This document shows positions 1 to 64,000 of a DNA stretch of 64,000 nt, piece after piece. Source of the DNA: a virus. Lineage: Duplodnaviria; Heunggongvirae; Uroviricota; Caudoviricetes. The notes beneath the pieces were generated by a model. That model saw only the letters and a program-made list of their open reading frames with translations. It did no database searches and was not told the DNA's origin. How positions within the stretch are numbered: the stretch's first letter is position 1; each line of letters opens with the position of its first letter. The stretch is taken from positions 5,712 to 69,711 of the IMG/VR virus record IMGVR_UViG_3300037502_002518. One strand, given 5' to 3'. A program made the translations under genes and the position numbers.

Positions 1-13
1 GTAAATAAGTATA

Positions 14-55
14 TTGACAAGTTAAACCTTACATGGTACAATGTATCATGTAAGG
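14..55 (+). promoter_or_regulatory. early promoter unit: TTGACA(14-19)-17bp-TACAAT(37-42) with 9-bp inverted repeat CCTTACATG/CATGTAAGG flanking the -10
   Basis: consensus sigma-A hexamers with 17-bp spacer; perfect dyad read directly from the sequence; followed by conserved leader AAATCTGAAATGGAG. Confidence 0.6.
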
Positions 56-74
56 TGAACAAATAAAATCTGAA

Positions 75-647
75 ATGGAGACGATGAAAATGAGACAATT
101 AAACATTAAATTTTTAGAAGAGAATCACAAAGAAATTTTGGAAGTGAATGGTAAGCTATATCAAGAAGTAAAGGATAATTATATTGACGGTGAAATGATG
201 TTTATTTCAGACCAATTAGATATTTTAAGATATTCTTTGGCTGATTGGTCAATTGGTAGTTATAATCATAACTATTTAAATATTAGAGATTATGGTAAGT
301 TTATTCTAGCAGTAAAAGAAATGGAAGAGAGTATTCCTTCTTTAAACGATAGCTACAAGTCATTTATTGAGGATATGGTTGAAAAAGTTTATAAATGTCA
401 TGATACAGAAATGTATACAGAAGAATATGAAAGTTTGTACAGAGAGGTTAAAAATGGGTCTAAATATCTTGCTAATGAAATTGTAAAAAATTGGACTGAA
501 ATTTTAGAGCCAAGCCGAGAAACGATTAAACAATATTTCTATGAATTTTATATTGACGATTATTTTTCTGATAGAGTAGACGATTTTATGATTGACGACG
601 ATATGGTATTGTATGAAAATATTTTAAAATCTTATTCTTGTAAATAA
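75..647 (+). CDS. hypothetical early protein, strongly acidic (D/E-rich C-terminal half); true start may be ATG at 84 or 90
   Basis: 190-aa ORF directly downstream of promoter/RBS; no recognised domain. Confidence 0.5.
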   Translation: METMKMRQLNIKFLEENHKEILEVNGKLYQEVKDNYIDGEMMFISDQLDILRYSLADWSIGSYNHNYLNIRDYGKFILAVKEMEESIPSLNDSYKSFIEDMVEKVYKCHDTEMYTEEYESLYREVKNGSKYLANEIVKNWTEILEPSRETIKQYFYEFYIDDYFSDRVDDFMIDDDMVLYENILKSYSCK

Positions 648-662
648 ACTTTTAAAAAGGTA

Positions 663-707
663 TTGACAATAACGTGTTTCCTTGATATGATTAAGTCAAG
701 GAAACAC
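663..707 (+). promoter_or_regulatory. early promoter unit: TTGACA-17bp-TATGAT with 12-bp inverted repeat GTGTTTCCTTGA/TCAAGGAAACAC around the -10
   Basis: hexamers and perfect dyad seen in sequence. Confidence 0.6.
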
Positions 708-766
708 TGGGTCAAAAAATAAATAAAACGTATGTTTTATCAAAATATAAAAAGGGAGAGATTGAA

Positions 767-943
767 ATGAATAGATTGCAAGTTTTTATTAATAATAAAT
801 GGGAATATGTATTTTGCAGAAATGAATTAAAGAGTTTTCCAGTAATTACAGATGATAAATTAAAGGCTGTTAGGGGAGATGAATATAGTCTACAATATTT
901 TGAAAGCAATTTTGGCAACTTAAAATTTAAAATAAGCAAATGA
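767..943 (+). CDS. hypothetical small protein (58 aa)
   Basis: ORF with RBS AAAGGGAGAG 7 nt upstream, not in supplied track (<60 aa); fits between promoter unit and next gene. Confidence 0.4.
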   Translation: MNRLQVFINNKWEYVFCRNELKSFPVITDDKLKAVRGDEYSLQYFESNFGNLKFKISK

Positions 944-982
944 AAAATCTGTTTTATTAAAACTGAAAGGGAGCTGTTAAAA

Positions 983-1312
983 ATGATTAGCAACGATAGA
1001 AAATTAGAAATTTTAGAAGAGAATGGTCGTATTAGTTGGGAGACGTATATTTATTTGAATCACTTTAACACTAGAACGTGTGGAGTTGATGGTCTGAAAG
1101 AATTGATTAATATTTGCGACAAAAACAACATTGATTTTTATGGAGTATCAAGTTTTTCAAACGGTAAAGAAATAAATGAAATGACAAGATTGTATGGTGT
1201 AGATGAGCGCAAAGTAATTTATTTAGGCTCTTACTATGGCGATTCATTATTTGATGAATATGGCGATGAATCAATCATTGATGATGATAGAATTTATTTA
1301 ATTGTAAAGTAA
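983..1312 (+). CDS. hypothetical early protein (109 aa)
   Basis: ORF with RBS GAAAGGGAG; acidic C-terminus. Confidence 0.5.
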   Translation: MISNDRKLEILEENGRISWETYIYLNHFNTRTCGVDGLKELINICDKNNIDFYGVSSFSNGKEINEMTRLYGVDERKVIYLGSYYGDSLFDEYGDESIIDDDRIYLIVK

Positions 1313-1334
1313 ATAATAATATTTAAATAATGTA

Positions 1335-1382
1335 TTGACAATCACTTAACCTTGTGATAATATATAGTTACAAGGTTAAGTG
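1335..1382 (+). promoter_or_regulatory. early promoter unit: TTGACA-17bp-TAATAT with 13-bp perfect inverted repeat CACTTAACCTTGT/ACAAGGTTAAGTG around the -10
   Basis: seen in sequence. Confidence 0.6.
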
Positions 1383-1420
1383 ATACAAAATAAAACCAAA
1401 AACTGAAAGGAAGTATTAAA

Positions 1421-1744
1421 ATGTTAGAATTAAAAGCATATGAAAGCTTAAGTAAAAATGTAAAGAATGAGATTGAAGACAATCTAGAATTCATGTTTGA
1501 AAAATATGAATCAGTAGAATCATTAATTGAGCAAGGTGAAATTAGATTATTTAATAGAAGTCAATTAATTGAATTTCTATTCTTTGACGATAGCAATAGT
1601 GATAAGAAAACATTGTTAGAATTGTTAAGCACAACAGATACACAGTTTCAAGGCTATAATGATGGATTAGATTATATCGTTCACAATAATTACGACAACG
1701 TTTTTGAATTATCAAATGGCATGTATTTATTTGTATGGCACTAA
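1421..1744 (+). CDS. hypothetical early protein (107 aa)
   Basis: ORF after RBS GAAAGGAAG. Confidence 0.5.
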   Translation: MLELKAYESLSKNVKNEIEDNLEFMFEKYESVESLIEQGEIRLFNRSQLIEFLFFDDSNSDKKTLLELLSTTDTQFQGYNDGLDYIVHNNYDNVFELSNGMYLFVWH

Positions 1745-1788
1745 GATTGAACAATAAAAATAAAAATCTGAAAATGGAGATGTTAAAG

Positions 1789-2010
1789 ATGAAAATTAAA
1801 AACATGGAGTCAAATAAATTTTACGGTGAAGGGGTATATATTCTAGCATACAATGAAGATGGATTAGAAGTAAGGGAAAGACAATACTTTGATAGTCAAG
1901 AAGATTTTAAAGATTGCCTAAAATTTCATGAAAACAATTTTGATTTTGTAGAAATTTTTACAGAGGACTATGCAAAATATCATGGCATTGGCTTTCCAGA
2001 AGGAGATTGA
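1789..2010 (+). CDS. hypothetical early protein (73 aa; track ORF 1735-2010 trimmed to ATG with proper RBS spacing)
   Basis: conserved leader AAATCTGAAAATGGAG then ATG 9 nt after GGAG. Confidence 0.45.
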   Translation: MKIKNMESNKFYGEGVYILAYNEDGLEVRERQYFDSQEDFKDCLKFHENNFDFVEIFTEDYAKYHGIGFPEGD

Positions 2011-2215
2011 ATTTTATAAGTGCAGGCGATTCAATTATCGCTTGCACAAAGGATTATTCAATCCAAAAAAATCTGATAGGGAGATGTTAAAAATGGCAAT
2101 TGATAACAAAGTTTTTGATGAAATTAATTCACAAGCTAGAAAACGAGGTTGTGTTGTCCTAGCAATTAAAGATGATTTACTGGGTCAAGACAATATTAAG
2201 CAGGTAGTACTGTAG
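1970..2215 (+). CDS. hypothetical small protein; probable true start ATG 2083/2092 after RBS GATAGGGAG
   Basis: ORF overlapping previous gene in another frame; start uncertain. Confidence 0.3.
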   Translation: MQNIMALAFQKEIEFYKCRRFNYRLHKGLFNPKKSDREMLKMAIDNKVFDEINSQARKRGCVVLAIKDDLLGQDNIKQVVL

Positions 2216-2363
2216 GACATGAGTAAAGAGGAGTTTATTTATACTCTTTACAATGCGACTGAACAGGCTTTCTTTGGTGGAAAGTATTATAATTATCATT
2301 ACAATTATGACGTGAGTGAAGCTTATGTATTAGCTTTTAAAAACTTTAGGGGTGTGATGAACG

Positions 2364-2639
2364 ATGAATAAAAAAATGAAAGAATATGAATTAGAAAATA
2401 ATTTTAGATATTATGTAAAAGAAAAGCAAATAAGACTTAAAAGATTAGGTAGAAATGTAAAAGTATTTGAGATTTTTAATGACATTGAAAAAGAGACAGG
2501 AATGACGTTTTCTAACATTAAAAGCATTTATCACAATAAAACTAATCCTTCAATTTTTTCCGCACTGTTACTAGCAAAGTATTTTAGAGTAAATGTTGAA
2601 GATATATTTAATATTGAATATGAAAAGGAGAATGATTAA
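2364..2639 (+). CDS. putative helix-turn-helix (XRE-like) DNA-binding protein
   Basis: 91-aa ORF; central segment LKRLGRNVKVFEIFNDIEKETGMTFSNIKSIYHN resembles a Cro/C1-type HTH. Confidence 0.45.
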   Translation: MNKKMKEYELENNFRYYVKEKQIRLKRLGRNVKVFEIFNDIEKETGMTFSNIKSIYHNKTNPSIFSALLLAKYFRVNVEDIFNIEYEKEND

Positions 2640-2640
2640 G

Positions 2641-2802
2641 ATGAAAATGACAATGGAAGAAATTAGAAATAAAAAGAACAAACTATTTGAAATGATTATG
2701 ATTGAAAAGAAAAAAGGTAATGAGCCAAGTAAAGAGTTGGTTAAAGAATATCGCAAGGCACAAAAGCAACACAAACAGATTGTTAAAGAATTATATTATT
2801 AA
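2641..2802 (+). CDS. hypothetical small basic protein (53 aa)
   Basis: ATG preceded by AAGGAGAATGATTAAG; lysine-rich. Confidence 0.4.
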   Translation: MKMTMEEIRNKKNKLFEMIMIEKKKGNEPSKELVKEYRKAQKQHKQIVKELYY

Positions 2803-2817
2803 TTTAAAAAAAATGTA

Positions 2818-2846
2818 TTGACAATAACAATAATGCATGATATGAT
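2818..2846 (+). promoter_or_regulatory. early promoter TTGACA-17bp-TATGAT
   Basis: hexamers seen in sequence; same upstream context (TGTATTGACAATAAC) as other copies. Confidence 0.55.
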
Positions 2847-2883
2847 TAAGTCAAGTTAAAAAACACTTTAGGAGGAATTATAA

Positions 2884-3456
2884 ATGAGAGAAAACAAATT
2901 TATTTTAGGATTCAATGAGCAAGGAAGTTTAGTTTTAGGTAGCTTTAGAATTAGAGAAAATGATTCAAAAAAAGAGTTTTGTGCTTCTTTTGAAGAGGTT
3001 GAGCCTTTTGTCGCAACGGATTCATATATCTTAGAACGTTTAGAAAATTTAGTTGAGGGTATGGATTCAGATTTGAAGTTTGAGATTTGTGAAAGATTTG
3101 ATGTTAGACCTAGTGAGTTAGCTGAAACAATTTATCAATATGATGGAATTGAAAGTGCGGTAGACATATCACTTTTCCCATATTCTTTTGAAGTTGATGG
3201 TGCTGAAGATGATGTTTATTTTGAATCAGGGGGTTGTGGACAGGTGGATGTTTTTGAAGGCTTTGGTGATGGAGATTTATTTGTAAGTGAAGAGTTTTAT
3301 AATTTGATTAGAGACACATGGAAAGAATATCATTTAAATGAAATTCCAGAAGATAAGCTAGAAGAGATGATGGAGCTATATGAAAAAGAAAAAGAAAAAG
3401 ATACAGACAGTTTAATTGTAAAATATTTAGAAAAAAATATTGCTATAGAATTATAA
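2884..3456 (+). CDS. hypothetical early protein, very acidic (190 aa)
   Basis: RBS TTAGGAGGAATT; long D/E/F-rich segments. Confidence 0.5.
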   Translation: MRENKFILGFNEQGSLVLGSFRIRENDSKKEFCASFEEVEPFVATDSYILERLENLVEGMDSDLKFEICERFDVRPSELAETIYQYDGIESAVDISLFPYSFEVDGAEDDVYFESGGCGQVDVFEGFGDGDLFVSEEFYNLIRDTWKEYHLNEIPEDKLEEMMELYEKEKEKDTDSLIVKYLEKNIAIEL

Positions 3457-3475
3457 ATTAATTTTAAAAAATGTA

Positions 3476-3521
3476 TTGACAACAACCTAAGCTTATGATA
3501 TGATATAGTCATAAGCTTAGG
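3476..3521 (+). promoter_or_regulatory. early promoter unit: TTGACA-17bp-TATGAT with 13-bp perfect inverted repeat CCTAAGCTTATGA/TCATAAGCTTAGG
   Basis: seen in sequence. Confidence 0.6.
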
Positions 3522-3544
3522 AAACAATTTAGGAGGTTTTATAA

Positions 3545-3724
3545 ATGGCTAGTAGATATAAAAGAACGTTTAAGTTTTTCGATACAGAAGACCAAGCAAA
3601 AACATTTTGTGATAATGAGAATAAAAATAGTTATATCAAAAAGAATCATAAAGCGACTTATACAGACTGGACAAGTCAAGACGGAAGTGAAAGTAAATTT
3701 GTAGCATGGTACGTAACAAAATAA
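3545..3724 (+). CDS. hypothetical small protein (59 aa)
   Basis: RBS TTAGGAGGTTTT then ATG; not in supplied track (<60 aa). Confidence 0.45.
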   Translation: MASRYKRTFKFFDTEDQAKTFCDNENKNSYIKKNHKATYTDWTSQDGSESKFVAWYVTK

Positions 3725-3753
3725 AATGATGGTTTCATTAAAAATGTTAGAAG

Positions 3754-4014
3754 GTGGATTTTATGCAGAGGTTAAAAAATACTTTCTCTAAAAGATTAAA
3801 AATAGCAAGAAAACAAAGTGGGCTGTCATTAAGGAAATTAGCACCATTAGTTGGGACTACTTATGTTAGCTTAAATCTTTGGGAAAATGGTAAAGCATTC
3901 CCACAAGAGAGATTTATATACAAAATTTCAGAAGTATTGGATGTTAGTTCTGATTGGCTATTAGGTTTTGACAATGAGTATAATTACTGTCCTCATTGTG
4001 GTGAAAAATTGTAA
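3754..4014 (+). CDS. putative HTH XRE-family transcriptional regulator with C-terminal CxxC (alternative start ATG 3763)
   Basis: RLKIARKQSGLSLRKLAPLVGTTYVSLNLWENGKAFP is a classic XRE HTH. Confidence 0.55.
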   Translation: MDFMQRLKNTFSKRLKIARKQSGLSLRKLAPLVGTTYVSLNLWENGKAFPQERFIYKISEVLDVSSDWLLGFDNEYNYCPHCGEKL

Positions 4015-4058
4015 ATAAAAGGATAATTTGATTTGAATTTGAAAGGGGTTGAATTAAT

Positions 4059-4238
4059 ATGAATAAACTTTTGGTGCAAGTTAACTTAGATTACAATGGG
4101 GAGTATGACTTCAACAATTATGGAATGGAAGTCTACTGGGTAGACAAATATTCACAAGACTTGTATGGAATACAAGGAGAATTGACAAAAGGTGAAGTTG
4201 AAAGCATACCATTTGTCATTCATGTTGAATCTAAATAA
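4059..4238 (+). CDS. hypothetical small protein (59 aa)
   Basis: RBS GAAAGGGG then ATG; not in supplied track. Confidence 0.4.
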   Translation: MNKLLVQVNLDYNGEYDFNNYGMEVYWVDKYSQDLYGIQGELTKGEVESIPFVIHVESK

Positions 4239-4268
4239 TAAAACAATTCAAAAAAGGGAGATATTAAC

Positions 4269-4721
4269 ATGGGAAAATCATATGCAGTTTATTTAGTTGA
4301 TTTAGAAAATAATAGTGAAACGTGTATTGGATTCTTTAAGGACAAAGACGATGCAAAAAAGTACTTTAAAAGAGTTGAGCAAGATATTGAAAAAAACAAA
4401 GAACAGGATAAGTGCAAGGCTGTCATGAGGTTGGTGTGGATTATGGCAAAAAAAAGAAATGTGGGAAGCTTAAAAAGGGGTGACAATATGAATACAAACA
4501 AAGAGAAAGAATTCACTTATAATGGTATTAATTGCAAGGTGTCTTATAATAGAACGGTAAAAGAATTTATATTAGAAGTTGAACGGAAAGATGGGTTGCC
4601 AAAGATTGTACTACTTTTTGGAGCTAAAAGATTTAGCCAACGGTCGCTAAAAATTGCTTACGATGTTGCTAACAAACGTGTCCTGCCTTATATGTTTGGA
4701 GAAAAGAAATACTCTCTATGA
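4269..4721 (+). CDS. hypothetical basic protein (150 aa)
   Basis: RBS AAAGGGAG; no recognised domain. Confidence 0.5.
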   Translation: MGKSYAVYLVDLENNSETCIGFFKDKDDAKKYFKRVEQDIEKNKEQDKCKAVMRLVWIMAKKRNVGSLKRGDNMNTNKEKEFTYNGINCKVSYNRTVKEFILEVERKDGLPKIVLLFGAKRFSQRSLKIAYDVANKRVLPYMFGEKKYSL

Positions 4722-4796
4722 GCCTCTAATCGCCTCTGAGGGGCATGCTATTGTAAATAAAACTAAGATTTTATTTATAAATAGTAAACAATGTTG

Positions 4797-4824
4797 TTGA
4801 CAAACAAAATGGTTATGCTATAAT
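4797..4824 (+). promoter_or_regulatory. promoter TTGACA-16bp-TATAAT
   Basis: hexamers seen in sequence. Confidence 0.55.
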
Positions 4825-4846
4825 GATTATATAATCAAAAAAGGAG

Positions 4847-5041
4847 ATGACTTTTATGAATAGCAATAGAGAAGTTGAAAAAATTATAAAATCTATTCAA
4901 AGGGATTTAGAAAAAAACAAGCAGGAGATTAAAGAAGTTGAATATGGTCCAATAGAATACAACTTCATCAATGGCAAGATTAAACAGGCAGAAGATACAC
5001 TTACTTATATAGATATGATGTTAAATGACACTGTATCTTAA
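4847..5041 (+). CDS. hypothetical small protein (64 aa)
   Basis: RBS AAAGGAGATG. Confidence 0.4.
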   Translation: MTFMNSNREVEKIIKSIQRDLEKNKQEIKEVEYGPIEYNFINGKIKQAEDTLTYIDMMLNDTVS

Positions 5042-5068
5042 AATTAATAAAAAAAGTAAATAAGTCTA

Positions 5069-5097
5069 TTGACAAGTTAAAGATGATGTGTTATGCT
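5069..5097 (+). promoter_or_regulatory. early promoter TTGACA-17bp-TATGCT followed by 7-bp dyad TGCTTAA/TTAAGCA and leader AAATCTGAAAGGAAG
   Basis: seen in sequence. Confidence 0.5.
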
Positions 5098-5140
5098 TAA
5101 GTTGTAAGGTTAAGCAAGACAAATTAAATCTGAAAGGAAG

Positions 5141-5425
5141 ATGGTCACTATGATAAACAAAGAAAAGGTACTTAAAAAAGCAGGGGAATTGGGAATGGAG
5201 TTAGGTTGTTATTCAAAGTCGATTGATGACATGACACAACCTCAATTAAAGAAGGTTCTGGATAACATGGAATACGAAGCAGATACAGACGTTTCAATCA
5301 AACGTAAAAAACATGTTGTCCAGATTAGCATTGTAGACTTCAAGGACAGACAAGAGATTGACCTTCTGGCAATCACAAAAGATGAGTTCATTAGTCGATA
5401 CGGAAATGAAAGATACCTAGATTAA
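5141..5425 (+). CDS. hypothetical protein (94 aa; start may be ATG 5150)
   Basis: ORF after conserved leader. Confidence 0.5.
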   Translation: MVTMINKEKVLKKAGELGMELGCYSKSIDDMTQPQLKKVLDNMEYEADTDVSIKRKKHVVQISIVDFKDRQEIDLLAITKDEFISRYGNERYLD

Positions 5426-5452
5426 TTTCTAGGTATCTAAAATAAAAAGGAG

Positions 5453-5671
5453 ATGTTTGAGGTGAGTTTAGATTTTAACGATTTAAAGACAATTGAAATA
5501 ATTCTAAAAGAAGATAAACGTTTTGCACAAAATTCAATTGACTATCGATACAACAAAGCGGGTTCAATTCATTTGTCTGATTCAGATAGAAGGTATGTTG
5601 AATCACAAAAAAACAAGGTTGAATTGATTGATGACCTGTTATCAAAAATTAATACTATAAAGGTTTATTAA
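5453..5671 (+). CDS. hypothetical protein (72 aa)
   Basis: RBS AAAAGGAGATG. Confidence 0.45.
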   Translation: MFEVSLDFNDLKTIEIILKEDKRFAQNSIDYRYNKAGSIHLSDSDRRYVESQKNKVELIDDLLSKINTIKVY

Positions 5672-5685
5672 AAAATAAAAAGGAG

Positions 5686-5901
5686 ATGTTTAAAATGAAC
5701 AAAAATGAAAACAAAACAAACACGTTACTACTGGTAGTTATTGCAGGTGCAATCCTATTCTTTGGGATTTTTGCAATGAACAAGTTTAATGAAAGCGAAG
5801 AAGAAAAAGAACGAGAAGAACGATATGAACAGCTAGAAAAACAGAAAGAAGAGATTGATAAAGTTAACGAGTATTTAGACCTTAGAGAAGAGCTTGAATA
5901 G
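5686..5901 (+). CDS. small membrane protein (one TM helix followed by an E/K-rich tail)
   Basis: hydrophobic stretch LLLVVIAGAILFFGIFAM. Confidence 0.5.
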   Translation: MFKMNKNENKTNTLLLVVIAGAILFFGIFAMNKFNESEEEKEREERYEQLEKQKEEIDKVNEYLDLREELE

Positions 5902-5915
5902 AAGTTAACAATTAG

Positions 5916-5960
5916 TTTACAGCCTACCATTAAAATGTTATAATTTAAATGGTAGGCTGT
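5916..5960 (+). promoter_or_regulatory. promoter unit: TTTACA-17bp-TATAAT with 13-bp perfect inverted repeat ACAGCCTACCATT/AATGGTAGGCTGT spanning from the -35 region to beyond the -10
   Basis: seen in sequence. Confidence 0.55.
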
Positions 5961-5987
5961 ACACAATAAAGCAGGAGATGATGAGAA

Positions 5988-6188
5988 ATGGGAAACTATA
6001 TCTATGATGAGAAGACAGACTTATATTACAAGAAAGAAGTAGAAGACGTCAAAAGTATTGATGATTTATTAGATGAATATAACAATGCAAAAATGCTATA
6101 TAAAATCTTTAATGATGATTCATATCTTGAGAAAATGGAAGAGGTAAAAGAAGAGATGAAAGGGATGATTGATAATGAAAGAAATTAA
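5988..6188 (+). CDS. hypothetical small acidic protein
   Basis: RBS GCAGGAGATG. Confidence 0.45.
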   Translation: MGNYIYDEKTDLYYKKEVEDVKSIDDLLDEYNNAKMLYKIFNDDSYLEKMEEVKEEMKGMIDNERN

Positions 6189-6603
6189 TTTTGATGAGTT
6201 GAAAGAGTTTTTGTTATACAAGAGAATTGCAGAGTGGGACGAGAATACGCTTATCTTAGATGACTTCACATTTATCTCAATCGAATGTACCGATTGGGAT
6301 TGCTGTGCAGGTGCAGGTGGCACATTTTCTGATGTTGAGCTGGATGCAGTTATAACAGACATTAAGATTGGTGATGTAAAAAATATAAATGATTCAGATA
6401 CTGTCGTAAGAGAGATTGAAATGAAAATATTTCATAATCAAAATAAAGTGGTATCTGTAAATGCTGAAGCAAATGCAGGTAACGGTGGATATTATTATAG
6501 TGTAGCATCGGTTGTATTGAGAACAGTATCAAATGGAGAAATGAAATTCAAGTTGATAGGTGCAGATAGAACTTTAGAAGGCACAAAGGAGAGAGTTGGA
6601 TGA
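6169..6603 (+). CDS. hypothetical protein (144 aa)
   Basis: ORF overlapping neighbours by ATGA-type coupling. Confidence 0.5.
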   Translation: MIMKEINFDELKEFLLYKRIAEWDENTLILDDFTFISIECTDWDCCAGAGGTFSDVELDAVITDIKIGDVKNINDSDTVVREIEMKIFHNQNKVVSVNAEANAGNGGYYYSVASVVLRTVSNGEMKFKLIGADRTLEGTKERVG

Positions 6604-6863
6604 AAAAGATAACACCAAGAGAAAAACGAATCATTCACGTTTTGGAAATGAAAGCAAGCAATACAGTTGCATCATCTCACTTTGAGGAGACAGATGAATC
6701 AAGACAATCATACAAAGACTTTACAGAGATATATAGACGTATTATAATGGAAGATGGAGAGGGTTATTATTCAGATGAATTTTTAACGATCGTAGAAAAT
6801 ATTAAAAAACAATTAATCGAAGCATTGAAAGATGTGCATGGAAAAAGATTAGGGAAAAGGTGA
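6600..6863 (+). CDS. hypothetical protein (87 aa)
   Basis: translationally coupled ORF. Confidence 0.5.
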   Translation: MKKITPREKRIIHVLEMKASNTVASSHFEETDESRQSYKDFTEIYRRIIMEDGEGYYSDEFLTIVENIKKQLIEALKDVHGKRLGKR

Positions 6864-6868
6864 ATTAA

Positions 6869-7180
6869 GTGGACAAAGATAAGTTATATCAAGAGAGATT
6901 TGGAAATTATGTGAAAGAGAAATTAAAAATAAGAAATAATTTTATGACTGGAATAGTGAAAAAAATGTCTATTCCAGAATTTGCCAAAGAAGTTGGTGTC
7001 TCAAAGGTATGGATGTATGAAATTATTAATGGCAATAAAAAAGCTTCAGATGAAAACATTGTAAATATATCTAGGGTGTTAGAGTTAGATGAAGTTGAAT
7101 CATTTAAAGTTGCAGGCAGAATTCATCCAGATGATTTAGAAGATTACAAAAAGAAATATTTAAAAAAATATTATTTATAG
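6869..7180 (+). CDS. putative HTH DNA-binding protein
   Basis: segment MSIPEFAKEVGVSKVWMYEIINGNKKASDENIVNISRVL resembles an XRE-type HTH. Confidence 0.45.
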   Translation: MDKDKLYQERFGNYVKEKLKIRNNFMTGIVKKMSIPEFAKEVGVSKVWMYEIINGNKKASDENIVNISRVLELDEVESFKVAGRIHPDDLEDYKKKYLKKYYL

Positions 7181-7495
7181 GTGGTGGTGGTTATGAACAA
7201 ATATAAGATGAGTCCAGAAAAGTACAAAGAACTCAGAAATGTATCAATTAGCAATATAGACCAGAGAGATGATGTTAGACACATTGTAAAAAGAAAAGAT
7301 GATAGGTTTAAATTTGACCTATATCAAGGCAAAAATAATGAGTTTAAAGAGTTGGAATCCAACGAAGAGAAAGAATATAGCATTGTTGACAAATTGATTG
7401 CAAATGTTCTTATGTTCCCCCCTAATAGGGCAGTCAAACGATATTTGTTTTGGACTTTGATATTAGCATTTTTGGGGAATATGTTTTTATTTTAG
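7181..7495 (+). CDS. hypothetical protein with C-terminal TM helix
   Basis: ORF; hydrophobic C-terminus. Confidence 0.45.
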   Translation: MVVVMNKYKMSPEKYKELRNVSISNIDQRDDVRHIVKRKDDRFKFDLYQGKNNEFKELESNEEKEYSIVDKLIANVLMFPPNRAVKRYLFWTLILAFLGNMFLF

Positions 7496-7522
7496 ATAAA
7501 AAAATAAAAAATAATAATATAT

Positions 7523-7562
7523 ATTGACTTTTAAAGAATATTTCTGTATCATTTAGGGTATA
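7523..7562 (+). promoter_or_regulatory. promoter TTGACT-17bp-TATCAT (and a second TATAAT 7557-7562)
   Basis: seen in sequence. Confidence 0.5.
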
Positions 7563-7608
7563 ATAATTGTAAAGGAACAAAGGGGAAAAAAGAAAGGGAT
7601 GGGGGACA

Positions 7609-8568
7609 ATGTTTAATCAAGAATTCAAAAAATCATTCTTAGACACATTCGAGAATGTAAAAACAAAAGAAACGTATTCAAGAATTTTTAAAAATTCAAT
7701 GACACTAGAGACAAAACTAAACAAAGACCTTTACAATTTTTCAAAAGCAGAAATAAATACTTTTCTAAAAGAATATCTAGTAGCTAAAACAAAACAGTCA
7801 ATCAGAACTTACGTCAGTGTTATTTCAAGATATGTATATTTTGCAAACGTTCAAGGGGTGACGGATAACACTGGAGAATATGTAAGCAAAAATCAAAAAT
7901 ACTTCTTTAAATATTTAAACAAAGAGACACAAATATATTTGTCAAAAAGTGAAATAGATTCTATCATCTTAAGCTTAGTAAATGCTCAAGATGCTTTTAT
8001 CATCAGTGCTTTATTCGATGGAATCGAGGGGACTAAAGTTGAAGAGTTAACAAGATTAAAAATTCAAGATATAGATGTTTTATCCAGAGTAGCAAAGGTA
8101 AAAAGTAAAAAAGGGGAAAGAGAAGTATCTATATCAAAAAGAACTGTTGATTTGGCTTTGATGGCAAATGGAGAGGTAGAGTATTATAAAAAGAATGGTG
8201 AATCAGAGCATGAAAGAGACACCATAGAGCTTGTTGAAAATTCACCATATATTTTAAAACCATCGAATTCCAGACCATCAAACGAGGGTTATGTTAGTCA
8301 CTATACAGTTTATAATAGACTTGAGATGATTAAAAGCCTAGAAGAATTTGAAGAGTTAAAAGATGCTTTAACAACAAAAAATATAATGAGAAGTGGTATG
8401 ATTTATGAAGCAAGTAAGATTGTTCAAGAAAATGGTACGTTAAGTCTGGACGATGTGAAAGACATTTGTAAGAAGTATAACGTTAGATACGTTTGGTCAG
8501 TGAATGACTTCTTAAACAAAGATGTGGTTGAATCAATATATGGAACATTGACAAAAGAAGCTGTTTAA
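7609..8568 (+). CDS. hypothetical 319-aa protein; N-terminal part weakly resembles the integrase SAM-like core-binding fold (speculative)
   Basis: long ORF with RBS AAAGGGATGGGGGA; no clear catalytic motifs. Confidence 0.5.
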   Translation: MFNQEFKKSFLDTFENVKTKETYSRIFKNSMTLETKLNKDLYNFSKAEINTFLKEYLVAKTKQSIRTYVSVISRYVYFANVQGVTDNTGEYVSKNQKYFFKYLNKETQIYLSKSEIDSIILSLVNAQDAFIISALFDGIEGTKVEELTRLKIQDIDVLSRVAKVKSKKGEREVSISKRTVDLALMANGEVEYYKKNGESEHERDTIELVENSPYILKPSNSRPSNEGYVSHYTVYNRLEMIKSLEEFEELKDALTTKNIMRSGMIYEASKIVQENGTLSLDDVKDICKKYNVRYVWSVNDFLNKDVVESIYGTLTKEAV

Positions 8569-8607
8569 ATTACTTGTCTACCAAAAGTAGGCAAGTAATT
8601 TTTTTTC
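8569..8607 (+). terminator. rho-independent terminator (13-bp stem ATTACTTGtCTAC/GTAGgCAAGTAAT plus T8)
   Basis: hairpin followed by T-run, immediately after stop of 7609-8568. Confidence 0.75.
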
Positions 8608-8684
8608 AAATAAAGGGTTGCTTTTCCAACAGAGTAATGATAAGATATAAATATAAGTCATCAAATATTGAAAGGGCGGTTTTA

Positions 8685-9089
8685 ATGGAATTAACTTTAA
8701 AAGAGCTAGGGTTTGTAGGTAAAAATTATGAGAACATGAGTCATGTGTTAAGCCTATTAAATGACAATGAGTATTTTGAGTCATATCTGTTAGACAATAT
8801 AGATAATTTAAAAAGCCCACTTGACATTCATCAGTCGTTTAGGTTAGAATTAATTAAGAATAAGCGTTGCACTCAAAAACAGTTTAAAAAATACTTAGAA
8901 AAGGGGTGGGATATAATAGCATATGAGAGTGTGATGTTTTGTAAAATGAACCGCCTTGCAGAAAAGAAATTTAAAAAAATTATTAATTCTGATTTGACCA
9001 ACGATGATTTTTATGATAAGTTAGTAGAGAACAGTTTTGAGTACAGTCCGTTATTGTGTCTCAAAAAAATTGAACAAGAGTTAGCTTAA
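8685..9089 (+). CDS. hypothetical protein (134 aa; track ORF 8574-9089 trimmed to ATG after RBS GAAAGGGCGG)
   Basis: ORF begins downstream of the terminator. Confidence 0.45.
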   Translation: MELTLKELGFVGKNYENMSHVLSLLNDNEYFESYLLDNIDNLKSPLDIHQSFRLELIKNKRCTQKQFKKYLEKGWDIIAYESVMFCKMNRLAEKKFKKIINSDLTNDDFYDKLVENSFEYSPLLCLKKIEQELA

Positions 9090-9216
9090 TAAAATGTTTT
9101 TACTCACGAAAAATTGTGGGTAAAAACGCAACAGTGGAGTGCCAATTAAAATGGTACGTTGGTGAGTGGTTGGTTGGGTCATCAACAAAAATATAACTAA
9201 TGAGGTGGATTTAAAA

Positions 9217-10236
9217 ATGTCAGCAGAAAAAACAAATGGCAAGTTTAAGTTAGAAGGTTTTGTAGAAGGGTTAAATGGGGAATTTGCTTTTCGTGAGGGG
9301 TACACAAAGACAGACAAGCATTACAAGTCTTTATCTTTCTTTGTTCAAACGTCAAAGACAAACAAGATTCGAGTAGAACTGTTTGGTATGGTTCGTGACA
9401 AAGTTAAGGCTTACTCAAGTAAAGCAAAGAAAACAAAAGATGTTAGCTGGGAAGCACGAGACAAAGACCATAAAGATTACAAAGTAATGGGAACAAACAT
9501 TGAGGTAGAGGAAAACGAAAAAGGAAAGCTTGTACGAAAAGTTTTAGTTGAGTACGATGCAATTGATTACTTACGTAAAAATTTAAAAGATGGCGATGCA
9601 GTACGTGTCAATGGTGATGTAGATTTTCAATCATTTGAAGATAAAAACGGTGAAAAAAAATATTCAACAAAATTCCCGTTCCGATATATTAAAAAACTTA
9701 CAGAAGATGAAGCAAAAGAGATTGATTTAACTACTGACAACATTGTTGGAAAGTCAGTATTTGAACAAGACATTATTATCAATGAAGTCGAACGTGATGA
9801 TGATATGGGCAAGCTTTTAGTCCATGTATTTACTGTAAAATACAATGGGGATATTGTTCCTGCAACACTTGTTGTAAATACAGAAGACCTTCCTAAGCTT
9901 GCAAAGAATCTGGAGAAACGCTTAAACTTTGGTGACTTGTTAACTGTATATGGCAATGCAGTCAATATGGCAGTTACAGAGCCATCTGGAGAAGCAGAAT
10001 CAAGCCTAGAAGATGACGAATGGGGCGGAGATGAAGAGCTTGAAGATGAGTTTGACACAATCAATTCTTATGTCAATGAGCTTCAGATTCGTTCAGTCAA
10101 AAAAGGCTCTCACGAACCAAAAATGTATAACGAAGATGATTTAATTAGTAAAGACGAAGATGCATTCAATGGAGACATTGATGAAGATATTGACGAAGAT
10201 TTTGATGATGAAGATGATGAAGACCTTCCATTTTAA
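9217..10236 (+). CDS. ssb: single-stranded DNA-binding protein-like (long form, acidic C-terminal tail ending DEDDEDLPF)
   Basis: RBS AATGAGGTGG; C-terminal acidic tail with terminal hydrophobic-P-F typical of SSB; position before recombinase and helicase. Confidence 0.55.
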   Translation: MSAEKTNGKFKLEGFVEGLNGEFAFREGYTKTDKHYKSLSFFVQTSKTNKIRVELFGMVRDKVKAYSSKAKKTKDVSWEARDKDHKDYKVMGTNIEVEENEKGKLVRKVLVEYDAIDYLRKNLKDGDAVRVNGDVDFQSFEDKNGEKKYSTKFPFRYIKKLTEDEAKEIDLTTDNIVGKSVFEQDIIINEVERDDDMGKLLVHVFTVKYNGDIVPATLVVNTEDLPKLAKNLEKRLNFGDLLTVYGNAVNMAVTEPSGEAESSLEDDEWGGDEELEDEFDTINSYVNELQIRSVKKGSHEPKMYNEDDLISKDEDAFNGDIDEDIDEDFDDEDDEDLPF

Positions 10237-10255
10237 TTTTTAGACGGTGCTAAAT

Positions 10256-10282
10256 AAAATAGGGGATACCCCCCTATTTTAT
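10256..10282 (+). terminator. rho-independent terminator (AATAGGGG...CCCCTATTTT)
   Basis: GC-rich hairpin plus T-run after ssb. Confidence 0.65.
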
Positions 10283-10345
10283 GGCACTTAAACAAGGTAG
10301 GCAAACGCAACTTTTATAAAACAAACGAAAAGGATGAGTGATAAA

Positions 10346-10420
10346 ATGGGACTATTAGATTCAATTAAACCGAATGAACCAAAGGCAGACTTAAAAGATT
10401 ATTTTGTGCTAGTATATGGT
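10346..10420 (+). CDS. Sak4/RecA-like recombination ATPase, exon 1 (MGLLDSIKPNEPKADLKDYFVLVYG)
   Basis: short ORF with RBS AAAGGATGAG; ends in first half of a Walker A motif. Confidence 0.6.
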
Positions 10421-10738
10421 GAATAACTACGCCCCCTTATGTGGTGACATATAAGATGGACACCTGTAAGAATCGGGAAGGCTAAGTTGTAAGATACAAT
10501 ATGCTAATCCGAGCCGAAGTTACAGAGTAACGTTTGTAACAGGCGCAACGCATAGGAATGAAACTGACACAATATAAAAAAGGGTGTAAAATATGGATGT
10601 CAGAATATAAATTTTCCCACGAGACAGGTGCAACTCTATGAGTTGAAAAGATATGCTGAACTGAGGATGAAAAAACATCCTATAATGCGGTGAAAGCCCC
10701 AGAAGTAGAGGATAAAAAGCCTTTACGATAACATTATG
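10421..10738 (+). mobile_element. putative group I self-splicing intron (318 nt, no ORF)
   Basis: interrupts a conserved P-loop; 5' exon ends in U, element ends in G; candidate P7 pairing AACGCATAGG / CTATAATGCGG. Confidence 0.55.
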
Positions 10739-11737
10739 GTAGGAAAATCTGGAAAGACTACGCTTTTTTATGAATTAGCAAAAACAGATTATGTTGGTGG
10801 GCTAGATAAAGCCCTTTTGGTTGGATTTGAAGACGGATTCAAAGCATTACGTGGCATCAATGCAATTAGTATTAACACTTGGAAGGAATTCACAGAACTT
10901 GTAGATGAGTTATGCACTAACAAAAAAAGCCATACATTTGAGTGGATTGGACTAGACACTCTTGATTACCTTTACGATTATGCTACAGATTTTATCGTTA
11001 GACGTGAGCGTGTTGCACGTAAAGATGCAAAAATTAAACAAATTAGTGACATTCCATGGGGAGCTGGATATAAATTAGTTTCCGATGAAGTAGACTCTCA
11101 AATCAAAAAGCTTCAAGCACATGGCTTTGGCTTGTTCGCAATTACTCACGATAAAGAAAAGAAAATTGAACTTAAGAGTGGAGAGTCTTATGATAAGACT
11201 ACACTAACATTATCAAATCGTGCAAAAGATTTATTTGTCAACATGGCAGATTTTATTACCTATATTTCAATTGAAAAAGAAGTTGATGGAGATAATTCTG
11301 TAAAAGAAAATCGCTGGATTTACTTCCGTTCAGATGGAAATATTGAAGCTGGTTCACGATTCACAAATATTGTTGAGCGTGTACCATATGGGGCGGATAA
11401 CTTCTTGAAAGCTTTTGAAGATGCAGTATTGTCATCTTATGATGGAGATGAAGATGCTAAAGATGAAGCAAAGAAAGAACAAAAAGAAGAGAAGTTAAAA
11501 GAAATTGAAAAGATTGAAGACGAAGCAAAAGAAGAAATTGAAAAAGCAAAAGAAATTGAAGAATCTATGACTGATGCTGACATGATTGAATTAATTGGTA
11601 CTTTAATTAATGATATGGATGACACACAAAAAGATGATTTTAAAGTTAAAATCAAATCAGAGTTTGGTAAAATCAATTACAAAAAATACGACTCTGAACA
11701 GTTAGCACAAGCTTTACAAATTGCAAAAAATATCTAA
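10739..11737 (+). CDS. Sak4/RecA-like recombination ATPase, exon 2 (VGKSGKTTLF...)
   Basis: joined product gives Walker A GVGKSGKT; AAA/RecA-like fold features; acidic coiled C-terminal region. Confidence 0.6.
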   Translation, partial: VGKSGKTTLFYELAKTDYVGGLDKALLVGFEDGFKALRGINAISINTWKEFTELVDELCTNKKSHTFEWIGLDTLDYLYDYATDFIVRRERVARKDAKIKQISDIPWGAGYKLVSDEVDSQIKKLQAHGFGLFAITHDKEKKIELKSGESYDKTTLTLSNRAKDLFVNMADFITYISIEKEVDGDNSVKENRWIYFRSDGNIEAGSRFTNIVERVPYGADNFLKAFEDAVLSSYDGDEDAKDEAKKEQKEEKLKEIEKIEDEAKEEIEKAKEIEESMTDADMIELIGTLINDMDDTQKDDFKVKIKSEFGKINYKKYDSEQLAQALQIAKNI

Positions 11738-11750
11738 AAAAAAAACAAAA

Positions 11751-11781
11751 ATGACCGTAGTTTATCTATGGTCATTTTTTA
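11751..11781 (+). terminator. rho-independent terminator (ATGACCGTAG...CTATGGTCAT plus T6), flanked by A-run (possibly bidirectional)
   Basis: 10-bp stem and T-run seen in sequence. Confidence 0.75.
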
Positions 11782-11787
11782 TCTAGG

Positions 11788-11997
11788 GTGATTAATATGG
11801 AAAATTCTTACTATAATCTGGTAGAGGGCATGAATGGGAAAACAAAAATGTATCACATTGTTGATGACAAAGACAGTGAATATGTTAAAACGGTTGAAGT
11901 CGCAACATTTGAAGATGATATGCATGCAAAGATTATATGCGATTTAATGAATATGTGGAACGATGAAATGTTTCTTAGGGTGAGCAAAGATGATTAA
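11788..11997 (+). CDS. hypothetical small protein (69 aa)
   Basis: RBS AGGGTGATTAAT. Confidence 0.45.
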   Translation: MINMENSYYNLVEGMNGKTKMYHIVDDKDSEYVKTVEVATFEDDMHAKIICDLMNMWNDEMFLRVSKDD

Positions 11998-12538
11998 TTG
12001 TATTATAGGGGAAAGCTCAAGTGGAAAAAGCACGATTGAAAATGAGTTGTACAAACTAGGGCTAGATAAGATTACTTCATTCACCACAAGACCAAGAAGA
12101 GATGGAGAGGTTCATGGGATGGACTATTACTTTATTTCTTCTTATGAGTTCAATCTAATGGTGGAAAATGGTCTCTTTTCTGAATATGCTCAATATAGAG
12201 ACTGGATGTATGGACTAAGTTTAACAGACATTGATTATGAAAATATGGATTATGTTGCTGTTGTAACTTTTAAGGGTCTAAAGACGTTAATTGAGACAAT
12301 TGGAAGTGAATATATACGTTCTTTCTATATTGAAGTTCCAGAGAGGGAGCGCATAATCAGACAGCTTAATCGTGGAGACGATGTTGACGAGGTTTTTAGA
12401 CGGTTAAAAGCTGACAGAAAAGACTTTAAGAAAGCTAAAGAATATGTTGACCACATTATTTTGAATAATGATATTGACAAATCCACAAAAGAGATATACA
12501 ATATTATTGTTGATGAAAAGCCAAATAAAATATTATGA
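11990..12538 (+). CDS. guanylate kinase-like (d)NMP kinase
   Basis: P-loop GESSSGKST and the guanylate kinase signature TTRPRRDGEVHGMDYYFIS. Confidence 0.65.
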   Translation: MINCIIGESSSGKSTIENELYKLGLDKITSFTTRPRRDGEVHGMDYYFISSYEFNLMVENGLFSEYAQYRDWMYGLSLTDIDYENMDYVAVVTFKGLKTLIETIGSEYIRSFYIEVPERERIIRQLNRGDDVDEVFRRLKADRKDFKKAKEYVDHIILNNDIDKSTKEIYNIIVDEKPNKIL

Positions 12539-12547
12539 GGTGATTAC

Positions 12548-13168
12548 GTGGGACGACTATTAAAGTGTAAACAATGTGGAGTTAAGGATGTAGAGTATAA
12601 AGACAGGTTTGATAAGATGGAAATTGAATCATCATTAACAAGTGATGGTAAAACGAGGAACTTATACTTTCACAAAGGTGAATGTTGGGAAGAACGTTTA
12701 AAATATAAAGCATTCTTAGAGAAAGAAAAAAAAGATATGGATGACCTTAACTTAACCATAAAAAAGATTCACAGAAGAAAATCTGAAATCCCTGTTGACC
12801 ATTATGTAAAAATTCAAGACTTGAGAAATGGGACAGCACGTTATAGAAAATTTTGGGAGAAGAAGAAAAAAGAAGGTGTGCCTTATAAGGTTATAGAAGA
12901 GGCATACAGAATGTCAAAAGATAAGATTGAATATGCAAGAAGTGCTGGAAAATTTAGAGATACAAATCACGAGCTAGCATATTCTTTCAAGATTGTCTTA
13001 GGTAAAATTGAAGATGCATACAAAAAACTTTCAAAAAATGAAGATGCAGAAAAACGTGCAAAGGGAATGGAAAAACACATTGTCGAAGACATTAAAAATG
13101 ACAATGGTTATAGCTATAAAAAACAGAAAGATAAGTATGATATGAGTGACATTTTTGGTGATGATTGA
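12548..13168 (+). CDS. hypothetical protein with N-terminal CxxC...C zinc-ribbon-like motif
   Basis: 206-aa ORF; CKQCGV...HKGEC. Confidence 0.5.
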   Translation: MGRLLKCKQCGVKDVEYKDRFDKMEIESSLTSDGKTRNLYFHKGECWEERLKYKAFLEKEKKDMDDLNLTIKKIHRRKSEIPVDHYVKIQDLRNGTARYRKFWEKKKKEGVPYKVIEEAYRMSKDKIEYARSAGKFRDTNHELAYSFKIVLGKIEDAYKKLSKNEDAEKRAKGMEKHIVEDIKNDNGYSYKKQKDKYDMSDIFGDD

Positions 13169-13180
13169 GGGGGAATTTAA

Positions 13181-14776
13181 TTGAGTTTAAAGCGTTTAGC
13201 TGAAGAGTCATACAACAAAGAAGCCATGTTGGTGGGAATGTTGTGGAACAACCCAGAGCTTTTTGATTCATATAGTTCAGAGAAGTTAAACAAAAGCACT
13301 TTAGCAAATAAAGTGTGGAAATTTTACTTAGGTCTTGGAAGATATTTGTATGAAGAAAAGCATATCAAAATATTTGATGACATAATGACGATGAGTGTAA
13401 TCAAAGAGCTTGGTCTTGAAGATAAGTATGAGAAGTATGGTGACTTTGAAACAATTGAGTTACTAATGGAAGAAACAAAAGGCAAGGAAATGAATTTTGA
13501 TGGTATTTATGATGAAGTCAAAAAATATGCTCTATTAAGAGGTTATCATAAGTTATTTGGAGATAAAGTCATTGAGCAAAAAGAAGGGTATAACTACAAA
13601 TCAATGCCCAGAGAAGCAATATCAATGTATTGGAACGATATGATTAATGAGATTGATATAGAGCATAACGACTCACAAATTCAAACGTATAATCTTCTAG
13701 AGGGTCTAGATGAATATGTTAACTTGATGGATGAAGAGCCAGACATTGGTATGCCATTCCACCATGGAAAGAAAATGACAGACATGATTAATGGTTGGGC
13801 TTTTGGTACAGTTAGTATTCTTGGTGCTTTCTCTGGGAATGGGAAGTCAAGTATTACAGTAGAGAAGATTGTAATGTCTTGTATTCAAGAAGATGAAAAA
13901 CTTGCAATTATTGCGAATGAGATGGATGTAGACCAATATAGAAAACTACTTCTTATAACAGTAATGGGTGGAGAACTTTATTATAAGTTTAAAGATGAGT
14001 TTTCAAATCCAAGGTTCTCAAGAAAAAATATTAACAGAGGTAATTTTACACCAGAAGAGAAGAAGAAGTTAAAATATGCAGTAGAGTGGGTAAAGGATAA
14101 GATTCAAGGCAAAGAATCATTAATTAAACTTATTCCATTAGAAGATTATACAATGGATAATGTTGAAAAGGTTATGAGAAAGTATCGTAAACGTGGGTTC
14201 AGACGATGGATTGTTGATACAGCAAAGCCATCAGAGAGTGGGAATAAAGAGCGTTGGCAACAGTTTGTTGATGACTTTGATAGGCTTTACAAGATTTCAA
14301 GAAAAGATGCAGGTGGTCTTGATATTGCCACATTTACAACTATCCAACTTGCCGACCACTATGTAGGAAGATACTGGTTAAACGAACAAGCTATTGCAGA
14401 TGGTAAAAAAATTAAAAACGTTGTTGACTTAGTTTGGATGTTGAGACCTATATTCCCTACAGAGTATGAGGGTGCTGACAAAGAGTTACGTGTATATCAG
14501 TGGATTCCTTTTGGTCAAGATGAATTTAACGAAGACGAAAACTATGAAGGCAATGATGATGAAGAAGTCGTAGAAATGGGAGATAGTACAAAGCTTATCA
14601 AGAGACGTGTGAGGTTAAAACATGGGAAGGTTTATTATGCTTTGTTTACCCCTAAAAATAGACGTGGGCAATCGAACCTAACAGGATTAGATGTTTTAAT
14701 CCTAAGTGTTGACTTTAATAGCAATAGATGGACAGAAGTAGGGTATTGTAACAATATTTTTAGAGATGACATCTAG
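13181..14776 (+). CDS. replicative DNA helicase, DnaB-like
   Basis: Walker A GAFSGNGKSS, RecA-like core, size 531 aa, followed by primase. Confidence 0.6.
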   Translation: MSLKRLAEESYNKEAMLVGMLWNNPELFDSYSSEKLNKSTLANKVWKFYLGLGRYLYEEKHIKIFDDIMTMSVIKELGLEDKYEKYGDFETIELLMEETKGKEMNFDGIYDEVKKYALLRGYHKLFGDKVIEQKEGYNYKSMPREAISMYWNDMINEIDIEHNDSQIQTYNLLEGLDEYVNLMDEEPDIGMPFHHGKKMTDMINGWAFGTVSILGAFSGNGKSSITVEKIVMSCIQEDEKLAIIANEMDVDQYRKLLLITVMGGELYYKFKDEFSNPRFSRKNINRGNFTPEEKKKLKYAVEWVKDKIQGKESLIKLIPLEDYTMDNVEKVMRKYRKRGFRRWIVDTAKPSESGNKERWQQFVDDFDRLYKISRKDAGGLDIATFTTIQLADHYVGRYWLNEQAIADGKKIKNVVDLVWMLRPIFPTEYEGADKELRVYQWIPFGQDEFNEDENYEGNDDEEVVEMGDSTKLIKRRVRLKHGKVYYALFTPKNRRGQSNLTGLDVLILSVDFNSNRWTEVGYCNNIFRDDI

Positions 14777-14801
14777 TGCCAAATAAAAAGTTGGTGTAAT
14801 T

Positions 14802-15881
14802 ATGAGTGATTTGAATGAGATTCTAAAAAGAGTGTATGAAGAAGACAAGATTGAAGAAGTCTTGGTAGCTCTTGAATGTGAGAATATAAACAGAGTATCT
14901 GGTCGATTTGAAGCACAATTGCCAGAGAGATTTCATAGTGGAAATAAACGAGCAGTACAAGTTTATGATACAGAAAAACTTCAAAGTAGAGTTAGAAACA
15001 AAGGTGTTTCTGGAAACTTATTCATGCTTATTGGTTTCATTCTTTATGACATAGATGAATTTGAAGTTCTAAAAGATAATTTATTTCAAGTTAAAGCGTG
15101 GTTGTGTAACTTATTTGATTGGGATGAATATTTAGAATTAGGGTATGATTTCTCTGAAGAAAGAAAAGATTACCTACCATTCTTGTCGGAAATAAGAGAT
15201 AAGAGAAAAAAGAGAAAAAATATTTCAAAATCAACATTAAATAAAAAGAATGAACCAATTGATATAGATGTGCTATACCCCCACTTTGATAAGATGCCAC
15301 ATAAAAGATTTATAGAGGATGGCATCTTGGCAAAGACACAAGTTGAATATGGAGTAATGTTTGACAGAATGACAGAAAGAATTGTATTTCCTATCCATGA
15401 TAAAGATGGAAATGTAGTCAGTGTCAAAGGGAGATATGTGGGAAGTGACTTAATCACTTTAGATGAAAAGAAATATATGTTCTTACATTTTCCTTTTGAT
15501 AAACAGCTTGAATTATTTAATTACCACAAAGCTTATGAACACATACAAAAAATGGGAGAAGTTATTGTTTTTGAATCAGAAAAATCATGTATGTTGGCTT
15601 GGCAGTATGGATTTAAACATACTGTAAGCACGATGGGGTATGAAATATCTCCATATCAGTCATTCCTTTTAAGAAAACTAGGGGTCAATATAATTTATGC
15701 TTATGACAAAGGAATTGATTATGATTTTATTAGAAAACAAGCAAAGATAATAAAAACAAGAAAATGTTTTTATATTGATTCTAATGAATTTGAAGAACTA
15801 GATGACAAAGATGCCCCAGTAGACAAAGGAGTTAAATTATGGAAAAAGATTTACGAACAAGGGATGAAATCTATTACTTAA
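14802..15881 (+). CDS. putative DNA primase (Toprim-like region EVIVFESEKSCML)
   Basis: position immediately after helicase; Toprim-like acidic motif; weak. Confidence 0.45.
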   Translation: MSDLNEILKRVYEEDKIEEVLVALECENINRVSGRFEAQLPERFHSGNKRAVQVYDTEKLQSRVRNKGVSGNLFMLIGFILYDIDEFEVLKDNLFQVKAWLCNLFDWDEYLELGYDFSEERKDYLPFLSEIRDKRKKRKNISKSTLNKKNEPIDIDVLYPHFDKMPHKRFIEDGILAKTQVEYGVMFDRMTERIVFPIHDKDGNVVSVKGRYVGSDLITLDEKKYMFLHFPFDKQLELFNYHKAYEHIQKMGEVIVFESEKSCMLAWQYGFKHTVSTMGYEISPYQSFLLRKLGVNIIYAYDKGIDYDFIRKQAKIIKTRKCFYIDSNEFEELDDKDAPVDKGVKLWKKIYEQGMKSIT

Positions 15882-16519
15882 CTTTAGTTAAAATATTATT
15901 CATTTCATTGTTTGTATTTGCAATTTTGAATGCAATCTTATCTCAAAGAGTTGATAAACTGGAAGAAAAAGAAAGTGAGCTACTGTCCAGTGTGGAAACC
16001 AAAGACTTTCAATTAAAAAATTACAACGATGAACTGAACGATATTTACAGCTCATTTCAAGAAGTCAGTATGGAAAGGGACATTCTTGCCATTGAGAATG
16101 AAGAAATATCAAGAGAGAATGGCAAGCTTCAAGAAGCTATTGACATTGAAACAAAGAGAAAAGAAAGAGAAGCAAAAGCTAAAGAGGAGCTTAAAGCTAG
16201 CGGTTCGTGGAAAAACTTTGAGATGACCCATTATACAGCTAATTGTGAGGGATGCTCTGGTATCACCTATTCTGGTCATGATGCACGTCAATCAATATAT
16301 AAGAATGGAAAACGTGTCATTGCAACAGACCCAAATATCATACCTCAAGGTTCTATTGTTGAGATAAATGATGGAGGATTTGTTTTTAGAGCGCAAGCTT
16401 TAGACATTGGTTCAGCAATAAAGGGTAACATTGTAGACCTATTAGTTGATGGAAATCAAAACGCATTAGCCTTGGGTAGAAAAAATGTAAAAATTAGGGT
16501 GATTAGAAGTGGATGGTAA
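15839..16519 (+). CDS. membrane-anchored 3D-domain protein (N-terminal TM, coiled coil, C-terminal MltA/YuiC-like 3D domain)
   Basis: C-terminal motif block HYTANCEGCSGITYSGHDA...IVDLLVDG typical of 3D (Asp-rich) domains; overlaps primase 3' end by 43 nt. Confidence 0.5.
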   Translation: MEKDLRTRDEIYYLTLVKILFISLFVFAILNAILSQRVDKLEEKESELLSSVETKDFQLKNYNDELNDIYSSFQEVSMERDILAIENEEISRENGKLQEAIDIETKRKEREAKAKEELKASGSWKNFEMTHYTANCEGCSGITYSGHDARQSIYKNGKRVIATDPNIIPQGSIVEINDGGFVFRAQALDIGSAIKGNIVDLLVDGNQNALALGRKNVKIRVIRSGW

Positions 16520-16775
16520 AGAAGAGTTTGGACTCACATTTAAAGATGAATTTGACAAAATACTTACAACCTTAGAAGTTAAGTCAAATAATGGCTCTGA
16601 TGAGGGAAAGTATTTAAGCAATGCAAGAAAGAAAAGAATGTCAAAACCAATATTATTTTCAATTGGTGGTTTTGATGGCTCTTATAAAGCAACTAACTAT
16701 TCCGTTACTGTTGACGAGGCAAAAGAAATTGCCAGAGAGTTAAACAGAATGGTTGAATATTTAGAACAAATATAA
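16509..16775 (+). CDS. hypothetical protein, paralog A
   Basis: similar N- and C-terminal blocks to the next ORF. Confidence 0.45.
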   Translation: MDGKEEFGLTFKDEFDKILTTLEVKSNNGSDEGKYLSNARKKRMSKPILFSIGGFDGSYKATNYSVTVDEAKEIARELNRMVEYLEQI

Positions 16776-16794
16776 AACGAAAGTAGGAGAGAAA

Positions 16795-17052
16795 ATGGAA
16801 TTTATTAAATTTGGTGTAACAGTAGAAGATGAATTAGAAAACAAGGTGTCAGTTGGTTCAAATGTCGATTTAGTTGAGACAGGACTATTGACTAAAAAGT
16901 CAATGGATGATGTAAAATCAGAAGATGTATTTTATGTTCATATCAACAATCAGTTCTCAGATGCTTTAGCAGGACTGTCTGTAGAGGGTGCAAAAGCCTT
17001 AGTTGAAGAATTGAACAAAGGGATTGAATTTGTTGAAAAAGTCAATAAATAG
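16795..17052 (+). CDS. hypothetical protein, paralog B
   Basis: C-terminus LSVEGAKALVEELNKGIEFVEKV vs SVTVDEAKEIARELNRMVEYLEQ in preceding ORF. Confidence 0.45.
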   Translation: MEFIKFGVTVEDELENKVSVGSNVDLVETGLLTKKSMDDVKSEDVFYVHINNQFSDALAGLSVEGAKALVEELNKGIEFVEKVNK

Positions 17053-17326
17053 TATTTTGTTTTCGCTAAAAGAAATATTTAGCCTAGCAGTCATGCCTAT
17101 AGTTTTAATAGCTATAGGTGGACTGATTATGTTTGACAAGATTGACAATGTGGGAAACCACATTGTTGGGTTGTCTTTCATGCTTGTTGGCTATCTCTTT
17201 GCTGTTACTATGACATTAGATAGAAATTTAAGGGAAGCCCAAGAAACAAATGGAATACTGTTTAATGTTATAAAAGAAATGGCAGAGGGAAGCGATAATT
17301 ATAGAATTGAATATAAAGAAAAATAG
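17024..17326 (+). CDS. small membrane protein (two TM helices)
   Basis: hydrophobic segments. Confidence 0.45.
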   Translation: MNLLKKSINSILFSLKEIFSLAVMPIVLIAIGGLIMFDKIDNVGNHIVGLSFMLVGYLFAVTMTLDRNLREAQETNGILFNVIKEMAEGSDNYRIEYKEK

Positions 17327-17341
17327 TTGGGAGATTTTTAT

Positions 17342-19039
17342 ATGAAGTGGGTAAAGAAGAATCCTAAGTTGAACTTTGATAAAGATATGACGATTGTAGA
17401 GAAGTTAGCCAAGATAAACAAGGTGGACAATTTATCTGACTGGATGAATCCATCAAGTAAGTTTGAAAATTCACCACATTTGTTAAAAAATATTGATGAA
17501 GCAACACATCGTATTATGCAAGCTGTAAGAGACAATGAGAAAATAGTTATTGGGAGTGACATCGATTCAGACGGGCTTAACTCTGCATCAATCATGTATA
17601 ACTATTTAAAAAACATTTATGATATTGACAACGTTAGTATTGTTCATGCACAACGTTCTGATGGTCATGGACTTGAAACATTTAAAGATAAAGTTGATGA
17701 TGACACAGGGTTACTAATCATTGTCGATTCATCATCTAACTCAATTGATGCAAGTAAAGAAGTTTCAGAGAAAGGTATTGATATTGTTGTTATTGACCAC
17801 CACGATGTGGATGTTGACAATCCATATGTGACTTTAGTCAACTGTAAGATTGGTGACTATCCTAATCCAAACTTAAGTGGTAGTGCCATGGTCTACAAAG
17901 TTTGTCAAGTTATTGATGAGAAAATTGGAGAAGAGTTTGCAGATGATTTTCTTGACTTGGTAGCAATTGGTTTAATTGGTGATGTGATGAGTGTAAGAGA
18001 GATGGAGAACAGGTATCTGATTAACAAAGGAATTAGCCAAATCAACAATAAAGGGCTTAACATCCTTCTAAAGAAGGCAAAAGTTGATACGTATAGAGGA
18101 ATTAGCTCAACAGATATTAGTTTCAAAATATCGCCAATGATTAGTGCATGTTCGAGGTTTGACAAAATCGAGTTAGCAATTGAGTTGTTAACGACAGAAG
18201 ATGAAGACAGAATGAAAAAGCTATCAAAAGAAATGATTGAGTTGAATGAAAGACGTAAATCAGAACAAAAAGAGATGGTTGAGAGGTTTGCAGAAGGTCT
18301 GGATGATAGCAACAATATTATGATTGTTATTACAGATGAGATTGAGTCTGGATTTAGAGGTTTGATTGCATCAGAAGTTGCAAGCAAGTACAATAAGCCT
18401 GCTTTTGTACTTTACCCAATGAAAGATTCAAATGGGGATGTTTTTGAGTATAGTGGCAGTGCCAGAGGAGTTGGAAGCATTCCGCTTAAAGATTTATGCC
18501 AAGATTCTGGATTGTTTAACTTTGCAACTGGGCATCAACTCGCTTTTGGTCTATCATTTGATGCAGATAAATATGATGAAGTTGTAAAATACTTTAATGA
18601 AGTTCTTGACGATAGTGACTTTGAGAAAGTTATCTACTATGACTTAGAAGTTGATGCAAATGAGCTAGAAGAACTAGATTTAAAGGAAATTGAAAAATTC
18701 TCAAGGATTGTTGGAGAAGGATTCAAAGAGCCTAAGTTTAAGGTGACTGGATTGACTCTTGCAGAGAAGGAAACTAAAAAACTTGGCAGTCATGTGAGAG
18801 CAGTCATGGGTAAAAATAAGGATACAGTAAAAATTATTTGTGAGAATGATTTTGCCCTAATGAAGTTTAGAAGCAATGAGGATTTTGCTAAAGATTTAGA
18901 AGATGAATTTTATGGAGATGCATTCATGGTTGAAGTGGAGGCAGTAGGTAGTTTGAACCTAAATGTATTTTATAATTTTGGTACAAAAGTAACAGAGGTA
19001 ACTAAACAAGTTTTCATTGAAGATTATCGTCTGGTGTAA
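17342..19039 (+). CDS. DHH-family phosphoesterase, RecJ-like ssDNA exonuclease
   Basis: DHH motifs DIDSDGLNS and VIDHHD; RBS TTGGGAG. Confidence 0.65.
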   Translation: MKWVKKNPKLNFDKDMTIVEKLAKINKVDNLSDWMNPSSKFENSPHLLKNIDEATHRIMQAVRDNEKIVIGSDIDSDGLNSASIMYNYLKNIYDIDNVSIVHAQRSDGHGLETFKDKVDDDTGLLIIVDSSSNSIDASKEVSEKGIDIVVIDHHDVDVDNPYVTLVNCKIGDYPNPNLSGSAMVYKVCQVIDEKIGEEFADDFLDLVAIGLIGDVMSVREMENRYLINKGISQINNKGLNILLKKAKVDTYRGISSTDISFKISPMISACSRFDKIELAIELLTTEDEDRMKKLSKEMIELNERRKSEQKEMVERFAEGLDDSNNIMIVITDEIESGFRGLIASEVASKYNKPAFVLYPMKDSNGDVFEYSGSARGVGSIPLKDLCQDSGLFNFATGHQLAFGLSFDADKYDEVVKYFNEVLDDSDFEKVIYYDLEVDANELEELDLKEIEKFSRIVGEGFKEPKFKVTGLTLAEKETKKLGSHVRAVMGKNKDTVKIICENDFALMKFRSNEDFAKDLEDEFYGDAFMVEVEAVGSLNLNVFYNFGTKVTEVTKQVFIEDYRLV

Positions 19040-19071
19040 CTTAATAAATTAATTTTACAAAGTTATAGATG

Positions 19072-19101
19072 TTGACCAAATGCCAAATAAAATGTTATAA
19101 T
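19072..19101 (+). promoter_or_regulatory. promoter TTGACC-18bp-TATAAT with TGCCAAATAAAA motif in the spacer
   Basis: seen in sequence; precedes nrd cluster. Confidence 0.55.
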
Positions 19102-19179
19102 AATAAGTACACTCGACACTGCAACTACATATTGTGGTGTCGAGTTGTAAATAAATACAATATATAGGAGGATGGTAAA

Positions 19180-19425
19180 ATGGTAAAGGTTTTTACAAAA
19201 TACGGTTGTCCACAATGTGAGATGACAAAAAAGGTTTTGGATGAAAATGGAGTTGAATATGAGCTGTTTAATGTAGAAGACAATGAGGAAGACTTACACT
19301 ATGTGAAAGAGGTGTTGGGGTACTCGTCTATGCCAGTGGTCGAAATTCGAGATGGAGAAGATGGTTTCAATGAGGCTTTCTCTGGGTTTAGACCCGATAA
19401 ACTAATGTCGTTGAGTTGTAAATAA
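19180..19425 (+). CDS. nrdH: NrdH-type glutaredoxin-like redoxin
   Basis: CPQC active site near N-terminus, 81 aa, precedes nrdI-nrdE. Confidence 0.8.
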   Translation: MVKVFTKYGCPQCEMTKKVLDENGVEYELFNVEDNEEDLHYVKEVLGYSSMPVVEIRDGEDGFNEAFSGFRPDKLMSLSCK

Positions 19426-19426
19426 A

Positions 19427-19798
19427 ATGCTTCTTTTATATATGAGTTTGACTGGGAACGTGAGAGAGTTTGTTGAAAAAACAGGCTTGAAAAATAGAGA
19501 GATAGAGCCTACAAATCCATTCTTTGAAGTTAATGAGGACTTTGTAATTGTAGTTCCATCATATGAAGGATATATAAATGAAGAAGTTGAAGACTTTTTA
19601 TCATATAAAGACAATTCAAAGTTTTTGAGAGGTTTTGCATCAAGTGGAAATTTGAATTTTGATGAACTATTTTGTGTGAATGCAAAGCAGTTGTCAAAGA
19701 AGCTCAATAAACCTCTTTTTTTTAAGTTTGAATATAGTGGTACAGACAGAGATGTTAATTTGTTTTTAGAAAGGTTGGGAGAAATTGAAAAAGGTTGA
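19427..19798 (+). CDS. nrdI: NrdI flavodoxin-like protein
   Basis: N-terminal [13 protein letters not shown] (flavin-binding loop), size, position. Confidence 0.75.
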
Positions 19799-20525
19799 GC
19801 TAAAAAAGGGGAAAGAAAGTGAGAATTATTTTCACTTAAATAATTTGTTAAATATTCCAAAAGATGGAAAGATACAACTAAATAAAGACAAAGAGGCTGT
19901 AAAAGAATATTTCCTTGAGTACGTGAATCCAAATACAATGTTCTTTCATTCATTAGAAGAAAAGTTGGGATATTTGATTGAAAATGATTATATCGAAGAA
20001 GATATGATTAACAACTATAGCAAGGAATTCATTAAAGACTTATTTAAAAAGGCATATGACAAGAAGTTTAGGTTTAAAAGTTTTATGGGAGCATATAAGT
20101 TTTATTCCCAATATGCTATGAAGACAAATGATGGAAAGTGGTTCTTAGAACGATATGAAGACCGTGTTGTCTTTAACGCTTTAAAGCTTGCAATGGGAGA
20201 CGAAAGTTTAGCAGATTCGCTGGTTGAAGAAATGATAAACCAACGTTATCAACCTGCAACTCCAACATTTTTAAATGCAGGGAAAAAGAGACGTGGAGAA
20301 TTTATTTCATGTTTCCTGCTTACAATTGATGACTCTATGAATTCAATTGGACGTGCAATTAATTCTGCTTTGCAACTATCGAAGCGAGGTGGAGGGGTAG
20401 GAATCGGATTATCTAACATTCGTGCCAACAATGACCCAATCAAAGGTGTTGAAGGTTTATCGGACGGTGTTGTTCCTGTCATGAAGTTGTTAGAGGATTC
20501 GTTCTCATATGCCAATCAACTGGGT
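19785..20525 (+). CDS. nrdE: class Ib ribonucleotide reductase alpha subunit NrdE, exon 1
   Basis: [24 protein letters not shown] motifs; ends ...SYANQLG. Confidence 0.8.
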
Positions 20526-20848
20526 TGACATACAGGCTCAGTATAAAACGGGTTAACTGCTGGAACTTCTTTAGAGCTTAATGCGCCACAACGCAACTGG
20601 AAACGGTAATCGTAAAGGCTTAAAAAGTATTAAGATTAGAAAATCAGCATCCACTCCTCTAAGTGTTAAAACATAAGAGGAAGGTTCAACGACTAAGTGA
20701 CAGCAAAAGTGATTTTGTTGTCCGAATCCGTTAAATGTTTAATAAATAACACTCTTTATTAAATATGAAATATATAGTCTGTTCTTTAGGGAGACCTAAA
20801 GAGTGTAGCAGAAATGACTGCACCCCACGTTAGTGGAGTAACAAAAAG
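20526..20848 (+). mobile_element. group I intron 1 in nrdE (323 nt, no ORF)
   Basis: R-like AACGACTAAG and S-like ATATAGTCTG P7 elements; 5' exon ends U, intron ends G; splicing restores ANQLG|QRSGSGVTYL. Confidence 0.7.
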
Positions 20849-21265
20849 CAAAGGTCTGGTTCTGGAGTAACGTACTTGAATATCTTCCACCCAGATGTGA
20901 TTGACTTTCTTGCAGTAAGAAAAGAGAATGCAGATGAAAAGGTTAGAATTAAAACTTTATCTCTTGGTTTAGTTGTCCCAGACAAATATTATGAGCTTGT
21001 AAAAAACAATGAGAATATGTATCTTTTCTCTCCTTATGATGTTGAAAAAGAATATGGAAAACCTTTCTCATATATTGATATTACAAAAGAATATGACAAC
21101 ATGGTTAATAATAAAAATATTCGTAAATCTAAGATTAAAGCGAGAGAATTAGAAACTGAAATTAGTAATCTTCAAAATGAAAGTGGTTATCCTTATATTA
21201 TTAATATTGACCATGCAAACAAAGCCAACCCAGTTCATGGAAAAATTATCCAGAGTAACTTGTGT
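20849..21265 (+). CDS. nrdE: NrdE exon 2
   Basis: ...YLNIFHPDVIDFL ... SNLC. Confidence 0.75.
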
Positions 21266-21542
21266 AAACAAATGCACCTTTAAGTAGGAATGCTTATCGA
21301 AAATCCTGTTAAACGGGGAAACCCTCACTTGAGACAATCCCGTGCTAAATTTATTTGATACATTATGTTTTTTTAAATAATAAATGCCGAACGACTATCC
21401 CACTATGGGAGTACACTACAAGCCTTTGGTGGTGGAAAAGCAGGACATCCAGAACGGATGATGATATAGTCTGCTCTATATGGTGACATATAGCTGTGGT
21501 TAGCCCACGCTCTAATTTTAGCGAGATTAGAGGAACAAAAGG
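21266..21542 (+). mobile_element. group I intron 2 in nrdE (277 nt, no ORF)
   Basis: AACGACTATC and ATATAGTCTG elements; junction restores SNLC|VEIFQV... with the expected 23-residue spacing to DISCNLGS. Confidence 0.7.
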
Positions 21543-22571
21543 GTAGAAATTTTTCAAGTGCAAACGGAGTCAAAAATCAATGATGACCAAACTTATGAAG
21601 TTTTAGGTAGTGATATTTCTTGTAACCTTGGGTCAACCAATATCACAAATTTAATGGAGTCACCAAACTTTGGAAAATCAGTAGAGGTTATGACAAGAGC
21701 ATTAACAAATGTATCTGATATGTCAAGCATTGATTCAGTCCCATCAATAAAAAATGGTAATGATAGATACCACTCTATTGGTCTAGGAATGATGAACCTT
21801 GCTGGGTTCTTAGCAAAAAATCAAATTCATTATGGTAGTGATGAATCACTAGAGTTTGTTGACAAATACTCTATGCTTTTAAATTATTGGACTCTTGTTG
21901 CAAGTAATAAGATTGCAATTGAAAGAGATGAGAAGTTCTATGAATTTGACAAATCAAAGTATGCTAGTGGGGAATATTTTGATGAATACTTTAAGATTTT
22001 AGAACTTGATTTTAAACATGACAAGGTTAAAGGTTTGTTTGGAGGTGTCTATATTCCAACAATGAAAGATTGGAACGTGTTAAAGGATGCTGTTATGACT
22101 TATGGCTTATACTCAGCGTTTAGGCTTGCCACACCTCCGACAGGAAGTATCAGCTACATCAATGAAGCTACAGCTTCAATTCATCCAGTCATTTCAAGAA
22201 TTGAAGAAAGAGTTGAAGGTAAACGTGGTAAAGTTTATTATCCTGCTCCTTATCTTTCAGAAGAAACAATTCCATATTACAAGTCAGCATATGATATTGA
22301 CCAAAGAAAAATTATCGATGTGTATGCTACAGCACAAAATCATATTGACCAAGGTTTGAGTATGACATTATATACAAAATCAAATTTTAATGAAGGTCTT
22401 TATGAATGGAAAGTAGGAACAGCTTATCCTACAGAGAAAACGACAAGAGATTTAAACATTTTCAGAAACTACGCTTGGTCTAAAGGGATTAAGTCAATTT
22501 ACTACATTAGAACGTTTACCGAAGATGGCGATACAATTGGTGCAAACGAATGTGAAAGCTGTAGTGTATAA
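21543..22571 (+). CDS. nrdE: NrdE exon 3 (includes C-terminal CESC)
   Basis: DISCNLGS, C-terminal redox cysteines. Confidence 0.75.
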   Translation, partial: VEIFQVQTESKINDDQTYEVLGSDISCNLGSTNITNLMESPNFGKSVEVMTRALTNVSDMSSIDSVPSIKNGNDRYHSIGLGMMNLAGFLAKNQIHYGSDESLEFVDKYSMLLNYWTLVASNKIAIERDEKFYEFDKSKYASGEYFDEYFKILELDFKHDKVKGLFGGVYIPTMKDWNVLKDAVMTYGLYSAFRLATPPTGSISYINEATASIHPVISRIEERVEGKRGKVYYPAPYLSEETIPYYKSAYDIDQRKIIDVYATAQNHIDQGLSMTLYTKSNFNEGLYEWKVGTAYPTEKTTRDLNIFRNYAWSKGIKSIYYIRTFTEDGDTIGANECESCSV

Positions 22572-22584
22572 GGGGGGAAATGAT

Positions 22585-23538
22585 ATGACAGAAGTTTTTA
22601 AAAGTATTAATTGGAATGAAATTGAAGACCCAGTTGATAAAATGACTTGGGACAAACTGATTAGTCAATTTTGGATTGACACAAGAATGCCAATTTCCAA
22701 TGATTTACCAGACTGGAGAAAGTTAAGTGATAAAGAAAAAGATTTGTTCAATAAGGTATTTGGAGGGCTAACAGCCCTTGACACCTTGCAGTCAGAAGAT
22801 GGAAATGAGCAGATTAAACAAGATGCAAAGACAAAGCATGAAATTGCTGTTTACAACAATATTCAATTTTTTGAGACAATTCATGCTAAAAGTTATAGTT
22901 CAATTTTTAGTACACTTTGCACCCCTAAAGAAATCAAGGAAATTTTTAAATGGACTGAAGACAACGACATGTTGCAATACAAAGCAAAAAGAATTAAAGA
23001 CATCTACCTAAATGGAACTTCTATGCAGAAGAAAATTGCTTCAGTGTTTCTAGAGTCGTTCCTATTCTATAGTGGTTTTTATACACCATTATACTATTTT
23101 GGGAAAGGAAAAATGGTAAACGTTGCAGAAGTAATTAGATTAATCTTGCGAGATGAGTCATCACATGGTGTTTTTATCGGACACAAATTCAACTTAGAGT
23201 ATAAAAAAGCTTCAAAAGAAGAACAAGAAGAAATCAAAAATTGGGCTTACGAATTACTATATGACCTATATAATAATGAAGTTAAATATACAGAGTATCT
23301 TTATGACGAACTTGGATGGACAGAGGACGTTAAAACATTCTTAAGATATAATGCAAACAAAGCATTAATGAACTTAAAGTTGCCAGTTTTGTTTCCAGAT
23401 TCAGCAGAAGACGTTAATCCAATTGTCATGAACGGTATTTCAACCAGTACAAGCAATCAAGACTTCTTTAGTAGTGTGGGTAATGGTTACTTGTTAACAC
23501 CTGTAGAAGATATGAAAGATGAAGATTATAACTTTTAG
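22585..23538 (+). CDS. nrdF: class Ib ribonucleotide reductase beta subunit NrdF
   Basis: ferritin-like di-iron motifs (ESFLFYSGF, RDESSHG); RBS AAGGGGGGAAATGATATG. Confidence 0.8.
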   Translation: MTEVFKSINWNEIEDPVDKMTWDKLISQFWIDTRMPISNDLPDWRKLSDKEKDLFNKVFGGLTALDTLQSEDGNEQIKQDAKTKHEIAVYNNIQFFETIHAKSYSSIFSTLCTPKEIKEIFKWTEDNDMLQYKAKRIKDIYLNGTSMQKKIASVFLESFLFYSGFYTPLYYFGKGKMVNVAEVIRLILRDESSHGVFIGHKFNLEYKKASKEEQEEIKNWAYELLYDLYNNEVKYTEYLYDELGWTEDVKTFLRYNANKALMNLKLPVLFPDSAEDVNPIVMNGISTSTSNQDFFSSVGNGYLLTPVEDMKDEDYNF

Positions 23539-23577
23539 TTATAATCTTCAATATGTAAATATAAGGAGAGTGCTATT

Positions 23578-24228
23578 TTGGCATTAGTTATTAAAAAGGA
23601 CGGTTCAACAAATTACTGGGATAGTGAAAAAATTGTAGAAGCAATTATGAAATCAAGTGATAGAGTAAGCAAGAAAAAGCAACTGACAAAAGAGCAGATA
23701 AAATCCATTGTTGATGGAGTTGAAAAAAATGTATCATCATTTGATACGATTTATACATCAGATATTCACGACATGGTACTGTCTCAATTGCAAATTTTTA
23801 ACAAAAGTGTTTATAGAGAATATAAGATTTATCGTGACTATAAGAAAAAATTTAGCGATTCTTTTATAAATGTCACAGAGTATTCAAACAAGATTGTGTA
23901 CAGTGGGGACAAAGAGAATGCAAACAAAGATTCTACTTTAAATTCAACAAAACAAGCGTTAATTTCAGAGGGCATTATGCGTGAATTCATGAGAAACTTT
24001 GAGCTTAGAAAAGAGTGGGTAAAAGCTCATGATGATGGGTGGATTCACATTCATGATATGGCAAACAGATACCTTGGAGGTATTAATTGTTGCATTTTTG
24101 ATATGGACAATCTACTAAAAGATGGTTTTGAGATGAATGGTTCAAAATACTTTGAACCAAAATCAGCACAAACCGCTTGGGCTGTGATTGGAGATGTGAC
24201 ATTAAGTGCATCTGCGCAACAGTACGGT
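23578..24228 (+). CDS. nrdD: anaerobic (class III) ribonucleotide reductase NrdD, exon 1 (ATP-cone)
   Basis: N-terminal ATP-cone-like sequence; TTG start after RBS AAGGAGAG. Confidence 0.7.
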
Positions 24229-25095
24229 AAATAATTGCCGTAATAAAACCTGCTAACCAGCAAATGCTGGGTGTCTATTAAAAATAGGCTAACGGTGAAA
24301 CCTTAACAGATAATGCTGATGGCAATACCGTGCTTGACTCCATAAATAAATGAAAAGGGGGTGAAAATATGGAAGAAGTTTGGAAGAGTATAGACGATTT
24401 TGAAAATTATATGGTGAGTAACTATGGTAGAGTAAAATCCATCGATAGAATTATAAAAGAAAATGGTAAAAAAGGTTATTTTAAAAAAGGTGTTGTTTTA
24501 AAGGGTCAACCAAATAAAAACAATGGAAGAATATATGTTAACCTATACAACACTAGGGAAAAGAAAATTAAAAATGCGATTGTTGCCAGACTAGTTGCGA
24601 AAGCTTTTATAGACAATCCTAAAAATCTCAGAGAAGTTAATCATATAGATAGAGATGTAACAAATAACCATGTAGACAATTTAGAATGGGTAAGCCCTAA
24701 AGAAAACATGAAACACCTTGAAAATAAATATGGTTTTGATTTTGGCAGAATACCTGTTATTGGAAAACATAAAGAGACTGGGGAAGAAGTTTATTTTTCT
24801 TCAATAAAAAATGCCACTGATTGGCTTAGTGAAAAACAGGGAAAAATTGCTTATGCATCTGGAATAAGCAACTGTTGTAAAAGCACAAGAAAATCTTATA
24901 GAGGATATAAGTGGGAGTCAAGTTTAGAGACTATCGAAAGCATAGATTGACAACAAAAAGCTAGTTGACAATTGAAGAAGCGAGTAGAGTAGGATATGTG
25001 GTGAAATTCCCAATCCGAAACGGCAGGCAACGACTAGCAATCGTTGAAGATATAGTGCAAATAAGTAACCAGTAGGGAAACCTACATCTTATTTG
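24229..25095 (+). mobile_element. group I intron 1 in nrdD (867 nt) carrying an HNH homing endonuclease ORF
   Basis: AACGACTAGC element, structured flanks, internal HNH ORF. Confidence 0.7.
24369..24950 (+). CDS. intron-encoded HNH homing endonuclease (NUMOD4-like N-terminus YMVSNYGRVKS; HNH core EVNHIDRDVTNNHVDNLEWVSPKEN)
   Basis: HNH motif read directly from the sequence; RBS AAAGGGGGTG. Confidence 0.85.
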   Translation: MEEVWKSIDDFENYMVSNYGRVKSIDRIIKENGKKGYFKKGVVLKGQPNKNNGRIYVNLYNTREKKIKNAIVARLVAKAFIDNPKNLREVNHIDRDVTNNHVDNLEWVSPKENMKHLENKYGFDFGRIPVIGKHKETGEEVYFSSIKNATDWLSEKQGKIAYASGISNCCKSTRKSYRGYKWESSLETIESID

Positions 25096-25296
25096 GGTTT
25101 CAGTATTCCAAACATTGAATCAATCGTAGCTCGATATGCCGAAAAATCATATACAACACACTATGAATACTTTATTGACAAAGGTATTGATGATAACAAA
25201 GCTCAAGAGCTTGCTGAAGAAATGACTATTAGAGAGATTGAACAAGGGTATCAAGGGTTTGAAACCAAGTTGAACACTGTCTCAAATTCGCTGGGT
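25096..25296 (+). CDS. nrdD: NrdD exon 2
   Basis: in-frame segment between two introns. Confidence 0.6.
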
Positions 25297-25597
25297 TAGT
25301 TATATGGCTCACCTTACTGTAAACGGTAAGGATAATAGGTGGTGAACCTGCAAAAGCAGGGTGTGTATTAAATTAATATGCTAACGGTAGAACCTAAATC
25401 TTTTGACAAGGCAATACCGTGCCAAGTTTAAAGAGAAATCTTTTTAAAGGTGTAACGACTAAGATGTACGTCCTAAGTGTATACACATATGGATATGAAA
25501 TCTGTACAGACAGAGTGAAATTCTTTGTTTGGAAGCGCCACCCACCTAAAGCTTAAAGCTATGGTGAAGATATAGTCTACACTTATAGAAATATAAG
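25297..25597 (+). mobile_element. group I intron 2 in nrdD (301 nt, no ORF); 5' part closely resembles intron 1
   Basis: AACGACTAAG and GAAGATATAGTCTAC elements; shares AACCTGC-AAAGCAG...CTAACGGT...GGCAATACCGTGC block with intron 1. Confidence 0.7.
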
Positions 25598-26863
25598 GTT
25601 ATTGTGCAAATCCCTTTCGTCTCCATTTCATTTGGTTTAGACACGTCAAAATGGGGCAGAATCATTTCTAAGAAAATGTTGGAAATACGTGAACGTGGTA
25701 TAGGAAGAGACAGGATTTCAGCGGTGTTCCCGAAGCAAATTATGTTTATTCGTAGTGAAATCAACAAAAATGAAGACAGTCCAAATCATGACATTTATTT
25801 AAAAGCAATTGAATGTAGCAGAAAACGTTTGTATCCAGATTATTTAAGCTTAGACTCACCAGAGACGAATAATCTTGCAGAGATTTATGAACGCTCTGGA
25901 CAGGCAGTGATAGCAATGGGATGTAGAGCGTATTTAAGCCCTTATGAATATGAGGGTAAAGAGATTTACAACGGTCGTTTTAACATTGGAGCAGTCAGTT
26001 TAAACTTACCTAAAATGGCAATTGAAGCGAATGGCAACAAAAGTAAGTTTTTAAAATTGATTGATAAATATTCTGAAATGGTTTTTGAAATTCATGAAGA
26101 TTATTACCAAAGACTTTCACAGGTAAAGGCTTCAAGTAACCCACTTCTATTTATGGAAGGTGGCTCATTTAAAAAGCTAAAGGCAGATGAAACAATTGAA
26201 GAGTTACTAAAAGGAGCAACAGCATCATTAGGATACGTTGGTGTTGAAGAAGCAATGGTTGCATTAACTGGGGAAGGAATTACAAAGAATAAAGATTTCT
26301 CCATTGAGACAGTGCAAAGGCTAAAAGATAATGTCAATAAAGCATCAAACAAATACAATAGACTTGGGGCTTTGTACAGTACCCCCGCAGAAAATATTAT
26401 CTACCGTTTTAATAATATTAATCGTGAACAATATGGAGAAATTGACGGTGTAACAACGAGAGAATACATGACAAATTCTTTTCATGTCCCTGTTTTTGAA
26501 GATGTTTCAGTATTAGAGAAGATTGATTTTGAGTCGAACTTTCACTCTATCGCAACAGGTGGAAGAATTTCATATTGTGAGTTCCCTTACAATGTAGATT
26601 CAAAGATTTTAAAACAAGCCATTGATTTTGCAATGGAAAAAGGTTTATACTATGGTGTCAATGTTATTTCAGCAACATGTAATGATTGTTCTCACTCTGG
26701 TGATTTTGAGGATTGCCCAGAATGTGGTTCAGACAATGTGACATCAGTTTCTCGTGTATGTGGATATTTAAGTTTTGGAAAAATTAAAGGGGATTCACGA
26801 TATAACCTTGGTAAGCAAGCAGAGGTAAGAGAAAGAGTAAAACACACATTTGGAGGTTGCTAA
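25598..26863 (+). CDS. nrdD: NrdD exon 3 (glycyl-radical domain, RVCGYL motif, C-terminal Zn site CNDCSHSG...CPECG)
   Basis: glycyl radical motif SRVCGYLS. Confidence 0.75.
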   Translation, partial: VIVQIPFVSISFGLDTSKWGRIISKKMLEIRERGIGRDRISAVFPKQIMFIRSEINKNEDSPNHDIYLKAIECSRKRLYPDYLSLDSPETNNLAEIYERSGQAVIAMGCRAYLSPYEYEGKEIYNGRFNIGAVSLNLPKMAIEANGNKSKFLKLIDKYSEMVFEIHEDYYQRLSQVKASSNPLLFMEGGSFKKLKADETIEELLKGATASLGYVGVEEAMVALTGEGITKNKDFSIETVQRLKDNVNKASNKYNRLGALYSTPAENIIYRFNNINREQYGEIDGVTTREYMTNSFHVPVFEDVSVLEKIDFESNFHSIATGGRISYCEFPYNVDSKILKQAIDFAMEKGLYYGVNVISATCNDCSHSGDFEDCPECGSDNVTSVSRVCGYLSFGKIKGDSRYNLGKQAEVRERVKHTFGGC

Positions 26864-27379
26864 ATGGCTAGAATTCACCAACTGAAAGATGTAGATATGG
26901 ACAATGGTTACTGGGGCTTTTGCACATCAATATGGTTTAATGGTTGTGTTCATGAGTGCAAGGGGTGTTGGAATAGTGAAACATGGGCTGTCAATGACAG
27001 CCTCTATGTTCCTAATGAAGAGATAATTGAAAAAACTGTAGAATATCTTGATAACTACTTTCCAAAAGACTTGAGTATACTTGGGGGAGACCCACTAGCA
27101 CCTTTCAATGTGGATGACACATATGAAATATTGAGTGGAATATTAGAAAAGCGACCACAGACAAGAGTTGTATGTTGGACAGGATACATTTACGAAGCTT
27201 TAATTAAGCATGGATGGGCAGATAAAATTCTTCCAATGATTGATATTTTAATTGATGGTAGATATATTGAGAAGTTGCATGTTGAAGGAAAACCATATGG
27301 CTCTAGTAATCAAAGGATTATAAGATTAAAAGATTCACTAAAAAAAGGGAAGATTATACTCGATGAACAAAAAACATGA
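26864..27379 (+). CDS. nrdG: anaerobic RNR activating enzyme NrdG (radical SAM)
   Basis: CxxxCxxC-like cluster GCVHECKGCWN; coupled to nrdD stop. Confidence 0.75.
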   Translation: MARIHQLKDVDMDNGYWGFCTSIWFNGCVHECKGCWNSETWAVNDSLYVPNEEIIEKTVEYLDNYFPKDLSILGGDPLAPFNVDDTYEILSGILEKRPQTRVVCWTGYIYEALIKHGWADKILPMIDILIDGRYIEKLHVEGKPYGSSNQRIIRLKDSLKKGKIILDEQKT

Positions 27380-27403
27380 ATTTATTTTCATGTTTTTTGT
27401 TTT
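27371..27403 (+). terminator. rho-independent terminator (AAAACATGAA...TTCATGTTTT plus T-run)
   Basis: seen in sequence after nrdG. Confidence 0.65.
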
Positions 27404-27408
27404 ATCTC

Positions 27409-27437
27409 TTGACTTATATTTATTTTAGCATTAGAAT
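27409..27437 (+). promoter_or_regulatory. promoter TTGACT-17bp-TAGAAT
   Basis: hexamers seen in sequence. Confidence 0.5.
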
Positions 27438-27469
27438 GTATATATTGAATGATTTAAAGGAGGGTTTGA

Positions 27470-27814
27470 ATGATTGTAAATACAAGAATGTCTTTTGAAG
27501 TAAGGGAAGCAGGCTTTATCAGAGTTTCCTACTACATTCGCTCTAGGGTAAAAATAAAATTTGTCTTCAACAGTAAAGAGGTGGCTCTTGAAAGCATAAT
27601 AGACTTGTTTGAAGAGTTATCTCCTAAATTGTTGCATAGATATATTGAAAAAATTAAAAATGGTGATGAAAAGATGGTTAAAACAATCAAAAAGATTATA
27701 AGAAAGCGTGTGAAAAATTCTGTAAGTAATTACTTACACGAACAATCTGTTGAGGACATCAACAAAGATTTAGAAGATTATGAAATGAATTTTATTTTAG
27801 ATTATATAGAATAA
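27470..27814 (+). CDS. hypothetical protein (114 aa)
   Basis: RBS AAGGAGGGTTTGAATG. Confidence 0.5.
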   Translation: MIVNTRMSFEVREAGFIRVSYYIRSRVKIKFVFNSKEVALESIIDLFEELSPKLLHRYIEKIKNGDEKMVKTIKKIIRKRVKNSVSNYLHEQSVEDINKDLEDYEMNFILDYIE

Positions 27815-27829
27815 ATACTAAATAAAATA

Positions 27830-27858
27830 TTGACATATAGGCAAACTAGTGGTACAAT
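27830..27858 (+). promoter_or_regulatory. promoter TTGACA-17bp-TACAAT
   Basis: hexamers seen in sequence. Confidence 0.55.
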
Positions 27859-27884
27859 TAATATTGTAGTAAAAAATATAAAAG

Positions 27885-28136
27885 GTGGTAATATTAATGA
27901 CTGAACCAACAAAGTTGTATGTAAAAGACATTATTGATTTTTTGGATTATCGATGGACTATTATGGACGAACCGTTTGTGGTCGTTGGAGATGAGTATAT
28001 TCCTTCACTAAAAGAACATTATGAGAACAAAATTACAGAAATTGCAGAAGAAGAAGGGTATAATTATAAGATTGTGATTACTCCACATAATGATGAGAAA
28101 AAAGGCATGTCAGTATTTACACTAAAGGAATTATAA
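27885..28136 (+). CDS. hypothetical protein (83 aa)
   Basis: RBS AAAGGTGG. Confidence 0.5.
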   Translation: MVILMTEPTKLYVKDIIDFLDYRWTIMDEPFVVVGDEYIPSLKEHYENKITEIAEEEGYNYKIVITPHNDEKKGMSVFTLKEL

Positions 28137-28137
28137 T

Positions 28138-28323
28138 ATGGATTTAATCAAGCCTGTACAATCAATTTCTAGCAATCTATTAGATGTAAAAAATCCAATA
28201 GAATTGTTAAATGGACATGAAACCAAAGAGCCAGATGATATAGTAAAGATTGAATATGATGTTAATAAATATATGATACACAAGATTGTTGATGGGGTAA
28301 TAGAGCTAAAGAAAATCAAATGA
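28138..28323 (+). CDS. hypothetical protein (61 aa)
   Basis: tightly packed ORF. Confidence 0.4.
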   Translation: MDLIKPVQSISSNLLDVKNPIELLNGHETKEPDDIVKIEYDVNKYMIHKIVDGVIELKKIK

Positions 28324-28332
28324 GGTGAGAGC

Positions 28333-28524
28333 ATGAATATTCCAGAAAACGTGAAGAAGTATGCAAGCTATAACATGCATCTTGAATCAGATATGCTTTT
28401 AGAAATTATTAAAAAAAGAAGATTGAATATGGCATATCGAATGACTGACGAAGAAAAGTGGATTGTACAAAACAAAGAGTCTTTTGTAAAATATTTCAAT
28501 AGTGAAAAAGGAGATTCTCAATGA
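28333..28524 (+). CDS. hypothetical protein (63 aa)
   Basis: RBS GAGGTGAGAGCATG. Confidence 0.45.
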   Translation: MNIPENVKKYASYNMHLESDMLLEIIKKRRLNMAYRMTDEEKWIVQNKESFVKYFNSEKGDSQ

Positions 28525-30764
28525 GAAAACTAGTTGTCTTACGTGGCGCTCCTGCCTCTGGAAAAAGCACATTCGTTAAAAACCACAACTTGGAAGACTA
28601 TACAATTAGTACGGACGACATTAGATTACTCTATGGTAGTCCAATAATTGGAGAAGATGGAAATACGTCAATATCTCAAAAAAACAACAAGCAAGTTTTT
28701 GAGTTGATGTTTGATGTTTTAGAACATAGAATGTTGAATGGTGAATTTATTGTTGTTGATGCCACTCACTGCAATAAAAAAGACTTTAACAAGTACAAGT
28801 CATTGGCTAAGTTGCATCGTTACAGAGTTTATGTGGTGGATTTTAACAGAACCTTAGAAGAGTTAAAAGAAAATAACGAAAAGAGAAAATTTACATCTAA
28901 GTTTGTTCCCGAGCATGTAATCGAAAAAATGCACTTTAAACAACAATCTTGGGAGATTCCAAGCTGGGCAAATGTAATAAAGGAAGAAGATTTCCACGAG
29001 TCCATCATTGGAAGTAAGAGATTCAACTATAACAATTGGGAGGAAATTCACCATATTGGGGATATACATGGTTGTTATGATACACTTATGAATTTTGTTG
29101 GTGAATTTTTAAATCCAGAACACCTCTATATCTTTACTGGGGATTTATTTGACAGAGGAGAACAAAATAAGGAAGTTTTAAACTTTATGTTGAACAACTA
29201 TTACAAGGACAATGTTGTTTTTATCGAAGGAAATCATGATACTCCAATGAACTACTATGCTAACAACAGACCAGATTTAATTAAGAATAGAGTGTTCAAA
29301 GAGAGTACAATCCCTCAAATTGAAGAAGGGCTGTCCGACAAAGAGATTGTTGAAATGAAAAGGAAAATTAGACATGCAATGAGACACTTTAAAGATTATG
29401 TTCATTACACTTTTGGAGATGACGATGGAGATAACGTAAAAGTTTTTGTCTCACATGGAGGACTTTCTAACAACCCAATGGTATCAATGTCCATGATTCC
29501 CTCTGTTCAATTCATTAGAGGTGTTGGAGATTACAGTTTAGATATTGACAAGAATTGGTCAGAAAGTAATTCAAACATTTTGCAGATACATGGTCATCGA
29601 AATACTTTTGAACACCCTATTGTGGCAGGAAAGAAATCTGTCAATTTAGAGGGTGGTGTCGAATCTGGTGGAGATTTGCGAGTATACACACTATATAAGA
29701 ACGAGCATGGTCTTGTTTTTCAATATTGTGAAGAATACGATAGCCAAGTAGAATCAAAAAACGAGGTAAAAACAGATGAAGAAAATCTAGTTGATAAAAT
29801 GAGAAACAACAATTTTATTCAAGAAAAACAACTGGGTGACAACATCAGCTCTTTTAATTTTACTAGAAAGGCATTTAAAAAAGGTGTTTGGAATGACTTG
29901 ACAGTAAAGGCAAGAGGATTATTTATAAACACCCACTGTAATGAGATTGTGGCAAGGGGTTACGACAAGTTTTTCAATATAAATGAGGTTGAGTCTACAA
30001 AAGAGGAAAACCTAAAAAGAGGTTTAAAATTTCCTGTTCGTGTATATGAAAAACCAAATGGATACCTTGGTCTTCTTGGATATAATAGTGAAAAAGATGA
30101 GCTTGTATTTGCATCAAAATCACAAACGAATAGTCCTCATGCAAAATGGTTTAAAGAATTATTTTACAAAAAAACAACAGAAATGTCACGATATTATATT
30201 AAGAATTATTTAAAAGAGCATAATTCATCTTTAACGTTTGAAGTAATTTCATTTAATGACCCACACATCATAGAGTATTCAGAAGAGGATATAATCTTAC
30301 TCGATATTATTAAACGTGATATTGATTTTAGCAAAGAGCCTTATGGAAAAGCGGATGGAGATTATAGTTTGTCTGAATCTGTAACAACTCTTGCAGGTAT
30401 TATGGGTTGGAATTGTAAAAAATTACTTGCTATCTTTGGTAGTTATGAACAGTATCATAGTTGGTACAAAAGAGAAATGACCCAAACAACTAAGAAAATT
30501 GAGGGATATGTCATTGAAGACAGCAAAGGGTTTATGTTTAAAATTAAGATGCCATACTATAATTTTTGGAAGCAGATTAGGACAGCAAAAGATATGTATG
30601 CAAAAGGAAATTTGAATATAGATTCACTATATGAAAGAACTCATAATAGACTTGCTACAAAATGGATTATCAATGAATTTGAGAACATAAACAAAGAAGA
30701 ACTGAAGTCAATGTCAATTATTGATTTTAGAAACTATTTTAAAGAGAAAGAAGGAACATTTTAA
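28521..30764 (+). CDS. tri-domain polynucleotide kinase-phosphatase with C-terminal RNA/DNA ligase-like nucleotidyltransferase domain (Pnkp-like RNA repair enzyme)
   Basis: N-terminal P-loop GAPASGKST; calcineurin-type phosphoesterase GDIHGCYDTL, GDLFDRG, GNHD; nucleotidyltransferase motif I KPNGYLGL in C-terminal third. Confidence 0.6.
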   Translation: MRKLVVLRGAPASGKSTFVKNHNLEDYTISTDDIRLLYGSPIIGEDGNTSISQKNNKQVFELMFDVLEHRMLNGEFIVVDATHCNKKDFNKYKSLAKLHRYRVYVVDFNRTLEELKENNEKRKFTSKFVPEHVIEKMHFKQQSWEIPSWANVIKEEDFHESIIGSKRFNYNNWEEIHHIGDIHGCYDTLMNFVGEFLNPEHLYIFTGDLFDRGEQNKEVLNFMLNNYYKDNVVFIEGNHDTPMNYYANNRPDLIKNRVFKESTIPQIEEGLSDKEIVEMKRKIRHAMRHFKDYVHYTFGDDDGDNVKVFVSHGGLSNNPMVSMSMIPSVQFIRGVGDYSLDIDKNWSESNSNILQIHGHRNTFEHPIVAGKKSVNLEGGVESGGDLRVYTLYKNEHGLVFQYCEEYDSQVESKNEVKTDEENLVDKMRNNNFIQEKQLGDNISSFNFTRKAFKKGVWNDLTVKARGLFINTHCNEIVARGYDKFFNINEVESTKEENLKRGLKFPVRVYEKPNGYLGLLGYNSEKDELVFASKSQTNSPHAKWFKELFYKKTTEMSRYYIKNYLKEHNSSLTFEVISFNDPHIIEYSEEDIILLDIIKRDIDFSKEPYGKADGDYSLSESVTTLAGIMGWNCKKLLAIFGSYEQYHSWYKREMTQTTKKIEGYVIEDSKGFMFKIKMPYYNFWKQIRTAKDMYAKGNLNIDSLYERTHNRLATKWIINEFENINKEELKSMSIIDFRNYFKEKEGTF

Positions 30765-31462
30765 TGAATACAGATTTTATTAAAGGGTTAACGAAGCTAA
30801 GTTTTAGCGAAAATGACAATATATTATTTGAGGCAGATGCAAAAGATGTATCATTTGATGCAAATTTAACAAAAGGTTTTAGTATAGATGAATTCCTTGA
30901 GAGACTAACTCTAGTGGATAACCCTTCTAAAATTTCATCTGGTGATGATAGCATTGAAAAAAATGAGGACTACCCTTTTGTTGAAGAGATTTTCACTTAT
31001 GCTTTAAACAATAACATGCTATATTCTGAAGCATATAAAGAGAAATTTCTAAATAAAACACCAAAAAATAAAAAGAAGAACAAACTAAAGGTTTATCTGT
31101 CTGGAGACATGTTCTCTGGATGGCAAGACGATATGCCAGAGCATAAACATATCGAATATATCGACCCACGTAAAGCGCCTCAATCAAGTATGGATGATTT
31201 TGTTAACTGGGATTTAAACAAAGTCAAAGAAGCAGACATTGTATTTTGTCACATGGCATACAACAATCCAAGTGGATTAGGAGCATCTTGGGAATGTTCA
31301 ATCGCTAGTGAGTACGACATTCCAATTATTACTTCTTGGGAAAAGAATTATGTAGACCCATTTTTCGCTTCAAAATCATTATATTTATATCTTGATTTTC
31401 ATGCATCAACTCAAAGACTGATTGAGCTTGTAGAGAAAGAAGTGAAAGAAAAATGTTTCTAG
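30764..31462 (+). CDS. nucleoside 2-deoxyribosyltransferase-fold protein (Rcl/NDT-like), translationally coupled to Pnkp-like gene
   Basis: KVYLSGDMFSGW and NPSGLGASWECSIA resemble the NDT Rossmann-like core; TAATG overlap with upstream stop. Confidence 0.4.
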   Translation: MNTDFIKGLTKLSFSENDNILFEADAKDVSFDANLTKGFSIDEFLERLTLVDNPSKISSGDDSIEKNEDYPFVEEIFTYALNNNMLYSEAYKEKFLNKTPKNKKKNKLKVYLSGDMFSGWQDDMPEHKHIEYIDPRKAPQSSMDDFVNWDLNKVKEADIVFCHMAYNNPSGLGASWECSIASEYDIPIITSWEKNYVDPFFASKSLYLYLDFHASTQRLIELVEKEVKEKCF

Positions 31463-31591
31463 GACTCACATTTGTAGCTTTTATAGTATTTGTAGTTGCC
31501 ATCTTTTGGTTAGCACTAATTCAACTAGAGGTTCATGACAAAGCTAGCCAAAAGTTTGATAAGTTCAACAAAGAAAAATTAGAGGAAAAGG

Positions 31592-32422
31592 ATGATGAAA
31601 ATGTACGATAAGCGGATTAAGTGGGCAATTGGATTAGGTGTAGTATTATTAATTGGAGTAGTATTATTCTTTATGTCATTGACAACAGTTAAACAAGGTC
31701 ATGTTGGAGTTGTTTATTCTGCAAATGGTGGTGTTCAAGGAGAAGTTAAAACACAAGGTGTCCATTTTGTGAAGCCTTGGGAGAAAGTTACTGAATACCC
31801 TGTTGCATTAGAGACAGTCACTTTCGAGAATGTTCCTCTAGCAACACGAGATGGTAAGCCATTATCAATGGAATTGAATTTTAACTACAGCAACGACCCA
31901 CAAGAAGTCGTTAATATCTTTAATAAGTTTAAAGGTGCAACATCAACAGATATTGAACAGTCATTTTTATTATCACGAGCCAAAGATTCTGCACTTGAAG
32001 TGACATCTAAGTATACGATTTTAGAAATCTTCCAAAATCGTGGGGAGATTCAGACAGCAATCTCACAACATTTTACAGATGAGATTGCAAAATATGGTTT
32101 TGTGGTCAGTGATTTTGTAATTGGAACACCTACACCAGACCCACAAACTCAAGAAGCTATCCAACGTGTTGTTGATGCACAGCAAAAGCTTGAAGCCTTA
32201 CGTGTAGAAACACAACAAGCAGAAGAAGAAGCTAAACGCAAGTTGGTTGAGGCTGAGGGTCAAGCGGAGGCAGAGATTGCTCAAGCAAAAGGGACAGCAG
32301 AGTCAAACAAATTAATTCAAGAGTCAATTACACCAGAATTGCTTAAGAAGATGGAGATGGAAGCCAGACAAAAATTTGGATGGGTTGAAGTACAAGGTGC
32401 AGATGCAATTGTTGTAGAGTAA
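31592..32422 (+). CDS. SPFH/band-7 (prohibitin/stomatin-like) membrane protein
   Basis: N-terminal TM, SPFH core, C-terminal coiled-coil EA-rich region. Confidence 0.7.
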   Translation: MMKMYDKRIKWAIGLGVVLLIGVVLFFMSLTTVKQGHVGVVYSANGGVQGEVKTQGVHFVKPWEKVTEYPVALETVTFENVPLATRDGKPLSMELNFNYSNDPQEVVNIFNKFKGATSTDIEQSFLLSRAKDSALEVTSKYTILEIFQNRGEIQTAISQHFTDEIAKYGFVVSDFVIGTPTPDPQTQEAIQRVVDAQQKLEALRVETQQAEEEAKRKLVEAEGQAEAEIAQAKGTAESNKLIQESITPELLKKMEMEARQKFGWVEVQGADAIVVE

Positions 32423-32435
32423 AGGAGATGTTTTT

Positions 32436-33152
32436 ATGGACAAAATAATGGGATATGATAGAGCGCTTGTTGATGGTCTAGTTGCGGAAGAGAACTTTAC
32501 AGAGCTTGCTTATGCGTGGGGACACAAACAACCCGAAGAATTTGAAAAGATTCTACAAGAGTGGTTTGATAACAATATTCCTTTTAGATTGAAGTCAAAT
32601 TCAGAAAACTTCTTTAAAGAAGGGTTGTACTTTATGATAGATGCTCAAAAGGGTAAGACAGATGTTTTCCTATCTGAAGATAAAGATTTTGAAATTGAAG
32701 GGCGAGTATTAAGAAGATTTTTTGACAACAAGACGAATTTGTCTGACTCAATTAAAAATCAATTTGATAAAGAATATAGGGTTGTAACAATTCCCAGTGA
32801 AGTTGGAATGTACATCAATACATGCAAAGAGAATGAGTTAAGGTTAATTGAATCATTATATTATATTGGGAGACGAGCAGAGAGTAATTATTTAGACTTT
32901 GCTGACACTTGGATTATAAATAACCAAAGAGAGTACATTGTTGCCTTCATGATGAACAATTGGAACACTGATGTCCAATATGAATTAAGTGTCACAGAAG
33001 TTGTAGATGAAATTGTTGACAATGGAACACCATTAGGAATGTTTTATATTTCATTTGATGAAATATTGCACACTTTAGATAAAAAACTTTTATCTATGGC
33101 TATCGAAGAGACACGAGAAGAGAATGAAATAAAGTTTTATAAAAAGTTTTAA
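32436..33152 (+). CDS. hypothetical protein (238 aa)
   Basis: RBS AAAGGAGATG. Confidence 0.5.
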   Translation: MDKIMGYDRALVDGLVAEENFTELAYAWGHKQPEEFEKILQEWFDNNIPFRLKSNSENFFKEGLYFMIDAQKGKTDVFLSEDKDFEIEGRVLRRFFDNKTNLSDSIKNQFDKEYRVVTIPSEVGMYINTCKENELRLIESLYYIGRRAESNYLDFADTWIINNQREYIVAFMMNNWNTDVQYELSVTEVVDEIVDNGTPLGMFYISFDEILHTLDKKLLSMAIEETREENEIKFYKKF

Positions 33153-33159
33153 CTGAAAA

Positions 33160-33192
33160 ATACAGTCCAGATTGTGGGCTGTATTTTTTTTA
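33160..33192 (+). terminator. rho-independent terminator (ATACAGtCC...GGGCTGTAT plus T9)
   Basis: seen in sequence. Confidence 0.7.
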
Positions 33193-33212
33193 TTTTTATT
33201 TCAACAAAACAG

Positions 33213-33241
33213 TTGACACCTGCCAAAATAAATAGTATGAT
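33213..33241 (+). promoter_or_regulatory. promoter TTGACA-17bp-TATGAT with TGCCAAAATAAA in spacer
   Basis: seen in sequence. Confidence 0.55.
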
Positions 33242-33265
33242 TAACTTAACTTAAAAGAAAGCGAG

Positions 33266-33487
33266 ATGAAACCATTGAACAAACAAGACTTATTTAACTA
33301 TCATCTAGGTGGAATGAAAGAACAGATTGAATTAAAGAACCAATATGACAAATGGAGAGAAGAAAACGAAGGCGTTCACAATGTTTACTATCCATGGAAG
33401 CTACCAAATGCAACAGAGTTCAATCGGCACAGGGTTCTATTAAATAAGTTAACATTGGAAATTGAACGTGAATTATCTGGTAGGTAA
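33266..33487 (+). CDS. hypothetical protein (73 aa)
   Basis: ORF. Confidence 0.45.
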   Translation: MKPLNKQDLFNYHLGGMKEQIELKNQYDKWREENEGVHNVYYPWKLPNATEFNRHRVLLNKLTLEIERELSGR

Positions 33488-33512
33488 AAGAGTAGTGTAG
33501 AAGGAGAGAAAA

Positions 33513-33752
33513 ATGAAAATATTTATTCAATATGGAATGATAACAGAAGAATATAAAGTGGAATATAATGACTTTGGCAGGGTTAAGCAAGGCATATTGA
33601 AACGACTAGGAAATATAAGTGCATCAAAAAGAGCTGAAAAGGAAAGAACTGTATTAAAAAGAAGGATTAAAGAATCGAGTACGATGGATGATTTTATTTT
33701 TGGAATCGGCACTACGAGATGGAGAGTATGGGTTGAGGAGATGGATAAATGA
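33513..33752 (+). CDS. hypothetical protein (79 aa)
   Basis: RBS GAAGGAGAG. Confidence 0.45.
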   Translation: MKIFIQYGMITEEYKVEYNDFGRVKQGILKRLGNISASKRAEKERTVLKRRIKESSTMDDFIFGIGTTRWRVWVEEMDK

Positions 33753-33949
33753 TTAATAAATTTGAAAATATCTATCTGAAAGCTGAACAAGGAACGTTTG
33801 ACCAAGAATATGTTAGTTTATTAGGGGAAGGTAACTTTGTCACTATGTCAGTGGAGCTACTGGAATCAGAATGTGTAAAGCAAGGCGTGGATTTTAGGAT
33901 GTTTTTAGAATATGCAATAAACAGAAAAGAAGAGGAGATGAAGAAATGA
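33749..33949 (+). CDS. hypothetical protein (66 aa)
   Basis: coupled ORF. Confidence 0.45.
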   Translation: MINKFENIYLKAEQGTFDQEYVSLLGEGNFVTMSVELLESECVKQGVDFRMFLEYAINRKEEEMKK

Positions 33950-34176
33950 TTATAACCAATAAAGAAGCTATACGGTACGACTATAGTAATGACTGTCTGG
34001 TAATAGATGATGAATACCTTGTTGATGAAGATAGATATTCTGTATTAGATATAAAAGAACCTTTAGGAATGAAAGCATTAGGTAGGATTTATTTTCATTC
34101 ATACAGCAATCTTGATTACACGACAGGTGAACCAGTTGAAAAAGCAGTCATTTCTGGTGGAGAACGAGGGGGTTGA
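33946..34176 (+). CDS. hypothetical protein (76 aa)
   Basis: coupled ORF. Confidence 0.45.
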   Translation: MIITNKEAIRYDYSNDCLVIDDEYLVDEDRYSVLDIKEPLGMKALGRIYFHSYSNLDYTTGEPVEKAVISGGERGG

Positions 34177-34426
34177 GGGAAAATACTTAAAACATGGAGT
34201 TAGGGTATACACTGAGGAACAGGTTAAAACAATTATTTTAAAAGGTTTATGCGAAGACAATGAAGAATTAAATCCTAAATTGCCTAATGATGTTTGGGTA
34301 TTATTAGAAGAATTGTCTAACAACAAGGCTAAAAACAAGTCAAAAAGAGCTAAAGACATTCTTCAAAAATATTCAAAAATAGACTTTAGAACAGGAGAGA
34401 AGGATAGTGAATCTAGAAGATATTAA
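34112..34426 (+). CDS. hypothetical protein; start uncertain (overlaps upstream ORF by 65 nt)
   Basis: ORF. Confidence 0.35.
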   Translation: MITRQVNQLKKQSFLVENEGVEGKYLKHGVRVYTEEQVKTIILKGLCEDNEELNPKLPNDVWVLLEELSNNKAKNKSKRAKDILQKYSKIDFRTGEKDSESRRY

Positions 34427-34637
34427 AGATAGATATGTGGATTATGAGTACGATTTTAATTTAAAGAAAGAGCATGTGAATTGGCTCATTGAACAGGCAG
34501 AAAAGATTGAGCAAATCAAAAAGATTGTAATCGAGTCTACAGACACAGATAATTTGTATTTTAATGACGATGGGTCAATTAAGTATTTAGGCGAAAGAGA
34601 AGTTTTAAATGAGATTGAGAGGTTATCAAACAGTTAA
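34407..34637 (+). CDS. hypothetical protein (76 aa)
   Basis: ORF. Confidence 0.4.
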   Translation: MNLEDIKDRYVDYEYDFNLKKEHVNWLIEQAEKIEQIKKIVIESTDTDNLYFNDDGSIKYLGEREVLNEIERLSNS

Positions 34638-34646
34638 ATAAATATT

Positions 34647-35024
34647 GTGACGAAAGGTTGTGACGGAATGCAAAGAAATATTAAGTTTAGAGCATGGCAC
34701 AAAGCAGACAAGAAAATGTATGAGGTATATGGTTTTTCGCAAAATAAATGGTTTTTAAGGGGCAAGAACTTCCCTATGCCATTGGGAGCAATTGAACTAA
34801 TGCAATTTACAGAGCTTAAAGATGTTAATGTTGTTGAAATATATGAAGGTGATATATTAATAGATAGACACAATGAAGAGATTGGTAAAGTTGTTTTTGA
34901 AGATGGGTCGTATTTTTGGGAAACTGAAACATTTACTCAATTTTTAGGTGAGATAAATGATGAAGTAGAAGTCGTTGGGAACATTTGGGAAGATGACGAA
35001 TTGTTAGAGGGGCTAACAAAATGA
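34647..35024 (+). CDS. YopX-like protein
   Basis: N-terminal IKFRAWHK...KMY signature of the YopX family (SPbeta-type phage proteins). Confidence 0.55.
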   Translation: MTKGCDGMQRNIKFRAWHKADKKMYEVYGFSQNKWFLRGKNFPMPLGAIELMQFTELKDVNVVEIYEGDILIDRHNEEIGKVVFEDGSYFWETETFTQFLGEINDEVEVVGNIWEDDELLEGLTK

Positions 35025-35206
35025 GCCTAAACCTATATAGAGAATTAAAAAAGAAAGAAAACAAAACTGAATTAGAATGGTATTTTATCAGACATTATCA
35101 AGCTATAGTAACAATTTCTGAAACTATAATTTCAAATGAAAAATTTAATTTGTCTGATAAGGATGCGATTGAAGAAATTAAGGAATACTTAAGGAATAAT
35201 TTTTAA
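35021..35206 (+). CDS. hypothetical protein (61 aa)
   Basis: coupled ORF. Confidence 0.4.
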   Translation: MSLNLYRELKKKENKTELEWYFIRHYQAIVTISETIISNEKFNLSDKDAIEEIKEYLRNNF

Positions 35207-35219
35207 GAAGGAGTATACA

Positions 35220-35537
35220 ATGATAAAGTTTAAGTGTGAAATAGAAAGAACTGATGAGTTTACCATTGAGTTTGACGATAATGTTATGAATGATGAATGG
35301 CTAAAAGATTTTAAAGATACATTTTTTGATTTTGACACACTAGAAGAACATGCAGAATACATTTCAGAATACTTATCCAAGCATGGGAACGAATTTATCG
35401 AAGGTTATGGCATTCCTTTAGAATTTGGGAAGGAGCCACATTGGGCAGAGAAGAAGTATATTAATTACGCAATTAATATTGTGTATGGTGATAAAACTGT
35501 CCGTACAGATTTATATGAGAAGGTGAATGAGTCATGA
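35220..35537 (+). CDS. hypothetical protein (105 aa)
   Basis: RBS AAGGAGTATACAATG. Confidence 0.45.
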   Translation: MIKFKCEIERTDEFTIEFDDNVMNDEWLKDFKDTFFDFDTLEEHAEYISEYLSKHGNEFIEGYGIPLEFGKEPHWAEKKYINYAINIVYGDKTVRTDLYEKVNES

Positions 35538-35869
35538 GTAAAAAAGAAGAGTTAGCAAAATTAATTTTAGACAATCCAGAACATGAGTTAATCTTCATGT
35601 ATCCATACTCTGAGTCAGATTATGATTTAACTATGGGGACAATCTCATGGTTTGAACTAATAGAGTATTATGCTCCAGATGATAGAGTTTGGTTTAAAGA
35701 TGAAGAAGATGAACTGTTTGAAGAATGGAGCGAAAATATTTTTTTAGAAGAGTATAGCCCATTTGATGATGTTTCAGAGTATGAAATTGACTTGATAGAC
35801 AAAGAAGCACAAAAAATGATAGACAAGATAGAATGGACACCGTGCATTGTAGTCCACATTAGTTCATAA
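35534..35869 (+). CDS. hypothetical acidic protein (111 aa)
   Basis: coupled ORF. Confidence 0.45.
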   Translation: MSKKEELAKLILDNPEHELIFMYPYSESDYDLTMGTISWFELIEYYAPDDRVWFKDEEDELFEEWSENIFLEEYSPFDDVSEYEIDLIDKEAQKMIDKIEWTPCIVVHISS

Positions 35870-35880
35870 GGAGGGATAGT

Positions 35881-36423
35881 GTGAAAACAGAAGACAAAGA
35901 GTTTCTACAACAGCTTAAAGACGAGATGATTAATGGAGAACATGATTATCAAGCAAGTCCAAGGTTTTGGGTTATTATGGACTATAGAGACGAGGTAACA
36001 GCGGAAGGATTTCATAATGATGTTAGGTTGTATGATAACCACGCTTGTCACAAATTTGACAGTGTGGAAGATTATATTGAGGATGTTGAAGAGGCAATCG
36101 AAGATGGTGTCTTTCGTGAAAACTGCTTAGAGGAAATACGTGAATGTATAGATAAAATAAAATCAAGTAATTGTCTCACTGACTCAGACATAGAGGATTT
36201 GTTTGCGCTGGTTGGTGACGAAGAGAATATGGAAATTATCTACACAAAGCAAGAATCATATATTGTGCCTAATACATTATTTTTAACCAAAAAAGAAGCA
36301 AAAGGGTATTTGGAGCGATATGGTTATAATCATACAAATAAAGCCCATACGTATGCTATGACAGCATTAAGAAGTCCAAGTTATGAAAGGTTAATAAAAT
36401 TTATTGAAAATATTGAGGAGTGA
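35881..36423 (+). CDS. hypothetical protein (180 aa)
   Basis: RBS AAGGAGGGATAGTGTG. Confidence 0.45.
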   Translation: MKTEDKEFLQQLKDEMINGEHDYQASPRFWVIMDYRDEVTAEGFHNDVRLYDNHACHKFDSVEDYIEDVEEAIEDGVFRENCLEEIRECIDKIKSSNCLTDSDIEDLFALVGDEENMEIIYTKQESYIVPNTLFLTKKEAKGYLERYGYNHTNKAHTYAMTALRSPSYERLIKFIENIEE

Positions 36424-36770
36424 TAAAAATGGATTGGAAAATGTATATTTTAGTAAATCAAGATATTAAAATTGGGAAAGGTAAGCTTGCAGGTCAAGTA
36501 GGACACGCTGTAGCATCATTTATGTACAACTTTGCATTGGATTATGGGGTAGAAGAATTAGCAGATTATATGGAAAACGACCAGAAAAAAATCATTCTTA
36601 AATGCCCACAAGAAAAACTTGAAGAGCTTGAAGAAGGTGGGTATTTAGCCATTCGAGATAAAGGTTATACACAATTAGAGCCAGATACGTTAACATGTGT
36701 TAACTTTGGGATGTATAGTTGGACAGAAGATGATAAGCCAGACTGGATTAAGGAGCTTAAACTACTATGA
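36420..36770 (+). CDS. Pth2-family peptidyl-tRNA hydrolase-like protein
   Basis: YILVNQDIKIGKGKLAGQVGHAVAS matches the PTH2 core (V-R-DL-MGKGKIAAQC-HAA). Confidence 0.5.
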   Translation: MIKMDWKMYILVNQDIKIGKGKLAGQVGHAVASFMYNFALDYGVEELADYMENDQKKIILKCPQEKLEELEEGGYLAIRDKGYTQLEPDTLTCVNFGMYSWTEDDKPDWIKELKLL

Positions 36771-36866
36771 CAGACCAAGAATTCATTAAAACAATGGAGA
36801 CAATTGCAGGTCGAGAGCTGTCTGACTATGAAAAAATGTTTTGCTTGATGGTTAAGGAGGCGAACT

Positions 36867-37196
36867 TTGCAAATGTCGAAGTTGGCAAAGAGAATAAAAA
36901 GGAAATTTAAAATGTTTAAAGAGAAAATTCGTATCGAATATTTATTCCATAAAAGAATGATTAGAAACATTAGAAAAAACTCTTTACAAAGTAATAGACA
37001 AGTGCTAAAATATATACTAGAAAGAGTTGTTTTACGTAGATGCTCAAGATGTAAAAGCAAAGGACATCTAGAACATCAAAGTTGTGCATATACTGATGAG
37101 ATTAGTAATTATTTTTTTCTTTGTGATGAGTGTCATAAGGAGACGGAAGCTCTCTATCTAGAGATATGGGAAGAATATTGGAGTGGAAGATTATAA
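36867..37196 (+). CDS. hypothetical zinc-finger protein (CxxC...HxxxC...CxxC)
   Basis: ORF; cysteine/histidine pairs. Confidence 0.4.
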   Translation: MQMSKLAKRIKRKFKMFKEKIRIEYLFHKRMIRNIRKNSLQSNRQVLKYILERVVLRRCSRCKSKGHLEHQSCAYTDEISNYFFLCDECHKETEALYLEIWEEYWSGRL

Positions 37197-37346
37197 GGGT
37201 GAAGCTAAAGATTTCTTTGATAGTTTAACAATAGAAGAATTTGTTGAATTGCTAAAAAGTGTCGGACTTGAAGTTGTTGATGCAGTAGATGGTAAGGGTG
37301 GAGTTATTTTTTTAGACAAAATAAAAGACAAAGGAGACAATTAATT

Positions 37347-37730
37347 ATGACAAAAGAAAAAGTGAGAGTACTAAGAATTCTTGAGTATGTTGGAGATAGA
37401 GAATGGGTAGAAAAAACTTTAAAATCAAGCAGTGTGCCAATGAATGGCGATTCATCTATAAACACAGGCAGAGAAAATATTATCAAATCAGCTATTATTG
37501 ATAGTTTCCCAGAAATTTTGAACAATGTTGACAATGATATTGATTCAGACTTAATTGAAGTACACGATAGAGTTGCAATTTACAACAATCAAAAACGAGC
37601 AACACATTTAGGGACAGTTGTTAGTGTTAATGATTTTCGTCCACCAGAACAAAAATATGCTGTTGATGTAGATGGATATGATGATGATGTTTTATTTTTT
37701 GGTGAAGATGATTTGAAAGTTATTAAGTAG
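37347..37730 (+). CDS. hypothetical protein (127 aa)
   Basis: RBS AAAGGAGACAATTAATTATG. Confidence 0.45.
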   Translation: MTKEKVRVLRILEYVGDREWVEKTLKSSSVPMNGDSSINTGRENIIKSAIIDSFPEILNNVDNDIDSDLIEVHDRVAIYNNQKRATHLGTVVSVNDFRPPEQKYAVDVDGYDDDVLFFGEDDLKVIK

Positions 37731-37763
37731 GTGGAAAGTTTCATTAAGAGTAGGTGAAGAGAG

Positions 37764-37940
37764 ATGAGAGAAAAAGTTCTGTTTGATGAAGACCAGAAAA
37801 AGATTAATGGTTCAGTTGAGAATCATGCTATCGGCAGTTATCAAATTGGAGAAATTTCTAAATTAAGTGCAACTTTGTACGATAGTGGTGTAGATGTTGT
37901 TAAGGAATTACAGCGTTTAAAACGTTTTTATCAAGCATAA
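37764..37940 (+). CDS. hypothetical small protein (58 aa)
   Basis: RBS GTAGGTGAAGAGAGATG; not in track. Confidence 0.35.
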   Translation: MREKVLFDEDQKKINGSVENHAIGSYQIGEISKLSATLYDSGVDVVKELQRLKRFYQA

Positions 37941-38066
37941 GATTTCAAATAAAATACAAGTTTTATTGTTGATGATGAGACAACGACCGATGATGTCGAT
38001 AAATTAATTTCGTTTGTAACCAATTTCTTTGACCGAGTATCTGATTACTAGAAAAGGAGAGAAACA

Positions 38067-38453
38067 ATGATACAACCTTATGTTAGTCTACTTGCACAAC
38101 ACAAAAAGGGGAATATGCCCATTTACCGTGAGTTGTTAAAAGAAACGTTTGGGAAAGAATTGACATGGAAAGAGGTGCAAGCACTTGATGAAAGTGTTCA
38201 ACGAACTCTATGTTATGACCTAGAAGAACGAATAACCATTCATGAATCGCCTTATGATATCAAAAAACTAGCTCATGCTATTCAACATTCGAGAAGCGGG
38301 GTTGGCGGAAGTTCTATAACGGCTTTCACTTGTGCCTTTTGTGAGAAAGAAGAATGGTGGGAGAATACAGCCGTACCTAATATCTGTCAGGGTTGTGCAG
38401 AAAAGATGGCGAAAAAAATTGTCGTTAATAATATGACAATCACAAAGGTGTAG
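38067..38453 (+). CDS. hypothetical protein with C-terminal zinc ribbon (CAFC...CQGC)
   Basis: RBS AAAGGAGAG. Confidence 0.45.
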   Translation: MIQPYVSLLAQHKKGNMPIYRELLKETFGKELTWKEVQALDESVQRTLCYDLEERITIHESPYDIKKLAHAIQHSRSGVGGSSITAFTCAFCEKEEWWENTAVPNICQGCAEKMAKKIVVNNMTITKV

Positions 38454-38466
38454 AGGGGGTAATAAA

Positions 38467-38718
38467 ATGTATAGAAAAATAATAGAAATTAATGTAAAAG
38501 ATATTGTAAATATTAACTTTTCTGACCCGACAATTTATGCATTTATTGATGAAGATGCAGAGTATTGCTTTGAATTAAGAAAAGACCGTGCAACTTTGGT
38601 ATGCTTTGATACTAATGAATTACTAGTAAGTGGGGTTATGGAAGATTATAATGGTCTTTGCACTTGGGTAGAGTTTGTTTACTGGGCAGAGCAAAAAGGT
38701 GTATTAGTCAATTATTAG
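38467..38718 (+). CDS. hypothetical protein (83 aa)
   Basis: ORF. Confidence 0.45.
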   Translation: MYRKIIEINVKDIVNINFSDPTIYAFIDEDAEYCFELRKDRATLVCFDTNELLVSGVMEDYNGLCTWVEFVYWAEQKGVLVNY

Positions 38719-38748
38719 ATGGATAAAAGTTAAATTTTATTTAGAGGA

Positions 38749-39267
38749 GTGATTAACATGAAAGCAGAAATATTTGTCCGACAGCCAGTCAAGCTGATTA
38801 AGCCAGTAGTTGAAAGAGATATTTATGACAATACATTTAGGATACACTTATCTTTAGAAAATTCCTTTCAAAGTAAAAAACTTGATGGATATTTTGAAAC
38901 GGATAGACCTACAAATGGTGATTTACTTGAAGTTGGTTATATTATCAATGTATATGGAGAGGAATACAAGATTATAAATCATAAAAATTTTATTCTCCAA
39001 GGAAACAAAGATAACAATTTAAAACTATCTGCCATTGATGTTGAACCAATAAATAGTGAAATGGATGATGATTTTGAAATTAGTCGAGAAAGTTTAGAGT
39101 ATATTTGGAAATCTTTTGAAGAGGTGAATCATTACATTAGTGACTTGGAGAAAGATGTGAAGTTATTTAGAGAGAAAAACAAAGATTTAAGAAAAAGAAA
39201 TGAAAAACTAGAAAAAGAAAATGAAGAACTAGAAAGAGAAAGTTACAAAAAACTTAGATTTTGGTAG
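38749..39267 (+). CDS. hypothetical protein with C-terminal coiled coil (KNKDLRKRNEKLEKENEELERE)
   Basis: RBS TAGAGGAGTG. Confidence 0.45.
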   Translation: MINMKAEIFVRQPVKLIKPVVERDIYDNTFRIHLSLENSFQSKKLDGYFETDRPTNGDLLEVGYIINVYGEEYKIINHKNFILQGNKDNNLKLSAIDVEPINSEMDDDFEISRESLEYIWKSFEEVNHYISDLEKDVKLFREKNKDLRKRNEKLEKENEELERESYKKLRFW

Positions 39268-39662
39268 GTGAGACCATGAATGGTGAGATTGGAGTTATAA
39301 GCAATTCTAGCTACAGGTTGCGGAAAAAGATGGACGACATAATTAAAACAATGGGTGAGAAAGTTGTCGGAGTATACAACCAAGGAGATGTTGAAGTCAT
39401 CTCTCTTGGGAAAAATATGAACATTGTTGGATTTGTTGTAGAAGATACAATGCAAGCGCACCACAAACGTGGTATGAGATTTTCTAACTTGATGGTTGAC
39501 TCAGAAATGAAGTTCGAGAAGCCTCATGGTGATTTTTATGAAGATAATTTTCATAATCTTTCAGAGGTTGTTATCTTCATTATGCTTAGAAAGACTGAAC
39601 TGACTATGGTTGTTTCAAAAAGTACAGAATACAAGTGGAGTCCATACGTGCAATGGTTTTAA
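39261..39662 (+). CDS. hypothetical protein (133 aa)
   Basis: ORF. Confidence 0.45.
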   Translation: MVGETMNGEIGVISNSSYRLRKKMDDIIKTMGEKVVGVYNQGDVEVISLGKNMNIVGFVVEDTMQAHHKRGMRFSNLMVDSEMKFEKPHGDFYEDNFHNLSEVVIFIMLRKTELTMVVSKSTEYKWSPYVQWF

Positions 39663-39692
39663 TCTAATATTAAAATAAAAGGAGAATGTAAA

Positions 39693-40235
39693 ATGACAAA
39701 TAAACAATATTTAAAACTACATGTGGGATACTCTGGCTATTATAGTAATACAGAGATTGATGCCACAATTATTTTGCCAAAAGAATTTTGTGACATGCTT
39801 GAATTTGATTTCCTAAGAGATGGTAAGGAACACGTTGTTTATTCAGATACTGTTTACCTTGGAGAGATTGAAGGAAAATATTCAGAGGTTTATGGAGACC
39901 TAGATGTTGAATTAATCAATGACTCTTATTTAGAAAAAATGAATCAAGTTAAAATAAATGAATTGATAGAAGAAATGGAAGAAAGTTATGGATATTTTGA
40001 AAATTTTTTTGAGATTGCTATTGATGATTCAGACAATGAAGACGAAATTATCGAACAGCTAAATTTGAACGCAAAGAAAAATTGGTACATTTTTAGCGAA
40101 GTATTTGGTAGACAACTAGAAGAATTGAAAGAAAAATATTACAAAAAACTTAAAGTTATTAAAGTAGAAGAAAAGGATTTTGAAGATGCAATAGAAGCCC
40201 TTGAGGAAATTTATATTAAAACTTGGAGTGAGTAA
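39693..40235 (+). CDS. hypothetical acidic protein (180 aa)
   Basis: RBS AAAGGAGAATG. Confidence 0.45.
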   Translation: MTNKQYLKLHVGYSGYYSNTEIDATIILPKEFCDMLEFDFLRDGKEHVVYSDTVYLGEIEGKYSEVYGDLDVELINDSYLEKMNQVKINELIEEMEESYGYFENFFEIAIDDSDNEDEIIEQLNLNAKKNWYIFSEVFGRQLEELKEKYYKKLKVIKVEEKDFEDAIEALEEIYIKTWSE

Positions 40236-40236
40236 A

Positions 40237-40455
40237 ATGGAAGATAAGTACAAAGAAGAGTATACAAAAATGTTAGACAAAGGTTACATCGAAAAAGATG
40301 GCACACCACTTATATGTCCAAATTGTGGTAGTGATGACCTATATGACAAAAATCATCATTATGAAGATGGTAGATTTTTGGTTGAGTATACTGTTTATTG
40401 TGGAGATTGTGGTGAAGATTTTGTTACATGGTCATACGGAAGTTGGAGCATTTAA
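40237..40455 (+). CDS. small zinc-ribbon protein (CPNCG...CGDCG)
   Basis: trimmed to ATG after RBS TGGAGTGAGTAAAATG. Confidence 0.45.
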   Translation: MEDKYKEEYTKMLDKGYIEKDGTPLICPNCGSDDLYDKNHHYEDGRFLVEYTVYCGDCGEDFVTWSYGSWSI

Positions 40456-40465
40456 GGAGGACATA

Positions 40466-40720
40466 ATGAGATATTATAAAGTTAGCACAACAGAGAAGCA
40501 AGTTAAAATGTTTGCTGAAAAATACAATAAAGAATACCAAAAGATGTTGAATGCAGAAGTGCAAGGGAATGAGCCTATGCGACAACACTATAAAAGGGTT
40601 GTAGACACAATGAAAATGTCTTTATCTTTGCTTGGTGTTCATATTGATGGTGTTAATAGACCGACTGAACAAGAAAAAGATTTAGGATTTTCTATTTTAA
40701 AGTTGTGGAGACATGAGTAA
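40466..40720 (+). CDS. hypothetical protein (84 aa; trimmed to ATG after TAAGGAGGACATAATG)
   Basis: strong RBS. Confidence 0.45.
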   Translation: MRYYKVSTTEKQVKMFAEKYNKEYQKMLNAEVQGNEPMRQHYKRVVDTMKMSLSLLGVHIDGVNRPTEQEKDLGFSILKLWRHE

Positions 40721-40791
40721 TGGGTTATCTTTTGAAGGGTAAAACGGTTTATCGTGAAGATGCATTGACATATTAAGGGAGGAAATTTAAA

Positions 40792-41061
40792 ATGTATTAT
40801 TTTGAAGCTAATGAACCGTATTACGCTTTAGGCAAAGCTGATAGTGCAGAGGATTTTATGAAGATTTACAAAGAGGTTGTTTTAGACATTGATGACGAAC
40901 AGAATTTCTTGGCAACAGTTGCAGTCGTTTCTGAGAAATACGCTTGTGTAAAACACGCTCAAGCACTAAAAAAAGATGGTAGTCTCGTTTGGGCTAAAGA
41001 GGTTTTAAAACAACTTGACCAAAATAATGTCATCTTAGTAATTGATGGATGTTTGTCATAG
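40792..41061 (+). CDS. hypothetical protein (89 aa)
   Basis: RBS AAGGGAGGAAATTTAAAATG. Confidence 0.45.
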   Translation: MYYFEANEPYYALGKADSAEDFMKIYKEVVLDIDDEQNFLATVAVVSEKYACVKHAQALKKDGSLVWAKEVLKQLDQNNVILVIDGCLS

Positions 41062-41121
41062 AATGACACCAGAACAGATTATTATTTTAGAAGAATTATT
41101 AAAAGATGAAAGGGAGAATGG

Positions 41122-41601
41122 GTGATGAGTGAAAAAGTAAAAGTCCCAAAATGGTTTGATGAATGGTATAAGAGTTTTGAAGAATCGTGGAGAGGAAGTG
41201 ATGATATAAGACTTTATTACATTTCCAGAATAGGTTTTGGATTTCTTTTCCATGATGGAGAAGACAAAGAGATGCCTATAGAATATTTTGACTATGTTTA
41301 TGAAAATAGAGAAAGGCTTATTAGAGCCATTTTTGACGGTTATGAGATAGAACAAGAGTATATTGAAGTATCTCCTGTCAGAGCATATGAATTTTTCTTT
41401 AATAAAAGCTTTGAAGTTTATTGCAAATATGAAGGCGAGTCAAAGTACCATAGCGTAACTACAGGTGACTTCATTCCTGCCGATATTATAGATTTCAATA
41501 AGAAATTTTACATTAAAAAAGAAGAAAAATCTTTAGAAAAAGCTACGTTTTTCAACATACATTCAAATTATACAGACCTTAGTTTTGGGAAGGAGAAATA
41601 A
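41122..41601 (+). CDS. hypothetical protein (159 aa)
   Basis: RBS AAAGGGAGAATGGGTG. Confidence 0.45.
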   Translation: MMSEKVKVPKWFDEWYKSFEESWRGSDDIRLYYISRIGFGFLFHDGEDKEMPIEYFDYVYENRERLIRAIFDGYEIEQEYIEVSPVRAYEFFFNKSFEVYCKYEGESKYHSVTTGDFIPADIIDFNKKFYIKKEEKSLEKATFFNIHSNYTDLSFGKEK

Positions 41602-41602
41602 T

Positions 41603-41815
41603 ATGCCTAAATATTTTGATTTTCGAGATTATGCAATTAACGACTTTGGAGATTTGGCTTACATGCTAAATGATATTGGTGATAAGTTTGAAGAAGCGGA
41701 AAAAGAGAGAGAAGAAATGACTCAAGAGATTGATAGTTTAGAAAGTGAACTTGAGATGCTAGGAAGTGAAAATTTTGAATTAAGAGAAAAGCTTGAAGAA
41801 CTGGGTGTTTTATAA
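41603..41815 (+). CDS. hypothetical protein with coiled-coil C-terminus
   Basis: trimmed to ATG after GGGAAGGAGAAATAATATG. Confidence 0.4.
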   Translation: MPKYFDFRDYAINDFGDLAYMLNDIGDKFEEAEKEREEMTQEIDSLESELEMLGSENFELREKLEELGVL

Positions 41816-41923
41816 AATGCTAAAATAAATATAAAAAATGCTTCCATTGTGAGTGAAGTTATGATAGAATGTTTGTATAGTAAAAATATGTGAACATTCT
41901 ATTTTTAATGAGGAGGGAAAGTT

Positions 41924-42241
41924 ATGGGGAAAGTAGCAGTTAGCATTTATCATACTTATGGCAAAGGTGATGGCGAAGAGTTGTTTGATAGATATATTAT
42001 TAACAATACAAAAGAAGAACGTGAGGGCATTTTTGAAACTTTTGGCTACGATGATGCCTTAGATAATAAAGAGGATTTCACCAGTGGCAAAATTGACTAT
42101 TTTAGCTTTGATAAGTTCGGAGGAGATTGGGACGAACCAACAGGCGGATGTGTTACACTCGATACAAAAGAAGACCTTATTTCTTACGCAGAAGATGATT
42201 ATAAAAAAGAATTAGCTAAAATTAATGAGCTGTTCGGGTGA
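41924..42241 (+). CDS. hypothetical acidic protein (105 aa)
   Basis: RBS GAGGAGGGAAAG. Confidence 0.45.
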   Translation: MGKVAVSIYHTYGKGDGEELFDRYIINNTKEEREGIFETFGYDDALDNKEDFTSGKIDYFSFDKFGGDWDEPTGGCVTLDTKEDLISYAEDDYKKELAKINELFG

Positions 42242-42272
42242 AAAAATAAAACAATTAAAAGGTGGTAAAATT

Positions 42273-42812
42273 ATGGAAAAAACAAAATTTATTGTCGAGA
42301 GTGTAGAGTTAAAATTTAGTCCTAATATTTACGAAAACCCACCACACATATTAGTTCGCAACTCATATGCTGTAAATCTGTCCGACTCACATCATGTAAA
42401 TCTGTATGAATCACATGTTGAAGAAAATGAGATAAAATTGAATATTGACTCTGACAATTTAAAGGTTAGAGACAAAATAAAAGTTGTAGAAGATGATGGT
42501 TCAACTACAAATTACTTTGTAAAAAATATTGAATCATTTCATATCGCTCCAAAGCATAATGAGCCATATTTAGAAACAGTGGTTTATCTTGAGCCTGCAA
42601 TTTCACGTTATGACGAAAAAGAGATAGTCTTGACTTATCATGAGCTGTGTGACCTTGAAGAAAGAATTATAAGTGAATTAAACAAGCAGAATAAAAAATG
42701 TCAAGAATTGTATCAAAAAAATGGGGATTTGAATCAAAAATTACAAAAACTCAGCAAACAGGCTGAAAAACGCAAGCGAATTTTATCTTTTTGGAAAAAA
42801 CCAAAATTTTGA
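42273..42812 (+). CDS. hypothetical protein with C-terminal coiled coil
   Basis: trimmed to ATG after AAAAGGTGGTAAAATTATG. Confidence 0.45.
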   Translation: MEKTKFIVESVELKFSPNIYENPPHILVRNSYAVNLSDSHHVNLYESHVEENEIKLNIDSDNLKVRDKIKVVEDDGSTTNYFVKNIESFHIAPKHNEPYLETVVYLEPAISRYDEKEIVLTYHELCDLEERIISELNKQNKKCQELYQKNGDLNQKLQKLSKQAEKRKRILSFWKKPKF

Positions 42813-42835
42813 CCCAGTGATTTACTGGGTCAAAC
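42808..42835 (+). terminator. hairpin GACCCAGT...ACTGGGTC (possible terminator; T-run weak)
   Basis: 8-bp perfect stem immediately after stop. Confidence 0.3.
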
Positions 42836-42858
42836 ATGTGTGATTTTGTAAATAAAAG

Positions 42859-44196
42859 ATGGATTTTATTTCGTTGGTAGAAAATGGAGAAAAAGGAGAG
42901 GTTATTTTGAATTTAAACAAAAATGAACTAGAAGCTATTATGATTTTAGATGAGATTAAAAGCACATCATCAAGAAATGACAAAGAGACAATCTTAAAAG
43001 AGCATCAACATCATCAAGAATTTAGACAGATGATTGAATTCTTGCTAGACGATTCAATCACAACAGGTATCAAAACAAAGAAGTTGTCAAAATTTATTGA
43101 CAAGTCAGAAAAAGAAAATGGCATGGGAGGTATTCTTGAAGTTATAGACTACCTAAGAGTTAATAATACAGGTAGTGATAATGACGTTATAGTCGTTACA
43201 AGCTTCCTTCAAGATTTAGAAGATGACTATGACAACCTACAAGAGACCTTATCTCAATTGTTTTGCAAACAGCTTAAAATTGGAGTCACTGTTAAAACTT
43301 TAAATAAAGTATATGGCAAAGGCACTGTCAAAAAGATTGAAGTCATGCTTGCTAAAAAATATGAGGAAGACAAACATAACCTTGACAGCTTTACTTTGAC
43401 AACAAAGCTTGATGGAATCCGATGCATTGCTTTAAAGTTGGACAGTGGTGATGTAAAATTCTTTACACGTCAAGGAAAGCCAATTTTAGGTCTAACAGAA
43501 TTGGAAACGAGTTATGAAATTATGCCAAATGGTTACGCTTATGATGGTGAACTATTACTGAATGAAGACCTACCAAGCGATGAACTCTTCAGAAAGACAC
43601 AAAAGGTTGTCCGTAAAGATGGAGAGAAAAAGAATGTTAAGCACATTCTTTTTGATATGATTCCATTGGTAGAATTTGAAGCTGGTGAATCCACACTAGA
43701 TTATGAAAGTCGAAGAACAATTTTAGAAGCAATGTTTACAGAAGAAAACATTGAAGTAACACCAGTTCTGTATTCTGGCAGTGACAAATCAATGATTGAT
43801 TTTTACCTTAGAGAAGCAGTCCTTGACCAGAAAGAAGGTATTATGATTAACAAAAATGATGGTCTTTACAAAACAAAACGTACAGACGACTTGCTAAAGG
43901 TTAAAGTGTTCCATACGGTTGATTTAGAAATAACTGGATATGGAGAAGGTGAGGGGAAATACAGGGACATGCTAGGTTATCTTGTTGTTGACTACAAAGG
44001 AAACCCTTTACGTGTTGGCTCTGGACTGTCTGATGAAGAGCGTATAATTCTCTTCCGATATGCAGATGAATTAGTTGGAAGAATTGTTGAAGTGTCCTAC
44101 TTTGAGGAATCACAGAATGAAGATGGCAAGTTATCATTGAGATTTCCTGTATTTAAAGGGTTTAGAGATGACAAAGATGAGCCAAGTCATAACTAA
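42859..44196 (+). CDS. ATP-dependent DNA ligase
   Basis: adenylation motif I KLDGIRC (KxDG), size 445 aa, OB-fold C-terminus. Confidence 0.7.
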   Translation: MDFISLVENGEKGEVILNLNKNELEAIMILDEIKSTSSRNDKETILKEHQHHQEFRQMIEFLLDDSITTGIKTKKLSKFIDKSEKENGMGGILEVIDYLRVNNTGSDNDVIVVTSFLQDLEDDYDNLQETLSQLFCKQLKIGVTVKTLNKVYGKGTVKKIEVMLAKKYEEDKHNLDSFTLTTKLDGIRCIALKLDSGDVKFFTRQGKPILGLTELETSYEIMPNGYAYDGELLLNEDLPSDELFRKTQKVVRKDGEKKNVKHILFDMIPLVEFEAGESTLDYESRRTILEAMFTEENIEVTPVLYSGSDKSMIDFYLREAVLDQKEGIMINKNDGLYKTKRTDDLLKVKVFHTVDLEITGYGEGEGKYRDMLGYLVVDYKGNPLRVGSGLSDEERIILFRYADELVGRIVEVSYFEESQNEDGKLSLRFPVFKGFRDDKDEPSHN

Positions 44197-44239
44197 TACA
44201 AGTTTCAAATAAAATTTTTAATAAATGCCAAATAAAAGG

Positions 44240-44268
44240 TTGACTTTTGTTTGGCATTTCGCTATACT
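44240..44268 (+). promoter_or_regulatory. promoter TTGACT-17bp-TATACT preceded by TGCCAAATAAAA (44226-44237), which forms a near-perfect dyad with TTTTGTTTGGCA (44246-44257)
   Basis: seen in sequence. Confidence 0.55.
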
Positions 44269-44306
44269 AAAAGAGTAGTAAAAAACAAGCAAAACAGGAG
44301 GATAAA

Positions 44307-45002
44307 ATGAAAAAACAATATTTTAAAAAAGGTGAAAAAGTTTGGGTAAAGAGCGAAAAGAAAGCAGGAATTGTAAAAGAACTTATTATCAACCCAAATA
44401 AAAAAGAGTTTAAGGCTGAAGTTGAAATCAAAGTTGATGAGAACACAAAGCTTAACAAAAAGGTTGAGTTGAAAGACTTAGAAAAAACATTTGGTAGTAA
44501 AAATCACACTCCTCGACCAACAATTTTAATTGCAAAGACAAGATATGATGCTGTCATTCCAAGTAAAGAGAATGAAGATGCAGGCTATGATGTTTATGCT
44601 TGTTTTGAGGAAGATGAGGTTGTGATTATGCCAAATGAAGTTGCCATGATTGGCACTGGGATTGCAACTTCAATTACAGATGACTGGGTTCTTGTAGTTA
44701 AAGAGCGTGGCTCAACAGGGACTAAAGCAATGTCTGTCCGAGCAGGAATTATCGACTCATCATTCCGAGGTGAGATTTTTGTTCCTATCAATAACACATC
44801 AGACAAGCGTATTGTGATTACAAAATCTGTAGACCAAGTAGAAAAGCATGAGGACAGAATCTTATATCCTTACTCTAAAGCTATTGCACAAATGCTACTA
44901 CTACCTGTTCCAAAGACGAATATTAAAGAGATTTCTTACGAAGATTTACAAAAGATTCCATCTAAACGTGGAACTGGTGCATTAGGAAGCTCAAACAAAT
45001 AA
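44307..45002 (+). CDS. dut: dUTP diphosphatase (long form with N-terminal extension)
   Basis: dUTPase motifs AGYDV, VVKERGSTG, RAGIIDSSFRGEI. Confidence 0.75.
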   Translation: MKKQYFKKGEKVWVKSEKKAGIVKELIINPNKKEFKAEVEIKVDENTKLNKKVELKDLEKTFGSKNHTPRPTILIAKTRYDAVIPSKENEDAGYDVYACFEEDEVVIMPNEVAMIGTGIATSITDDWVLVVKERGSTGTKAMSVRAGIIDSSFRGEIFVPINNTSDKRIVITKSVDQVEKHEDRILYPYSKAIAQMLLLPVPKTNIKEISYEDLQKIPSKRGTGALGSSNK

Positions 45003-45013
45003 GGAGGGATGGC

Positions 45014-45316
45014 ATGAGTAAAACTATTGTTGAAAATGTTAAACATATATTATCAAACAGTGTTGAAGCTAGAAATTCAGATAAAGAACTTATGGTAAAA
45101 TATTGGGAAAAGTTTGACAATATTAACATGTCTGAGGGGAAGATGAGTGTTAAAGCATTTGTTCTCCTCTCAACACCACCAGAGTCAATTGTTCGCTCAA
45201 GACGTTTGATTCAAAGCAATGGGGAGTTTTTACCAACAGAAGAAAGTGTTATTAGAATGAGAAAACTAAGAGAAGTTGCCATGATGGTAGCTACAACAAA
45301 AGGGGAAGTGGTATAA
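45014..45316 (+). CDS. hypothetical protein (100 aa)
   Basis: RBS AAGGAGGGATGGCATG. Confidence 0.45.
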   Translation: MSKTIVENVKHILSNSVEARNSDKELMVKYWEKFDNINMSEGKMSVKAFVLLSTPPESIVRSRRLIQSNGEFLPTEESVIRMRKLREVAMMVATTKGEVV

Positions 45317-45567
45317 TGGCAAGCGTGACAAAAAACAAAGGTAACAAGAAGAACAAATTGATGGTGACGAATGAAGAGTTGAATACAATTCATATTGCTT
45401 TAGCAATTCTGGATTATGAGACTTTTGGTGATGAAATTGAAGAAAAAGGGTTTACTCGTGAAGATTTAGCTGACCCATACAATGTATTCCTTGACCTAGA
45501 CAAAGCAACAAAACTTTACCCATCACCACAAGTTCTTAGCGACATTATTGAGGTAGAAGAGGACTAG
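45316..45567 (+). CDS. hypothetical protein (83 aa)
   Basis: coupled ORF. Confidence 0.45.
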   Translation: MASVTKNKGNKKNKLMVTNEELNTIHIALAILDYETFGDEIEEKGFTREDLADPYNVFLDLDKATKLYPSPQVLSDIIEVEED

Positions 45568-45570
45568 TTT

Positions 45571-45798
45571 ATGACAACAGATGAAGAACTATTAGAAATC
45601 AATTGGGACAGCTTTGATGTCTGTCCCAATTGTAAAAGCAAGAGGGTTAATGACTTAAGACTAAATGATAATATAGCGAATCCAGCGAGTGTAAAAAGTC
45701 ACTCAACAAATAAAAATTCATATTGTATGAATTGTGGGACTGAATGGATTCAAAAAAGAGGAAAAGTTTACCAGATAATCTGGGAACAAATAGATTAG
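45571..45798 (+). CDS. zinc-ribbon protein (CPNCKS...CMNCGTEW)
   Basis: two CxxC pairs. Confidence 0.45.
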   Translation: MTTDEELLEINWDSFDVCPNCKSKRVNDLRLNDNIANPASVKSHSTNKNSYCMNCGTEWIQKRGKVYQIIWEQID

Positions 45799-45810
45799 GA
45801 GTTGAAAAAC

Positions 45811-46698
45811 ATGAGTCAATATGACGTTCAATATGATGCACTATTAAAAGATATTCTTGAAAATGGTTATTCAAACGAGGGTGAATATACAGATGCAAAA
45901 TGGAAAGATGGAACACCTGCTTACACCAAGTCTTTAATTGGGAGACAATTCCGATTTGACAATTCAGAGATTCCTATCCTTACAACAAAGCGTGTTGCAT
46001 GGAAGACAGCTATTGCAGAGATGCTTTGGATTTGGAATATGCGCTCAAATGTTGTACAAGACTTAAGAAACTTAAACATGACATTTAATGGTGGAAAAAA
46101 CAAATCTGTTTGGGATGAATGGGAAAATAAACAAGGTACTATTGGTTTAGCATATGGACACCAACTTGGAGAGATTCACTCAACAATTCCTGTAGAAACA
46201 AAGCTTGGAGTTTTCAACATGGGTGCTGACCAAGTTGACCAATTAATTTGGGGGTTAAAAAACAAGCCTCATTCTAGACGTCATGTTACAGAGATTTGGA
46301 ATGTTAGAGATTTGGATAGAATGATGTTGCCACCATGTGTTCATTTGACCCAATGGCATGTAAAAGGTGGAAAGTTGCATCTAGAAGTAAGAGCTAGAAG
46401 TAGTGATGTAATTTTAGGCAATCCATTTAATGTTACACAATACAGTGTTTTACATCGTATGATTGCACAGGTGACTGGTTATGAATTAGGAGAATTTATC
46501 TTCTATATGGGGGATGTTCATATTTATGACCGACACATTGACCTTGCAAAAGAACAAATGGAACGTGAACAACATCCTGCACCAAAATTATGGATTAATC
46601 CAGAAGTTAAAAACTTTGAGGACTTCCGAATTGAAGACTTTGATTTAATTGATTATAAGCACAGTGGAGACTTAAAAGCGGAGATTGCTATATCATGA
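45811..46698 (+). CDS. thyA: thymidylate synthase (ThyA family)
   Basis: LPPCVH..QWHV and RSSDVILGNPFNVTQY correspond to ThyA active-site regions (Asn retained, uracil-type); followed by DHFR. Confidence 0.75.
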   Translation: MSQYDVQYDALLKDILENGYSNEGEYTDAKWKDGTPAYTKSLIGRQFRFDNSEIPILTTKRVAWKTAIAEMLWIWNMRSNVVQDLRNLNMTFNGGKNKSVWDEWENKQGTIGLAYGHQLGEIHSTIPVETKLGVFNMGADQVDQLIWGLKNKPHSRRHVTEIWNVRDLDRMMLPPCVHLTQWHVKGGKLHLEVRARSSDVILGNPFNVTQYSVLHRMIAQVTGYELGEFIFYMGDVHIYDRHIDLAKEQMEREQHPAPKLWINPEVKNFEDFRIEDFDLIDYKHSGDLKAEIAIS

Positions 46699-47201
46699 TT
46701 GAGATTATTGTAGCTTGTGGGAAACAAGGAGAAATCGGTAAAGACGGAAAGCTTTTGTGGAGCTTAAAGGATGATTTAAAATATTTCAAAGAAGTAACAG
46801 ATGGTCATACTGTAGTAATGGGTTATGAAACATACAAAAGTATTGGCAAGCCATTACCAAATAGAAGAAACATCGTTATAAGTAAGAAACACAAAGATGA
46901 ACTAAAAGAGGGGTCTGGTGTAACATGCATATCTGAAAATGCTGTTAACCAAATTTTGAAGATTAACAATATGTTCCCATCTGAAAAAATCTTTATCATC
47001 GGTGGTCAATCTATATATAATATGTTTGCTGATGTTGCATCTAAACTTCACATTACAATTGTAAATGCTGTATTTAAAGATGCAGACAGGCACTTCCCTG
47101 TATATAGATTAAAACATGCGGACATTAAAGCTGTATTAAAAAAAGAAAAAGATGAAAATAACGAATATGATTTCACAACTTATCTAATAGAGAGGAAGTA
47201 A
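46695..47201 (+). CDS. folA: dihydrofolate reductase
   Basis: IVACGKQGEIGKDGKLLWSLKDDLKYFKEVT and GG..IY motifs; overlaps thyA stop. Confidence 0.75.
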   Translation: MIEIIVACGKQGEIGKDGKLLWSLKDDLKYFKEVTDGHTVVMGYETYKSIGKPLPNRRNIVISKKHKDELKEGSGVTCISENAVNQILKINNMFPSEKIFIIGGQSIYNMFADVASKLHITIVNAVFKDADRHFPVYRLKHADIKAVLKKEKDENNEYDFTTYLIERK

Positions 47202-47204
47202 TGT

Positions 47205-47990
47205 ATGTCTAAAATTCAAGAAGCTTACATTGGAGCTATAGGAACAATGCTTATCCTGTCTCATAATATGGTCGATATTGATGACTCAGAAGTTGATAAG
47301 CTTATGTTGGGACTAAGAAAATCTTTTAAAGAAGATGAAAAAGAAGCCTTAAACTTTACAAAGAAAATGTTTAACACCTATATGGAAGAAATTAACAACT
47401 ATAACACAGAGAAAGATAGCACATCAAACAAAAAAGAAAAAACAGTGCCAAATAAAAAGCCTTCAGTCGGTAAAGAAGTTCACATATGGACTGACGGAAG
47501 CTCAATAAACAATGGCAAAGATGTTGGAGCAGGTGGATGTGGATATGTCATGTTGTTTGGTGATTTTAGAGATATTGACATAGAGACAGAATATGCTGAT
47601 GAAAGTAATGTTGTAACAGGCTATCATGCATCAAAAGAGACTACTAACCAAAGAGAAGAGATTAAAGCTGTAATCTATGGGCTTCAAAAAGTTAAGACAA
47701 ACAAATATCCAATTAAAGTTATGTCTGACAGTGCTTACCTTGTCAATTGTATGAATGATGGTTGGTACAAAAAATGGAAGAAGAATGGTTGGAAAAACTC
47801 TAAGGGTCAAGGTGTTGCAAACAAAGACCTTTGGGAAGATTTGCTTAACATTATAAAAGAGAAGAAACTATCAAGTAAGCTTGAATTTGTAAAAGTAAAG
47901 GGACATAACAAAATCTTTTACAATGAACTTGCTGATGAGATGGCTGGTAAAGCATTAAAAGAATCACGAGAGAATATGAATAAGGAGTGA
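47205..47990 (+). CDS. ribonuclease H (RNase HI-like) with N-terminal extension
   Basis: HIWTDGS...E...D..Y..N core. Confidence 0.6.
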   Translation: MSKIQEAYIGAIGTMLILSHNMVDIDDSEVDKLMLGLRKSFKEDEKEALNFTKKMFNTYMEEINNYNTEKDSTSNKKEKTVPNKKPSVGKEVHIWTDGSSINNGKDVGAGGCGYVMLFGDFRDIDIETEYADESNVVTGYHASKETTNQREEIKAVIYGLQKVKTNKYPIKVMSDSAYLVNCMNDGWYKKWKKNGWKNSKGQGVANKDLWEDLLNIIKEKKLSSKLEFVKVKGHNKIFYNELADEMAGKALKESRENMNKE

Positions 47991-47994
47991 GTTA

Positions 47995-48435
47995 ATGCAT
48001 TATAGTATTGTAAGATTTTACAATGGTAGACTTGCACTCAATCATAGCTGTGAGTTTTGTGAGAACATCCCCTTAGAAAATGTTGATGAACCATGTTTTA
48101 ACTGTGGGATTTCTCAAAGTGAACTTGCTCAAGTTGAAGGTATGATTACAAAAGTAAATAGATATATCGACTTAGCCCAAAAGTTTGATATTCATGGCTT
48201 GCAAGAGTCAGATTACCACAATAAGCCTGTTGAGTTTCAAGCAAGATTAACCAACTTAAGGCTTGGTGATGTAGATGATGTTAAATTTGTTGATGAATAT
48301 CATACAGGGGAACTCAGAGAGCTTAACAAGGTTGCAGGTCAACCATGCCATGTAGTTGTGTACCCACAATATGTCAATAACACTTACGAAGAATACGATG
48401 ATGAGGAGTGGCTTCAAGATGACAGTGAATGGTGA
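47995..48435 (+). CDS. hypothetical protein with CxxC...CxxC
   Basis: ORF. Confidence 0.45.
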   Translation: MHYSIVRFYNGRLALNHSCEFCENIPLENVDEPCFNCGISQSELAQVEGMITKVNRYIDLAQKFDIHGLQESDYHNKPVEFQARLTNLRLGDVDDVKFVDEYHTGELRELNKVAGQPCHVVVYPQYVNNTYEEYDDEEWLQDDSEW

Positions 48436-48451
48436 TGAGAAAGTTTTAGTC

Positions 48452-48742
48452 ATGTCGGAAACGGAATTAGAAGATGGTGTAAGCATTGTATCTTATGAAA
48501 TATTGTTGCAAAAAGACTTAGAGTTACTACAAACACTAATCAAACGTGAGTTCACATTTGAATACACTTTAGGTAAATCAAAATATGTTATCACCCTAGA
48601 TGAAGATGATTTTAAAGTTCTTGGTGATTGTGAAGTTGTAGATAACTTTATAAAATTATTTAATAAAGATTGGATTGGAAATGAAAGATGGTCAGAGATT
48701 GTGTTCTCTGAATATGATAGAATAGAATATATTGGAGAGTAA
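48452..48742 (+). CDS. hypothetical protein (start uncertain; track ORF 48356-48742)
   Basis: ORF. Confidence 0.35.
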   Translation: MSETELEDGVSIVSYEILLQKDLELLQTLIKREFTFEYTLGKSKYVITLDEDDFKVLGDCEVVDNFIKLFNKDWIGNERWSEIVFSEYDRIEYIGE

Positions 48743-48757
48743 AACTCCCCAGAAAGG

Positions 48758-49324
48758 TTGTTTAATTATATGTTAAAAGGTTATTTGGCAAGTCCACTGT
48801 TTACAATTGGAGAACGTTATTTGAATGAAGAGATTGCAAAAATTTTACGAGGAAGTATTAAAGATTTAGAGTTACATGTTCCACAAGAGAATGAAAACAT
48901 TAACGACAAGACACAACATGCTTCATCAATGGAGGTTGCTGAAGCGGATTTAAAACCATTGTCTGATTCTAATTTTGTTATTGCAGTTCTCGATGGAAGT
49001 GAAATCGACTCTGGTGTAAGTGCAGAGATTGGTGTGGCACATGCACTTGGAATCCCAGTAATTGCTTTATTTTCTGACATTCGTCAAGAGGGCAATAAAA
49101 ACAAAGATAAAATTCAAGCATTAGTTTATGACTCAACAGAATCAAGCTTTGCATACAGAAACTTGTTTACCATTGGTCTGATAAAACTTGGCAATGGCAT
49201 CATTGTAAAAACTCTAGAAGAGCTTGAATATGCTGTACGACTTATGTTTGAAGCAAATGAATATGCAGATGATATTAAAGAGTATATTGAAACAAAGAGA
49301 GTGATTCTAAATGAAGAAAAATGA
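48758..49324 (+). CDS. nucleoside 2-deoxyribosyltransferase
   Basis: GYLASPLFT...LDGSEIDSGVSAEIGVAHALGIPVIAL matches the NDT family core. Confidence 0.6.
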   Translation: MFNYMLKGYLASPLFTIGERYLNEEIAKILRGSIKDLELHVPQENENINDKTQHASSMEVAEADLKPLSDSNFVIAVLDGSEIDSGVSAEIGVAHALGIPVIALFSDIRQEGNKNKDKIQALVYDSTESSFAYRNLFTIGLIKLGNGIIVKTLEELEYAVRLMFEANEYADDIKEYIETKRVILNEEK

Positions 49325-49943
49325 AGAGATTGAGATGGAGTTTTTAAAGAAATTAAACAAAATTAGAGGCACAATGTCTGATAGTGACCTCTTGAATAAC
49401 TTGAGTGCTATTCAAGAAATGAATTGGGACAGTGACTACTCTATCTTGAATAACATCTCTCATTCACGACTAGAAAAAATCCTCAATGGTGAGTATGAGA
49501 TTGCAGGGTCAAAATTTAAACGAGATGACTGGGTTACAGTTGAATGGTCTGATTTTGAACACACTACACACAAAGTAAATTCTTGTGTGAATGAACTTGT
49601 TTCAATCAATTTAGCTTACCATTCTGGTGTGTCTAACCATTTACCCCCTGCAGATATTGTAAGATATGCAACAAGTGAAGAAATTAAACAAGAGAAATCT
49701 AGAGCTTTTTGGTATCAGATTGGAAGAAAACCATATGAATATAAAGTCGGTGATATTGTTAAATATAAAGGGTATATTCGTATAGTTAAAGAAGTGAAAA
49801 CGGGTGGTCATGGGAATACAGACCTCATTTTGTCTGAGAGTAATGAAAAACACAATTTTTCATATCACATTGAGAATGTATACTCTGATGATTTAAAGAT
49901 TGTTTCTACAGCAGAAAGACGTTTGGATTGGGAGGAGAAATAA
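49311..49943 (+). CDS. hypothetical protein (210 aa)
   Basis: ORF. Confidence 0.45.
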   Translation: MKKNEEIEMEFLKKLNKIRGTMSDSDLLNNLSAIQEMNWDSDYSILNNISHSRLEKILNGEYEIAGSKFKRDDWVTVEWSDFEHTTHKVNSCVNELVSINLAYHSGVSNHLPPADIVRYATSEEIKQEKSRAFWYQIGRKPYEYKVGDIVKYKGYIRIVKEVKTGGHGNTDLILSESNEKHNFSYHIENVYSDDLKIVSTAERRLDWEEK

Positions 49944-50002
49944 TGGCTAAATTAATATTTAGATATGGAAGTATGAATTCTGCAAAGTCAGCAAATTTAA
50001 TT
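49943..50002 (+). CDS. tdk: thymidine kinase, 5' fragment/exon (MAKLIFRYGSMNSAKSANLI; P-loop), boundary approximate
   Basis: TK N-terminal P-loop read directly; ATG overlaps upstream stop (TAATG); frame terminates 12 codons later. Confidence 0.6.
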
Positions 50003-51517
50003 ATCTCCCGAAAGAAGTCGCCCTCTTCAAGCGTGTAAAAGGCGCATTCAGACGGTAAGGGGGGAGATGAATTTAGGTCAAGCGGTAGATTAAAACTATC
50101 TTTCAATACTTTTTGTGTCAGTTCATAAATTGTACCAGAAAAGCTATTGATATAATTTTTTATTTGACACTTATCAATCACTTCTACTAAGATATTTGGG
50201 AATTCGATTAACTTGGGAACTATTTCCACTGATGTTCTCATCTAATTAGTATATACTAAGAATATGACAAAGGAGGTGACATATAAAATGTTAAAAGCCT
50301 ACAAATATCGACTATATCCAACCGAAAGTCAGAAAGAGTATTTTTCCAATTGTTTTGGTTGCGCTCGATTCATTTACAACAAAATGCTCAGCGACAAAAT
50401 CGACCACTATAAAGAAAACAAGAAAATGCTTTATACCACGCCTGCTAAGTACAAGAAAGAGTTCCCGTTTTTGAAAGAGGTGGACAGTCTAGCATTGGCA
50501 AATGCTAGACAAAATCTGGAAAGAGCTTATAAAAACTTTTTCCGAGACACGTCCGTCGGTTTTCCAAAGTTCAAATCCAAGCACAAGTCGAAATCGAGCT
50601 ACACCACTAACAATCAAGGTGGAAACATTCGTATAGAATACGGAAAAATCAAACTTCCGAAAATCGGATTCGTAAAACTGAAGCAACATAGAATGTTTGA
50701 TGGGGTTATCAAATCTTGTACGATTTCTATGAATAAGTCAGAAAAGTATTTCATTTCTATTCTAGTAAAATCAGAAGAGAAAGAAATGGAAATCACCGAA
50801 AGAAAAATTGGGATTGATTTAGGTATTTCTGATTTTGCGATTACCACGAACGATTTAGGAGAATCCGTTAAATATGATAACCCAAAGTATTTATATAAAT
50901 CAGAAAAGAAACTAAAAAAATACCAACGTTCTTTGTCTCGCAAACAAAAAGGCGGAAAAAACCGCAATAAAGCTCGTATTTAAGTCGCCAAAAAACACGA
51001 AAAGATTGCCAATCAAAGGAAGGACTTCTTGCACAAACTAACTAAACAGATTACGGACGAAAACCAAGTCATCGTAATCGAAACGCTGTCCAGTAAGAAC
51101 CTGATGAAGAACCACAAACTGGCAAAAAGCATTGGTGATGTCAGTTGGTTTGAATTCGTCCGTCAACTTGAATATAAAGCGGAACAAAAAGGTCGTACAA
51201 TTATCAAAGCGGACAGATTCTATCCATCCAGTCAGATTTGTTCCGCCTGTGGACATCGAGATGGAAAAAAAGGCATTGCATATACGAGAATGGGATTGTC
51301 CTAGTTGTGGTGAACACCTTGACCGAGACATCAATGCCAGTAAGAACCTCTTGGCATTAGCCAAGTAAAAGAAAACATATGAGGCAGGGACTGCCTTTTG
51401 AGCCTACCCCATATCCGATTCCTCTGTCTACATGACATTCGTGCAGACAAGAATGGAGTTAGTAGGAAGCCCCACTTTAAAATTTTAAGAATTTAAGTAG
51501 TGGGCAGTTCACTCATG
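50003..51517 (+). mobile_element. IS200/IS605-family (IS1341-like, tnpB-only) element or IStron-like intron inserted in tdk (boundaries approximate)
   Basis: 1.5-kb insert between tdk halves: 260-nt 5' non-coding, TnpB ORF, 150-nt 3' hairpin-rich non-coding; no TnpA. Confidence 0.6.
50264..51368 (+). pseudogene. tnpB: tnpB (OrfB, RuvC-like RNA-guided nuclease family) disrupted by an in-frame TAA (50981-50983) and a frameshift at an A7 run (51265-51271)
   Basis: N-terminal YKYRLYPT; RuvC-I GIDLGI, RuvC-II VIVIETL, zinc finger CSACGH...CPSCG, Ruv[13 protein letters not shown]. Confidence 0.75.
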
Positions 51518-52027
51518 CAACATTACAACTATGAAAGCGGTGGAAAAAACACATTAGTTTTCAAACCATCTGTTGATACAAGAAGTGACAAAGTAACATC
51601 TCGTGCTTTATATACCGAGATAGAAACAGATTATATTGTTGGACAGAAGGAATATAACTCAATGTTGCCTATTGTCTTACATCATATGCCTAGAGTTGTA
51701 TTTGTTGATGAATCCCACTTCTTAGACAAGCAACAGATTGAAGAATTAGCTATCATAGTTGACAAAATTGGTGTAACCGTCCAAGCTTTTGGTCTTATGA
51801 CAAACTTTAAAGGAGAACTCTTTGAAGGAAGTAAAAGACTTGTTGAATTATCAGATGTTGTAGAAAGGGTTCGTTCTGAGTGTACAGAGTGTTCTAATGA
51901 GGGAATTATGAATGCAAGATATATTGGTGGCAAACTACAGACAGATGGAGATACAGTTATGATTGGTGCTGAAGAAAAGTACAAAGTCTTATGTAGACGT
52001 TGCTACATGAAAGCTATGCAAGAATAA
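51518..52027 (+). CDS. tdk: thymidine kinase, 3' fragment/exon (...YNYESGGKNTLVFKP ... C-terminal zinc ribbon CTECS...CRRC), boundary approximate
   Basis: TK core and C-terminal Zn ribbon. Confidence 0.6.
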   Translation, partial: QHYNYESGGKNTLVFKPSVDTRSDKVTSRALYTEIETDYIVGQKEYNSMLPIVLHHMPRVVFVDESHFLDKQQIEELAIIVDKIGVTVQAFGLMTNFKGELFEGSKRLVELSDVVERVRSECTECSNEGIMNARYIGGKLQTDGDTVMIGAEEKYKVLCRRCYMKAMQE

Positions 52028-52031
52028 ATTA

Positions 52032-52075
52032 AAAGGTAAAGTTTGTGAGATAATCATAGACTTTACCTTTTTGTT
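52032..52075 (+). terminator. terminator hairpin AAAGGTAAAG...CTTTACCTTT (19-nt loop) plus TTTTTGTT
   Basis: seen in sequence after tdk. Confidence 0.55.
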
Positions 52076-52076
52076 A

Positions 52077-52085
52077 TGGTATAAT
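52077..52085 (+). promoter_or_regulatory. extended -10 promoter TGgTATAAT followed by TGCCAAATAAAA (52093-52104)
   Basis: seen in sequence upstream of polymerase. Confidence 0.45.
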
Positions 52086-52123
52086 GTAATTGTGCCAAAT
52101 AAAATACTAAGGAGGAATTATTA

Positions 52124-55100
52124 TTGTTAGATTCAAGTAATTTTGCAAGCCTGCATTGCCACTCGCATTTTTCGCTTCTCGACTCAATCATGAGTCCAGA
52201 AGACATTGTAAAACAAGCAAAAGAATTGGGCTATAAGGCTGTGGCTGTAACGGAACACGGAAATATGCATTCATTTATTGATGGATACAAAGAAGCTAAA
52301 AAGCAGGGGATTAAGTATATCTTTGGGTCTGAAGTTTATGAGACAGACGACATGGATTATAAAGAGTCAGATGCAAGTCGATACCACTTGCTTTTGTTAG
52401 CTAAAAATGAGACAGGATTAAAAAACTTATTCAAAGTTGTGTCTGAGGGTTCGACAAGAGGTTTCTATGGTAAGCCTCGTATTGATAGAGAACTACTATC
52501 GGAACACTCAGAAGGTCTTATTGCAACAAGCGCTTGCCTTGCGAGTAGATTGATGAGGTTGCTTCAACAGGGCTATTGTCCATGTTGCAAACAAAGCAAT
52601 GGTGAACATAAAGAGTCGTGCGACAACGATGAAGTGTTTGAACCAAAGTGGGAAGAAGCCAAAGAAGAATTACAAAAATATAAAGACATTTTTGGTGACG
52701 ATTTCTACATTGAAATTCAATCACATGATACTCACGACCAAAAGATTGGGAATCAGCGTATTCTTCAATTGGCAAAAGAAACGGATACAAAATTTATTTT
52801 GACATTTGATGCTCACATGCCAGATGGCAGTGAAAAAACGCTTGATATTCATAGACGTTTTATTGAAGTTAGTCAAAAAGGTCGTGAAGTTGGAGAGACT
52901 TATATTGGTTGCTACCAACAAGATATGGAAACGGTTTATGATACCTTAGTCCCTCAAATTGGACAAGAAGATTTAGAGCAAGCTATTTTAAATACTGGAG
53001 CTTTAGCAGATTCATGTGAAGACATTGAATTGGACTTAAACAGACCACCAATTATGCCTCATATTGAATTCCCAAAAGAGTATAAGTCAGATGTTGACTA
53101 CTTAAAAAAGCTTGTCAATGATGGGTGGAAAGAAAGGGAAATCCACAAAAAAACAAAAGAAGAACAAAAGGTTTATAAAGAACGTGTTCTTCATGAGATG
53201 GACATTTTAGAAAAGCTTGATTATGCAGGTTATTTCCTTATCATTCACAAATTTATGAATGAATTTAGAAAGCAAGGTATTCCATTAGGCTGGGGACGTG
53301 GGAGTGCGGCTGGGTCTTTAGTCCTGTATTTAATTGGTGTAACCAATGTAGATAGTGTTTATTGGGATTTAGATTTCTCTAGGTTTGCCAACTTAGGAAG
53401 GCGACAAATGGCTGATGTTGATATTGATATTTCAAAAGCCAAACGTGGAGAAGCCTTAAAAATAACAGATGATTTATTTGGAAATAAAAAAGTTGCACAC
53501 TTGTGTACATTTAATTCTTTCTCACCAAAAGTAGCAATTAAAGACTTGGGGAAAGTATTTGACCAAAGCGAAGATAGTCCATATTTTGGAAAGATTCCAT
53601 ATTCAATGAGGGAACGTGCATCTGGACTAATCACTGATGGTTCTAACATTGAAGACGTTTTAGAAGCATCTGGTGAGCTTAGAAGAATCAAGGAAAAGTT
53701 TCCACTGTGGATTGAATATGCACAAGAACTTCAAAACTTACCTAAATCTGTAGGTTCTCATGCTTCTGCAATCATCATTGCCAACGAAGACATTGTAAAT
53801 TATGCACCTGTTATGTATAACAAAGATGGTCGTGTAATGATGCAAGTTGAAATGGGGAATGCAGAAAAAGACTTGGGACTGGTGAAGTTTGATTATCTTG
53901 GACTTGAGAGTTTAGACGTGGTAAATGAGACTTTATCTCTTTTAGGAAAAGGGTGGGAAGATTTATTTGACATTCCATTTGACGATATAAGTACATTAAA
54001 AAACATTTATGCGAAAGGTAACACACTAGGAGTTTTTCAAATGGAATCACAAACCCCAAGAAAAATATTTGAAGACATGTATGAGGGGATTCCAGAAGAT
54101 AAATTTTCTATCAATGATGTTGTTGCTGTAAATGCTTTAAACAGACCTGCTGTATTGAGTCTTGGAATGCACAACAACTACATCAAAGGGAAAAGAGACG
54201 AATCAGAAGTGTCATACATTCACGAAGACCTTAGACCTATCTTAAATGAGACATATGGTGTTCTCTTATATCAAGAAGAAGCTTTGAATGTTTTTAGACT
54301 TGCAGGATTCCCAGAAGAAGAGGTAGACGTTGCCAGAAGGTGTCTGCGTGAGGACACAATGGTACACATGTCTGACGGAACACAGAAAAAGATAAAAGAT
54401 ATTAAAGTTGGAGATTATGTGTTGAGTTACAATGAGCGTGGAGTATCTGAACCAAAAAGAGTTAACAAAGTTTTTTTCAATGGGAAAAAGTATGTAAACA
54501 GATATTTGACAGAAGAAGGACATGAGATATTTTCAACAAAAGACCATCACGTTTTAGGTCTTAATGGATTCGACAGGATTGAAAATTTTAAAGTTGGTGA
54601 CTGTTTAATGACACCAAAAGAAAGTGTTCTCCCCCAATATGTTCCAACAATAATAAAAAATATCGAAAACAGCATTGAATTTTGTGATGTATATGACATT
54701 GAAGTTGAAGATAACCACAATTATATTGCGAATGATATAATTGTTCACAACTCAATTGGTAAGAAGATTCCAGAAGAGATGGACAAACTATACGACAAAT
54801 TTTCTAGTGGTCTTAAAAAAATAGGATGGAATAAGTTGCAAATAAAGGAAACTTGGGAATTGATTGCTTCACAAGCGACTTACAGCTTTAATAAATCACA
54901 TTCCGCCAGCTATGCAATTCTGTCCTTTGTTATGGCTTATCTAAAAAACCACCATCCAAAAGAGTTTATAACCGCCTTATTGACAGATAAAAGGGGAAAC
55001 TTTGAAGATACATCTCTGTATATTGATGAGGCAAACAGAATGGGGATAAAGGTTTTAGAACCAAATATAAACACATCCAATTTGGCATACACTATATCTG

Positions 55101-55939
55101 ATGAAGGTATTGTATTTGGACTAAGCTCAATTAAGGGTGTTGGCTCTAGTGCAGAGACAATTGTCGAAGAACGAAATACAAACGGTGAATTTAAAGATTT
55201 AGAAGACTTTCTTTCTAGAGTCAAGTCAGACAAGACAGTCACAATCGCACTAATTAAATCTGGTGCTTTTGGACAGGAGAAAAATGAGCTTTTAAAAAGA
55301 TACTTTGAATTTATTTACACTCCTACTTTGTGGAAAGAGAGAAAAACATCTCCATCTAGGAAAGAGTTGCAGAAATTCATTCCAGACTTATCACTAGAGG
55401 ACTTTAAATCTATGACAAAAGAGGATAGAATGGACACATTCAATAAATATAAACATGAGGTTTACAAAAAGTCTGAAGAAAAAAGAAAAATGAACCAATG
55501 GAATGACTTTAAAGACAAGTATATCTCTCATGATGAGTCTATGTATGAGTATGAAACATTGTCAATATTCATCAATGGTAATCCATTTGACCCATACAAA
55601 AACATTATCAAACCATTTGATAAATTTAAAGATGGTTCAGATAAAATACTTGTGGCAGGAACTATTACTGATATACAGAAAAAGAAAGATAAAAACAATA
55701 ACCAATTTGCTTACATTAGCCTATTGACTCCATATGATGGAATTATAGAAGGTCTTGTGTTTGCAGGAGTATATTCAGAAGTTTCTGACATGATTAAAAA
55801 GGGGAACAATATTGTATGTATCTCTAAAAAGAGTGGAAGTCAATTCATACCCAAGAAGATGAAATCTTTTGATGACTGGAAAGAGGTGATAAGACGAAAG
55901 AAGGAAAGAAAAGAAAAGATTGAAAAACTTAAGAAGTAG
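52124..55939 (+). CDS. DNA polymerase III alpha-like (DnaE-type, N-terminal PHP domain) replicative polymerase, contains a mini-intein
   Basis: PHP motif HCHSHFSLLDS...VTEHGNM; DnaE motifs; TTG start after AAGGAGGAATT. Confidence 0.75.
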   Translation: MLDSSNFASLHCHSHFSLLDSIMSPEDIVKQAKELGYKAVAVTEHGNMHSFIDGYKEAKKQGIKYIFGSEVYETDDMDYKESDASRYHLLLLAKNETGLKNLFKVVSEGSTRGFYGKPRIDRELLSEHSEGLIATSACLASRLMRLLQQGYCPCCKQSNGEHKESCDNDEVFEPKWEEAKEELQKYKDIFGDDFYIEIQSHDTHDQKIGNQRILQLAKETDTKFILTFDAHMPDGSEKTLDIHRRFIEVSQKGREVGETYIGCYQQDMETVYDTLVPQIGQEDLEQAILNTGALADSCEDIELDLNRPPIMPHIEFPKEYKSDVDYLKKLVNDGWKEREIHKKTKEEQKVYKERVLHEMDILEKLDYAGYFLIIHKFMNEFRKQGIPLGWGRGSAAGSLVLYLIGVTNVDSVYWDLDFSRFANLGRRQMADVDIDISKAKRGEALKITDDLFGNKKVAHLCTFNSFSPKVAIKDLGKVFDQSEDSPYFGKIPYSMRERASGLITDGSNIEDVLEASGELRRIKEKFPLWIEYAQELQNLPKSVGSHASAIIIANEDIVNYAPVMYNKDGRVMMQVEMGNAEKDLGLVKFDYLGLESLDVVNETLSLLGKGWEDLFDIPFDDISTLKNIYAKGNTLGVFQMESQTPRKIFEDMYEGIPEDKFSINDVVAVNALNRPAVLSLGMHNNYIKGKRDESEVSYIHEDLRPILNETYGVLLYQEEALNVFRLAGFPEEEVDVARRCLREDTMVHMSDGTQKKIKDIKVGDYVLSYNERGVSEPKRVNKVFFNGKKYVNRYLTEEGHEIFSTKDHHVLGLNGFDRIENFKVGDCLMTPKESVLPQYVPTIIKNIENSIEFCDVYDIEVEDNHNYIANDIIVHNSIGKKIPEEMDKLYDKFSSGLKKIGWNKLQIKETWELIASQATYSFNKSHSASYAILSFVMAYLKNHHPKEFITALLTDKRGNFEDTSLYIDEANRMGIKVLEPNINTSNLAYTISDEGIVFGLSSIKGVGSSAETIVEERNTNGEFKDLEDFLSRVKSDKTVTIALIKSGAFGQEKNELLKRYFEFIYTPTLWKERKTSPSRKELQKFIPDLSLEDFKSMTKEDRMDTFNKYKHEVYKKSEEKRKMNQWNDFKDKYISHDESMYEYETLSIFINGNPFDPYKNIIKPFDKFKDGSDKILVAGTITDIQKKKDKNNNQFAYISLLTPYDGIIEGLVFAGVYSEVSDMIKKGNNIVCISKKSGSQFIPKKMKSFDDWKEVIRRKKERKEKIEKLKK
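54341..54751 (+). mobile_element. mini-intein (137 aa, no endonuclease domain) in the polymerase: CLREDTMVH...IIVHN followed by S
   Basis: N-terminal Cys, block B TKDHH, C-terminal VHN+Ser; flanking extein ARR|SIGKKIPEEM matches the conserved DnaE RRAMGKKKPEEM region. Confidence 0.75.
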
Positions 55940-55985
55940 GTAAATTCCATTTAATTTTTCTACCCCTCCAGCCTAGATTGATTAA

Positions 55986-56609
55986 ATGGGAGATGTTATT
56001 TTGAAAGAAGAATTATCATTTGTTGCACCACTTCCTATAAGTGTAAATGCAATGTATATAAACCAATCGTTCTACAACAAGAAAACAAAACAATACCAAC
56101 CTACAGGAAAACGAATTTTAACAAAGAAAGGTAAAGAAATTAAGTCAAAGATTAGAGCTAAGGCAATTATGGCTGTAAAAGAGTCTACTTGGGACAAAGA
56201 AGTTTTATCTGATACAAAAGTATACATGGATGTTGTTGTTTACTTTAACAAGAAAGGTAGAGATGCTGACAACATCCTAAAATCTTTGCAAGATTCTCTC
56301 CAAGGAGTTGTATTTAACAATGACAGTCAAGTATTGCCTAGAGTTGTGAGAGTCCTTTACAGTAAAAAGAATCCTAGAGTAAAAGTTAAATTTAGACCTG
56401 TTAAATATATTGGGATGTTTGATAATGAAGAGCAATTGGAAGAATTTGAAACAAGGTGTAAAATTGGGGAAGAACTTGGATGTTCAAGATATAGGGATGG
56501 CTCTTGCTCTATATTAAAAGAACTTAAAGAAGGGTTTGAAAGAGAAGAATACGACAAGAAGAGTAATGTATGTTCCTCTTTTAAAGCAAGAAAAACACCT
56601 AAAAAATAA
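55986..56609 (+). CDS. rusA: RusA-family Holliday junction resolvase
   Basis: GRDADNILKSLQDSLQGVVFNNDSQV matches the RusA catalytic region. Confidence 0.6.
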   Translation: MGDVILKEELSFVAPLPISVNAMYINQSFYNKKTKQYQPTGKRILTKKGKEIKSKIRAKAIMAVKESTWDKEVLSDTKVYMDVVVYFNKKGRDADNILKSLQDSLQGVVFNNDSQVLPRVVRVLYSKKNPRVKVKFRPVKYIGMFDNEEQLEEFETRCKIGEELGCSRYRDGSCSILKELKEGFEREEYDKKSNVCSSFKARKTPKK

Positions 56610-56617
56610 TATGTATA

Positions 56618-56647
56618 AAGAGTAGGCATATGCCTACTCTTTTGTTT
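56618..56647 (+). terminator. terminator hairpin AGAGTAGGCA ta TGCCTACTCT at the point of convergent transcription
   Basis: 10-bp perfect stem, T-run on + side. Confidence 0.65.
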
Positions 56648-56897
56648 CTTCAATAATATTTTGAACCAAGTCAATTACAGATGCAACAATCATAGCAATT
56701 TGCTTTGAAGTTACTACTTTTTTTACATCTATAGGGAGTCCATTATAGAGACCTTTTACAATTTCTGCTTCATTCTTAACTAGATTGTTTGTAACTGCAT
56801 CTGCCAAGAATTTATATACTTGCTTTGGTCTAAAGAAATACATTGCTAAACCGATTAACACTACCAGTCCATAACCTACATATTCCATAAAAAACAC
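56634..56897 (-). CDS. small membrane protein (N-terminal TM), possibly holin-associated
   Basis: hydrophobic N-terminus; adjacent to endolysin. Confidence 0.45.
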   Translation of the reverse strand: MFFMEYVGYGLVVLIGLAMYFFRPKQVYKFLADAVTNNLVKNEAEIVKGLYNGLPIDVKKVVTSKQIAMIVASVIDLVQNIIEETKE

Positions 56898-56910
56898 TCC
56901 ATTCTTTTTA

Positions 56911-57978
56911 TTATTTTACTCTAATATTTTGATTTGGATAAATAATATACTTTGGAGCTTTAACCTGTGGGTTAAGCTTCTTAATTTCATCTAAACTAAT
57001 GTTGTGTTTTTCTGCAATCTTTCCTAATGAGTCGCCAGATTTTACAACATAATTTTTGACTTTACTTCCTTTGATTTTAAGCTTTTGACCAACTCTAATG
57101 ATATTAGGGTTTGCAATTTTATTATCTCTAGCAATCTTTGCTGTTTTCACTCCAAAGTCTTGAGCAATTTTAGATAATGAATCTCCTGCTCTAACTACAT
57201 AGATAACTTCGTCACTATCTTTTTTGGCATCTTCAATCATATTTTTTAAAGCTTTTTTAGAGTTAGCACCATATAAACCATCAACAGCAATTTTAGCTTT
57301 CTTTTGCATAGCTTTTAGGGCATCTTCACTTTCATTTCCAAAATGACCATCTGCACCAAATTTAGGTAATTTAAACCCTGCTTTGATTAGGAGTTCTTGC
57401 ATTTCTTTTACGTCTTCGCCTTTGTCTCCGTTTTCTAAATACCCTTTAGATGTTGAAGCTGGAGCTTTAGATGGGTTTTGACCCATCTCTTCTTTGACCA
57501 TATTAATGAAATCTGTCCAACTAATACCATCTTTATTTGCACGAATTTCTCTTGGACAATTTTTTCCACTCCAGTCATTATGTTGCTTGATGTTTTCTAC
57601 TGGAATATTCTCCTGTTTTGCAATTTGAGCTACAACGTTAGCTGTATTTTCAATTGCTTTCTTGTAATTTCCATCCGAGTTAACACATGCTTCTACAGCA
57701 ATAGAATGCATATTACCGTCTCCACGACCGTCTCCAGCATGGAAGCAACTTACATCATAATCAAATGATTGAATTGCCTCTTTGTCATCAACTTGTAAAT
57801 GCCAAGATGCCACCCTTACACCATTTCTTGATTGTAAATTTGCATGTGCTTGAGCATCTGCACCTTTGGATGTATTCCCAGTTGTGTGAACTGTAATATA
57901 TTTCTTTTTATTTAGACGACCATATGACTTATCTTTAACTACACTCTCTGGAACAATTTGCTTTTTAATTTTAACCAT
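56911..57978 (-). CDS. endolysin: N-acetylmuramoyl-L-alanine amidase (amidase_2/PGRP), PG_binding_1 and two LysM domains
   Basis: amidase_2 core (ITVHTTGN...ASWH...CFHAG), PG-binding DKGEDVKEMQELL, LysM repeats YVVRAGDSLSKIA and YVVKSGDSLGKIA. Confidence 0.85.
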   Translation of the reverse strand: MVKIKKQIVPESVVKDKSYGRLNKKKYITVHTTGNTSKGADAQAHANLQSRNGVRVASWHLQVDDKEAIQSFDYDVSCFHAGDGRGDGNMHSIAVEACVNSDGNYKKAIENTANVVAQIAKQENIPVENIKQHNDWSGKNCPREIRANKDGISWTDFINMVKEEMGQNPSKAPASTSKGYLENGDKGEDVKEMQELLIKAGFKLPKFGADGHFGNESEDALKAMQKKAKIAVDGLYGANSKKALKNMIEDAKKDSDEVIYVVRAGDSLSKIAQDFGVKTAKIARDNKIANPNIIRVGQKLKIKGSKVKNYVVKSGDSLGKIAEKHNISLDEIKKLNPQVKAPKYIIYPNQNIRVK

Positions 57979-57995
57979 AAAAACATCTCCTTTTT

Positions 57996-58259
57996 TTATT
58001 TTTCTTTTGTATATCCTTCACGCTTATGAGCTAGTTCAAACAGTCCTGTACCTGCCAATCCTGCAATTGCACCAGCCCAAGCCCTTGAAGCTAAATCTAA
58101 ATCCCCAATTGGGTAAGCTAAAACACCAATAATAATGCCAACAAAAAAGCTTACTGAGGGGACAATATTCTTTCTGATGTTGAATGTTTTTTTTATCAGC
58201 TCTACTACTGCTGTTACTACAGGAAGTAGAACAGTTCCAAACATTAAAACCTCATTCAT
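57996..58259 (-). CDS. holin (two TM helices, charged C-terminus)
   Basis: 87 aa, TM topology, immediately upstream of endolysin. Confidence 0.65.
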   Translation of the reverse strand: MNEVLMFGTVLLPVVTAVVELIKKTFNIRKNIVPSVSFFVGIIIGVLAYPIGDLDLASRAWAGAIAGLAGTGLFELAHKREGYTKEK

Positions 58260-58609
58260 TAATATTCACTCCTATCTTTTTTGAACCTCATTAGCTCTAC
58301 TTTCAACTCTTGATTTACTTGTTGAAGTCTATTAACTTCTCTACTTAATTTTCCTATTTCTCTATTTGCTTGAGAAAGCTCTTTGTGTAAACTTGCTATC
58401 TCGAACCTGTACGAAGCTAGCTCATTTTTATAGCCATCTATTGTCTCCCTTAACTCAGCTCTAAATTGCTTTTCGTCCTCAGATAGTTGTTGTCTATCGT
58501 TTATTGCCAAATCTTTATCGTTGTTGTTTTTTGATATAAAAAAAGTAAAAACAGATGACACTAGACCAACTAAAGCTGGGACAAAAACGCTGATTAAGTC
58601 TTCATTCAT
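58259..58609 (-). CDS. membrane-anchored coiled-coil protein (possible lysis accessory/spanin-like)
   Basis: N-terminal TM then heptad-rich sequence. Confidence 0.4.
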   Translation of the reverse strand: MNEDLISVFVPALVGLVSSVFTFFISKNNNDKDLAINDRQQLSEDEKQFRAELRETIDGYKNELASYRFEIASLHKELSQANREIGKLSREVNRLQQVNQELKVELMRFKKDRSEY

Positions 58610-58986
58610 TGTGTTTTTTGACCTCCTATCTTATATGAGAGCCAAAAAGCAAAGAGTGACGTAACATAATAAGTGATTCCAGTGCTGTAAATTCCCGATT
58701 GAATACTAGATATTAAAAACATTGTGGCTACACCAGACCAAACAAACGATGTAATTGACAAACTTGCAATTTTTAGCTTCTTCTCTTTTTGAATCATTGA
58801 ATATAACTGGAATAAACTTACCAGTATTAATGCAATCCCCCAAATCTCTTCTCTTGCTACCAGACTCATTGGCTCATAAGCTCTATTATCAAATGTATTA
58901 TTTGGCAATAGTAGAATTAAGCCAAAAACAAACATTTGGGAAATAAAGTATGTTTCAATAGGTCGAAAACTCTTTAACAAATTCAT
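58606..58986 (-). CDS. polytopic membrane protein (about 4 TM)
   Basis: hydrophobic segments. Confidence 0.4.
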   Translation of the reverse strand: MNLLKSFRPIETYFISQMFVFGLILLLPNNTFDNRAYEPMSLVAREEIWGIALILVSLFQLYSMIQKEKKLKIASLSITSFVWSGVATMFLISSIQSGIYSTGITYYVTSLFAFWLSYKIGGQKTQ

Positions 58987-59088
58987 ATTTCTACCCTCCT
59001 TTGTAAAAAAGCCCTTACACTATAATAGTGGCTTCTATAGAAAAATGTGAAAGACTCAATCCTTTGTGAAGACTAAGCCTTTCTCTAT

Positions 59089-61032
59089 CTACATAATGAA
59101 GTAGTATCCTGTTCTAGTTGAGCTTGCATCTACTGCAATTCTAGCATTTAAGTCGCTAACTCCAACCACCCTTGGATAGAATATTGCATCTATGTCTTTC
59201 CAATCAATTGCTCTAGGAGCAAAAGTCCCATCAATGTCCCTTCTAGATATACCTAACATTGCTGATAAGTCATCATGAATTCTAGGTTGGACAAAAGCAT
59301 CAATTTCTGGTCTAGAAGTTAAGAATATTGCATTGACAACATCTGTTTCATTTCTTCGGACAACAAATGTTGCATCAATATTGTCGTGATATTTTACTTC
59401 TAATTTAGCATCAATTTTTGGTCTAGAAGTTAAGAAGACTGCACCAATGTCTGACTTGCCTAAAGCTCTAACATAGAATGTTGACTCAATATCGTCTTCT
59501 GCATAAATCATAGCTCTAAATGTCGCATCAATTTCTGGTTTTGTTGATACTAAAATAGAAGAAAGGTCTTCATTTTCTCTTTGTCTAACAATGAATGTCG
59601 CATCTATATTACTATGTGATTTAACTTCTAATATTGAATCAACCTCTTGTCTTGACACTCCAAATGTTGCATCAATATCTTCTGTTTCTGCTTGTTGCAC
59701 AACAAATGTACCATCTAAATGCTTATAGAATCTAACTTCAAGCATTGAATCAATTTCTGGTCTAGAAGTTAAGAACCTCGCACCTAAGTCGGACTCTCCT
59801 AACGCTCTAACATGGAGTGTTGCATCAATATTTTCATGATGTTTTACTTCAAATGTTGACTCCAAATCTGGTTTAGATACATTTAACATAGAATCTAAGA
59901 AGTCAAATCTTGGAATCTTTGTAAGTAAAGTACCATCTAAATCAGAATTTCCTGTTGCATAGTTAAAGAATATTGATGTTAAATCTGGTCTACTAACATA
60001 GAAGAAAGCTTGCAAATCAGTAGGATATGGTGTATCATATCTATGAGCATAGAAAGTTGCACTTAAATCATCAAATCCATATGTTGAATGAACTTCAAAT
60101 GTTGCATCCAAATCTGACGTTCCTGTTCCTACAGCAAATAACGTTGCATCTAATGTGTCATCGCCATAACTTTGAACTCTACTGTCATAGTATTTAAGAT
60201 ATAGATGAGAAGGGTTGTGATTTTCTTTTGTTAAGAAAGTGTTTGTCTTGTTGAATTGACCGACTTCAAATATTGCGAATCCAAAGTCTTCCTCTTCATC
60301 TCTTACAATTCTATTAACATAGTCCATGAAGTCAAATTCAATATATTTATCTTCTTTGTTATGGATAAATGTATCAGAAATTACTTCGCTTGAAGCAGGT
60401 CTACTTGCATAAGTGATACCTGTTTCTGTCCACATTCTTGTAACTTTTCTTAACTCAATTTGAGTGCCATCTTTTAATGTACCAGCATAATTAAGTCTTA
60501 ATTTCGCTTCTTCAAATACAGTTGACGGTTCAAATTGTTCTAAGTCAAAATCAACATATGAAATAAAGTCTTCTCCGTAACCTCTACCAACTTCCATACC
60601 ATTAATTGTACCAAAGTTAACATAAGTGTATTCGTTACTATTTCTAACATTGGCATCTTTTATTGGCGGTAGGTCAACTTCAATTCTTGGTGGTTCATAA
60701 AGGTCAAACAAACCAAACATTCTTGCACTAGGTCTAACCTCTAAAGTTGCAGGAATATCTGAAGGAGACATAATCATAATTGTAGAGTCTAGACTGGACT
60801 CACTTCCGTACATGACTTCAAATGTTGCATCTAAATCTTCATATCTCTCTACTCTTGGACTAAATATTGCATCTAAATCATTATTTCTAGGAAGATAAAC
60901 AGTAAAGAAAGCATTTAGTGTGTCATCTCCTAGTGCATATAAAGTAAAATCCCCAAACATTTTATTGTTTGGGGATACGAATAGGAGACTATTTAAATCA
61001 TTACTATCATCTTTCCAAATAATCTCACTCAA
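59089..61032 (-). CDS. putative tail fibre/receptor-binding protein with about 26 tandem 12-residue repeats (consensus x-D-[IL]-D-A-T-F-x-V-x-x-x)
   Basis: 647-aa ORF; repeat visible in protein and as a degenerate 36-nt DNA periodicity 59.3-60.2 kb. Confidence 0.55.
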   Translation of the reverse strand: MSEIIWKDDSNDLNSLLFVSPNNKMFGDFTLYALGDDTLNAFFTVYLPRNNDLDAIFSPRVERYEDLDATFEVMYGSESSLDSTIMIMSPSDIPATLEVRPSARMFGLFDLYEPPRIEVDLPPIKDANVRNSNEYTYVNFGTINGMEVGRGYGEDFISYVDFDLEQFEPSTVFEEAKLRLNYAGTLKDGTQIELRKVTRMWTETGITYASRPASSEVISDTFIHNKEDKYIEFDFMDYVNRIVRDEEEDFGFAIFEVGQFNKTNTFLTKENHNPSHLYLKYYDSRVQSYGDDTLDATLFAVGTGTSDLDATFEVHSTYGFDDLSATFYAHRYDTPYPTDLQAFFYVSRPDLTSIFFNYATGNSDLDGTLLTKIPRFDFLDSMLNVSKPDLESTFEVKHHENIDATLHVRALGESDLGARFLTSRPEIDSMLEVRFYKHLDGTFVVQQAETEDIDATFGVSRQEVDSILEVKSHSNIDATFIVRQRENEDLSSILVSTKPEIDATFRAMIYAEDDIESTFYVRALGKSDIGAVFLTSRPKIDAKLEVKYHDNIDATFVVRRNETDVVNAIFLTSRPEIDAFVQPRIHDDLSAMLGISRRDIDGTFAPRAIDWKDIDAIFYPRVVGVSDLNARIAVDASSTRTGYYFIM

Positions 61033-61095
61033 TTTAATTCACTTCCTATCCATTGTATTGGATGGAGATAATACTAGCTTCCACTAGTATCTTCT

Positions 61096-62586
61096 TCATA
61101 TTTTATTTGCAAATACAGCAATCTCAAACTCGCCACCCATTTTGGGTTGTGCATCAATTCTTGTTGCCAATCTTACCCAGAAGTTTACACTTTCACCACT
61201 TTGTAAGATAGTTCCATCCCATTTTAGTTCTGGACTCGCAACAAATGGGCTTTCATTTTTGCTTAATTCAACAGTTACACCTTCATGACCTACGAATGAT
61301 GTGATTCTTGGGTCACTTACAGCATAGCCATGATTGTTTTTCATTACAACATTATAAGCTTGTGTAACTTGACCTGCTGTGATAGCTCCCATCTTCAGAT
61401 ACTTAAGGACTTCTCCAACGTTAGTTGAGTATTGTCCACCCAATGGGTCAGTAAATACAAGACCATAATACGTACCGATGAAGCTTGTATTCCAAAAATC
61501 ACTTCTGCCCCATGCATCTTTGAACTCAATTTCAATTGTGTTGTTTACATCAAAATTAATCAGATGGTTTGGAATCGTATAAGAGATACTTAATGGAGAA
61601 TTTTCCAGCTCTGTAAACTCTTCTACACCCATTGTTGGAAATACTACTTGACCATTCAGACGGATAAGATATTGCACTTTTCCACTATCTGCATCATCAA
61701 TTTGGGCAAGTAAGTTACCACCAGAATATTCCACATTAATTGTTGACACTGTATTTAAAATATATAAACTCATGTTATCAATTTTTGGAGTAGAATCAGC
61801 AACATACTGGTCAACACTTACACTGTGGATTTCAGATACATTATAGGTGTGAACGTCCTCTTCTAGATAGAACGCAATTGTCATACCATCTCTTCCAAAC
61901 TTGTCTCCAATGTTTGGAATCAACTCTAGGTCACTCAAGTTCATACCTTTTTGTTTGACCTCATCTGGAATGTTGATATTAACTGAATCCCACACCCCTC
62001 TATCGAAATCATAATATGTCCACGATGTGCCACCAGTAAATGAAACTACCGTTTTATTTACCGAATTTGACGATTCTGTGAACTCTGAGGAAATTTTGTC
62101 AACATAGGAAATAACCTGTGTTGGACTGGATAAAACTGCTACTTGAGGATTTGGTAAAGCACCCAAATTTAGTGTCCTAGTAGAATTTTCTTCGTCTGTC
62201 CACGTCACGAGGTCAAAATCTCCATCAATTTCATCTAATGGCGAATAATTCGCATCAAATTCAATTTTTGTCGGTTCAGTCACCCCTAAATTATCAGTAT
62301 AATACATGATGTTCATGCTGTCGCCCATTTCGTCATATAGCGTGAATGGGTTAGTTTCTACAGTAAATAAAACCTCTGTTTTATTTACATCCTCTGTATA
62401 GAATGAGATTGTTGGACTGTCTAATTCCTGCCATGCTGACTCTGGAATTGCTTCTACGACTACAAGTTCCATACCAAAATCAATATAGTCCTGTTCAGTT
62501 GGGGTTGTACCTATTGACTGCCAAGTTGTACCATCATAGTACTTGTAGTCAGAGCTGGACGAAATTAATACTTTATTTACTGCCAT
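61096..62586 (-). CDS. putative tail/baseplate structural protein (496 aa)
   Basis: large ORF between two fibre-like genes, shared leader AGATAGGAAGGTGATT. Confidence 0.45.
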   Translation of the reverse strand: MAVNKVLISSSSDYKYYDGTTWQSIGTTPTEQDYIDFGMELVVVEAIPESAWQELDSPTISFYTEDVNKTEVLFTVETNPFTLYDEMGDSMNIMYYTDNLGVTEPTKIEFDANYSPLDEIDGDFDLVTWTDEENSTRTLNLGALPNPQVAVLSSPTQVISYVDKISSEFTESSNSVNKTVVSFTGGTSWTYYDFDRGVWDSVNINIPDEVKQKGMNLSDLELIPNIGDKFGRDGMTIAFYLEEDVHTYNVSEIHSVSVDQYVADSTPKIDNMSLYILNTVSTINVEYSGGNLLAQIDDADSGKVQYLIRLNGQVVFPTMGVEEFTELENSPLSISYTIPNHLINFDVNNTIEIEFKDAWGRSDFWNTSFIGTYYGLVFTDPLGGQYSTNVGEVLKYLKMGAITAGQVTQAYNVVMKNNHGYAVSDPRITSFVGHEGVTVELSKNESPFVASPELKWDGTILQSGESVNFWVRLATRIDAQPKMGGEFEIAVFANKI

Positions 62587-62653
62587 TAAATCACCTTCCT
62601 ATCTTGTCTTAAATCTAAATAAAATTCAGCTTTTATTTAGATTTATATTTTTT

Positions 62654-63901
62654 CTACTTTACATTTAAACTCTTAATGTATTTGTCTACTGGTTGTTCAA
62701 ATACTTTTCCATTACCTAGTGTGGCTGATGTGTTGTTAATGTATTGTTTTTGTGCCATTTTCTCTTGTGGGTTGATTACTTGTGTTGTCACCATGCCATG
62801 ATTGATGAAGTCTTGTTCTGTTTTGGAAGGAAGTTGTTTTAATGTAGTATTTTGACCAAACATCTCTAATTCTTGCACAACAACATAAGATGCAAACCCA
62901 TTATTAGAATTTATATTTAACCTATACATTTTATATTTTGTAAAGTTAATAAAACTAAATTCTCTCGTTTCTGCTTGCGACCAATTAGTTTCATCTATCA
63001 CTGTGTGTAAAGTATTAATATCATCAACAAAACCATCATTACTTCCTTCGAATGTCCAGTTTTTTGGAGATTCCCCAACACTTGTTCCTCTTGATGTTAC
63101 TTTATATTTGTTTATAATTGTAGGATTTTCAAATTCATATTGCAACCATCCTGTATTTACTCCTTCTGATGAAGCCCATCCACTAGCAGGACCAGAGCCT
63201 TTTATTTTGTCAAATGCCTTCCATGCAAAATAATCAGAACTATATTCAGAGCTTGCACTAGCTATACCTTTTGGTGCAGTATTGCTTGTCATTGTTGGTA
63301 CTAAATTGACTTCTTCAACCTTTTCTAAACTCAACGAATTGCCAGAGCTTGATGAAATCAATATTTTTTTTTGAAATCCATAAGGTTTGTATCCCTCTGG
63401 AATAGTGTAATTTAAATTGTCTTCATTGGTTAATATCGTTGCCCCAACACCTCGGGTAGAAGAACCAGATGTTAAAAAAGGGTAAACTGCATCATATTGA
63501 CTATAATCATCACCCGTATATACTCCTTGAGGTACACCATTTTTAAAAAATTCTATTTTATTATTGTCTATATCAATAGCAACGCCAATCACATCAGATG
63601 TTGTAAAAGACATACCATAACTTATATTTTCTGGATAGATGTTACCACTTGTATAATATGATGTTGATTTTGGATATAAAAATTTAGAATCACTATGTGT
63701 TAAAACTCCACTGTCTGACACTCCAATAAGGTGGAGATTTCCACCAGATAAGTTAGATATTTCCCAATACCATTTGCCAGACGTTAATCCAACACTACCT
63801 AAAACAGCATTACTCAGATTGGGAACACTTGCTGTCATATTATTATTACTCAGAGTGACATTACTCGTTTTCAAATCAGCACTCCATGAATATTCTTCCA
63901 T
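62654..63901 (-). CDS. putative receptor-binding protein with SPRY-like and discoidin (F5/8 type C)-like domains
   Basis: GKWYWEISNLSGG...HLIGVS (SPRY signature) and C-terminal NWTFEGSNDG...WSQAE block. Confidence 0.5.
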   Translation of the reverse strand: MEEYSWSADLKTSNVTLSNNNMTASVPNLSNAVLGSVGLTSGKWYWEISNLSGGNLHLIGVSDSGVLTHSDSKFLYPKSTSYYTSGNIYPENISYGMSFTTSDVIGVAIDIDNNKIEFFKNGVPQGVYTGDDYSQYDAVYPFLTSGSSTRGVGATILTNEDNLNYTIPEGYKPYGFQKKILISSSSGNSLSLEKVEEVNLVPTMTSNTAPKGIASASSEYSSDYFAWKAFDKIKGSGPASGWASSEGVNTGWLQYEFENPTIINKYKVTSRGTSVGESPKNWTFEGSNDGFVDDINTLHTVIDETNWSQAETREFSFINFTKYKMYRLNINSNNGFASYVVVQELEMFGQNTTLKQLPSKTEQDFINHGMVTTQVINPQEKMAQKQYINNTSATLGNGKVFEQPVDKYIKSLNVK

Positions 63902-64000
63902 TCAATCACCTTCCTATCTTCAATAAATTACTACACTTATAGCTAAATAAAATCTTTATTTTATAAAATGCACTTAATCGCCTGCATTTAAAATTTATAG

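Follow-up and report, generated by a model that had tools for sequence, protein, structure and literature searches.

Whether one phage gene can supply all of the activities needed to mend cut RNA is the question raised by an open reading frame (ORF) at positions 28521 to 30764 (+ strand, ATG start, stop codon included) of a 64,000-nt stretch of viral DNA, referred to here as the window. Three kinds of RNA heal-and-seal machinery are well characterized, namely, the Pnkp and Rnl1 pair of T4, the Pnkp/Hen1 system of bacteria, and the Trl1 enzymes of fungi or plants. The ORF encodes a 747-amino-acid (747-aa) protein, and the original prediction placed a kinase, a metallophosphoesterase, and a ligase on this single polypeptide, in the domain order of bacterial Pnkp. 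The window is phage DNA, with genes for a helicase, a primase, ribonucleotide reductases, a DNA ligase, a polymerase, an endolysin, and tail proteins.

The ORF was present exactly as predicted, and all of the motifs quoted for it were found: GAPASGKST (residues 9 to 17), GDIHGCYDTL (residues 180 to 189), GDLFDRG (residues 207 to 213), GNHD (residues 237 to 240), and KPNGYLGL (residues 511 to 518). Three nonoverlapping Pfam domains were matched far beyond chance, namely, AAA_33 (residues 4 to 139, E = 2.6e-19), Metallophos (residues 176 to 363, E = 1.5e-18), and RNA_lig_T4_1 (residues 463 to 680, E = 6.7e-36), and the proposed arrangement and domain order therefore stand. The PHROG 8238 profile matched residues 1 to 743 over profile positions 1 to 732 of 737 (E = 2.5e-207), and an AlphaFold2 model of the protein had a mean pLDDT of 89.7. 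Catalytic residues known from CthPnk, the CthPnkp phosphatase, and the Trl1 ligase (reference residue lists from PMC6379707 and PMC3675462) were intact in the window protein and invariant in 152 distinct members of the family from bacteria and viral contigs, except that two phosphatase residues, H183 and R212, were kept in most members rather than in all.

The closest structural relatives of the kinase and phosphoesterase were the healing modules of Clostridium thermocellum Pnkp (CthPnkp), and the kinase-phosphatase Capnocytophaga Pnkp1 (4xrp) was also a recognizable relative of these two modules. The N-terminal P-loop module, a predicted 5'-OH polynucleotide kinase (positions 28521 to 29015, + strand; residues ~1 to 165), contained invariant K15, D32, R35, and R122. 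In the central binuclear metallophosphoesterase (positions 29028 to 29738, + strand; residues ~170 to 406), D181, H183, D208, R212, N238, H239, H312, and H359 corresponded to CthPnkp D187, H189, D233, R237, N263, H264, H323, and H376, respectively. The window protein differs from CthPnkp in having no β3-β4 hairpin insert in the phosphatase, with a D-to-D spacing of 27 versus 46 (from sequence and PMC3675462). It also differs from T4 Pnkp, the phosphatase of which is a DxDxT acylphosphatase rather than a metallophosphoesterase (PMC3592404), and the T4 system consists of two proteins rather than one. An initial reading of the module as a diesterase-only enzyme, drawn from a His-to-Gln change at the position of CthPnkp His189, was rejected; the window protein keeps H183.

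Matches of the metallophosphoesterase motifs to PHROG 246 ("NinI-like phosphatase") and to PP1-type enzymes could suggest a lambda/NinI-type protein Ser/Thr phosphatase. An enzyme working mainly on DNA ends, as 5' kinase and 3' phosphatase, could also be envisaged from T4 Pnkp, which acts on DNA as well as RNA. Either role, in which the ligase would be secondary, is very unlikely given that the best phosphatase fold match was the RNA-end phosphatase of CthPnkp and not lambda phosphatase, that the module is permanently fused to a domain of the RNA ligase family with all residues invariant, and that a distinct ATP-dependent DNA ligase is encoded elsewhere in the phage DNA (positions 42859 to 44196).

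The likeness to CthPnkp was limited to the healing half. Against the bacterial Pnkp profile TIGR04075, which has a curated equivalog cutoff of 750 bits, the window protein scored 80 bits, and only residues 4 to 389 were aligned (profile positions 10 to 401 of 851). The C-terminal half of the profile was unmatched, and no Rnl4-type ligase domain was found in the protein. The claimed match to bacterial Pnkp thus survives for the domain order and for the homology of kinase and phosphatase to CthPnkp, but family membership is refuted by both the score and the ligase domain, which is like Trl1 and not like Rnl4. The same domain order and homologous healing modules might be expected of a member of the Pnkp/Hen1 system that had lost Hen1; this origin is extremely improbable in view of the TIGR04075 result, the end-to-end alignment of the ligase with Trl1, and the failure of ORF clustering to reveal Hen1 or any other conserved partner at 168 loci of relatives. 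The C. thermocellum protein, by contrast, has a ligase of the Rnl4 clade and belongs to a Hen1 system. In the Capnocytophaga Pnkp1-Rnl-Hen1 complex (PMC4411300), the ligase is separate and the Hen1 methyltransferase is required, whereas in the window protein the ligase is fused and Hen1 does not accompany it. The absence of Hen1 nearby, already noted in the original prediction, was borne out: no methyltransferase match was obtained for the flanking ORFs or for 27 ORFs of intermediate size in the window, and the methyltransferases that recurred in the 168 loci were DNA methyltransferases.

The sealing half comprises an RNA ligase adenylyltransferase module with an Rnl1-like N-terminal subdomain and a nucleotidyltransferase core (positions 29778 to 30551, + strand; residues ~420 to 677), followed by a C-terminal domain that is helical and of the Trl1 (Rnl6) type (positions 30552 to 30761, + strand; residues 678 to 747). 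The ligase had been proposed from motif I, and the full set of motifs was present, including K511 in motif I (positions 30051 to 30053), K533 in motif Ia, E574 in motif III, E661-G662 in motif IV, and K674 and K676 in motif V, with all of these residues invariant in the 152 sequences. In profile comparisons with PDB entries, the ligase matched the Trl1 ligase 9qw7 (E = 3.2e-29), CthTrl1 (E = 1.2e-18), and T4 Rnl1 (E = 2.1e-10). Profile and fold comparisons aligned it end to end with fungal Trl1, including the helical C domain that defines Rnl6. Invariant R465, K483, K511, K533, E574, E661, K674, and K676 corresponded to R99, K120, K148, K169, E218, E300, K323, and K325 of the CthTrl1 ligase (catalytic residues listed in PMC6379707), and R737 (positions 30729 to 30731) was found at the position of Trl1 R389. 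When profiles were aligned with T4 Rnl1, the match ended soon after motif V, at residues 249 to 255 of 374, and residues 254 to 374 of T4 Rnl1 received no reportable score from the C-domain profile. The C domain of T4 Rnl1, which confers tRNA specificity, is unrelated to that of the window protein, in which a domain of the T4 type is absent. Motifs IIIa (LLD) and IV (EGYVIE) were closer to T4 Rnl1 than to Trl1.

Three further residues, H582 (positions 30264 to 30266), K684 (positions 30570 to 30572), and R687 (positions 30579 to 30581), were found at the positions of Trl1 H227, R334, and R337, a His-Arg-Arg triad beside motifs III and V that enforces specificity for 2'-phosphate ends (PMC11404444, PMC12440814). 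The His was conserved in 152 of 152 members, the second position was Lys in 146 and Arg in 6, and the third was Arg in 151 and Lys in 1. Counted from the Glu of motif III, the triad His is nine residues downstream in the family consensus and eight in the window protein. The ligase is of the Rnl1/Trl1 type, with a C-terminal domain and a putative 2'-phosphate-binding triad matching those of fungal Trl1. The protein as a whole is a chimera of a healing half of the bacterial Pnkp type and a sealing half of the fungal Trl1 (Rnl6) type that includes the Trl1-like C domain and, as His-Lys-Arg, a counterpart of the Trl1 triad.

In overall logic the window protein resembles fungal Trl1, since three predicted activities lie on one chain, but as a whole protein it was rejected as a trifunctional tRNA ligase of the Trl1 type, in which the order is ligase, GTP-dependent kinase, and 2H cyclic phosphodiesterase. 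The ligase is first in Trl1 and last here, and the healing modules are a Pnkp-type kinase and a metallophosphoesterase in place of the GTP-dependent kinase and the 2H enzyme. Within the ligase, the first triad Arg of Trl1 is conservatively replaced by Lys, His241 of motif IIIa is replaced by Leu, and Arg305 of motif IV is replaced by Glu. Trl1 is eukaryotic, whereas the family of the window protein is prokaryotic and viral. The protein also bears on the origin of the eukaryotic tRNA ligase.

The product of the repair gene is probably an RNA repair enzyme that heals and seals ends on its own. The N-terminal P-loop kinase would phosphorylate the 5'-OH RNA end, and the binuclear metallophosphoesterase would open the 2',3'-cyclic phosphate at the opposite end and might then remove it. 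The ligase would adenylylate itself on K511 with ATP, transfer AMP to the 5'-phosphate, and join the ends, and no partner protein would be needed for these steps. Most likely, the enzyme would act autonomously to mend RNA that host ribonucleases have cut, a role for which the repair by T4 Pnkp and Rnl1 against the PrrC anticodon nuclease is an established precedent (PMC2610378, PMC1920235). If the enzyme works in this way, it would constitute a one-gene antidote to RNA-cutting defenses in many phages of Gram-positive bacteria.

Two routes were considered for the chemistry of the joint. In the first, which resembles that of T4 and has somewhat under an even chance of being correct, the phosphate would be removed fully, as by wild-type CthPnkp, and the resulting 3'-OH/2'-OH end would be joined to the 5'-phosphate, with the His-Lys-Arg residues merely holding the RNA backbone. 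The monoesterase step of CthPnkp needs the counterparts of H183 and R212 (PMC3675462), and because both are kept, the window protein may make 2'-OH ends; ends made by wild-type CthPnkp are sealed by T4 Rnl1. A search with yeast Tpt1 (sequence identical to 7yw4) found a Tpt1/KptA homologue neither in the window nor in the 2.9 Mb of sequence surrounding 168 relatives, which is also consistent with this route. The route does not explain why the positions of the Trl1 triad are absolutely conserved or why the C domain is of the Trl1 type, and T4 Rnl1 itself has no triad His and a different C domain.

In the second route, similar to that of yeast and plausible although we lean against it, the phosphoesterase would leave a 3'-OH/2'-phosphate end that the ligase requires or prefers, and the joint would keep a 2'-phosphate, to be removed by host Tpt1/KptA or to stay and block recleavage. 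The triad, its conservation, and the C domain argue for this route. T4 Rnl1, an enzyme that leaves 2'-phosphate ends unligated (PMC12440814), has Ile at the triad His position, which argues in the same direction. Phosphoesterases of the CthPnkp type cut the P-O3' bond and form the 2'-phosphate intermediate faster than they release phosphate, and the ends produced by a CthPnkp mutant that halts at the 2'-phosphate are sealed by the yeast ligase. The retention of H183 and R212, the lack of a linked Tpt1, and the T4-like motifs IIIa and IV weigh against it. Moreover, 2'-phosphate specificity neither requires the triad nor follows fully from it, because the plant tRNA ligase requires a 2'-phosphate without having these arginines and the preference of Trl1 is not absolute (PMC12440814). 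The broader proposal that this widespread family forms a prokaryotic "fungal-type" RNA ligase system, in which the His-Lys-Arg triad serves to seal the 3'-OH/2'-phosphate ends produced by the fused Pnkp-type cyclic phosphodiesterase and a 2'-phosphate is left at the joint, is advanced tentatively and is rather doubtful. If it holds, RNA with internal 2'-phosphates would have its first natural source in bacteria, and bacterial Tpt1/KptA would be provided with a substrate. The 2'-phosphate could then shield the repaired site from recleavage, like the 2'-O-methyl mark of Hen1, and a prokaryotic or viral origin of the eukaryotic Trl1 ligase domain would be indicated. With the Trl1 triad carried by a prokaryotic and phage ligase, the joint chemistry could be tested with one recombinant protein.

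The fusion is neither rare nor unusual: the protein belongs to PHROG 8238, and the phages and bacterial genomes that share the partnerless combination of a Pnkp/Hen1-like healing half with a Trl1-like sealing half number in the hundreds. Relatives were identified in the genomes of 311 bacterial species and in 345 viral contigs. The family, annotated as "RNA ligase" at NCBI, was represented in SPbeta-like phages of Bacillus, in Sepunavirus and Twort-like phages of Staphylococcus, and in phages of Alicyclobacillus, Lactobacillus, and Fusobacterium, as well as in genomes of Bacillales, Lachnospiraceae, and Saccharibacteria. These relatives had identical architecture and 36 to 59% full-length identity. 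Within the family the window protein is divergent, and its best named relative is from Bacillus phage SPbetaL2 (41%). Many bacteria also carry a gene of the family on the chromosome, as in 34 "Candidatus Saccharibacteria" genomes, and counter-defense therefore cannot be the sole role. In the literature searched, neither enzymology for any family member nor earlier work on a fusion of kinase, metallophosphoesterase, and Trl1-type ligase was found, although a prior description is possible.

The genes around the repair gene had been suggested to form a functional cassette with it. Upstream, a 63-aa ORF without a family match (positions 28333 to 28524, + strand) ends in a TGA that overlaps the start codon of the repair gene (ATGA), and, as had been reported, the TAA of the repair gene overlaps the next ATG (TAATG, positions 30762 to 30766). 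The downstream ORF (positions 30764 to 31462, + strand) encodes a 232-aa orphan that had been described as an NDT-fold protein. This description applies to its C-terminal half (residues ~105 to 225), for which a full HMMER scan recovered 248 remote relatives that pass the Pfam thresholds of PF15891 and PF05014; in a word-indexed search of 5.8 billion proteins, the sole match was the protein itself. The predicted SPFH/prohibitin protein and the 238-aa protein were both found farther downstream. The former is a 276-aa SPFH/Band_7 membrane protein (positions 31592 to 32422, + strand; Pfam Band_7, E = 7.2e-32; PHROG 200). The latter (positions 32436 to 33152, + strand) is an orphan without a family match, for which one relative (90% identical) was found and the structure model was unusable (pLDDT of 39). 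A promoter-like site (TTGACA-17-TACAAT with an extended TG; positions 27830 to 27858, + strand; 11 of 12 consensus matches) may start a transcription unit spanning positions 27885 to 33152, of which the 238-aa ORF would be the last gene, and a terminator-like hairpin directly after that ORF (15-bp stem and T run; positions 33155 to 33189, + strand; consensus scan) is suggestive of its end. These boundaries are only suggestive because promoter-like sites in the region were no more common than in shuffled sequences.

The cassette was not conserved. Apart from two weak matches to the 232-aa protein, neither it nor the 238-aa protein had a counterpart beside any relative of the repair gene. Clustering of the ORFs from 86 loci in genomes or phages and from 84 viral loci revealed no partner shared across taxa, which fits an autonomous enzyme. 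In one gut phage lineage only, the repair gene was found among orphan DNA methyltransferases, a typical anti-restriction neighborhood that is suggestive through guilt by association. The 64,000-nt window contained no tRNA genes, which weighs against the proposed repair role, and PADLOC returned nothing meaningful. The SPFH gene was the only recurring neighbor and was present at a minority of loci. Its homologues were located no more than ~1 kb from the repair gene in Staphylococcus phage 110, two viral contigs, and Thermoactinomyces chromosomes. Megablast with 20 kb around the repair gene revealed no close phage genome, and the nearest known phage by polymerase was Alicyclobacillus phage KKP_3916 (47.5%), which carries the repair gene among other neighbors.

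The repair gene occupied positions 28521 to 30764 on the plus strand, with an ATG start, 747 codons, and a TAA stop, and the five motifs quoted in the original prediction were all found in its translation where they had been placed. Three separate Pfam matches, to AAA_33 (residues 4 to 139; E = 2.6e-19), Metallophos (residues 176 to 363; E = 1.5e-18), and RNA_lig_T4_1 (residues 463 to 680; E = 6.7e-36), agreed with the proposal of three domains in one 747-aa chain. The fusion was not a singleton: the protein matched PHROG 8238 ("RNA ligase") over its whole length (E = 2.5e-207). Among 5.8 billion proteins searched, 3,536 matched at E ≤ 1e-5, and the best 120 all contained the same three Pfam domains; many of these 120, from Bacillus, Paenibacillus, Brevibacillus, Thermoactinomyces, and others, carry the NCBI name "RNA ligase." Full-length relatives were detected by tblastn in 108 deposited phage genomes, with relatives in Bacillus SPbeta-like phages (41%), Alicyclobacillus phage KKP_3916 (39%), Staphylococcus Sepunavirus, Twort-like phages, and siphoviruses (36 to 39%), a Fusobacterium phage (34%), and a Lactobacillus phage (26%). 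Pattern scans added 345 IMG/VR viral contigs and 311 species genomes, including many Lachnospiraceae, the Bacillus pumilus group, and 34 "Candidatus Saccharibacteria," and some bacterial copies lay in ordinary chromosomal surroundings. The window protein is a divergent member of a catalogued family with the database name "RNA ligase," on which no experimental work was found in the searchable literature, whose coverage was incomplete.

The NCBIfam model of bacterial Pnkp covered only the first half of the window protein (profile positions 10 to 401 of 851) and scored 80 bits against a cutoff of 750; the proposed Pnkp identity therefore held for the healing half, which is Pnkp-like, but not for the protein as a whole. 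An AlphaFold2 model built on 48 homologues was of high confidence (mean pLDDT, 89.7). The Foldseek ranking of module matches agreed with that of another fold comparison, and the Pnkp-type ligase Rnl4 was absent from both lists. The kinase of Clostridium thermocellum Pnkp (CthPnkp) transfers phosphate from an NTP to a 5'-OH end (PMC3902929), and its phosphoesterase opens 2',3'-cyclic phosphates (PMC2190708). In the wild-type enzyme phosphate release lags behind the diester step, with 78% of substrate opened but only 20% released as Pi in the assay reported (PMC2190708), and the ends produced are sealed by T4 Rnl1 (PMC1920235; PMC3675462). The H189D mutant halts after cyclic-phosphate opening, cleaving the P-O3' bond to yield 2'-NMP as the sole product (PMC2190708), and leaves 3'-OH/2'-phosphate ends, which yeast tRNA ligase seals (PMC1920235; PMC3675462). 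Among 152 distinct family members sampled from genomes and viral contigs, the position of window H183 (CthPnkp metal ligand His189) was Gln in 39, including all 34 "Candidatus Saccharibacteria" copies (loci L026 to L086); CthPnkp H189Q has poor activity (PMC2190708).

When the family profile was searched against all PDB sequences, it matched the Trl1 ligases of Candida glabrata (E = 3.2e-29) and Chaetomium (CthTrl1; E = 1.2e-18), the latter aligned over residues 82 to 397 of 407, including the C-terminal domain; the alignment to T4 Rnl1 (E = 2.1e-10) stopped just past motif V. Residues corresponding to those with roles assigned in PMC6379707 were R465 (CthTrl1 R99) and K483 (K120), which contact the ATP gamma-phosphate, F484 (F121; adenine contact), K511 (K148; motif I, AMP attachment), K533 (K169; motif Ia), E574 (E218; motif III), E661 and G662 (E300 and G301; motif IV), K674 and K676 (K323 and K325; motif V), and R737 (R389; a structural, essential C-domain residue). 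The Trl1-type C-domain defines the fungal Rnl6 clade (PMC6379707). A profile of residues 689 to 747 alone matched both Trl1 C-domains, with scores of 15.7 and 16.5 bits (0 of 1,000 shuffles exceeded 9.0 bits), and gave no score with the T4 Rnl1 C-domain. Adenine-stacking motif IIIa, however, was LLD, as in T4 Rnl1, rather than the LHG of Trl1, and motif IV was EGYVIE rather than EGFVIR. By alignment, then, the ligase is Trl1-like, C-domain included, though not purely Trl1. No statement of a prokaryotic or viral protein with the Rnl6 C-domain and the Trl1 2'-phosphate triad, and no description of Pnkp-type healing combined with Trl1-type sealing, was found in the incompletely covered searchable literature.

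In Trl1, His227, Arg334, and Arg337 hold a sulfate standing in for the terminal 2'-phosphate, Ala at these positions slows RNA adenylylation 60- to 420-fold, and the triad has been termed an "enforcer" of 2'-phosphate end specificity (PMC11404444; PMC12440814). Window H582, K684, and R687 aligned with this triad. Across the 152 family members, position 582 was always His, position 684 was Lys in 146 and Arg in 6, and position 687 was Arg in 151 and Lys in 1; R737 was kept in all 152, and the remaining catalytic residues of the three modules were invariant. Absolute conservation of the triad, together with the Trl1-type C-domain, is the main support for a yeast-like joint that retains a 2'-phosphate, a tentative reading with a chance clearly short of even. 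Against it, the window protein retains H183 and R212, the residues of the monoesterase step, no homologue of Tpt1, which removes 2'-phosphates, was found linked to the repair gene, and the plant ligase requires a 2'-phosphate yet lacks these arginines (PMC12440814). A T4-like joint that leaves a 2'-OH is only slightly likelier, also short of an even chance. The chief value of the finding lies beyond the phage gene itself, in the light that the family may shed on 2'-phosphate RNA and Tpt1 in bacteria (PMC6573784) and on how the eukaryotic tRNA ligase arose.

The protein resembles a CthPnkp-like healing unit naturally fused to a yeast-type ligase. The reactions established for the homologous modules add up to a coherent pathway, which makes autonomous heal-and-seal RNA repair its probable function: the kinase would phosphorylate 5'-OH ends from NTP, as CthPnk does, the phosphoesterase would open 2',3'-cyclic phosphates, as in CthPnkp, and the ligase would then seal the healed ends. 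Unlike in the Pnkp/Hen1 system, no partner gene conserved across taxa was found in 168 loci of the repair gene, which fits a self-contained enzyme. By likeness to T4 Pnkp and Rnl1 acting against PrrC, the best inference for the phage role would be counter-defense. In one gut phage lineage (IMG/VR contigs L110, L112, L128, L154, L156, and L168) the gene lay amid several orphan DNA methyltransferases (Dam, D12, N6/N4, and C5), a typical antirestriction neighborhood, along with an HD-domain protein and a DUF6273 protein. Chromosomal copies, such as those of Saccharibacteria, indicate that the family serves cells too; dozens of "Candidatus Saccharibacteria" genomes held the gene in a conserved chromosomal neighborhood, and the very small size of these genomes points to a role in the cell, not in a phage. 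Genes for a secreted ribonuclease of the barnase type (PF00545) and its barstar inhibitor (locus L006, 14277 to 15000), adjoining a SpoU methylase, lay ~2 kb downstream of the repair gene copy on the Desmospora activa chromosome.

The window itself covered the part of a large phage genome devoted to replication and nucleotide metabolism, with genes for a helicase, primase, RecJ-like nuclease, class I and class III ribonucleotide reductases, DNA ligase, dUTPase, thymidylate synthase, RNase H, polymerase, endolysin, and tail proteins. No close DNA relative was found in the phage collection, and the nearest named relative by polymerase was Alicyclobacillus phage KKP_3916 (47.5%). The ATG of the repair gene shared bases with the stop codon of the preceding 63-aa ORF (ATGA), and the predicted TAATG overlap with the next gene was present. 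In a consensus-level scan, a promoter-like site (27830 to 27858) and a terminator-like hairpin (33155 to 33189) bracketed genes 27885 to 33152, making their cotranscription plausible. The neighbor described as an NDT-fold protein was NDT-like in its C-terminal half; taken whole, this 232-aa protein was an orphan, as was the 238-aa protein. The proposed cassette stood only in its SPFH/Band_7 member (31592 to 32422), which recurred near relatives, whereas no counterparts of the 232-aa and 238-aa proteins were found beside them. Staphylococcus phage 110, contigs L152 (12904 to 13803) and L134 (2479 to 3291), and Thermoactinomyces chromosomes had SPFH homologues ≤~1 kb from the repair gene, and L119 and L157 had them 2 to 6 kb away; the nearby SPFH genes include those at L002 (8675 to 9487) and L007 (12323 to 13297). 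This weak linkage recurs across unrelated phages and Thermoactinomyces chromosomes. A second, canonical nucleoside 2-deoxyribosyltransferase (48758 to 49324; PF05014, E = 6.7e-19), 17 kb downstream, adjoined dihydrofolate reductase, thymidylate synthase, and thymidine kinase genes.

The class I reductase large-subunit gene (19785 to 22571) was in pieces (19785 to 20528 and 21558 to 22571), between which Rfam placed two group I introns (20507 to 20801, 52.5 bits; 21256 to 21493, 84 bits) flanking a 135-aa ORF (20876 to 21283). The NrdD-like anaerobic reductase frame (23578 to 26863) was also interrupted (23578 to 24234 and 25604 to 26863), with a 193-aa ORF (24369 to 24950) bearing an HNH-like motif (NHIDRD...NLEWVSPKENMKH) between the pieces; Rfam detected no intron in this region. 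A transposase-like gene (50264 to 50983; PHROG 13964/506) lay just upstream of the 1271-aa DNA polymerase (52124 to 55939), whose match to its family profile was split in two and whose match to the Alicyclobacillus phage polymerase was split in five, so that one of the two polymerase genes may contain an insertion (intein or intron). An integrase-family protein (7609 to 8568; PHROG 5830, E = 3.3e-75) was encoded inside what otherwise resembles the genome of a large lytic-type phage.

Follow-up and report, generated by a model that had tools for sequence, protein, structure and literature searches.

A TnpB-bearing IS200/IS605-family element, probably a decaying passenger, interrupts the thymidine kinase gene of a phage

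The closest relatives of the element described here are IS605 copies from Alkalibacterium and other Firmicutes (L005–L012), which carry either arc and tnpB or tnpA and tnpB; the arc+tnpB architecture has been described (bioRxiv 10.64898/2026.09.24.754181). TnpB7 of a Sulfolobus islandicus IS605 element is archaeal and experimentally active (PMC11043419). Its transposon-adjacent motif (TAM) is TTTAA, its RNA scaffold has UUCAC at its end, directly followed by the guide, and its native site, flanked by TTCAC, is left uncut. ISDra2 TnpB, for which structures exist (PDB 8BF8, 8EXA and 8H1J), has the TAM TTGAT. IStrons, among them CdISt1, BcISt1 and CbISt3/4 of phage c-st, are TnpB-bearing elements of IS605/IS607 type that lie in the sense direction in a gene, occur in phages and create no duplication (PMC4227781; bioRxiv 10.1101/2023.11.20.567912). 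Group A IStrons are inserted after a T-ending pentamer and terminate in TCAG, and the IStron splice rule is a 5′ exon ending in U (G in group B) and an element ending in G (PMC4227781). Group I introns of the T4 td/nrdB type are RNA-spliced ribozymes recognised by the Rfam model RF00028; they are likewise selfish, encode nucleases and interrupt genes of nucleotide metabolism.

We analysed a 64,000-nt stretch of phage DNA (the window), in which a single copy of a TnpB-bearing element lies inside the thymidine kinase gene tdk. Our preferred reading, to which we assign a probability of about 0.87, is that it is a decaying non-autonomous passenger of the IS200/IS605 family and not an intron. The gene and the element are laid out as follows.

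49943–50000, + strand: tdk 5′ segment, codons 1–19 and the first base of codon 20 (open reading frame, Pfam TK)
49996–50000, + strand: TTTAA target site or TAM, directly 5′ of the element, in tdk codons 18–20
50001–51512, + strand: the whole IS200/IS605-family element, 1512 nt, with an arc relic, a tnpB pseudogene and an omega-RNA, and without tnpA
51513–52027, + strand: tdk 3′ segment, starting at the second base of codon 20 and taking in Met21, the C-terminal Zn ribbon and the stop codon

The element separates the P-loop (GSMNSAKS, within the 5′ segment) from the remainder of the enzyme. A preliminary description of this DNA had correctly seen the split, reading the N-terminal 20 codons as 49943–50002 and the rest, about 1.5 kb away, as reaching 52027. 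Precise removal of 50001–51512 in silico gives the junction ...AAATTTAA joined to TCATGCAA..., which encodes SANLIMQHYNY, and the joined Tdk matches positions 2–176 of the 176 in Pfam TK (E 2.5e-34). Two insertion-free relatives, found by the comparison with related tdk genes that had been suggested, confirm these boundaries. One of them, P0242/L144, is 96% identical in protein, has an identical N-terminus over the 5′ segment and reads GCAAACTTAATTATGCAACAT at the junction; the other, L138, has 73% identity. SANLIMQHY, the product of precise removal, is encoded by both, and neither contains duplicated bases, so a target-site duplication is absent. Residues L19-I20-M21 of Tdk are invariant in 11 homologues. 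The boundaries first proposed (50002 and 51518, an insert of 1515 nt) would delete Met21, which both insertion-free relatives keep; the claim that Tdk spacing can be restored thus stands for removal of 50001–51512 and fails for that pair. A join of 50002 to 51515 was also considered and gives the same protein, one synonymous base apart, but the join of 50000 to 51513 is preferred because the bacterial copies fix the ends of the element. The 3′ segment has no stop and no frameshift, and every column invariant in an 11-sequence Tdk alignment is kept, necessarily so as that alignment includes the window's own sequence. The tdk coding sequence carries no lesion, in contrast to the several lesions of the element.

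The ends were defined by alignment with 10 bacterial copies from Alkalibacterium and Carnobacteriaceae and then confirmed by L144 and L138. All 10 copies stop uniformly at GTAGTTCAC, corresponding to 51512 in the window, and their flanks diverge beyond it. On the left, the distance between TTTAA and the CCGAAAGAAGTC block is the same in the window as in four independent insertions in bacteria (L005 and L012, which show one locus, L006, L007 and L008), and the sequence farther upstream differs in each. Absence of tnpA is the defining trait of the non-autonomous, IS1341-like subclass. A Y1 (HUH) tnpA was found by tblastn neither in the element, where the preliminary description had also missed one, nor elsewhere in the window, and no tnpA remnant was found in the 5′ region of the element. 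Among the related copies, L005 has a Y1_Tnp tnpA between left end and tnpB, L006 has a nearly identical ORF in the same place, and L007 and L008 have a 45-aa ribbon-helix-helix (RHH, arc) gene instead. Members of the family abound in Alkalibacterium and other Carnobacteriaceae. Among 50,697 phage records searched by megablast with the locus, none matched. The plain IS200/IS605 (IS1341-like) insertion, one of two alternatives originally offered, is therefore upheld by homologous ends, the fixed TTTAA, the lack of duplication, an omega-RNA right end and the insertion-free alleles. Such clear IS605-type ends with a target-site signature had been named beforehand as the sequence evidence that would speak against an intron.

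The likeness to L005–L012 covers TnpB (84–87% amino-acid identity to the repaired window copy), the right end with omega-RNA (85–91% nucleotide identity), the left-end blocks, the TTTAA target and the lack of duplication; elements of this type (bioRxiv 10.64898/2026.09.24.754181) also share an antisense RHH-type ORF between left end and tnpB. Unlike them, the window element lies inside a coding gene of a virulent-type phage genome, has no tnpA, has a degenerate arc-like ORF whose stop is lost, has a nonsense codon and a frameshift in tnpB, and has diverged central hairpins in its left end.

The 5′ 287 nt of the element are made up of three features.

50001–50095, + strand: left end (LE), homologous to the Alkalibacterium IS605 LE, with diverged central hairpins
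50098–50241, − strand: probable relic of an arc-like (RHH) ORF, divergent from tnpB (moderate hhalign match)
50164–50193, + strand: candidate promoter TTGACA-18-TAAGAT upstream of tnpB (consensus scan, 10 of 12 matches)

The preliminary description had called this stretch 260 nt of non-coding sequence, a label that gives way to an LE homologous to those of bacterial IS copies and a probable relic of an antisense arc-like ORF. The blocks CCGAAAGAAGTC, GGGAGATGAAT and GTCAAGCGNTAG are common to the window and L005–L008. As DNA, the LE folds no better than expected in the window (z = 0.0) versus −2.7 and −2.5 in bacterial LEs. The arc-like frame is open through the LE to 49906 (111 aa), its stop codon having been lost. 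Against a 21-member Arc/RHH family built from arc–tnpB IS605 copies, hhalign gave a probability of 73% and E 3e-5 over 37 gapless columns with 32% identity. The relic has lost the conserved K4/R6/E8, Y22, R31 and R40, DNA-contact residues among them. For the 111-aa ORF there was no match in Pfam or PHROG and BLASTP against Arc was negative, the moderate match coming from profile comparison alone; no homologue was found outside the same phage. Promoter-like matches in the whole upstream region are not enriched relative to shuffled sequences.

The occupied 5′ region bears on the possibility that the element is an IStron, as the preliminary description had proposed in its other alternative: the insert would hold a group I or other ribozyme and splice out of the tdk mRNA, leaving the gene functional. 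The phage does contain at least three group I introns elsewhere.

20507–20801, 21256–21493 and 25288–25598: group I introns elsewhere in the window (RF00028)

Like the T4 td/nrdB-type introns, these three share with the element the habit of a selfish, nuclease-encoding insert in a nucleotide-metabolism gene, but they are spliced ribozymes detected by RF00028, whereas the element has the make-up of a DNA transposon with no splicing signature. IStrons do exist in phages (Clostridium phage c-st; PMC4227781), and the lesion-free tdk exons with all-synonymous polymorphisms would suit a gene restored by splicing. The ends of the element speak against it. Scarless joining needs C (51512) or T (51513) as the last base of the element, never G, and a 5′ flank that ends in A, or in U after a 1-nt shift. 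None of the 37 in-frame U...G pairs within ~35 nt regenerates SANLIMQHYNY, and the terminus is TTCAC where group A IStrons have TCAG. The earlier suggestion that the 5′ exon ends in U and the insert in G accordingly fails, as the flank reads ...TTTAA and the element ...GTTCAC. IStrons, for comparison, pair a U-ending target with a (TCA)G-ending intron.

The remaining evidence concerns the ribozyme. The scan for group I models that had been recommended for the 5′ region gave no RF00028 match, and the entire insert has none at E ≤ 10, against 84, 52.5 and 48 bits for the phage's own introns. The P7-like motifs AACGACTA and ATATAGTC are absent from 50001–51512, as originally noted. Folding of the 5′ 287 nt gives z = −0.91 relative to shuffles, compared with −4.9 and −2.4 for two real introns, and 20 related TnpB loci have no intron at the gathering threshold. 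Furthermore, where IStrons have their ribozyme, the window element has a short region upstream of the ORFs (287 nt) that is filled by the putative arc relic and by an LE common to copies with tnpA immediately downstream. As a positive control, RF00028 was applied to stretches of phage c-st picked from the annotation as likely sites of published IStrons. Nothing was found around ISCbt4-a and CST132/133 at the gathering threshold or at E ≤ 10, and RAGATH-18, 3′ of OrfB genes, was the only model reported. The negative Rfam result is thus weak, and the case against an IStron rests on the logic of the boundaries and not on Rfam. With ends that break the U(−1)/omega-G rule, no detectable group I signal and an occupied upstream region, we regard an IStron as highly improbable; splicing is not supported by anything in the sequence.

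The coding part of the element is a tnpB gene with two lesions.

50288–51368, + strand: tnpB pseudogene, 359 aa once repaired (three-frame translation, Pfam, PDB match)
50981–50983, + strand: in-frame TAA at tnpB codon 232; the product ends before RuvC-II E265, RuvC-III and the zinc finger
51265–51271, + strand: A7 run with a +1 frameshift in tnpB, the frame switching between DGKK and ALHIREWDC; polymorphic

The repaired TnpB has D177 of RuvC-I, E265 of RuvC-II, CxxC pairs at 318 and 337 and a DRD at 345–347. It exceeds the cut-offs of Pfam PF12323, PF01385 and PF07282 (HTH_OrfB_IS605, OrfB_IS605 and Zn-ribbon), and aligns end to end with the ISDra2 TnpB structures (E 4.7e-81). Intact 359-aa homologues with 84–89% identity occur in Alkalibacterium, Carnobacteriaceae and metagenomes. 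The element had been credited with a full-length TnpB, and the domains are indeed all present in the DNA, but the reading frame is broken by the TAA and by the frameshift, which precedes the second CxxC. The window copy therefore matches ISDra2 TnpB over its full length, with RuvC D/E/D and zinc finger encoded, and differs from it in its TAM (TTTAA versus TTGAT) and in being truncated at codon 232. Exact look-ups of the 231-aa and 239-aa truncated products returned no match. The Logan contig L142 (73 kb), which may come from the same or a near-identical source as the window, has the TAA as well, and the position of this codon is uncovered by the other variant contigs. At 51265–51271 the metagenome variants L137 and L148 have A6 and an intact frame, and TnpB may still be active in variants other than the window and L142. 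A TnpB in contig L004, at first sight 97% identical and intact, was rejected as an intact phage tnpB, being identical to the phage only to ~50830 and then belonging to a different IS copy.

The 3′ part of the element resembles the right end of the bacterial copies.

51333–51512, + strand: omega-RNA (reRNA) scaffold and right end, overlapping the 3′ end of tnpB and ending in GTTCAC; the 5′ limit is approximate
51513–51532, + strand: putative omega-RNA guide, placed directly 3′ of UUCAC (guide sequence TCATGCAACATTACAACTAT)

Nucleotide identity with the 10 bacterial copies holds up to 51512 and is followed by divergence, a sharp boundary of conservation, and the right end folds into a hairpin. 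The terminal GTAGTTCAC is kept in distant TnpB loci, including those of phages EFP01 and c-st, and the terminus GUAGUUCAC of the predicted omega-RNA is common to distant loci. The hairpins GGCAGGGACTGCC (51383–51395) and GTCTACATGACATTCGTGCAGAC (51426–51448), pointed out early on, are both present, and the first shows compensatory changes in four of its six pairs across 21 sequences. With a MAFFT alignment as input, RNAalifold returned a single omega-RNA hairpin, the remaining stems being misaligned. The window copy has an A·C mismatch at 51435, a position occupied by G in L148 and the bacterial copies, and, as judged by eye in the alignment, a C·A mismatch in the terminal stem. TnpB guides are about 16–20 nt long. 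The putative guide, joined to TTTAA in the insertion-free allele, would be a TnpB target. Experiments have shown TTTAA to be the TAM of an IS605 TnpB with a guide RNA that likewise ends in UUCAC (PMC11043419), and we count as a further likeness that the native site of this TnpB7, flanked by TTCAC, escapes cutting. TnpB7 is active, whereas the window copy is probably dead.

An insertion seen in metagenome contigs might be an artefact of assembly, in which a host IS copy had been wrongly fused to phage sequence. L004, which is identical to the phage to ~50830 and from there on only ~90% identical with a foreign 3′ flank, is probably a chimera of exactly this kind; in both L137 and L148 the break falls at 51194, within the element. 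In the window, both junctions are in register, with the reading frame restored to the base. The 5′ junction is also found in L004, L142 and L143 and the 3′ junction in L137, L142 and L148, from different datasets and assemblers. These are five other datasets, six with the window. Because independent contigs from five other datasets span the junctions, the insertion is, on the evidence of the assemblies, real, and we give an artefact next to no chance.

The variants also bear on the state of tdk. Among three insertion-bearing variants, all five tdk differences are synonymous (P ~0.004 if transitions were random), and together with the lack of lesions this could mean that tdk is still under selection. 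The decaying-passenger reading leaves the all-synonymous variation unexplained, and both this variation and an interrupted allele that seems fixed count against it. Three of the five changes fall within 64 nt beside the element, L137 has the outgroup states, and positions 51435 and 51514 are in four-gamete conflict. This pattern is better accounted for by recombination bringing in pre-filtered variation than by selection acting after the insertion. No insertion-free allele of exactly this phage was found in searches including IMG/VR and JGI metagenomes, which suggests that the interrupted allele is fixed. In IMG/VR the 3′ junction pattern was likewise unmatched, so the phage is seemingly unrepresented there.

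A fixed interrupted allele with a lesion-free tdk raises the prospect of an intron at the level of DNA. Host TnpA acting in trans would excise the element precisely from some replicating genomes, restoring tdk during infection, while TnpB and omega-RNA of intact variants would cut insertion-free genomes and drive re-copying, keeping the interrupted allele fixed and tdk selected. In its favour, copies of this family that encode tnpA are found in likely hosts, IS605 elements leave no scar on excision, and retention guided by TnpB is an established process (bioRxiv 10.1101/2023.03.14.532601; summarised in bioRxiv 10.1101/2023.11.20.567912). The interrupted allele in six datasets, the lack of any insertion-free allele, the synonymous polymorphisms and the intact frames of L137 and L148 are all in keeping with this model. 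It is opposed by the truncated TnpB and degraded left-end hairpins of the window copy, by tdk variation that better fits recombinant import, and by the insertion-free progeny that it predicts in metagenomes and that were not found. On balance we judge it unlikely. That the interrupted tdk is functional and under purifying selection, the element being removed during infection, we hold to be quite unlikely. Scarless host-TnpA excision from single-stranded replication intermediates would be the most likely route of such removal, and an unrecognised RNA-level removal is less likely; with TnpB and omega-RNA from intact variants destroying genomes that lack the insertion, the element would amount to a ribozyme-free 'DNA intron' that has become fixed in a lineage of lytic phages. 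Should the synonymous variation stem from selection that acted after the insertion, the locus would offer a tractable example of an in-gene transposon tolerated without a ribozyme.

Under the preferred reading of a decaying passenger, the element would stem from Alkalibacterium-like bacteria, and a Y1 TnpA encoded by the host would have placed it in the phage genome during replication, using the lagging-strand template as its target in single-strand 'peel-and-paste' transposition. The + strand shows positive GC skew throughout the locus, which would fit its being the lagging-strand template, although transcription confounds this measure. Disruptive changes fall in the left-end hairpins and two omega-RNA stems of the window copy; the element would now be immobile unless TnpA were supplied in trans, and would be incapable of homing guided by TnpB and omega-RNA. 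The insertion would have knocked out tdk, a loss presumably tolerated because the phage carries genes for de novo dTMP synthesis (thyA, DHFR, dUTPase and RNR), which lie just upstream (L142 gene list). The result is mostly a correction, in that a suspected chimera of intron and transposon is probably a standard IS605-family TnpB element decaying in a dispensable phage gene. It would also document a host-to-phage IS transfer that persists across at least six metagenomic datasets, and it brings to hand a natural TnpB/omega-RNA family with a probable TTTAA TAM and many intact 359-aa relatives. The nearest isolate of the phage has 49% identity in DnaE, and the element offers a link between this uncultured lineage and hosts that are Alkalibacterium or related Carnobacteriaceae.

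The first 20 codons of the phage thymidine kinase gene tdk (from 49943) are parted from the remainder, which ends at 52027, by about 1.5 kb. The joined Tdk protein covers the entire Pfam TK model, and its alignment with other Tdk proteins runs ungapped through the junction, bearing out the preliminary description of tdk as interrupted. The ORF within the insert is a TnpB/OrfB carrying all three Pfam domains, and its close intact relatives (359 aa, 84–89% identity) are common in Alkalibacterium species and other Carnobacteriaceae. Ten bacterial copies all finish in ...GGTAGTTCAC with flanks beyond that differ in every one, and this uniform terminus places the right end in the window at 51512. 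At the left end, the blocks CCGAAAGAAGTC...GGGAGATGAAT...GTCAAGCG are common to the window and four independent bacterial copies, in all of which TTTAA lies upstream at equal distance, preceded by unrelated sequence. These shared ends define the element, whose length had been put at 1515 nt:

50001–51512, 1512 nt: IS200/IS605-family element, 3' of TTTAA (49996–50000), no duplication, from comparison of its ends with bacterial copies

In silico deletion of the element joins ...AAATTTAA to TCATGCAACAT..., coding N-L-I-M-Q-H. Two insertion-free relatives, contig L144 (Tdk P0242, 190 aa, 96% identical), reading GCAAACTTAATTATGCAACAT, and contig L138 (73% identical, same gene order), reading GCCAACTTGATTATGCAACAT, both encode SANLIMQHY and at the sequence level confirm the boundaries. 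Since L19-I20-M21 of Tdk is invariant across 11 homologues, the join 50002/51518 proposed earlier, which loses Met21, is wrong. Experiments on one IS605 TnpB have established TTTAA as its transposon-adjacent motif (TAM) and UUCAC as the end of its guide RNA, immediately followed by the guide (PMC11043419). In the insertion-free alleles the first TAM position is C, not T (CTTAA/CTTGA; L144 ~115–125, L138 ~3770–3780), a synonymous Asn codon change. NTTAA tolerance has been reported for one TnpB (PMC11043419), and the C might protect the site or might have no such effect.

Five other assemblies contain identical insertion junctions. L142, a 73-kb contig with 1 mismatch in 12.6 kb to the window, contains both tnpB lesions described below (TAA and A7); L143 and L004 carry the 5' junction and L137 and L148 the 3' junction. 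L004 (ENA ERZ27247441 k141_522644, locus 1–1887) matches the window at 100% identity over 49647 to ~50830 and at ~90% past that point, with another flank following GTTCAC. This contig was probably assembled as a chimera, with the phage copy fused to a different IS copy, so its "intact" TnpB (P0001) was rejected as a phage allele. The independent metagenome contigs L137 and L148 both begin at window position 51194, inside the element; the shared break resembles repeat-induced assembly breaks and implies the presence of further IS copies in those samples. A search for an insertion-free allele of this exact phage found none.

The preliminary description left a choice between a plain IS and an intron/IS chimera (IStron) spliced at U/G boundaries. 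As we read the sequence, the strongest argument against an IStron is boundary logic, which is independent of any model. Splice sites that restore the gene must coincide with the ends of the transposon or, given a shared T, lie 1 nt further right, so that the −1 base is A or U and the last intron base is C or U, never the omega-G. An exhaustive listing of in-frame U...G pairs within ~35 nt contained none that regenerates SANLIMQHYNY. Published IS605-type IStrons are inserted after a T-ending pentamer and have the terminus TCAG (PMC4227781). The Rfam group I intron model RF00028 gave no signal at E ≤ 10 across 49500–52300, and scored 84, 52.5 and 48 bits on the introns of this phage:

20507–20801, + strand: group I intron, 52.5 bits, above the Rfam gathering score
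21256–21493, + strand: group I intron, 84 bits, above the Rfam gathering score
25288–25598, + strand: third group I intron candidate, RF00028 48 bits, E 8.6e-11

The candidate lies just under the gathering score of 50, and so was missed by the gathering-threshold window scan; it has P7-like motifs AACGACTA (25454) and ATATAGTC (25570). The first two are presumably the ribonucleotide reductase (RNR) introns whose P7 elements had rightly been reported missing from the insert, where the P7 motifs of the phage's introns are indeed absent. The 5' 287 nt of the element have no more structure than shuffled sequences (z = −0.91), as against z = −4.86 and −2.38 for two genuine introns, and 20 related TnpB loci contained no intron at the gathering threshold. 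The RF00028 negative is weak on its own, because the model also found nothing, at the gathering threshold or E ≤ 10, in Clostridium phage c-st stretches where, by annotation, its published IStrons were expected. On this sequence evidence, with ends that match bacterial copies, a TTTAA target, no duplication and insertion-free alleles, the element is most likely a plain IS insertion, and an IStron is not supported. Phage c-st has the RAGATH-18 motif (RF03064, 61–64 bits) immediately downstream of three OrfB/TnpB genes, and the motif is probably a marker of the omega-RNA or right end of each:

L147 (c-st 100001–150000) 1374–1443, − strand: RAGATH-18
L147 26181–26242, − strand: RAGATH-18
L147 36256–36316, − strand: RAGATH-18

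When repaired, the TnpB can be aligned from end to end with structures of ISDra2 TnpB (E 4.7e-81). The gene in the window, previously taken as full-length, is broken by an in-frame TAA at 50981–50983 (codon 232), downstream of RuvC-I D177 and upstream of RuvC-II E265, both CxxC pairs and the DRD motif, and then by a frameshift that one surplus A causes in an A7 run (51265–51271). The frameshift is either recent or private, because L137 and L148 have A6.

The window contains no tnpA, in agreement with the earlier observation. Among bacterial copies, the left end of L005 is followed by a Y1 tnpA and then by tnpB, and L006 has an ORF nearly identical to this tnpA at the same place. Two others, TnpB-only copies from Alkalibacterium, have an antisense ribbon-helix-helix (RHH) ORF instead:

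L007 ~2010–2147, − strand: Arc-like RHH ORF, 45 aa, divergent from tnpB and situated between it and the left end
L008 ~2340–2477, − strand: Arc-like RHH ORF, 45 aa, same arrangement

This ORF family is conserved, with 41 homologues (Alkalibacterium, Heyndrickxia, Bacillus and others), named RHH or CopG/Arc/MetJ by some source databases and in many cases nameless. An arc+tnpB architecture with a divergent promoter was recently described (bioRxiv 10.64898/2026.09.24.754181). An antisense ORF in the window begins 46 nt upstream of tnpB, and an hhalign comparison with the Arc family profile matches its residues 12–48 without gaps (probability 73%, E 3e-5). It has lost the conserved DNA-contact residues of the family and its stop codon, has no homologues besides the profile match, and is read here as an arc relic. 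The 260 nt once considered 5' non-coding would thus consist of the left end (~95 nt), which has lost the hairpins of bacterial left ends, the putative relic (~145 nt) and a short promoter region.

The omega-RNA scaffold comprises the 3' 144 nt plus the end of tnpB and is 85–91% identical to bacterial copies. Its terminus GTAGTTCAC is also found in TnpB loci that are only distantly related, those of phages EFP01 and c-st among them, and its hairpin GGCAGGGACTGCC shows covariation in four of six pairs. Position 51435 creates an A·C mismatch in the window where L148 and bacterial copies have G, and by-eye reading of the aligned sequences places a C·A mismatch in the terminal stem.

The three 3'-junction variants differ at five tdk sites (51514, 51538, 51568, 51577 and 51814), all synonymously (probability ~0.004 under randomly falling transitions); the 319 nt of the element open to comparison have a single frameshift indel and a single change that breaks a stem. 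Such a pattern could mean that tdk is still selected, as in the less favored explanation that a host TnpA excises the element in trans and keeps tdk useful. However, three of the five changes lie within 64 nt adjoining the element, the L137 states are those of the outgroup L144, the four-gamete test shows a conflict between sites 51435 and 51514, and 14 dnaE differences are likewise clustered within 334 nt (52993–53326 versus L137/L148). Polymorphisms among insertion-bearing variants, all synonymous and clustered near the element and in dnaE, suggest frequent recombination among co-circulating variants, and recombination with intact-tdk relatives is a simpler explanation than continued selection on tdk.

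The history leading to the observed position, ends, TAM, omega-RNA, tnpA absence, tnpB lesions and insertion-free alleles may have begun in an Alkalibacterium-like host, from which the element would have entered when TnpA transposed it as a single strand into the lagging-strand template. At the locus the + strand has a positive GC skew, which is compatible with such an insertion. The element would have inactivated tdk, a loss the phage probably tolerates because thyA, DHFR, dUTPase and RNR are present, and it is now likely immobile and decaying. Both GC and AT skew flip sign at ~56 kb (positive over 1–56000, negative beyond), probably at a switch of gene orientation or replication direction.

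TnpB elements and IStrons have already been documented in phages (IStrons, PMC4227781), and the element in tdk is a further case of a known type. Megablast found no close sequenced relative of the phage. The best DnaE match (49% identical) is Alicyclobacillus phage KKP_3916, the closest cultured relative by DnaE, which itself carries a TnpB-like stretch (H21 46003–46235, − strand; 67.5% identical to insert positions 1021–1253) annotated as a hypothetical protein. The window DnaE (52124–55939, + strand, 1271 aa) has an intein inside (Pfam Intein_splicing, L142 gene list). In L138 (4461–8632), tdk and dnaE are separated by an HNH ORF, and a further HNH-repeat ORF divides dnaE into two parts.

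Follow-up and report, generated by a model that had tools for sequence, protein, structure and literature searches.

The window analysed here, a stretch of 64,000 nucleotides from a Caudoviricetes genome, carries inside its thymidine kinase gene (tk) a non-autonomous 1,512-bp element of the IS200/IS605 family that has freshly lost its tnpB gene through two independent mutations, relaxed selection being the likeliest cause (we give this reading a probability of roughly 0.78). The two lesions and their derived state, the boundaries of the element, its TAM, the conserved fold of its omega-RNA and the interruption of tk can be read directly from the sequence. The coordinates of all features are collected in Table 1.

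Table 1. Features of the element and of the interrupted tk gene, in positions of the window.
Feature	Position	Strand	Basis and remarks
tk 5' fragment (MAKLIFRYGSMNSAKSANL + first base of Ile20)	49943..50000	+	severed by insertion
TAM (insertion target) TTTAA	49996..50000	+	directly 5' of left end
Whole IS200/IS605-family element	50001..51512	+	1,512 bp; TnpB alone, without TnpA; homology to copies in other contexts
Left end with subterminal hairpin, weakened in the window copy	50001..50075	+	fold comparison with relatives
Small Arc-like/ribbon-helix-helix-like ORF, upstream of tnpB	50096..50241	-	frameshift near its 3' end
tnpB pseudogene, 359 codons if repaired	50288..51368	+	Pfam domains over three pieces, invariant columns, homologues
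RuvC residues	D177 50816-50818; E265 51080-51082; D347 51327-51329	+	invariant columns
Zinc-finger cysteines C318/C321/C337/C340		+	invariant columns, CxxC...CxxC
Lesion 1: nonsense TAA, codon 232	50981..50983	+	in frame, between RuvC D177 and E265
Lesion 2: A7 run, one A above the in-frame A6	51265..51271	+	splits the zinc-finger/TNB domain
omega-RNA (reRNA) scaffold	51290..51512 (5' limit approximate)	+	overlaps tnpB 3' end and right end; consensus fold
Predicted omega-RNA guide TCATGCAACATTACAACTAT	51513..51532	+	first bases of the tk flank; length assumed from the family
tk 3' fragment (TC + ATG CAA ... to stop), intact ORF	51513..52027	+	Pfam TK positions 19-176, E 1.5e-27

Besides tnpB, the element contains, in this order, a left end, an antisense Arc-like ORF upstream of tnpB and, downstream of it, the omega-RNA, into whose structure the right end is incorporated. 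Homology to copies in other sequence contexts begins just past TTTAA and stops at ...GTTCAC, the latter end being seen in 13 of 13 copies. Furthermore, TTTAA abuts the left end in each of six independent insertions (the window, L002, L010, L011, L012 and L016), i.e., a conserved short TAM is located directly 5' of the left end, and a target-site duplication is absent. In the relatives, the left end forms a stem of 10-11 bp (TCTCCCACTT/AAGTGGGAGA; z -2.1 to -4.4 in L002, L011 and L012), whereas the left end of the window copy (TCGCCCTCTT/AAGGGGGGAGA) has two mismatches in the stem and folds no better than shuffled sequences (z -0.36). The window element possesses no Y1 (HUH) TnpA transposase and is therefore non-autonomous, as is often the case in this family. 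Among the related copies, a Y1 TnpA is confined to L010, where it is encoded upstream of tnpB (Pfam Y1_Tnp, E 3.6e-43), and L016, whose sequence upstream of tnpB aligns with the TnpA region of L010. Homologues of the Arc-like ORF are a 44-aa gene in L002 and 45-aa ORFs in L011 and L012, which end in ...ELIRKGLE[KR]*; the match to Pfam RHH_1 is weak (E 0.008, below the cut-off). With its frameshift, the ORF now reads on to 49906 (111 aa), and in both the window and L001 one nucleotide is missing at CAATA-CTTTTT (near 50109). Arc-like ORFs adjoining TnpB have been described (PMC10690162). The original prediction had missed this IS-element context inside phage tk.

The omega-RNA is conserved in structure: the consensus fold of seven copies comprises 64 pairs, three of them with compensatory changes, and includes a long-range pairing of TGGGATTGTCC with GGGCAGTTCA. 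In the window copy two pairs are broken and two single-base indels affect otherwise invariant positions. Conservation extends as far as GTTCAC, and directly after this point the sequence is unrelated in every copy. The predicted guide occurs a single time in the window, which has no other site at which TAM and guide together would form a self-target. All of this resembles the known IS200/IS605 TnpB-omega-RNA elements (ISDra2, IS608, Geobacillus IS605, and the TnpB-only elements of IS1341 type), which share the three-domain TnpB with RuvC D-E-D and CxxC...CxxC, the 5-nt TAM directly 5' of the left end, probably the subterminal hairpins, the absence of target duplication, an omega-RNA that overlaps the tnpB 3' end and the right end and takes its guide from the flanking DNA, and autonomous relatives with Y1 TnpA. 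However, unlike ISDra2, IS608 and Geobacillus IS605, the element resides in a phage genome inside tk, has an Arc-like antisense ORF instead of TnpA and carries a fresh tnpB pseudogene. Its TAM is TTTAA, in place of TTGAT or TTAC.

For tnpB, the original prediction had proposed a frame from 50264 to 51368 that is damaged by two lesions only. Two lesions are indeed all that the TnpB ORF has suffered, but its start is the ATG at 50288 (MLKAYKY...), with AAGGAGGTGA as ribosome-binding site, the same as in the 359-aa homologues; beyond tnpB, the Arc-like ORF, the left-end hairpin and the omega-RNA depart from the relatives as well. The in-frame TAA and the additional A leave no continuous translatable ORF, and the frame falls into three pieces, over both breaks of which the Pfam profile coordinates are contiguous (OrfB_IS605 positions 2-74, then 77-119; Cas12f1-like_TNB positions 1-37, then 39-60). 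The E values are 1e-21 for HTH_OrfB_IS605, 1e-12/2e-9 for OrfB_IS605/RuvC and 8e-13/4e-8 for the Cas12f1-like TNB zinc finger. In the conceptual translation, the RuvC D-E-D residues and the CxxC...CxxC motif are all encoded; no single polypeptide can any longer contain them all. The broken frame is no chance resemblance: homologues exist in thousands, and the best 120 listed are nearly all single ORFs of 359 aa, the closest being 76-89% identical. The closest phage TnpB is that of Clostridium phage c-st (61% identical); megablast of the region against GenBank phages gave no match, and the window has no second TnpB copy. Among the 15 aligned homologues on which our statements about TnpB columns rest, the only deviation of the repaired protein itself at an invariant column is I231, and this Ile is common to L013, L014 and L019. 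In the 3' half of tnpB, 51 synonymous and 9 non-synonymous codon differences separate the window from the L001-type copy, which indicates that the gene was kept by purifying selection until recently.

Both lesions lie exactly where they had been predicted. The first, in the context ...NKARI*VAKKHEKI, had been described as replacing a conserved Lys codon; this does not hold, as the column contains V in ten, I in two and L, K and A in one each of the 15 homologues, and the ancestral codon is CAA. K or Q stands here in some Alkalibacterium copies, and Q (CAA) in the sister allele L092, so that a single C-to-T transition separates the alleles; ATT CAA is also found at this site in L013, L014 and L019, while L008/L090 and L091 share the TAA. 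As to the second lesion, the frame past the A7 run is +1 relative to the upstream frame, one A being in excess, and deletion of one A gives the sequence of the intact relatives. A6 is present in L004, L092, L093 and L095, A7 in the window, L090 and L091. The sister phage allele L092 is ~99% identical to the window, and CAA and A6 are its only two differences over 693 nt (50820-51512). Since L092 has both ancestral states and is otherwise identical over this length, the comparison indicates that both lesions are derived and very recent, which strongly supports the very recent inactivation considered in the original prediction. The latter had also suggested looking for an intact copy in related phages. 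L092 provides it with respect to CAA and A6; however, it appears to be an 884-bp deletion variant (junction of ...GGCTCAATAG with TAGGTATTTC, at 50820) and is perhaps itself 5'-truncated. P0001, a "97% identical intact copy", was rejected as an intact phage copy, as its contig L001 is phage sequence to about 50830 and then 12-13% divergent with a non-tk flank; it is thus a mosaic or an assembly chimera with another IS copy.

The interruption of tk is equally clear. Joining of its pieces (49943..50000 and 51513 onwards) gives ...ANLIMQHYNY..., which aligns without gaps to uninterrupted TK homologues (P0122, 73% identical), and the tk DNA aligns to the empty site of a related phage (L005). As the length of the element is divisible by three, excision of 50001-51512 regains the tk frame as present at this empty site; in the window, the 5' ORF reads into the element and ends after 31 aa. 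The empty site of L005 has CTTGA followed by TTATGCAAC, vs TTTAA in the window; this target allele without TAM is presumably resistant. A vacant tk allele of the window type (TTTAA followed by TCATGCAAC) was not found in the collections searched, which are incomplete: two pattern scans of JGI metagenomes, one for the vacant tk site and one for the TAA/CAA site, gave no match, but the second missed even the contig of L091, so that neither negative is informative.

These data suggest the following history. The element inserted 3' of TTTAA at codon 20 of tk in a low-GC phage, whose host is probably Alkalibacterium or another member of the Carnobacteriaceae. TnpB is a guide-RNA homing nuclease that prevents transposon loss (PMC10055086, PMC10690162). 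The intact ancestral TnpB would have loaded the omega-RNA with the tk-flank guide and cut vacant TTTAA+TCATGCAACATT... sites, whereupon recombination would have copied the element back in; such homing and retention is known for the family, and we infer it for the ancestor of this element. A C-to-T transition converted Gln232 (CAA) to TAA, with loss of RuvC-II, RuvC-III and the zinc finger, and +1 slippage extended A6 to A7, in a tract that itself arose through lineage-specific synonymous changes. Relaxed selection is the most likely cause of the loss, because the element is fixed in the phage group, the one uninterrupted tk allele found in a relative has no TAM, and TnpA is absent; with the element fixed and its targets gone, the nuclease would therefore have no remaining role. 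The loss of TnpB is in this sense genuine, but as the decay of a mobile element it is nothing unusual.

The best reading appears to be that of a homing-type nuclease degenerating after fixation, which corresponds to degeneration in the life cycle of homing endonucleases. In phages, the genes of such endonucleases, whether borne on introns or free-standing, are found in nucleotide-metabolism genes, and they reportedly pass through the cycle of gain, fixation and degeneration modelled by Goddard and Burt. Here, too, a selfish nuclease is located in a nucleotide-metabolism gene and apparently lost its function when vacant targets were lacking, and a related phage has an unrecognisable target variant (CTTGA for TTTAA). 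In contrast to homing endonucleases, targeting relies on a guide RNA and a TAM rather than on the protein, and the element belongs to a transposon family that is mobile by TnpA in trans. TldR-type repressors are nuclease-dead TnpB derivatives which still have a full-length ORF and bind DNA under RNA guidance. The window gene resembles them as a TnpB-family gene that presumably lacks cleavage activity, but its ORF ends prematurely at codon 232 and is frameshifted as well, and nothing indicates that a product is retained. The case offers a natural and cleanly dated view of the moment at which an RNA-guided homing-type nuclease is lost, with intact and broken alleles separated by exactly the two knock-out mutations, and with the TAM, the guide and a TAM-less target allele all legible from the sequence. 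It is a small, usable example of the gain-fixation-degeneration cycle for TnpB in phages and provides a TnpB/omega-RNA pair that can be repaired (Q232, A6) and whose predicted TAM is TTTAA; knowledge of TnpB, IS200/IS605 elements and phage biology remains unchanged by it.

Knock-outs could also have been favoured rather than just tolerated, if TnpB were harmful through cutting of replicating or co-infecting genomes, expression cost or toxicity. We regard this as unlikely, although both of the changes that separate the window from L092 over 693 nt are knock-outs and the single substitution among them is a nonsense mutation, for which the chance in a random single substitution is 0.02-0.06 (stops result from 5.6% of random substitutions and 2.1% of transitions in the ORF). 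A nonsense mutation as the sole substitution speaks a little more for positive selection of inactivation than for pure drift, but this argument is post hoc, the locus having been flagged for being broken. Moreover, no spontaneous mutation is commoner than a homopolymer indel, a single knock-out would have sufficed and a further lesion is to be expected if drift followed the first, and the TAM with guide has no self-target elsewhere in the window. Somewhat less probable still is that the defective element persists as a guide-only passenger. Its conserved omega-RNA with the tk guide would then be loaded by the 80-89%-identical TnpB of an Alkalibacterium-type host, whose TnpA may also mobilise the element, and silencing of the phage's own nuclease would be favoured while vacant tk sites of rival phages would still be cut.

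The original prediction had alternatively considered errors of sequencing or assembly, i.e., an intact gene in which the TAA and the extra A are artefacts. Homopolymer indels are a classic error type, and in other samples the same sequence is found with A6. Nevertheless, this is very improbable: TAA and A7 recur together in two other assemblies (L090, Logan SRR11566350; L091, JGI 3300035670), which are distinct from the window by an SNP at 50511, an additional missense change (Gln75 to Leu in the window tnpB frame) that arose after the inactivation of tnpB. L090 and L091 are possibly one sample, so the lesions are documented in at least two datasets, not necessarily three. Furthermore, only the run at 51265-51271 coincides with a frame switch among the 49 homopolymers of at least 7 bases in the window; the other 48 break no frame and lie within a single ORF (three inside a 1,271-aa polymerase) or outside long ORFs, and the C-to-T change that created the TAA is no homopolymer error. 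The truncated products of 231 aa and 239 aa, looked up as exact sequences, gave no record, because a single residue is different in L090 and L091. Three IMG/VR scans with patterns spanning each lesion and with the TK protein gave no match, and a homologue search with the C-terminal half revealed no window-type fragments.

No better founded is the third earlier suggestion, phase-variable or programmed expression, in which slippage at the A tract (of DNA replication, transcription or the ribosome) would toggle TnpB. Natural populations of the same phage group do hold both A6 and A7 alleles. However, the tract is lineage-specific (G-K-K is encoded elsewhere by GGC AAG AAG, GGT AAA AAG or GGG GAA AAA), the homologues of 359 aa consist of a single ORF, A7 is so far known exclusively in combination with the TAA, and this TAA, 284 nt upstream, prevents a full-length product and makes slippage irrelevant, so that such toggling is highly doubtful. 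Classic -1 frameshifting at A AAA AAA or A AAA AAG was rejected, as restoration of the frame requires +1. Recoding of the TAA was rejected as well: TAA terminates 25 of the 47 ORFs of at least 150 codons in the window, tnpB included, more than any other genuine stop codon. A search of the window for tRNA genes was negative.

Least probable of all is that the element, IStron-like, splices itself out of the tk mRNA, so that tk is functional and the element silent. The element does lie within a protein-coding gene, with a length divisible by three, and the phage has group I introns elsewhere, the Rfam Intron_gpI model detecting two of them in nrdE in the window (84 and 52 bits). However, Rfam gave no group I or group II signal in 49850-51650 (E up to 10), the 283-nt left part is taken up by the left-end hairpin and the antisense ORF, and sister copies are located in intergenic DNA (L002). 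A group I intron needs a G at its 3' boundary, and at each of the five conceivable 3' junctions the last base is a different one. The likeness to IStrons (CdISt1, CboIStron; PMC10690162) consists in a TnpB element in a protein-coding gene with the omega-RNA over the element/exon junction and, for some IStrons, in the Arc-like ribbon-helix-helix ORF (PMC10690162). With the IStron hallmarks missing, the element may therefore disrupt tk rather than be spliced out, and the interrupted tk is probably non-functional, as the element contains nothing that could bring about its own splicing. The tk of the window and that of the sister lineage differ at four positions, all four synonymous, as would suit a functional tk; this is unexpected for a long-dead gene, and recombination with tk-intact relatives can explain it.

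The tnpB coding sequence at 50264-51368 falls into three pieces in Pfam, whose profile coordinates are contiguous over both breaks. An in-frame TAA (50981-50983, context ...NKARI*VAKKHEKI) makes the first break and a run of seven A (51265-51271) the second, downstream of which the frame is +1 relative to the upstream frame; with one A taken out of the run, 21 residues are read that are the same as in intact homologues. Thousands of TnpB homologues were found in a large protein collection, nearly all of the best 120 being 359 aa long; among the matches listed, the closest are 76-89% identical and derive from Alkalibacterium, Trichococcus and uncultured sources. The repaired protein can be aligned end to end with the 359-aa homologues from MLKAYKY, and therefore its true start is the ATG at 50288 (preceded by the ribosome-binding site AAGGAGGTGA) rather than 50264. 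The broken frame of the original prediction thus stands with both of its lesions, but with a corrected start. Its conserved lysine at the TAA has to be given up, as this column is variable in 15 aligned homologues (V in ten, I in two, L, K and A once each); at the DNA level, the site is AAA/AAG in some Alkalibacterium copies, GTG in others and ATT CAA in three. With the TAA at codon 232, TnpB loses E265, D347 and the zinc finger, and the frameshift by itself parts one CxxC pair from the other and costs D347. Cleavage should be abolished by either lesion singly.

Coordinates of the tnpB element, the interrupted tk and other features of the window
Feature	Position	Strand	Remarks
Ribonucleotide reductase group I introns	20507-20801, 21256-21493		Rfam, 52.5 and 84 bits
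Ribonucleotide reductase small-subunit gene	22525-23538		next after the large-subunit gene
tk, 5' part	49943-50000		encodes MAKLIFRYGSMNSAKSANL...
TTTAA target	49996-50000		element inserted 3' of the motif
Element	50001-51512		1,512 bp; boundaries from copy comparison
Small Arc-like/ribbon-helix-helix-like ORF	50096-50241, extended to 49906	-	homologous to a 44-45-aa ORF in L002, L011, L012
tnpB, first piece	50264-50980		Pfam HTH_OrfB_IS605 + OrfB_IS605 (2-74)
RuvC D177	50816-50818		invariant among aligned homologues
tnpB, second piece	50984-51262		Pfam OrfB_IS605 (77-119) + Cas12f1-like_TNB (1-37)
RuvC E265	51080-51082		invariant among aligned homologues
tnpB, third piece	51273-51365		Pfam Cas12f1-like_TNB (39-60)
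RuvC D347	51327-51329		invariant among aligned homologues
TnpB zinc-finger cysteines			C318, C321, C337, C340
tk, 3' part	from 51513		frame continues ...MQHYNYESGGKN..., 170-aa ORF; Pfam TK 19-176, E 1.5e-27

The element boundaries were set by comparison with copies in a phage-like contig (L002) and in Alkalibacterium and Carnobacteriaceae genomes (L010-L016, L019, L038, L070). Homology starts right after TTTAA in all six insertions and stops at ...GTTCAC in each of 13 copies, the sequence beyond being unrelated in every copy; there is no target duplication at the element ends. From left to right, the element consists of a left end bearing a subterminal hairpin, an antisense ORF, tnpB and a structured RNA that covers the right end together with the last ~80 nt of tnpB. 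Folded as a consensus of seven copies, this RNA has 64 pairs, three of them with compensatory changes, and a long-range helix in which TGGGATTGTCC of the coding region pairs with GGGCAGTTCA at the extreme end. Such a layout is that of an omega-RNA, the guide RNA of TnpB, and the predicted guide would be the flank TCATGCAACATTAC...

The RHH_1/Arc signal of the antisense ORF is weak (E 0.008 and 0.14, below the cut-off); the ORF is conserved in the TnpA-less copies L002, L011 and L012. Arc-like ribbon-helix-helix ORFs of unknown function adjoining TnpB have already been described (PMC10690162). In L010 and L016, a Y1 TnpA lies in its place directly upstream of tnpB (L010 TnpA against Pfam Y1_Tnp, E 3.6e-43; the upstream sequence of L016 aligns with that of L010). 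As TnpA occurs only in these relatives, the window element is a non-autonomous member of a family that also has autonomous copies in the likely host genus, the Alkalibacterium-type host being likely from the similarity of the IS copies alone. The element qualifies as an IS200/IS605 TnpB element by its domains, encoded catalytic residues, transposon-adjacent motif (TAM, here TTTAA), omega-RNA right end and absence of duplication, but it has no TnpA and now no intact ORF.

The joined parts of the thymidine kinase gene (tk) read ...SAKSANLIMQHYNY... and align without gaps to uninterrupted thymidine kinases (closest P0122, 73% identity); tnpB is thus part of an insertion within another gene. The P-loop, GSMN(S/A)(A/S)KS, is unusual, yet normal within this clade. 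P0122 originates from a related phage (contigs L005-L007) whose genes are ordered as in the window (RNase H, deoxyribosyltransferase, tk, Pol III alpha), and the empty tk site in the DNA of this phage reads AACTTGA followed, across the insertion point, by TTATGCAACATTAC. In L005 (3770-3790), synonymous changes have placed CTTGA rather than TTTAA at the TAM position, and the target mismatches the predicted guide at position 2 (T in place of C) and again from position 16 onward; therefore this tk would probably escape cutting by TnpB of the window element.

The position of the element within a coding sequence and its length, divisible by three, are reminiscent of IStrons. An IStron, with tk restored by splicing, fails on the defining point: no intron was found in 49850-51650 by Rfam with hits admitted up to E 10 (in other parts of the window, this model scores two group I introns with 84 and 52 bits), the hairpin plus antisense ORF occupy the left 283 nt of the element, G at the 3' junction is absent from all five equivalent junction positions, and the sister copy in L002 sits in intergenic DNA. 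Hence tk is most likely inactivated, and its loss is tolerable, the phage also encoding thymidylate synthase, DHFR, deoxyribosyltransferase and ribonucleotide reductase. Between the window and its sister lineage, tk differs at four positions, all of them synonymous, which fits an inactivated tk poorly. However, the divergence of the two lineages is patchy, with four differences in the 64 nt after the element (51514-51577) and 14 third-position changes over 334 nt in the polymerase gene (52993-53326), these clusters being separated by long identical stretches. Such clustering points to mosaic recombination among related phages, and import from tk-intact relatives would therefore suffice to explain the synonymous-only differences.

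Exact-protein look-ups of neighbouring genes led to further assemblies of this phage group. The sister lineage (contigs L004, L092, L093 and L094) is ~99% identical to the window, and contig L095 (JGI 3300018412) is closer still. All of these contigs that cover the second lesion site (L004, L092, L093, L095) have A6, and L092, the only one reaching the first, has ATT CAA GTC there. Over 693 nt of the element (50820-51512), L092 and the window differ in exactly two places, 50981 (C/T) and the extra A; therefore both lesions, Gln232 CAA to TAA (a transition) and A6 to A7, are derived, single-step and very recent. This agrees with the recent inactivation originally proposed, and the related phage copy sought as a check is indeed unbroken at both sites. 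Before the lesions, tnpB was under purifying selection, its 3' half differing from the L001-type copy in 51 synonymous and nine non-synonymous codons, with 56 of the 71 base differences at third positions. The single deviation of the repaired TnpB at columns invariant in 15 homologues is I231, and the same Ile is present in L013, L014 and L019.

In this family, TnpB loaded with the omega-RNA of its own element cleaves vacant sites next to a TAM, so that recombination puts the element back there, and TnpA moves the element as single-stranded DNA (PMC10055086, PMC10690162). The ancestral TnpB would cut TTTAA+TCATGCAACATT... in element-free tk alleles, e.g. those of co-infecting phages. The element is present in every close relative of the sampled population, and the sole related uninterrupted tk found is that with CTTGA at the TAM position. 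With neither TnpA nor a cleavable target, selection on the nuclease would lapse and tnpB decay. Homing endonuclease genes have long been described to pass through a degeneration phase, to which the decay of tnpB would correspond. Alternatively, but on weaker grounds, inactivation may have been selected for: the sole substitution between the window and L092 alleles is a nonsense change, as are only 5.6% of random substitutions (2.1% of transitions), but the locus was chosen for study for being broken, so this argument carries little weight.

Sequencing or assembly error, also considered originally, is unlikely as the source of the lesions. A 73-kb contig of the Logan assembly of SRR11566350 (L008/L090) and a 117-kb contig of JGI 3300035670 (L091) match the window exactly over 5.5-8.6 kb save one base (50511), and both carry TAA and A7. 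L090 and L091 may be one sample in two assemblies; as their sequence differs from that of the window, TAA and A7 recur in one or more datasets independent of it. Furthermore, only one of the 49 homopolymer runs of at least 7 bases in the window, 51265-51271, coincides with an ORF-to-ORF switch, and three such runs sit within the intact 1,271-aa polymerase gene. The base at 50511 is an A/T polymorphism (Gln75, CAA, to Leu, CTA, in the window tnpB frame); it arose after inactivation, in the L090/L091 sub-lineage, as would be expected of drift in a dead gene.

Phase-variable expression is not supported: the A tract is not conserved among the copies (A6 is peculiar to the window lineage, other copies encoding G-K-K by GGC AAG AAG or GGT AAA AAG), the shift needed is +1 vs -1 at A AAA AAG sites, and the tract state is irrelevant given the TAA upstream. 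Recoding or read-through of the TAA has no support, as TAA is the most frequent terminator in the window (25 of 47 long ORFs) and also ends tnpB; no tRNA genes were found in the window.

Three further departures from relatives are older than the tnpB lesions, because they are common to the sister alleles; they could be either damage or tolerated variation. A 1-nt deletion lies four codons short of the expected stop in the Arc-like ORF, which now runs through the left end into tk antisense (111 aa vs ~47). The left-end hairpin has two mismatches and is no better than shuffled sequence (z -0.36, vs -2.1 to -4.4 in L002, L011 and L012; L010 and L016 are also weak). In the omega-RNA, two pairs are broken, and two single-base indels occur at positions invariant in six relatives.

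In L092 (1-320), a variant of the upstream gene (90% identical to window 49647-49935, with a 15-nt tandem duplication) is fused directly to 50820 in the middle of tnpB. Because the junction lacks sequence homology, it probably marks a real deletion of 884 bp; the first exon of tk, the left end, the Arc-like ORF and tnpB up to about codon 177 are lost, which suggests that the locus is dispensable. The "97% intact copy" (protein P0001 of contig L001) was left out of the evidence as a mosaic or chimera: L001 is the same as the phage to ~50830, followed by an intact copy that is 12-13% divergent, with a non-tk flank (L001:1184-1887). The L001 switch and the L092 junction both lie in the stretch coding for the conserved GIDLG (RuvC-I), suggesting either that IS copies recombined at this place or that the assemblies are chimeric.

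TnpB is common in phage genomes (429 GenBank phage records matched). IS pseudogenes are routine; slightly unusual here is how finely the loss is resolved, since two knock-outs alone separate the intact allele from the broken one, with TAM, guide and TAM-less target allele all readable. The gene for the large subunit of ribonucleotide reductase (19785-22571; RNR_N + lgN + barrel) has three exons and two group I introns. The polymerase gene is a second selfish-element hotspot, adjoining tk: Pol III alpha (52124-55939) contains an intein (Pfam Intein_splicing, precomputed annotation), and in L005 (4461-10245) the polymerase is in pieces, parted by genes with faint HNH-family matches.
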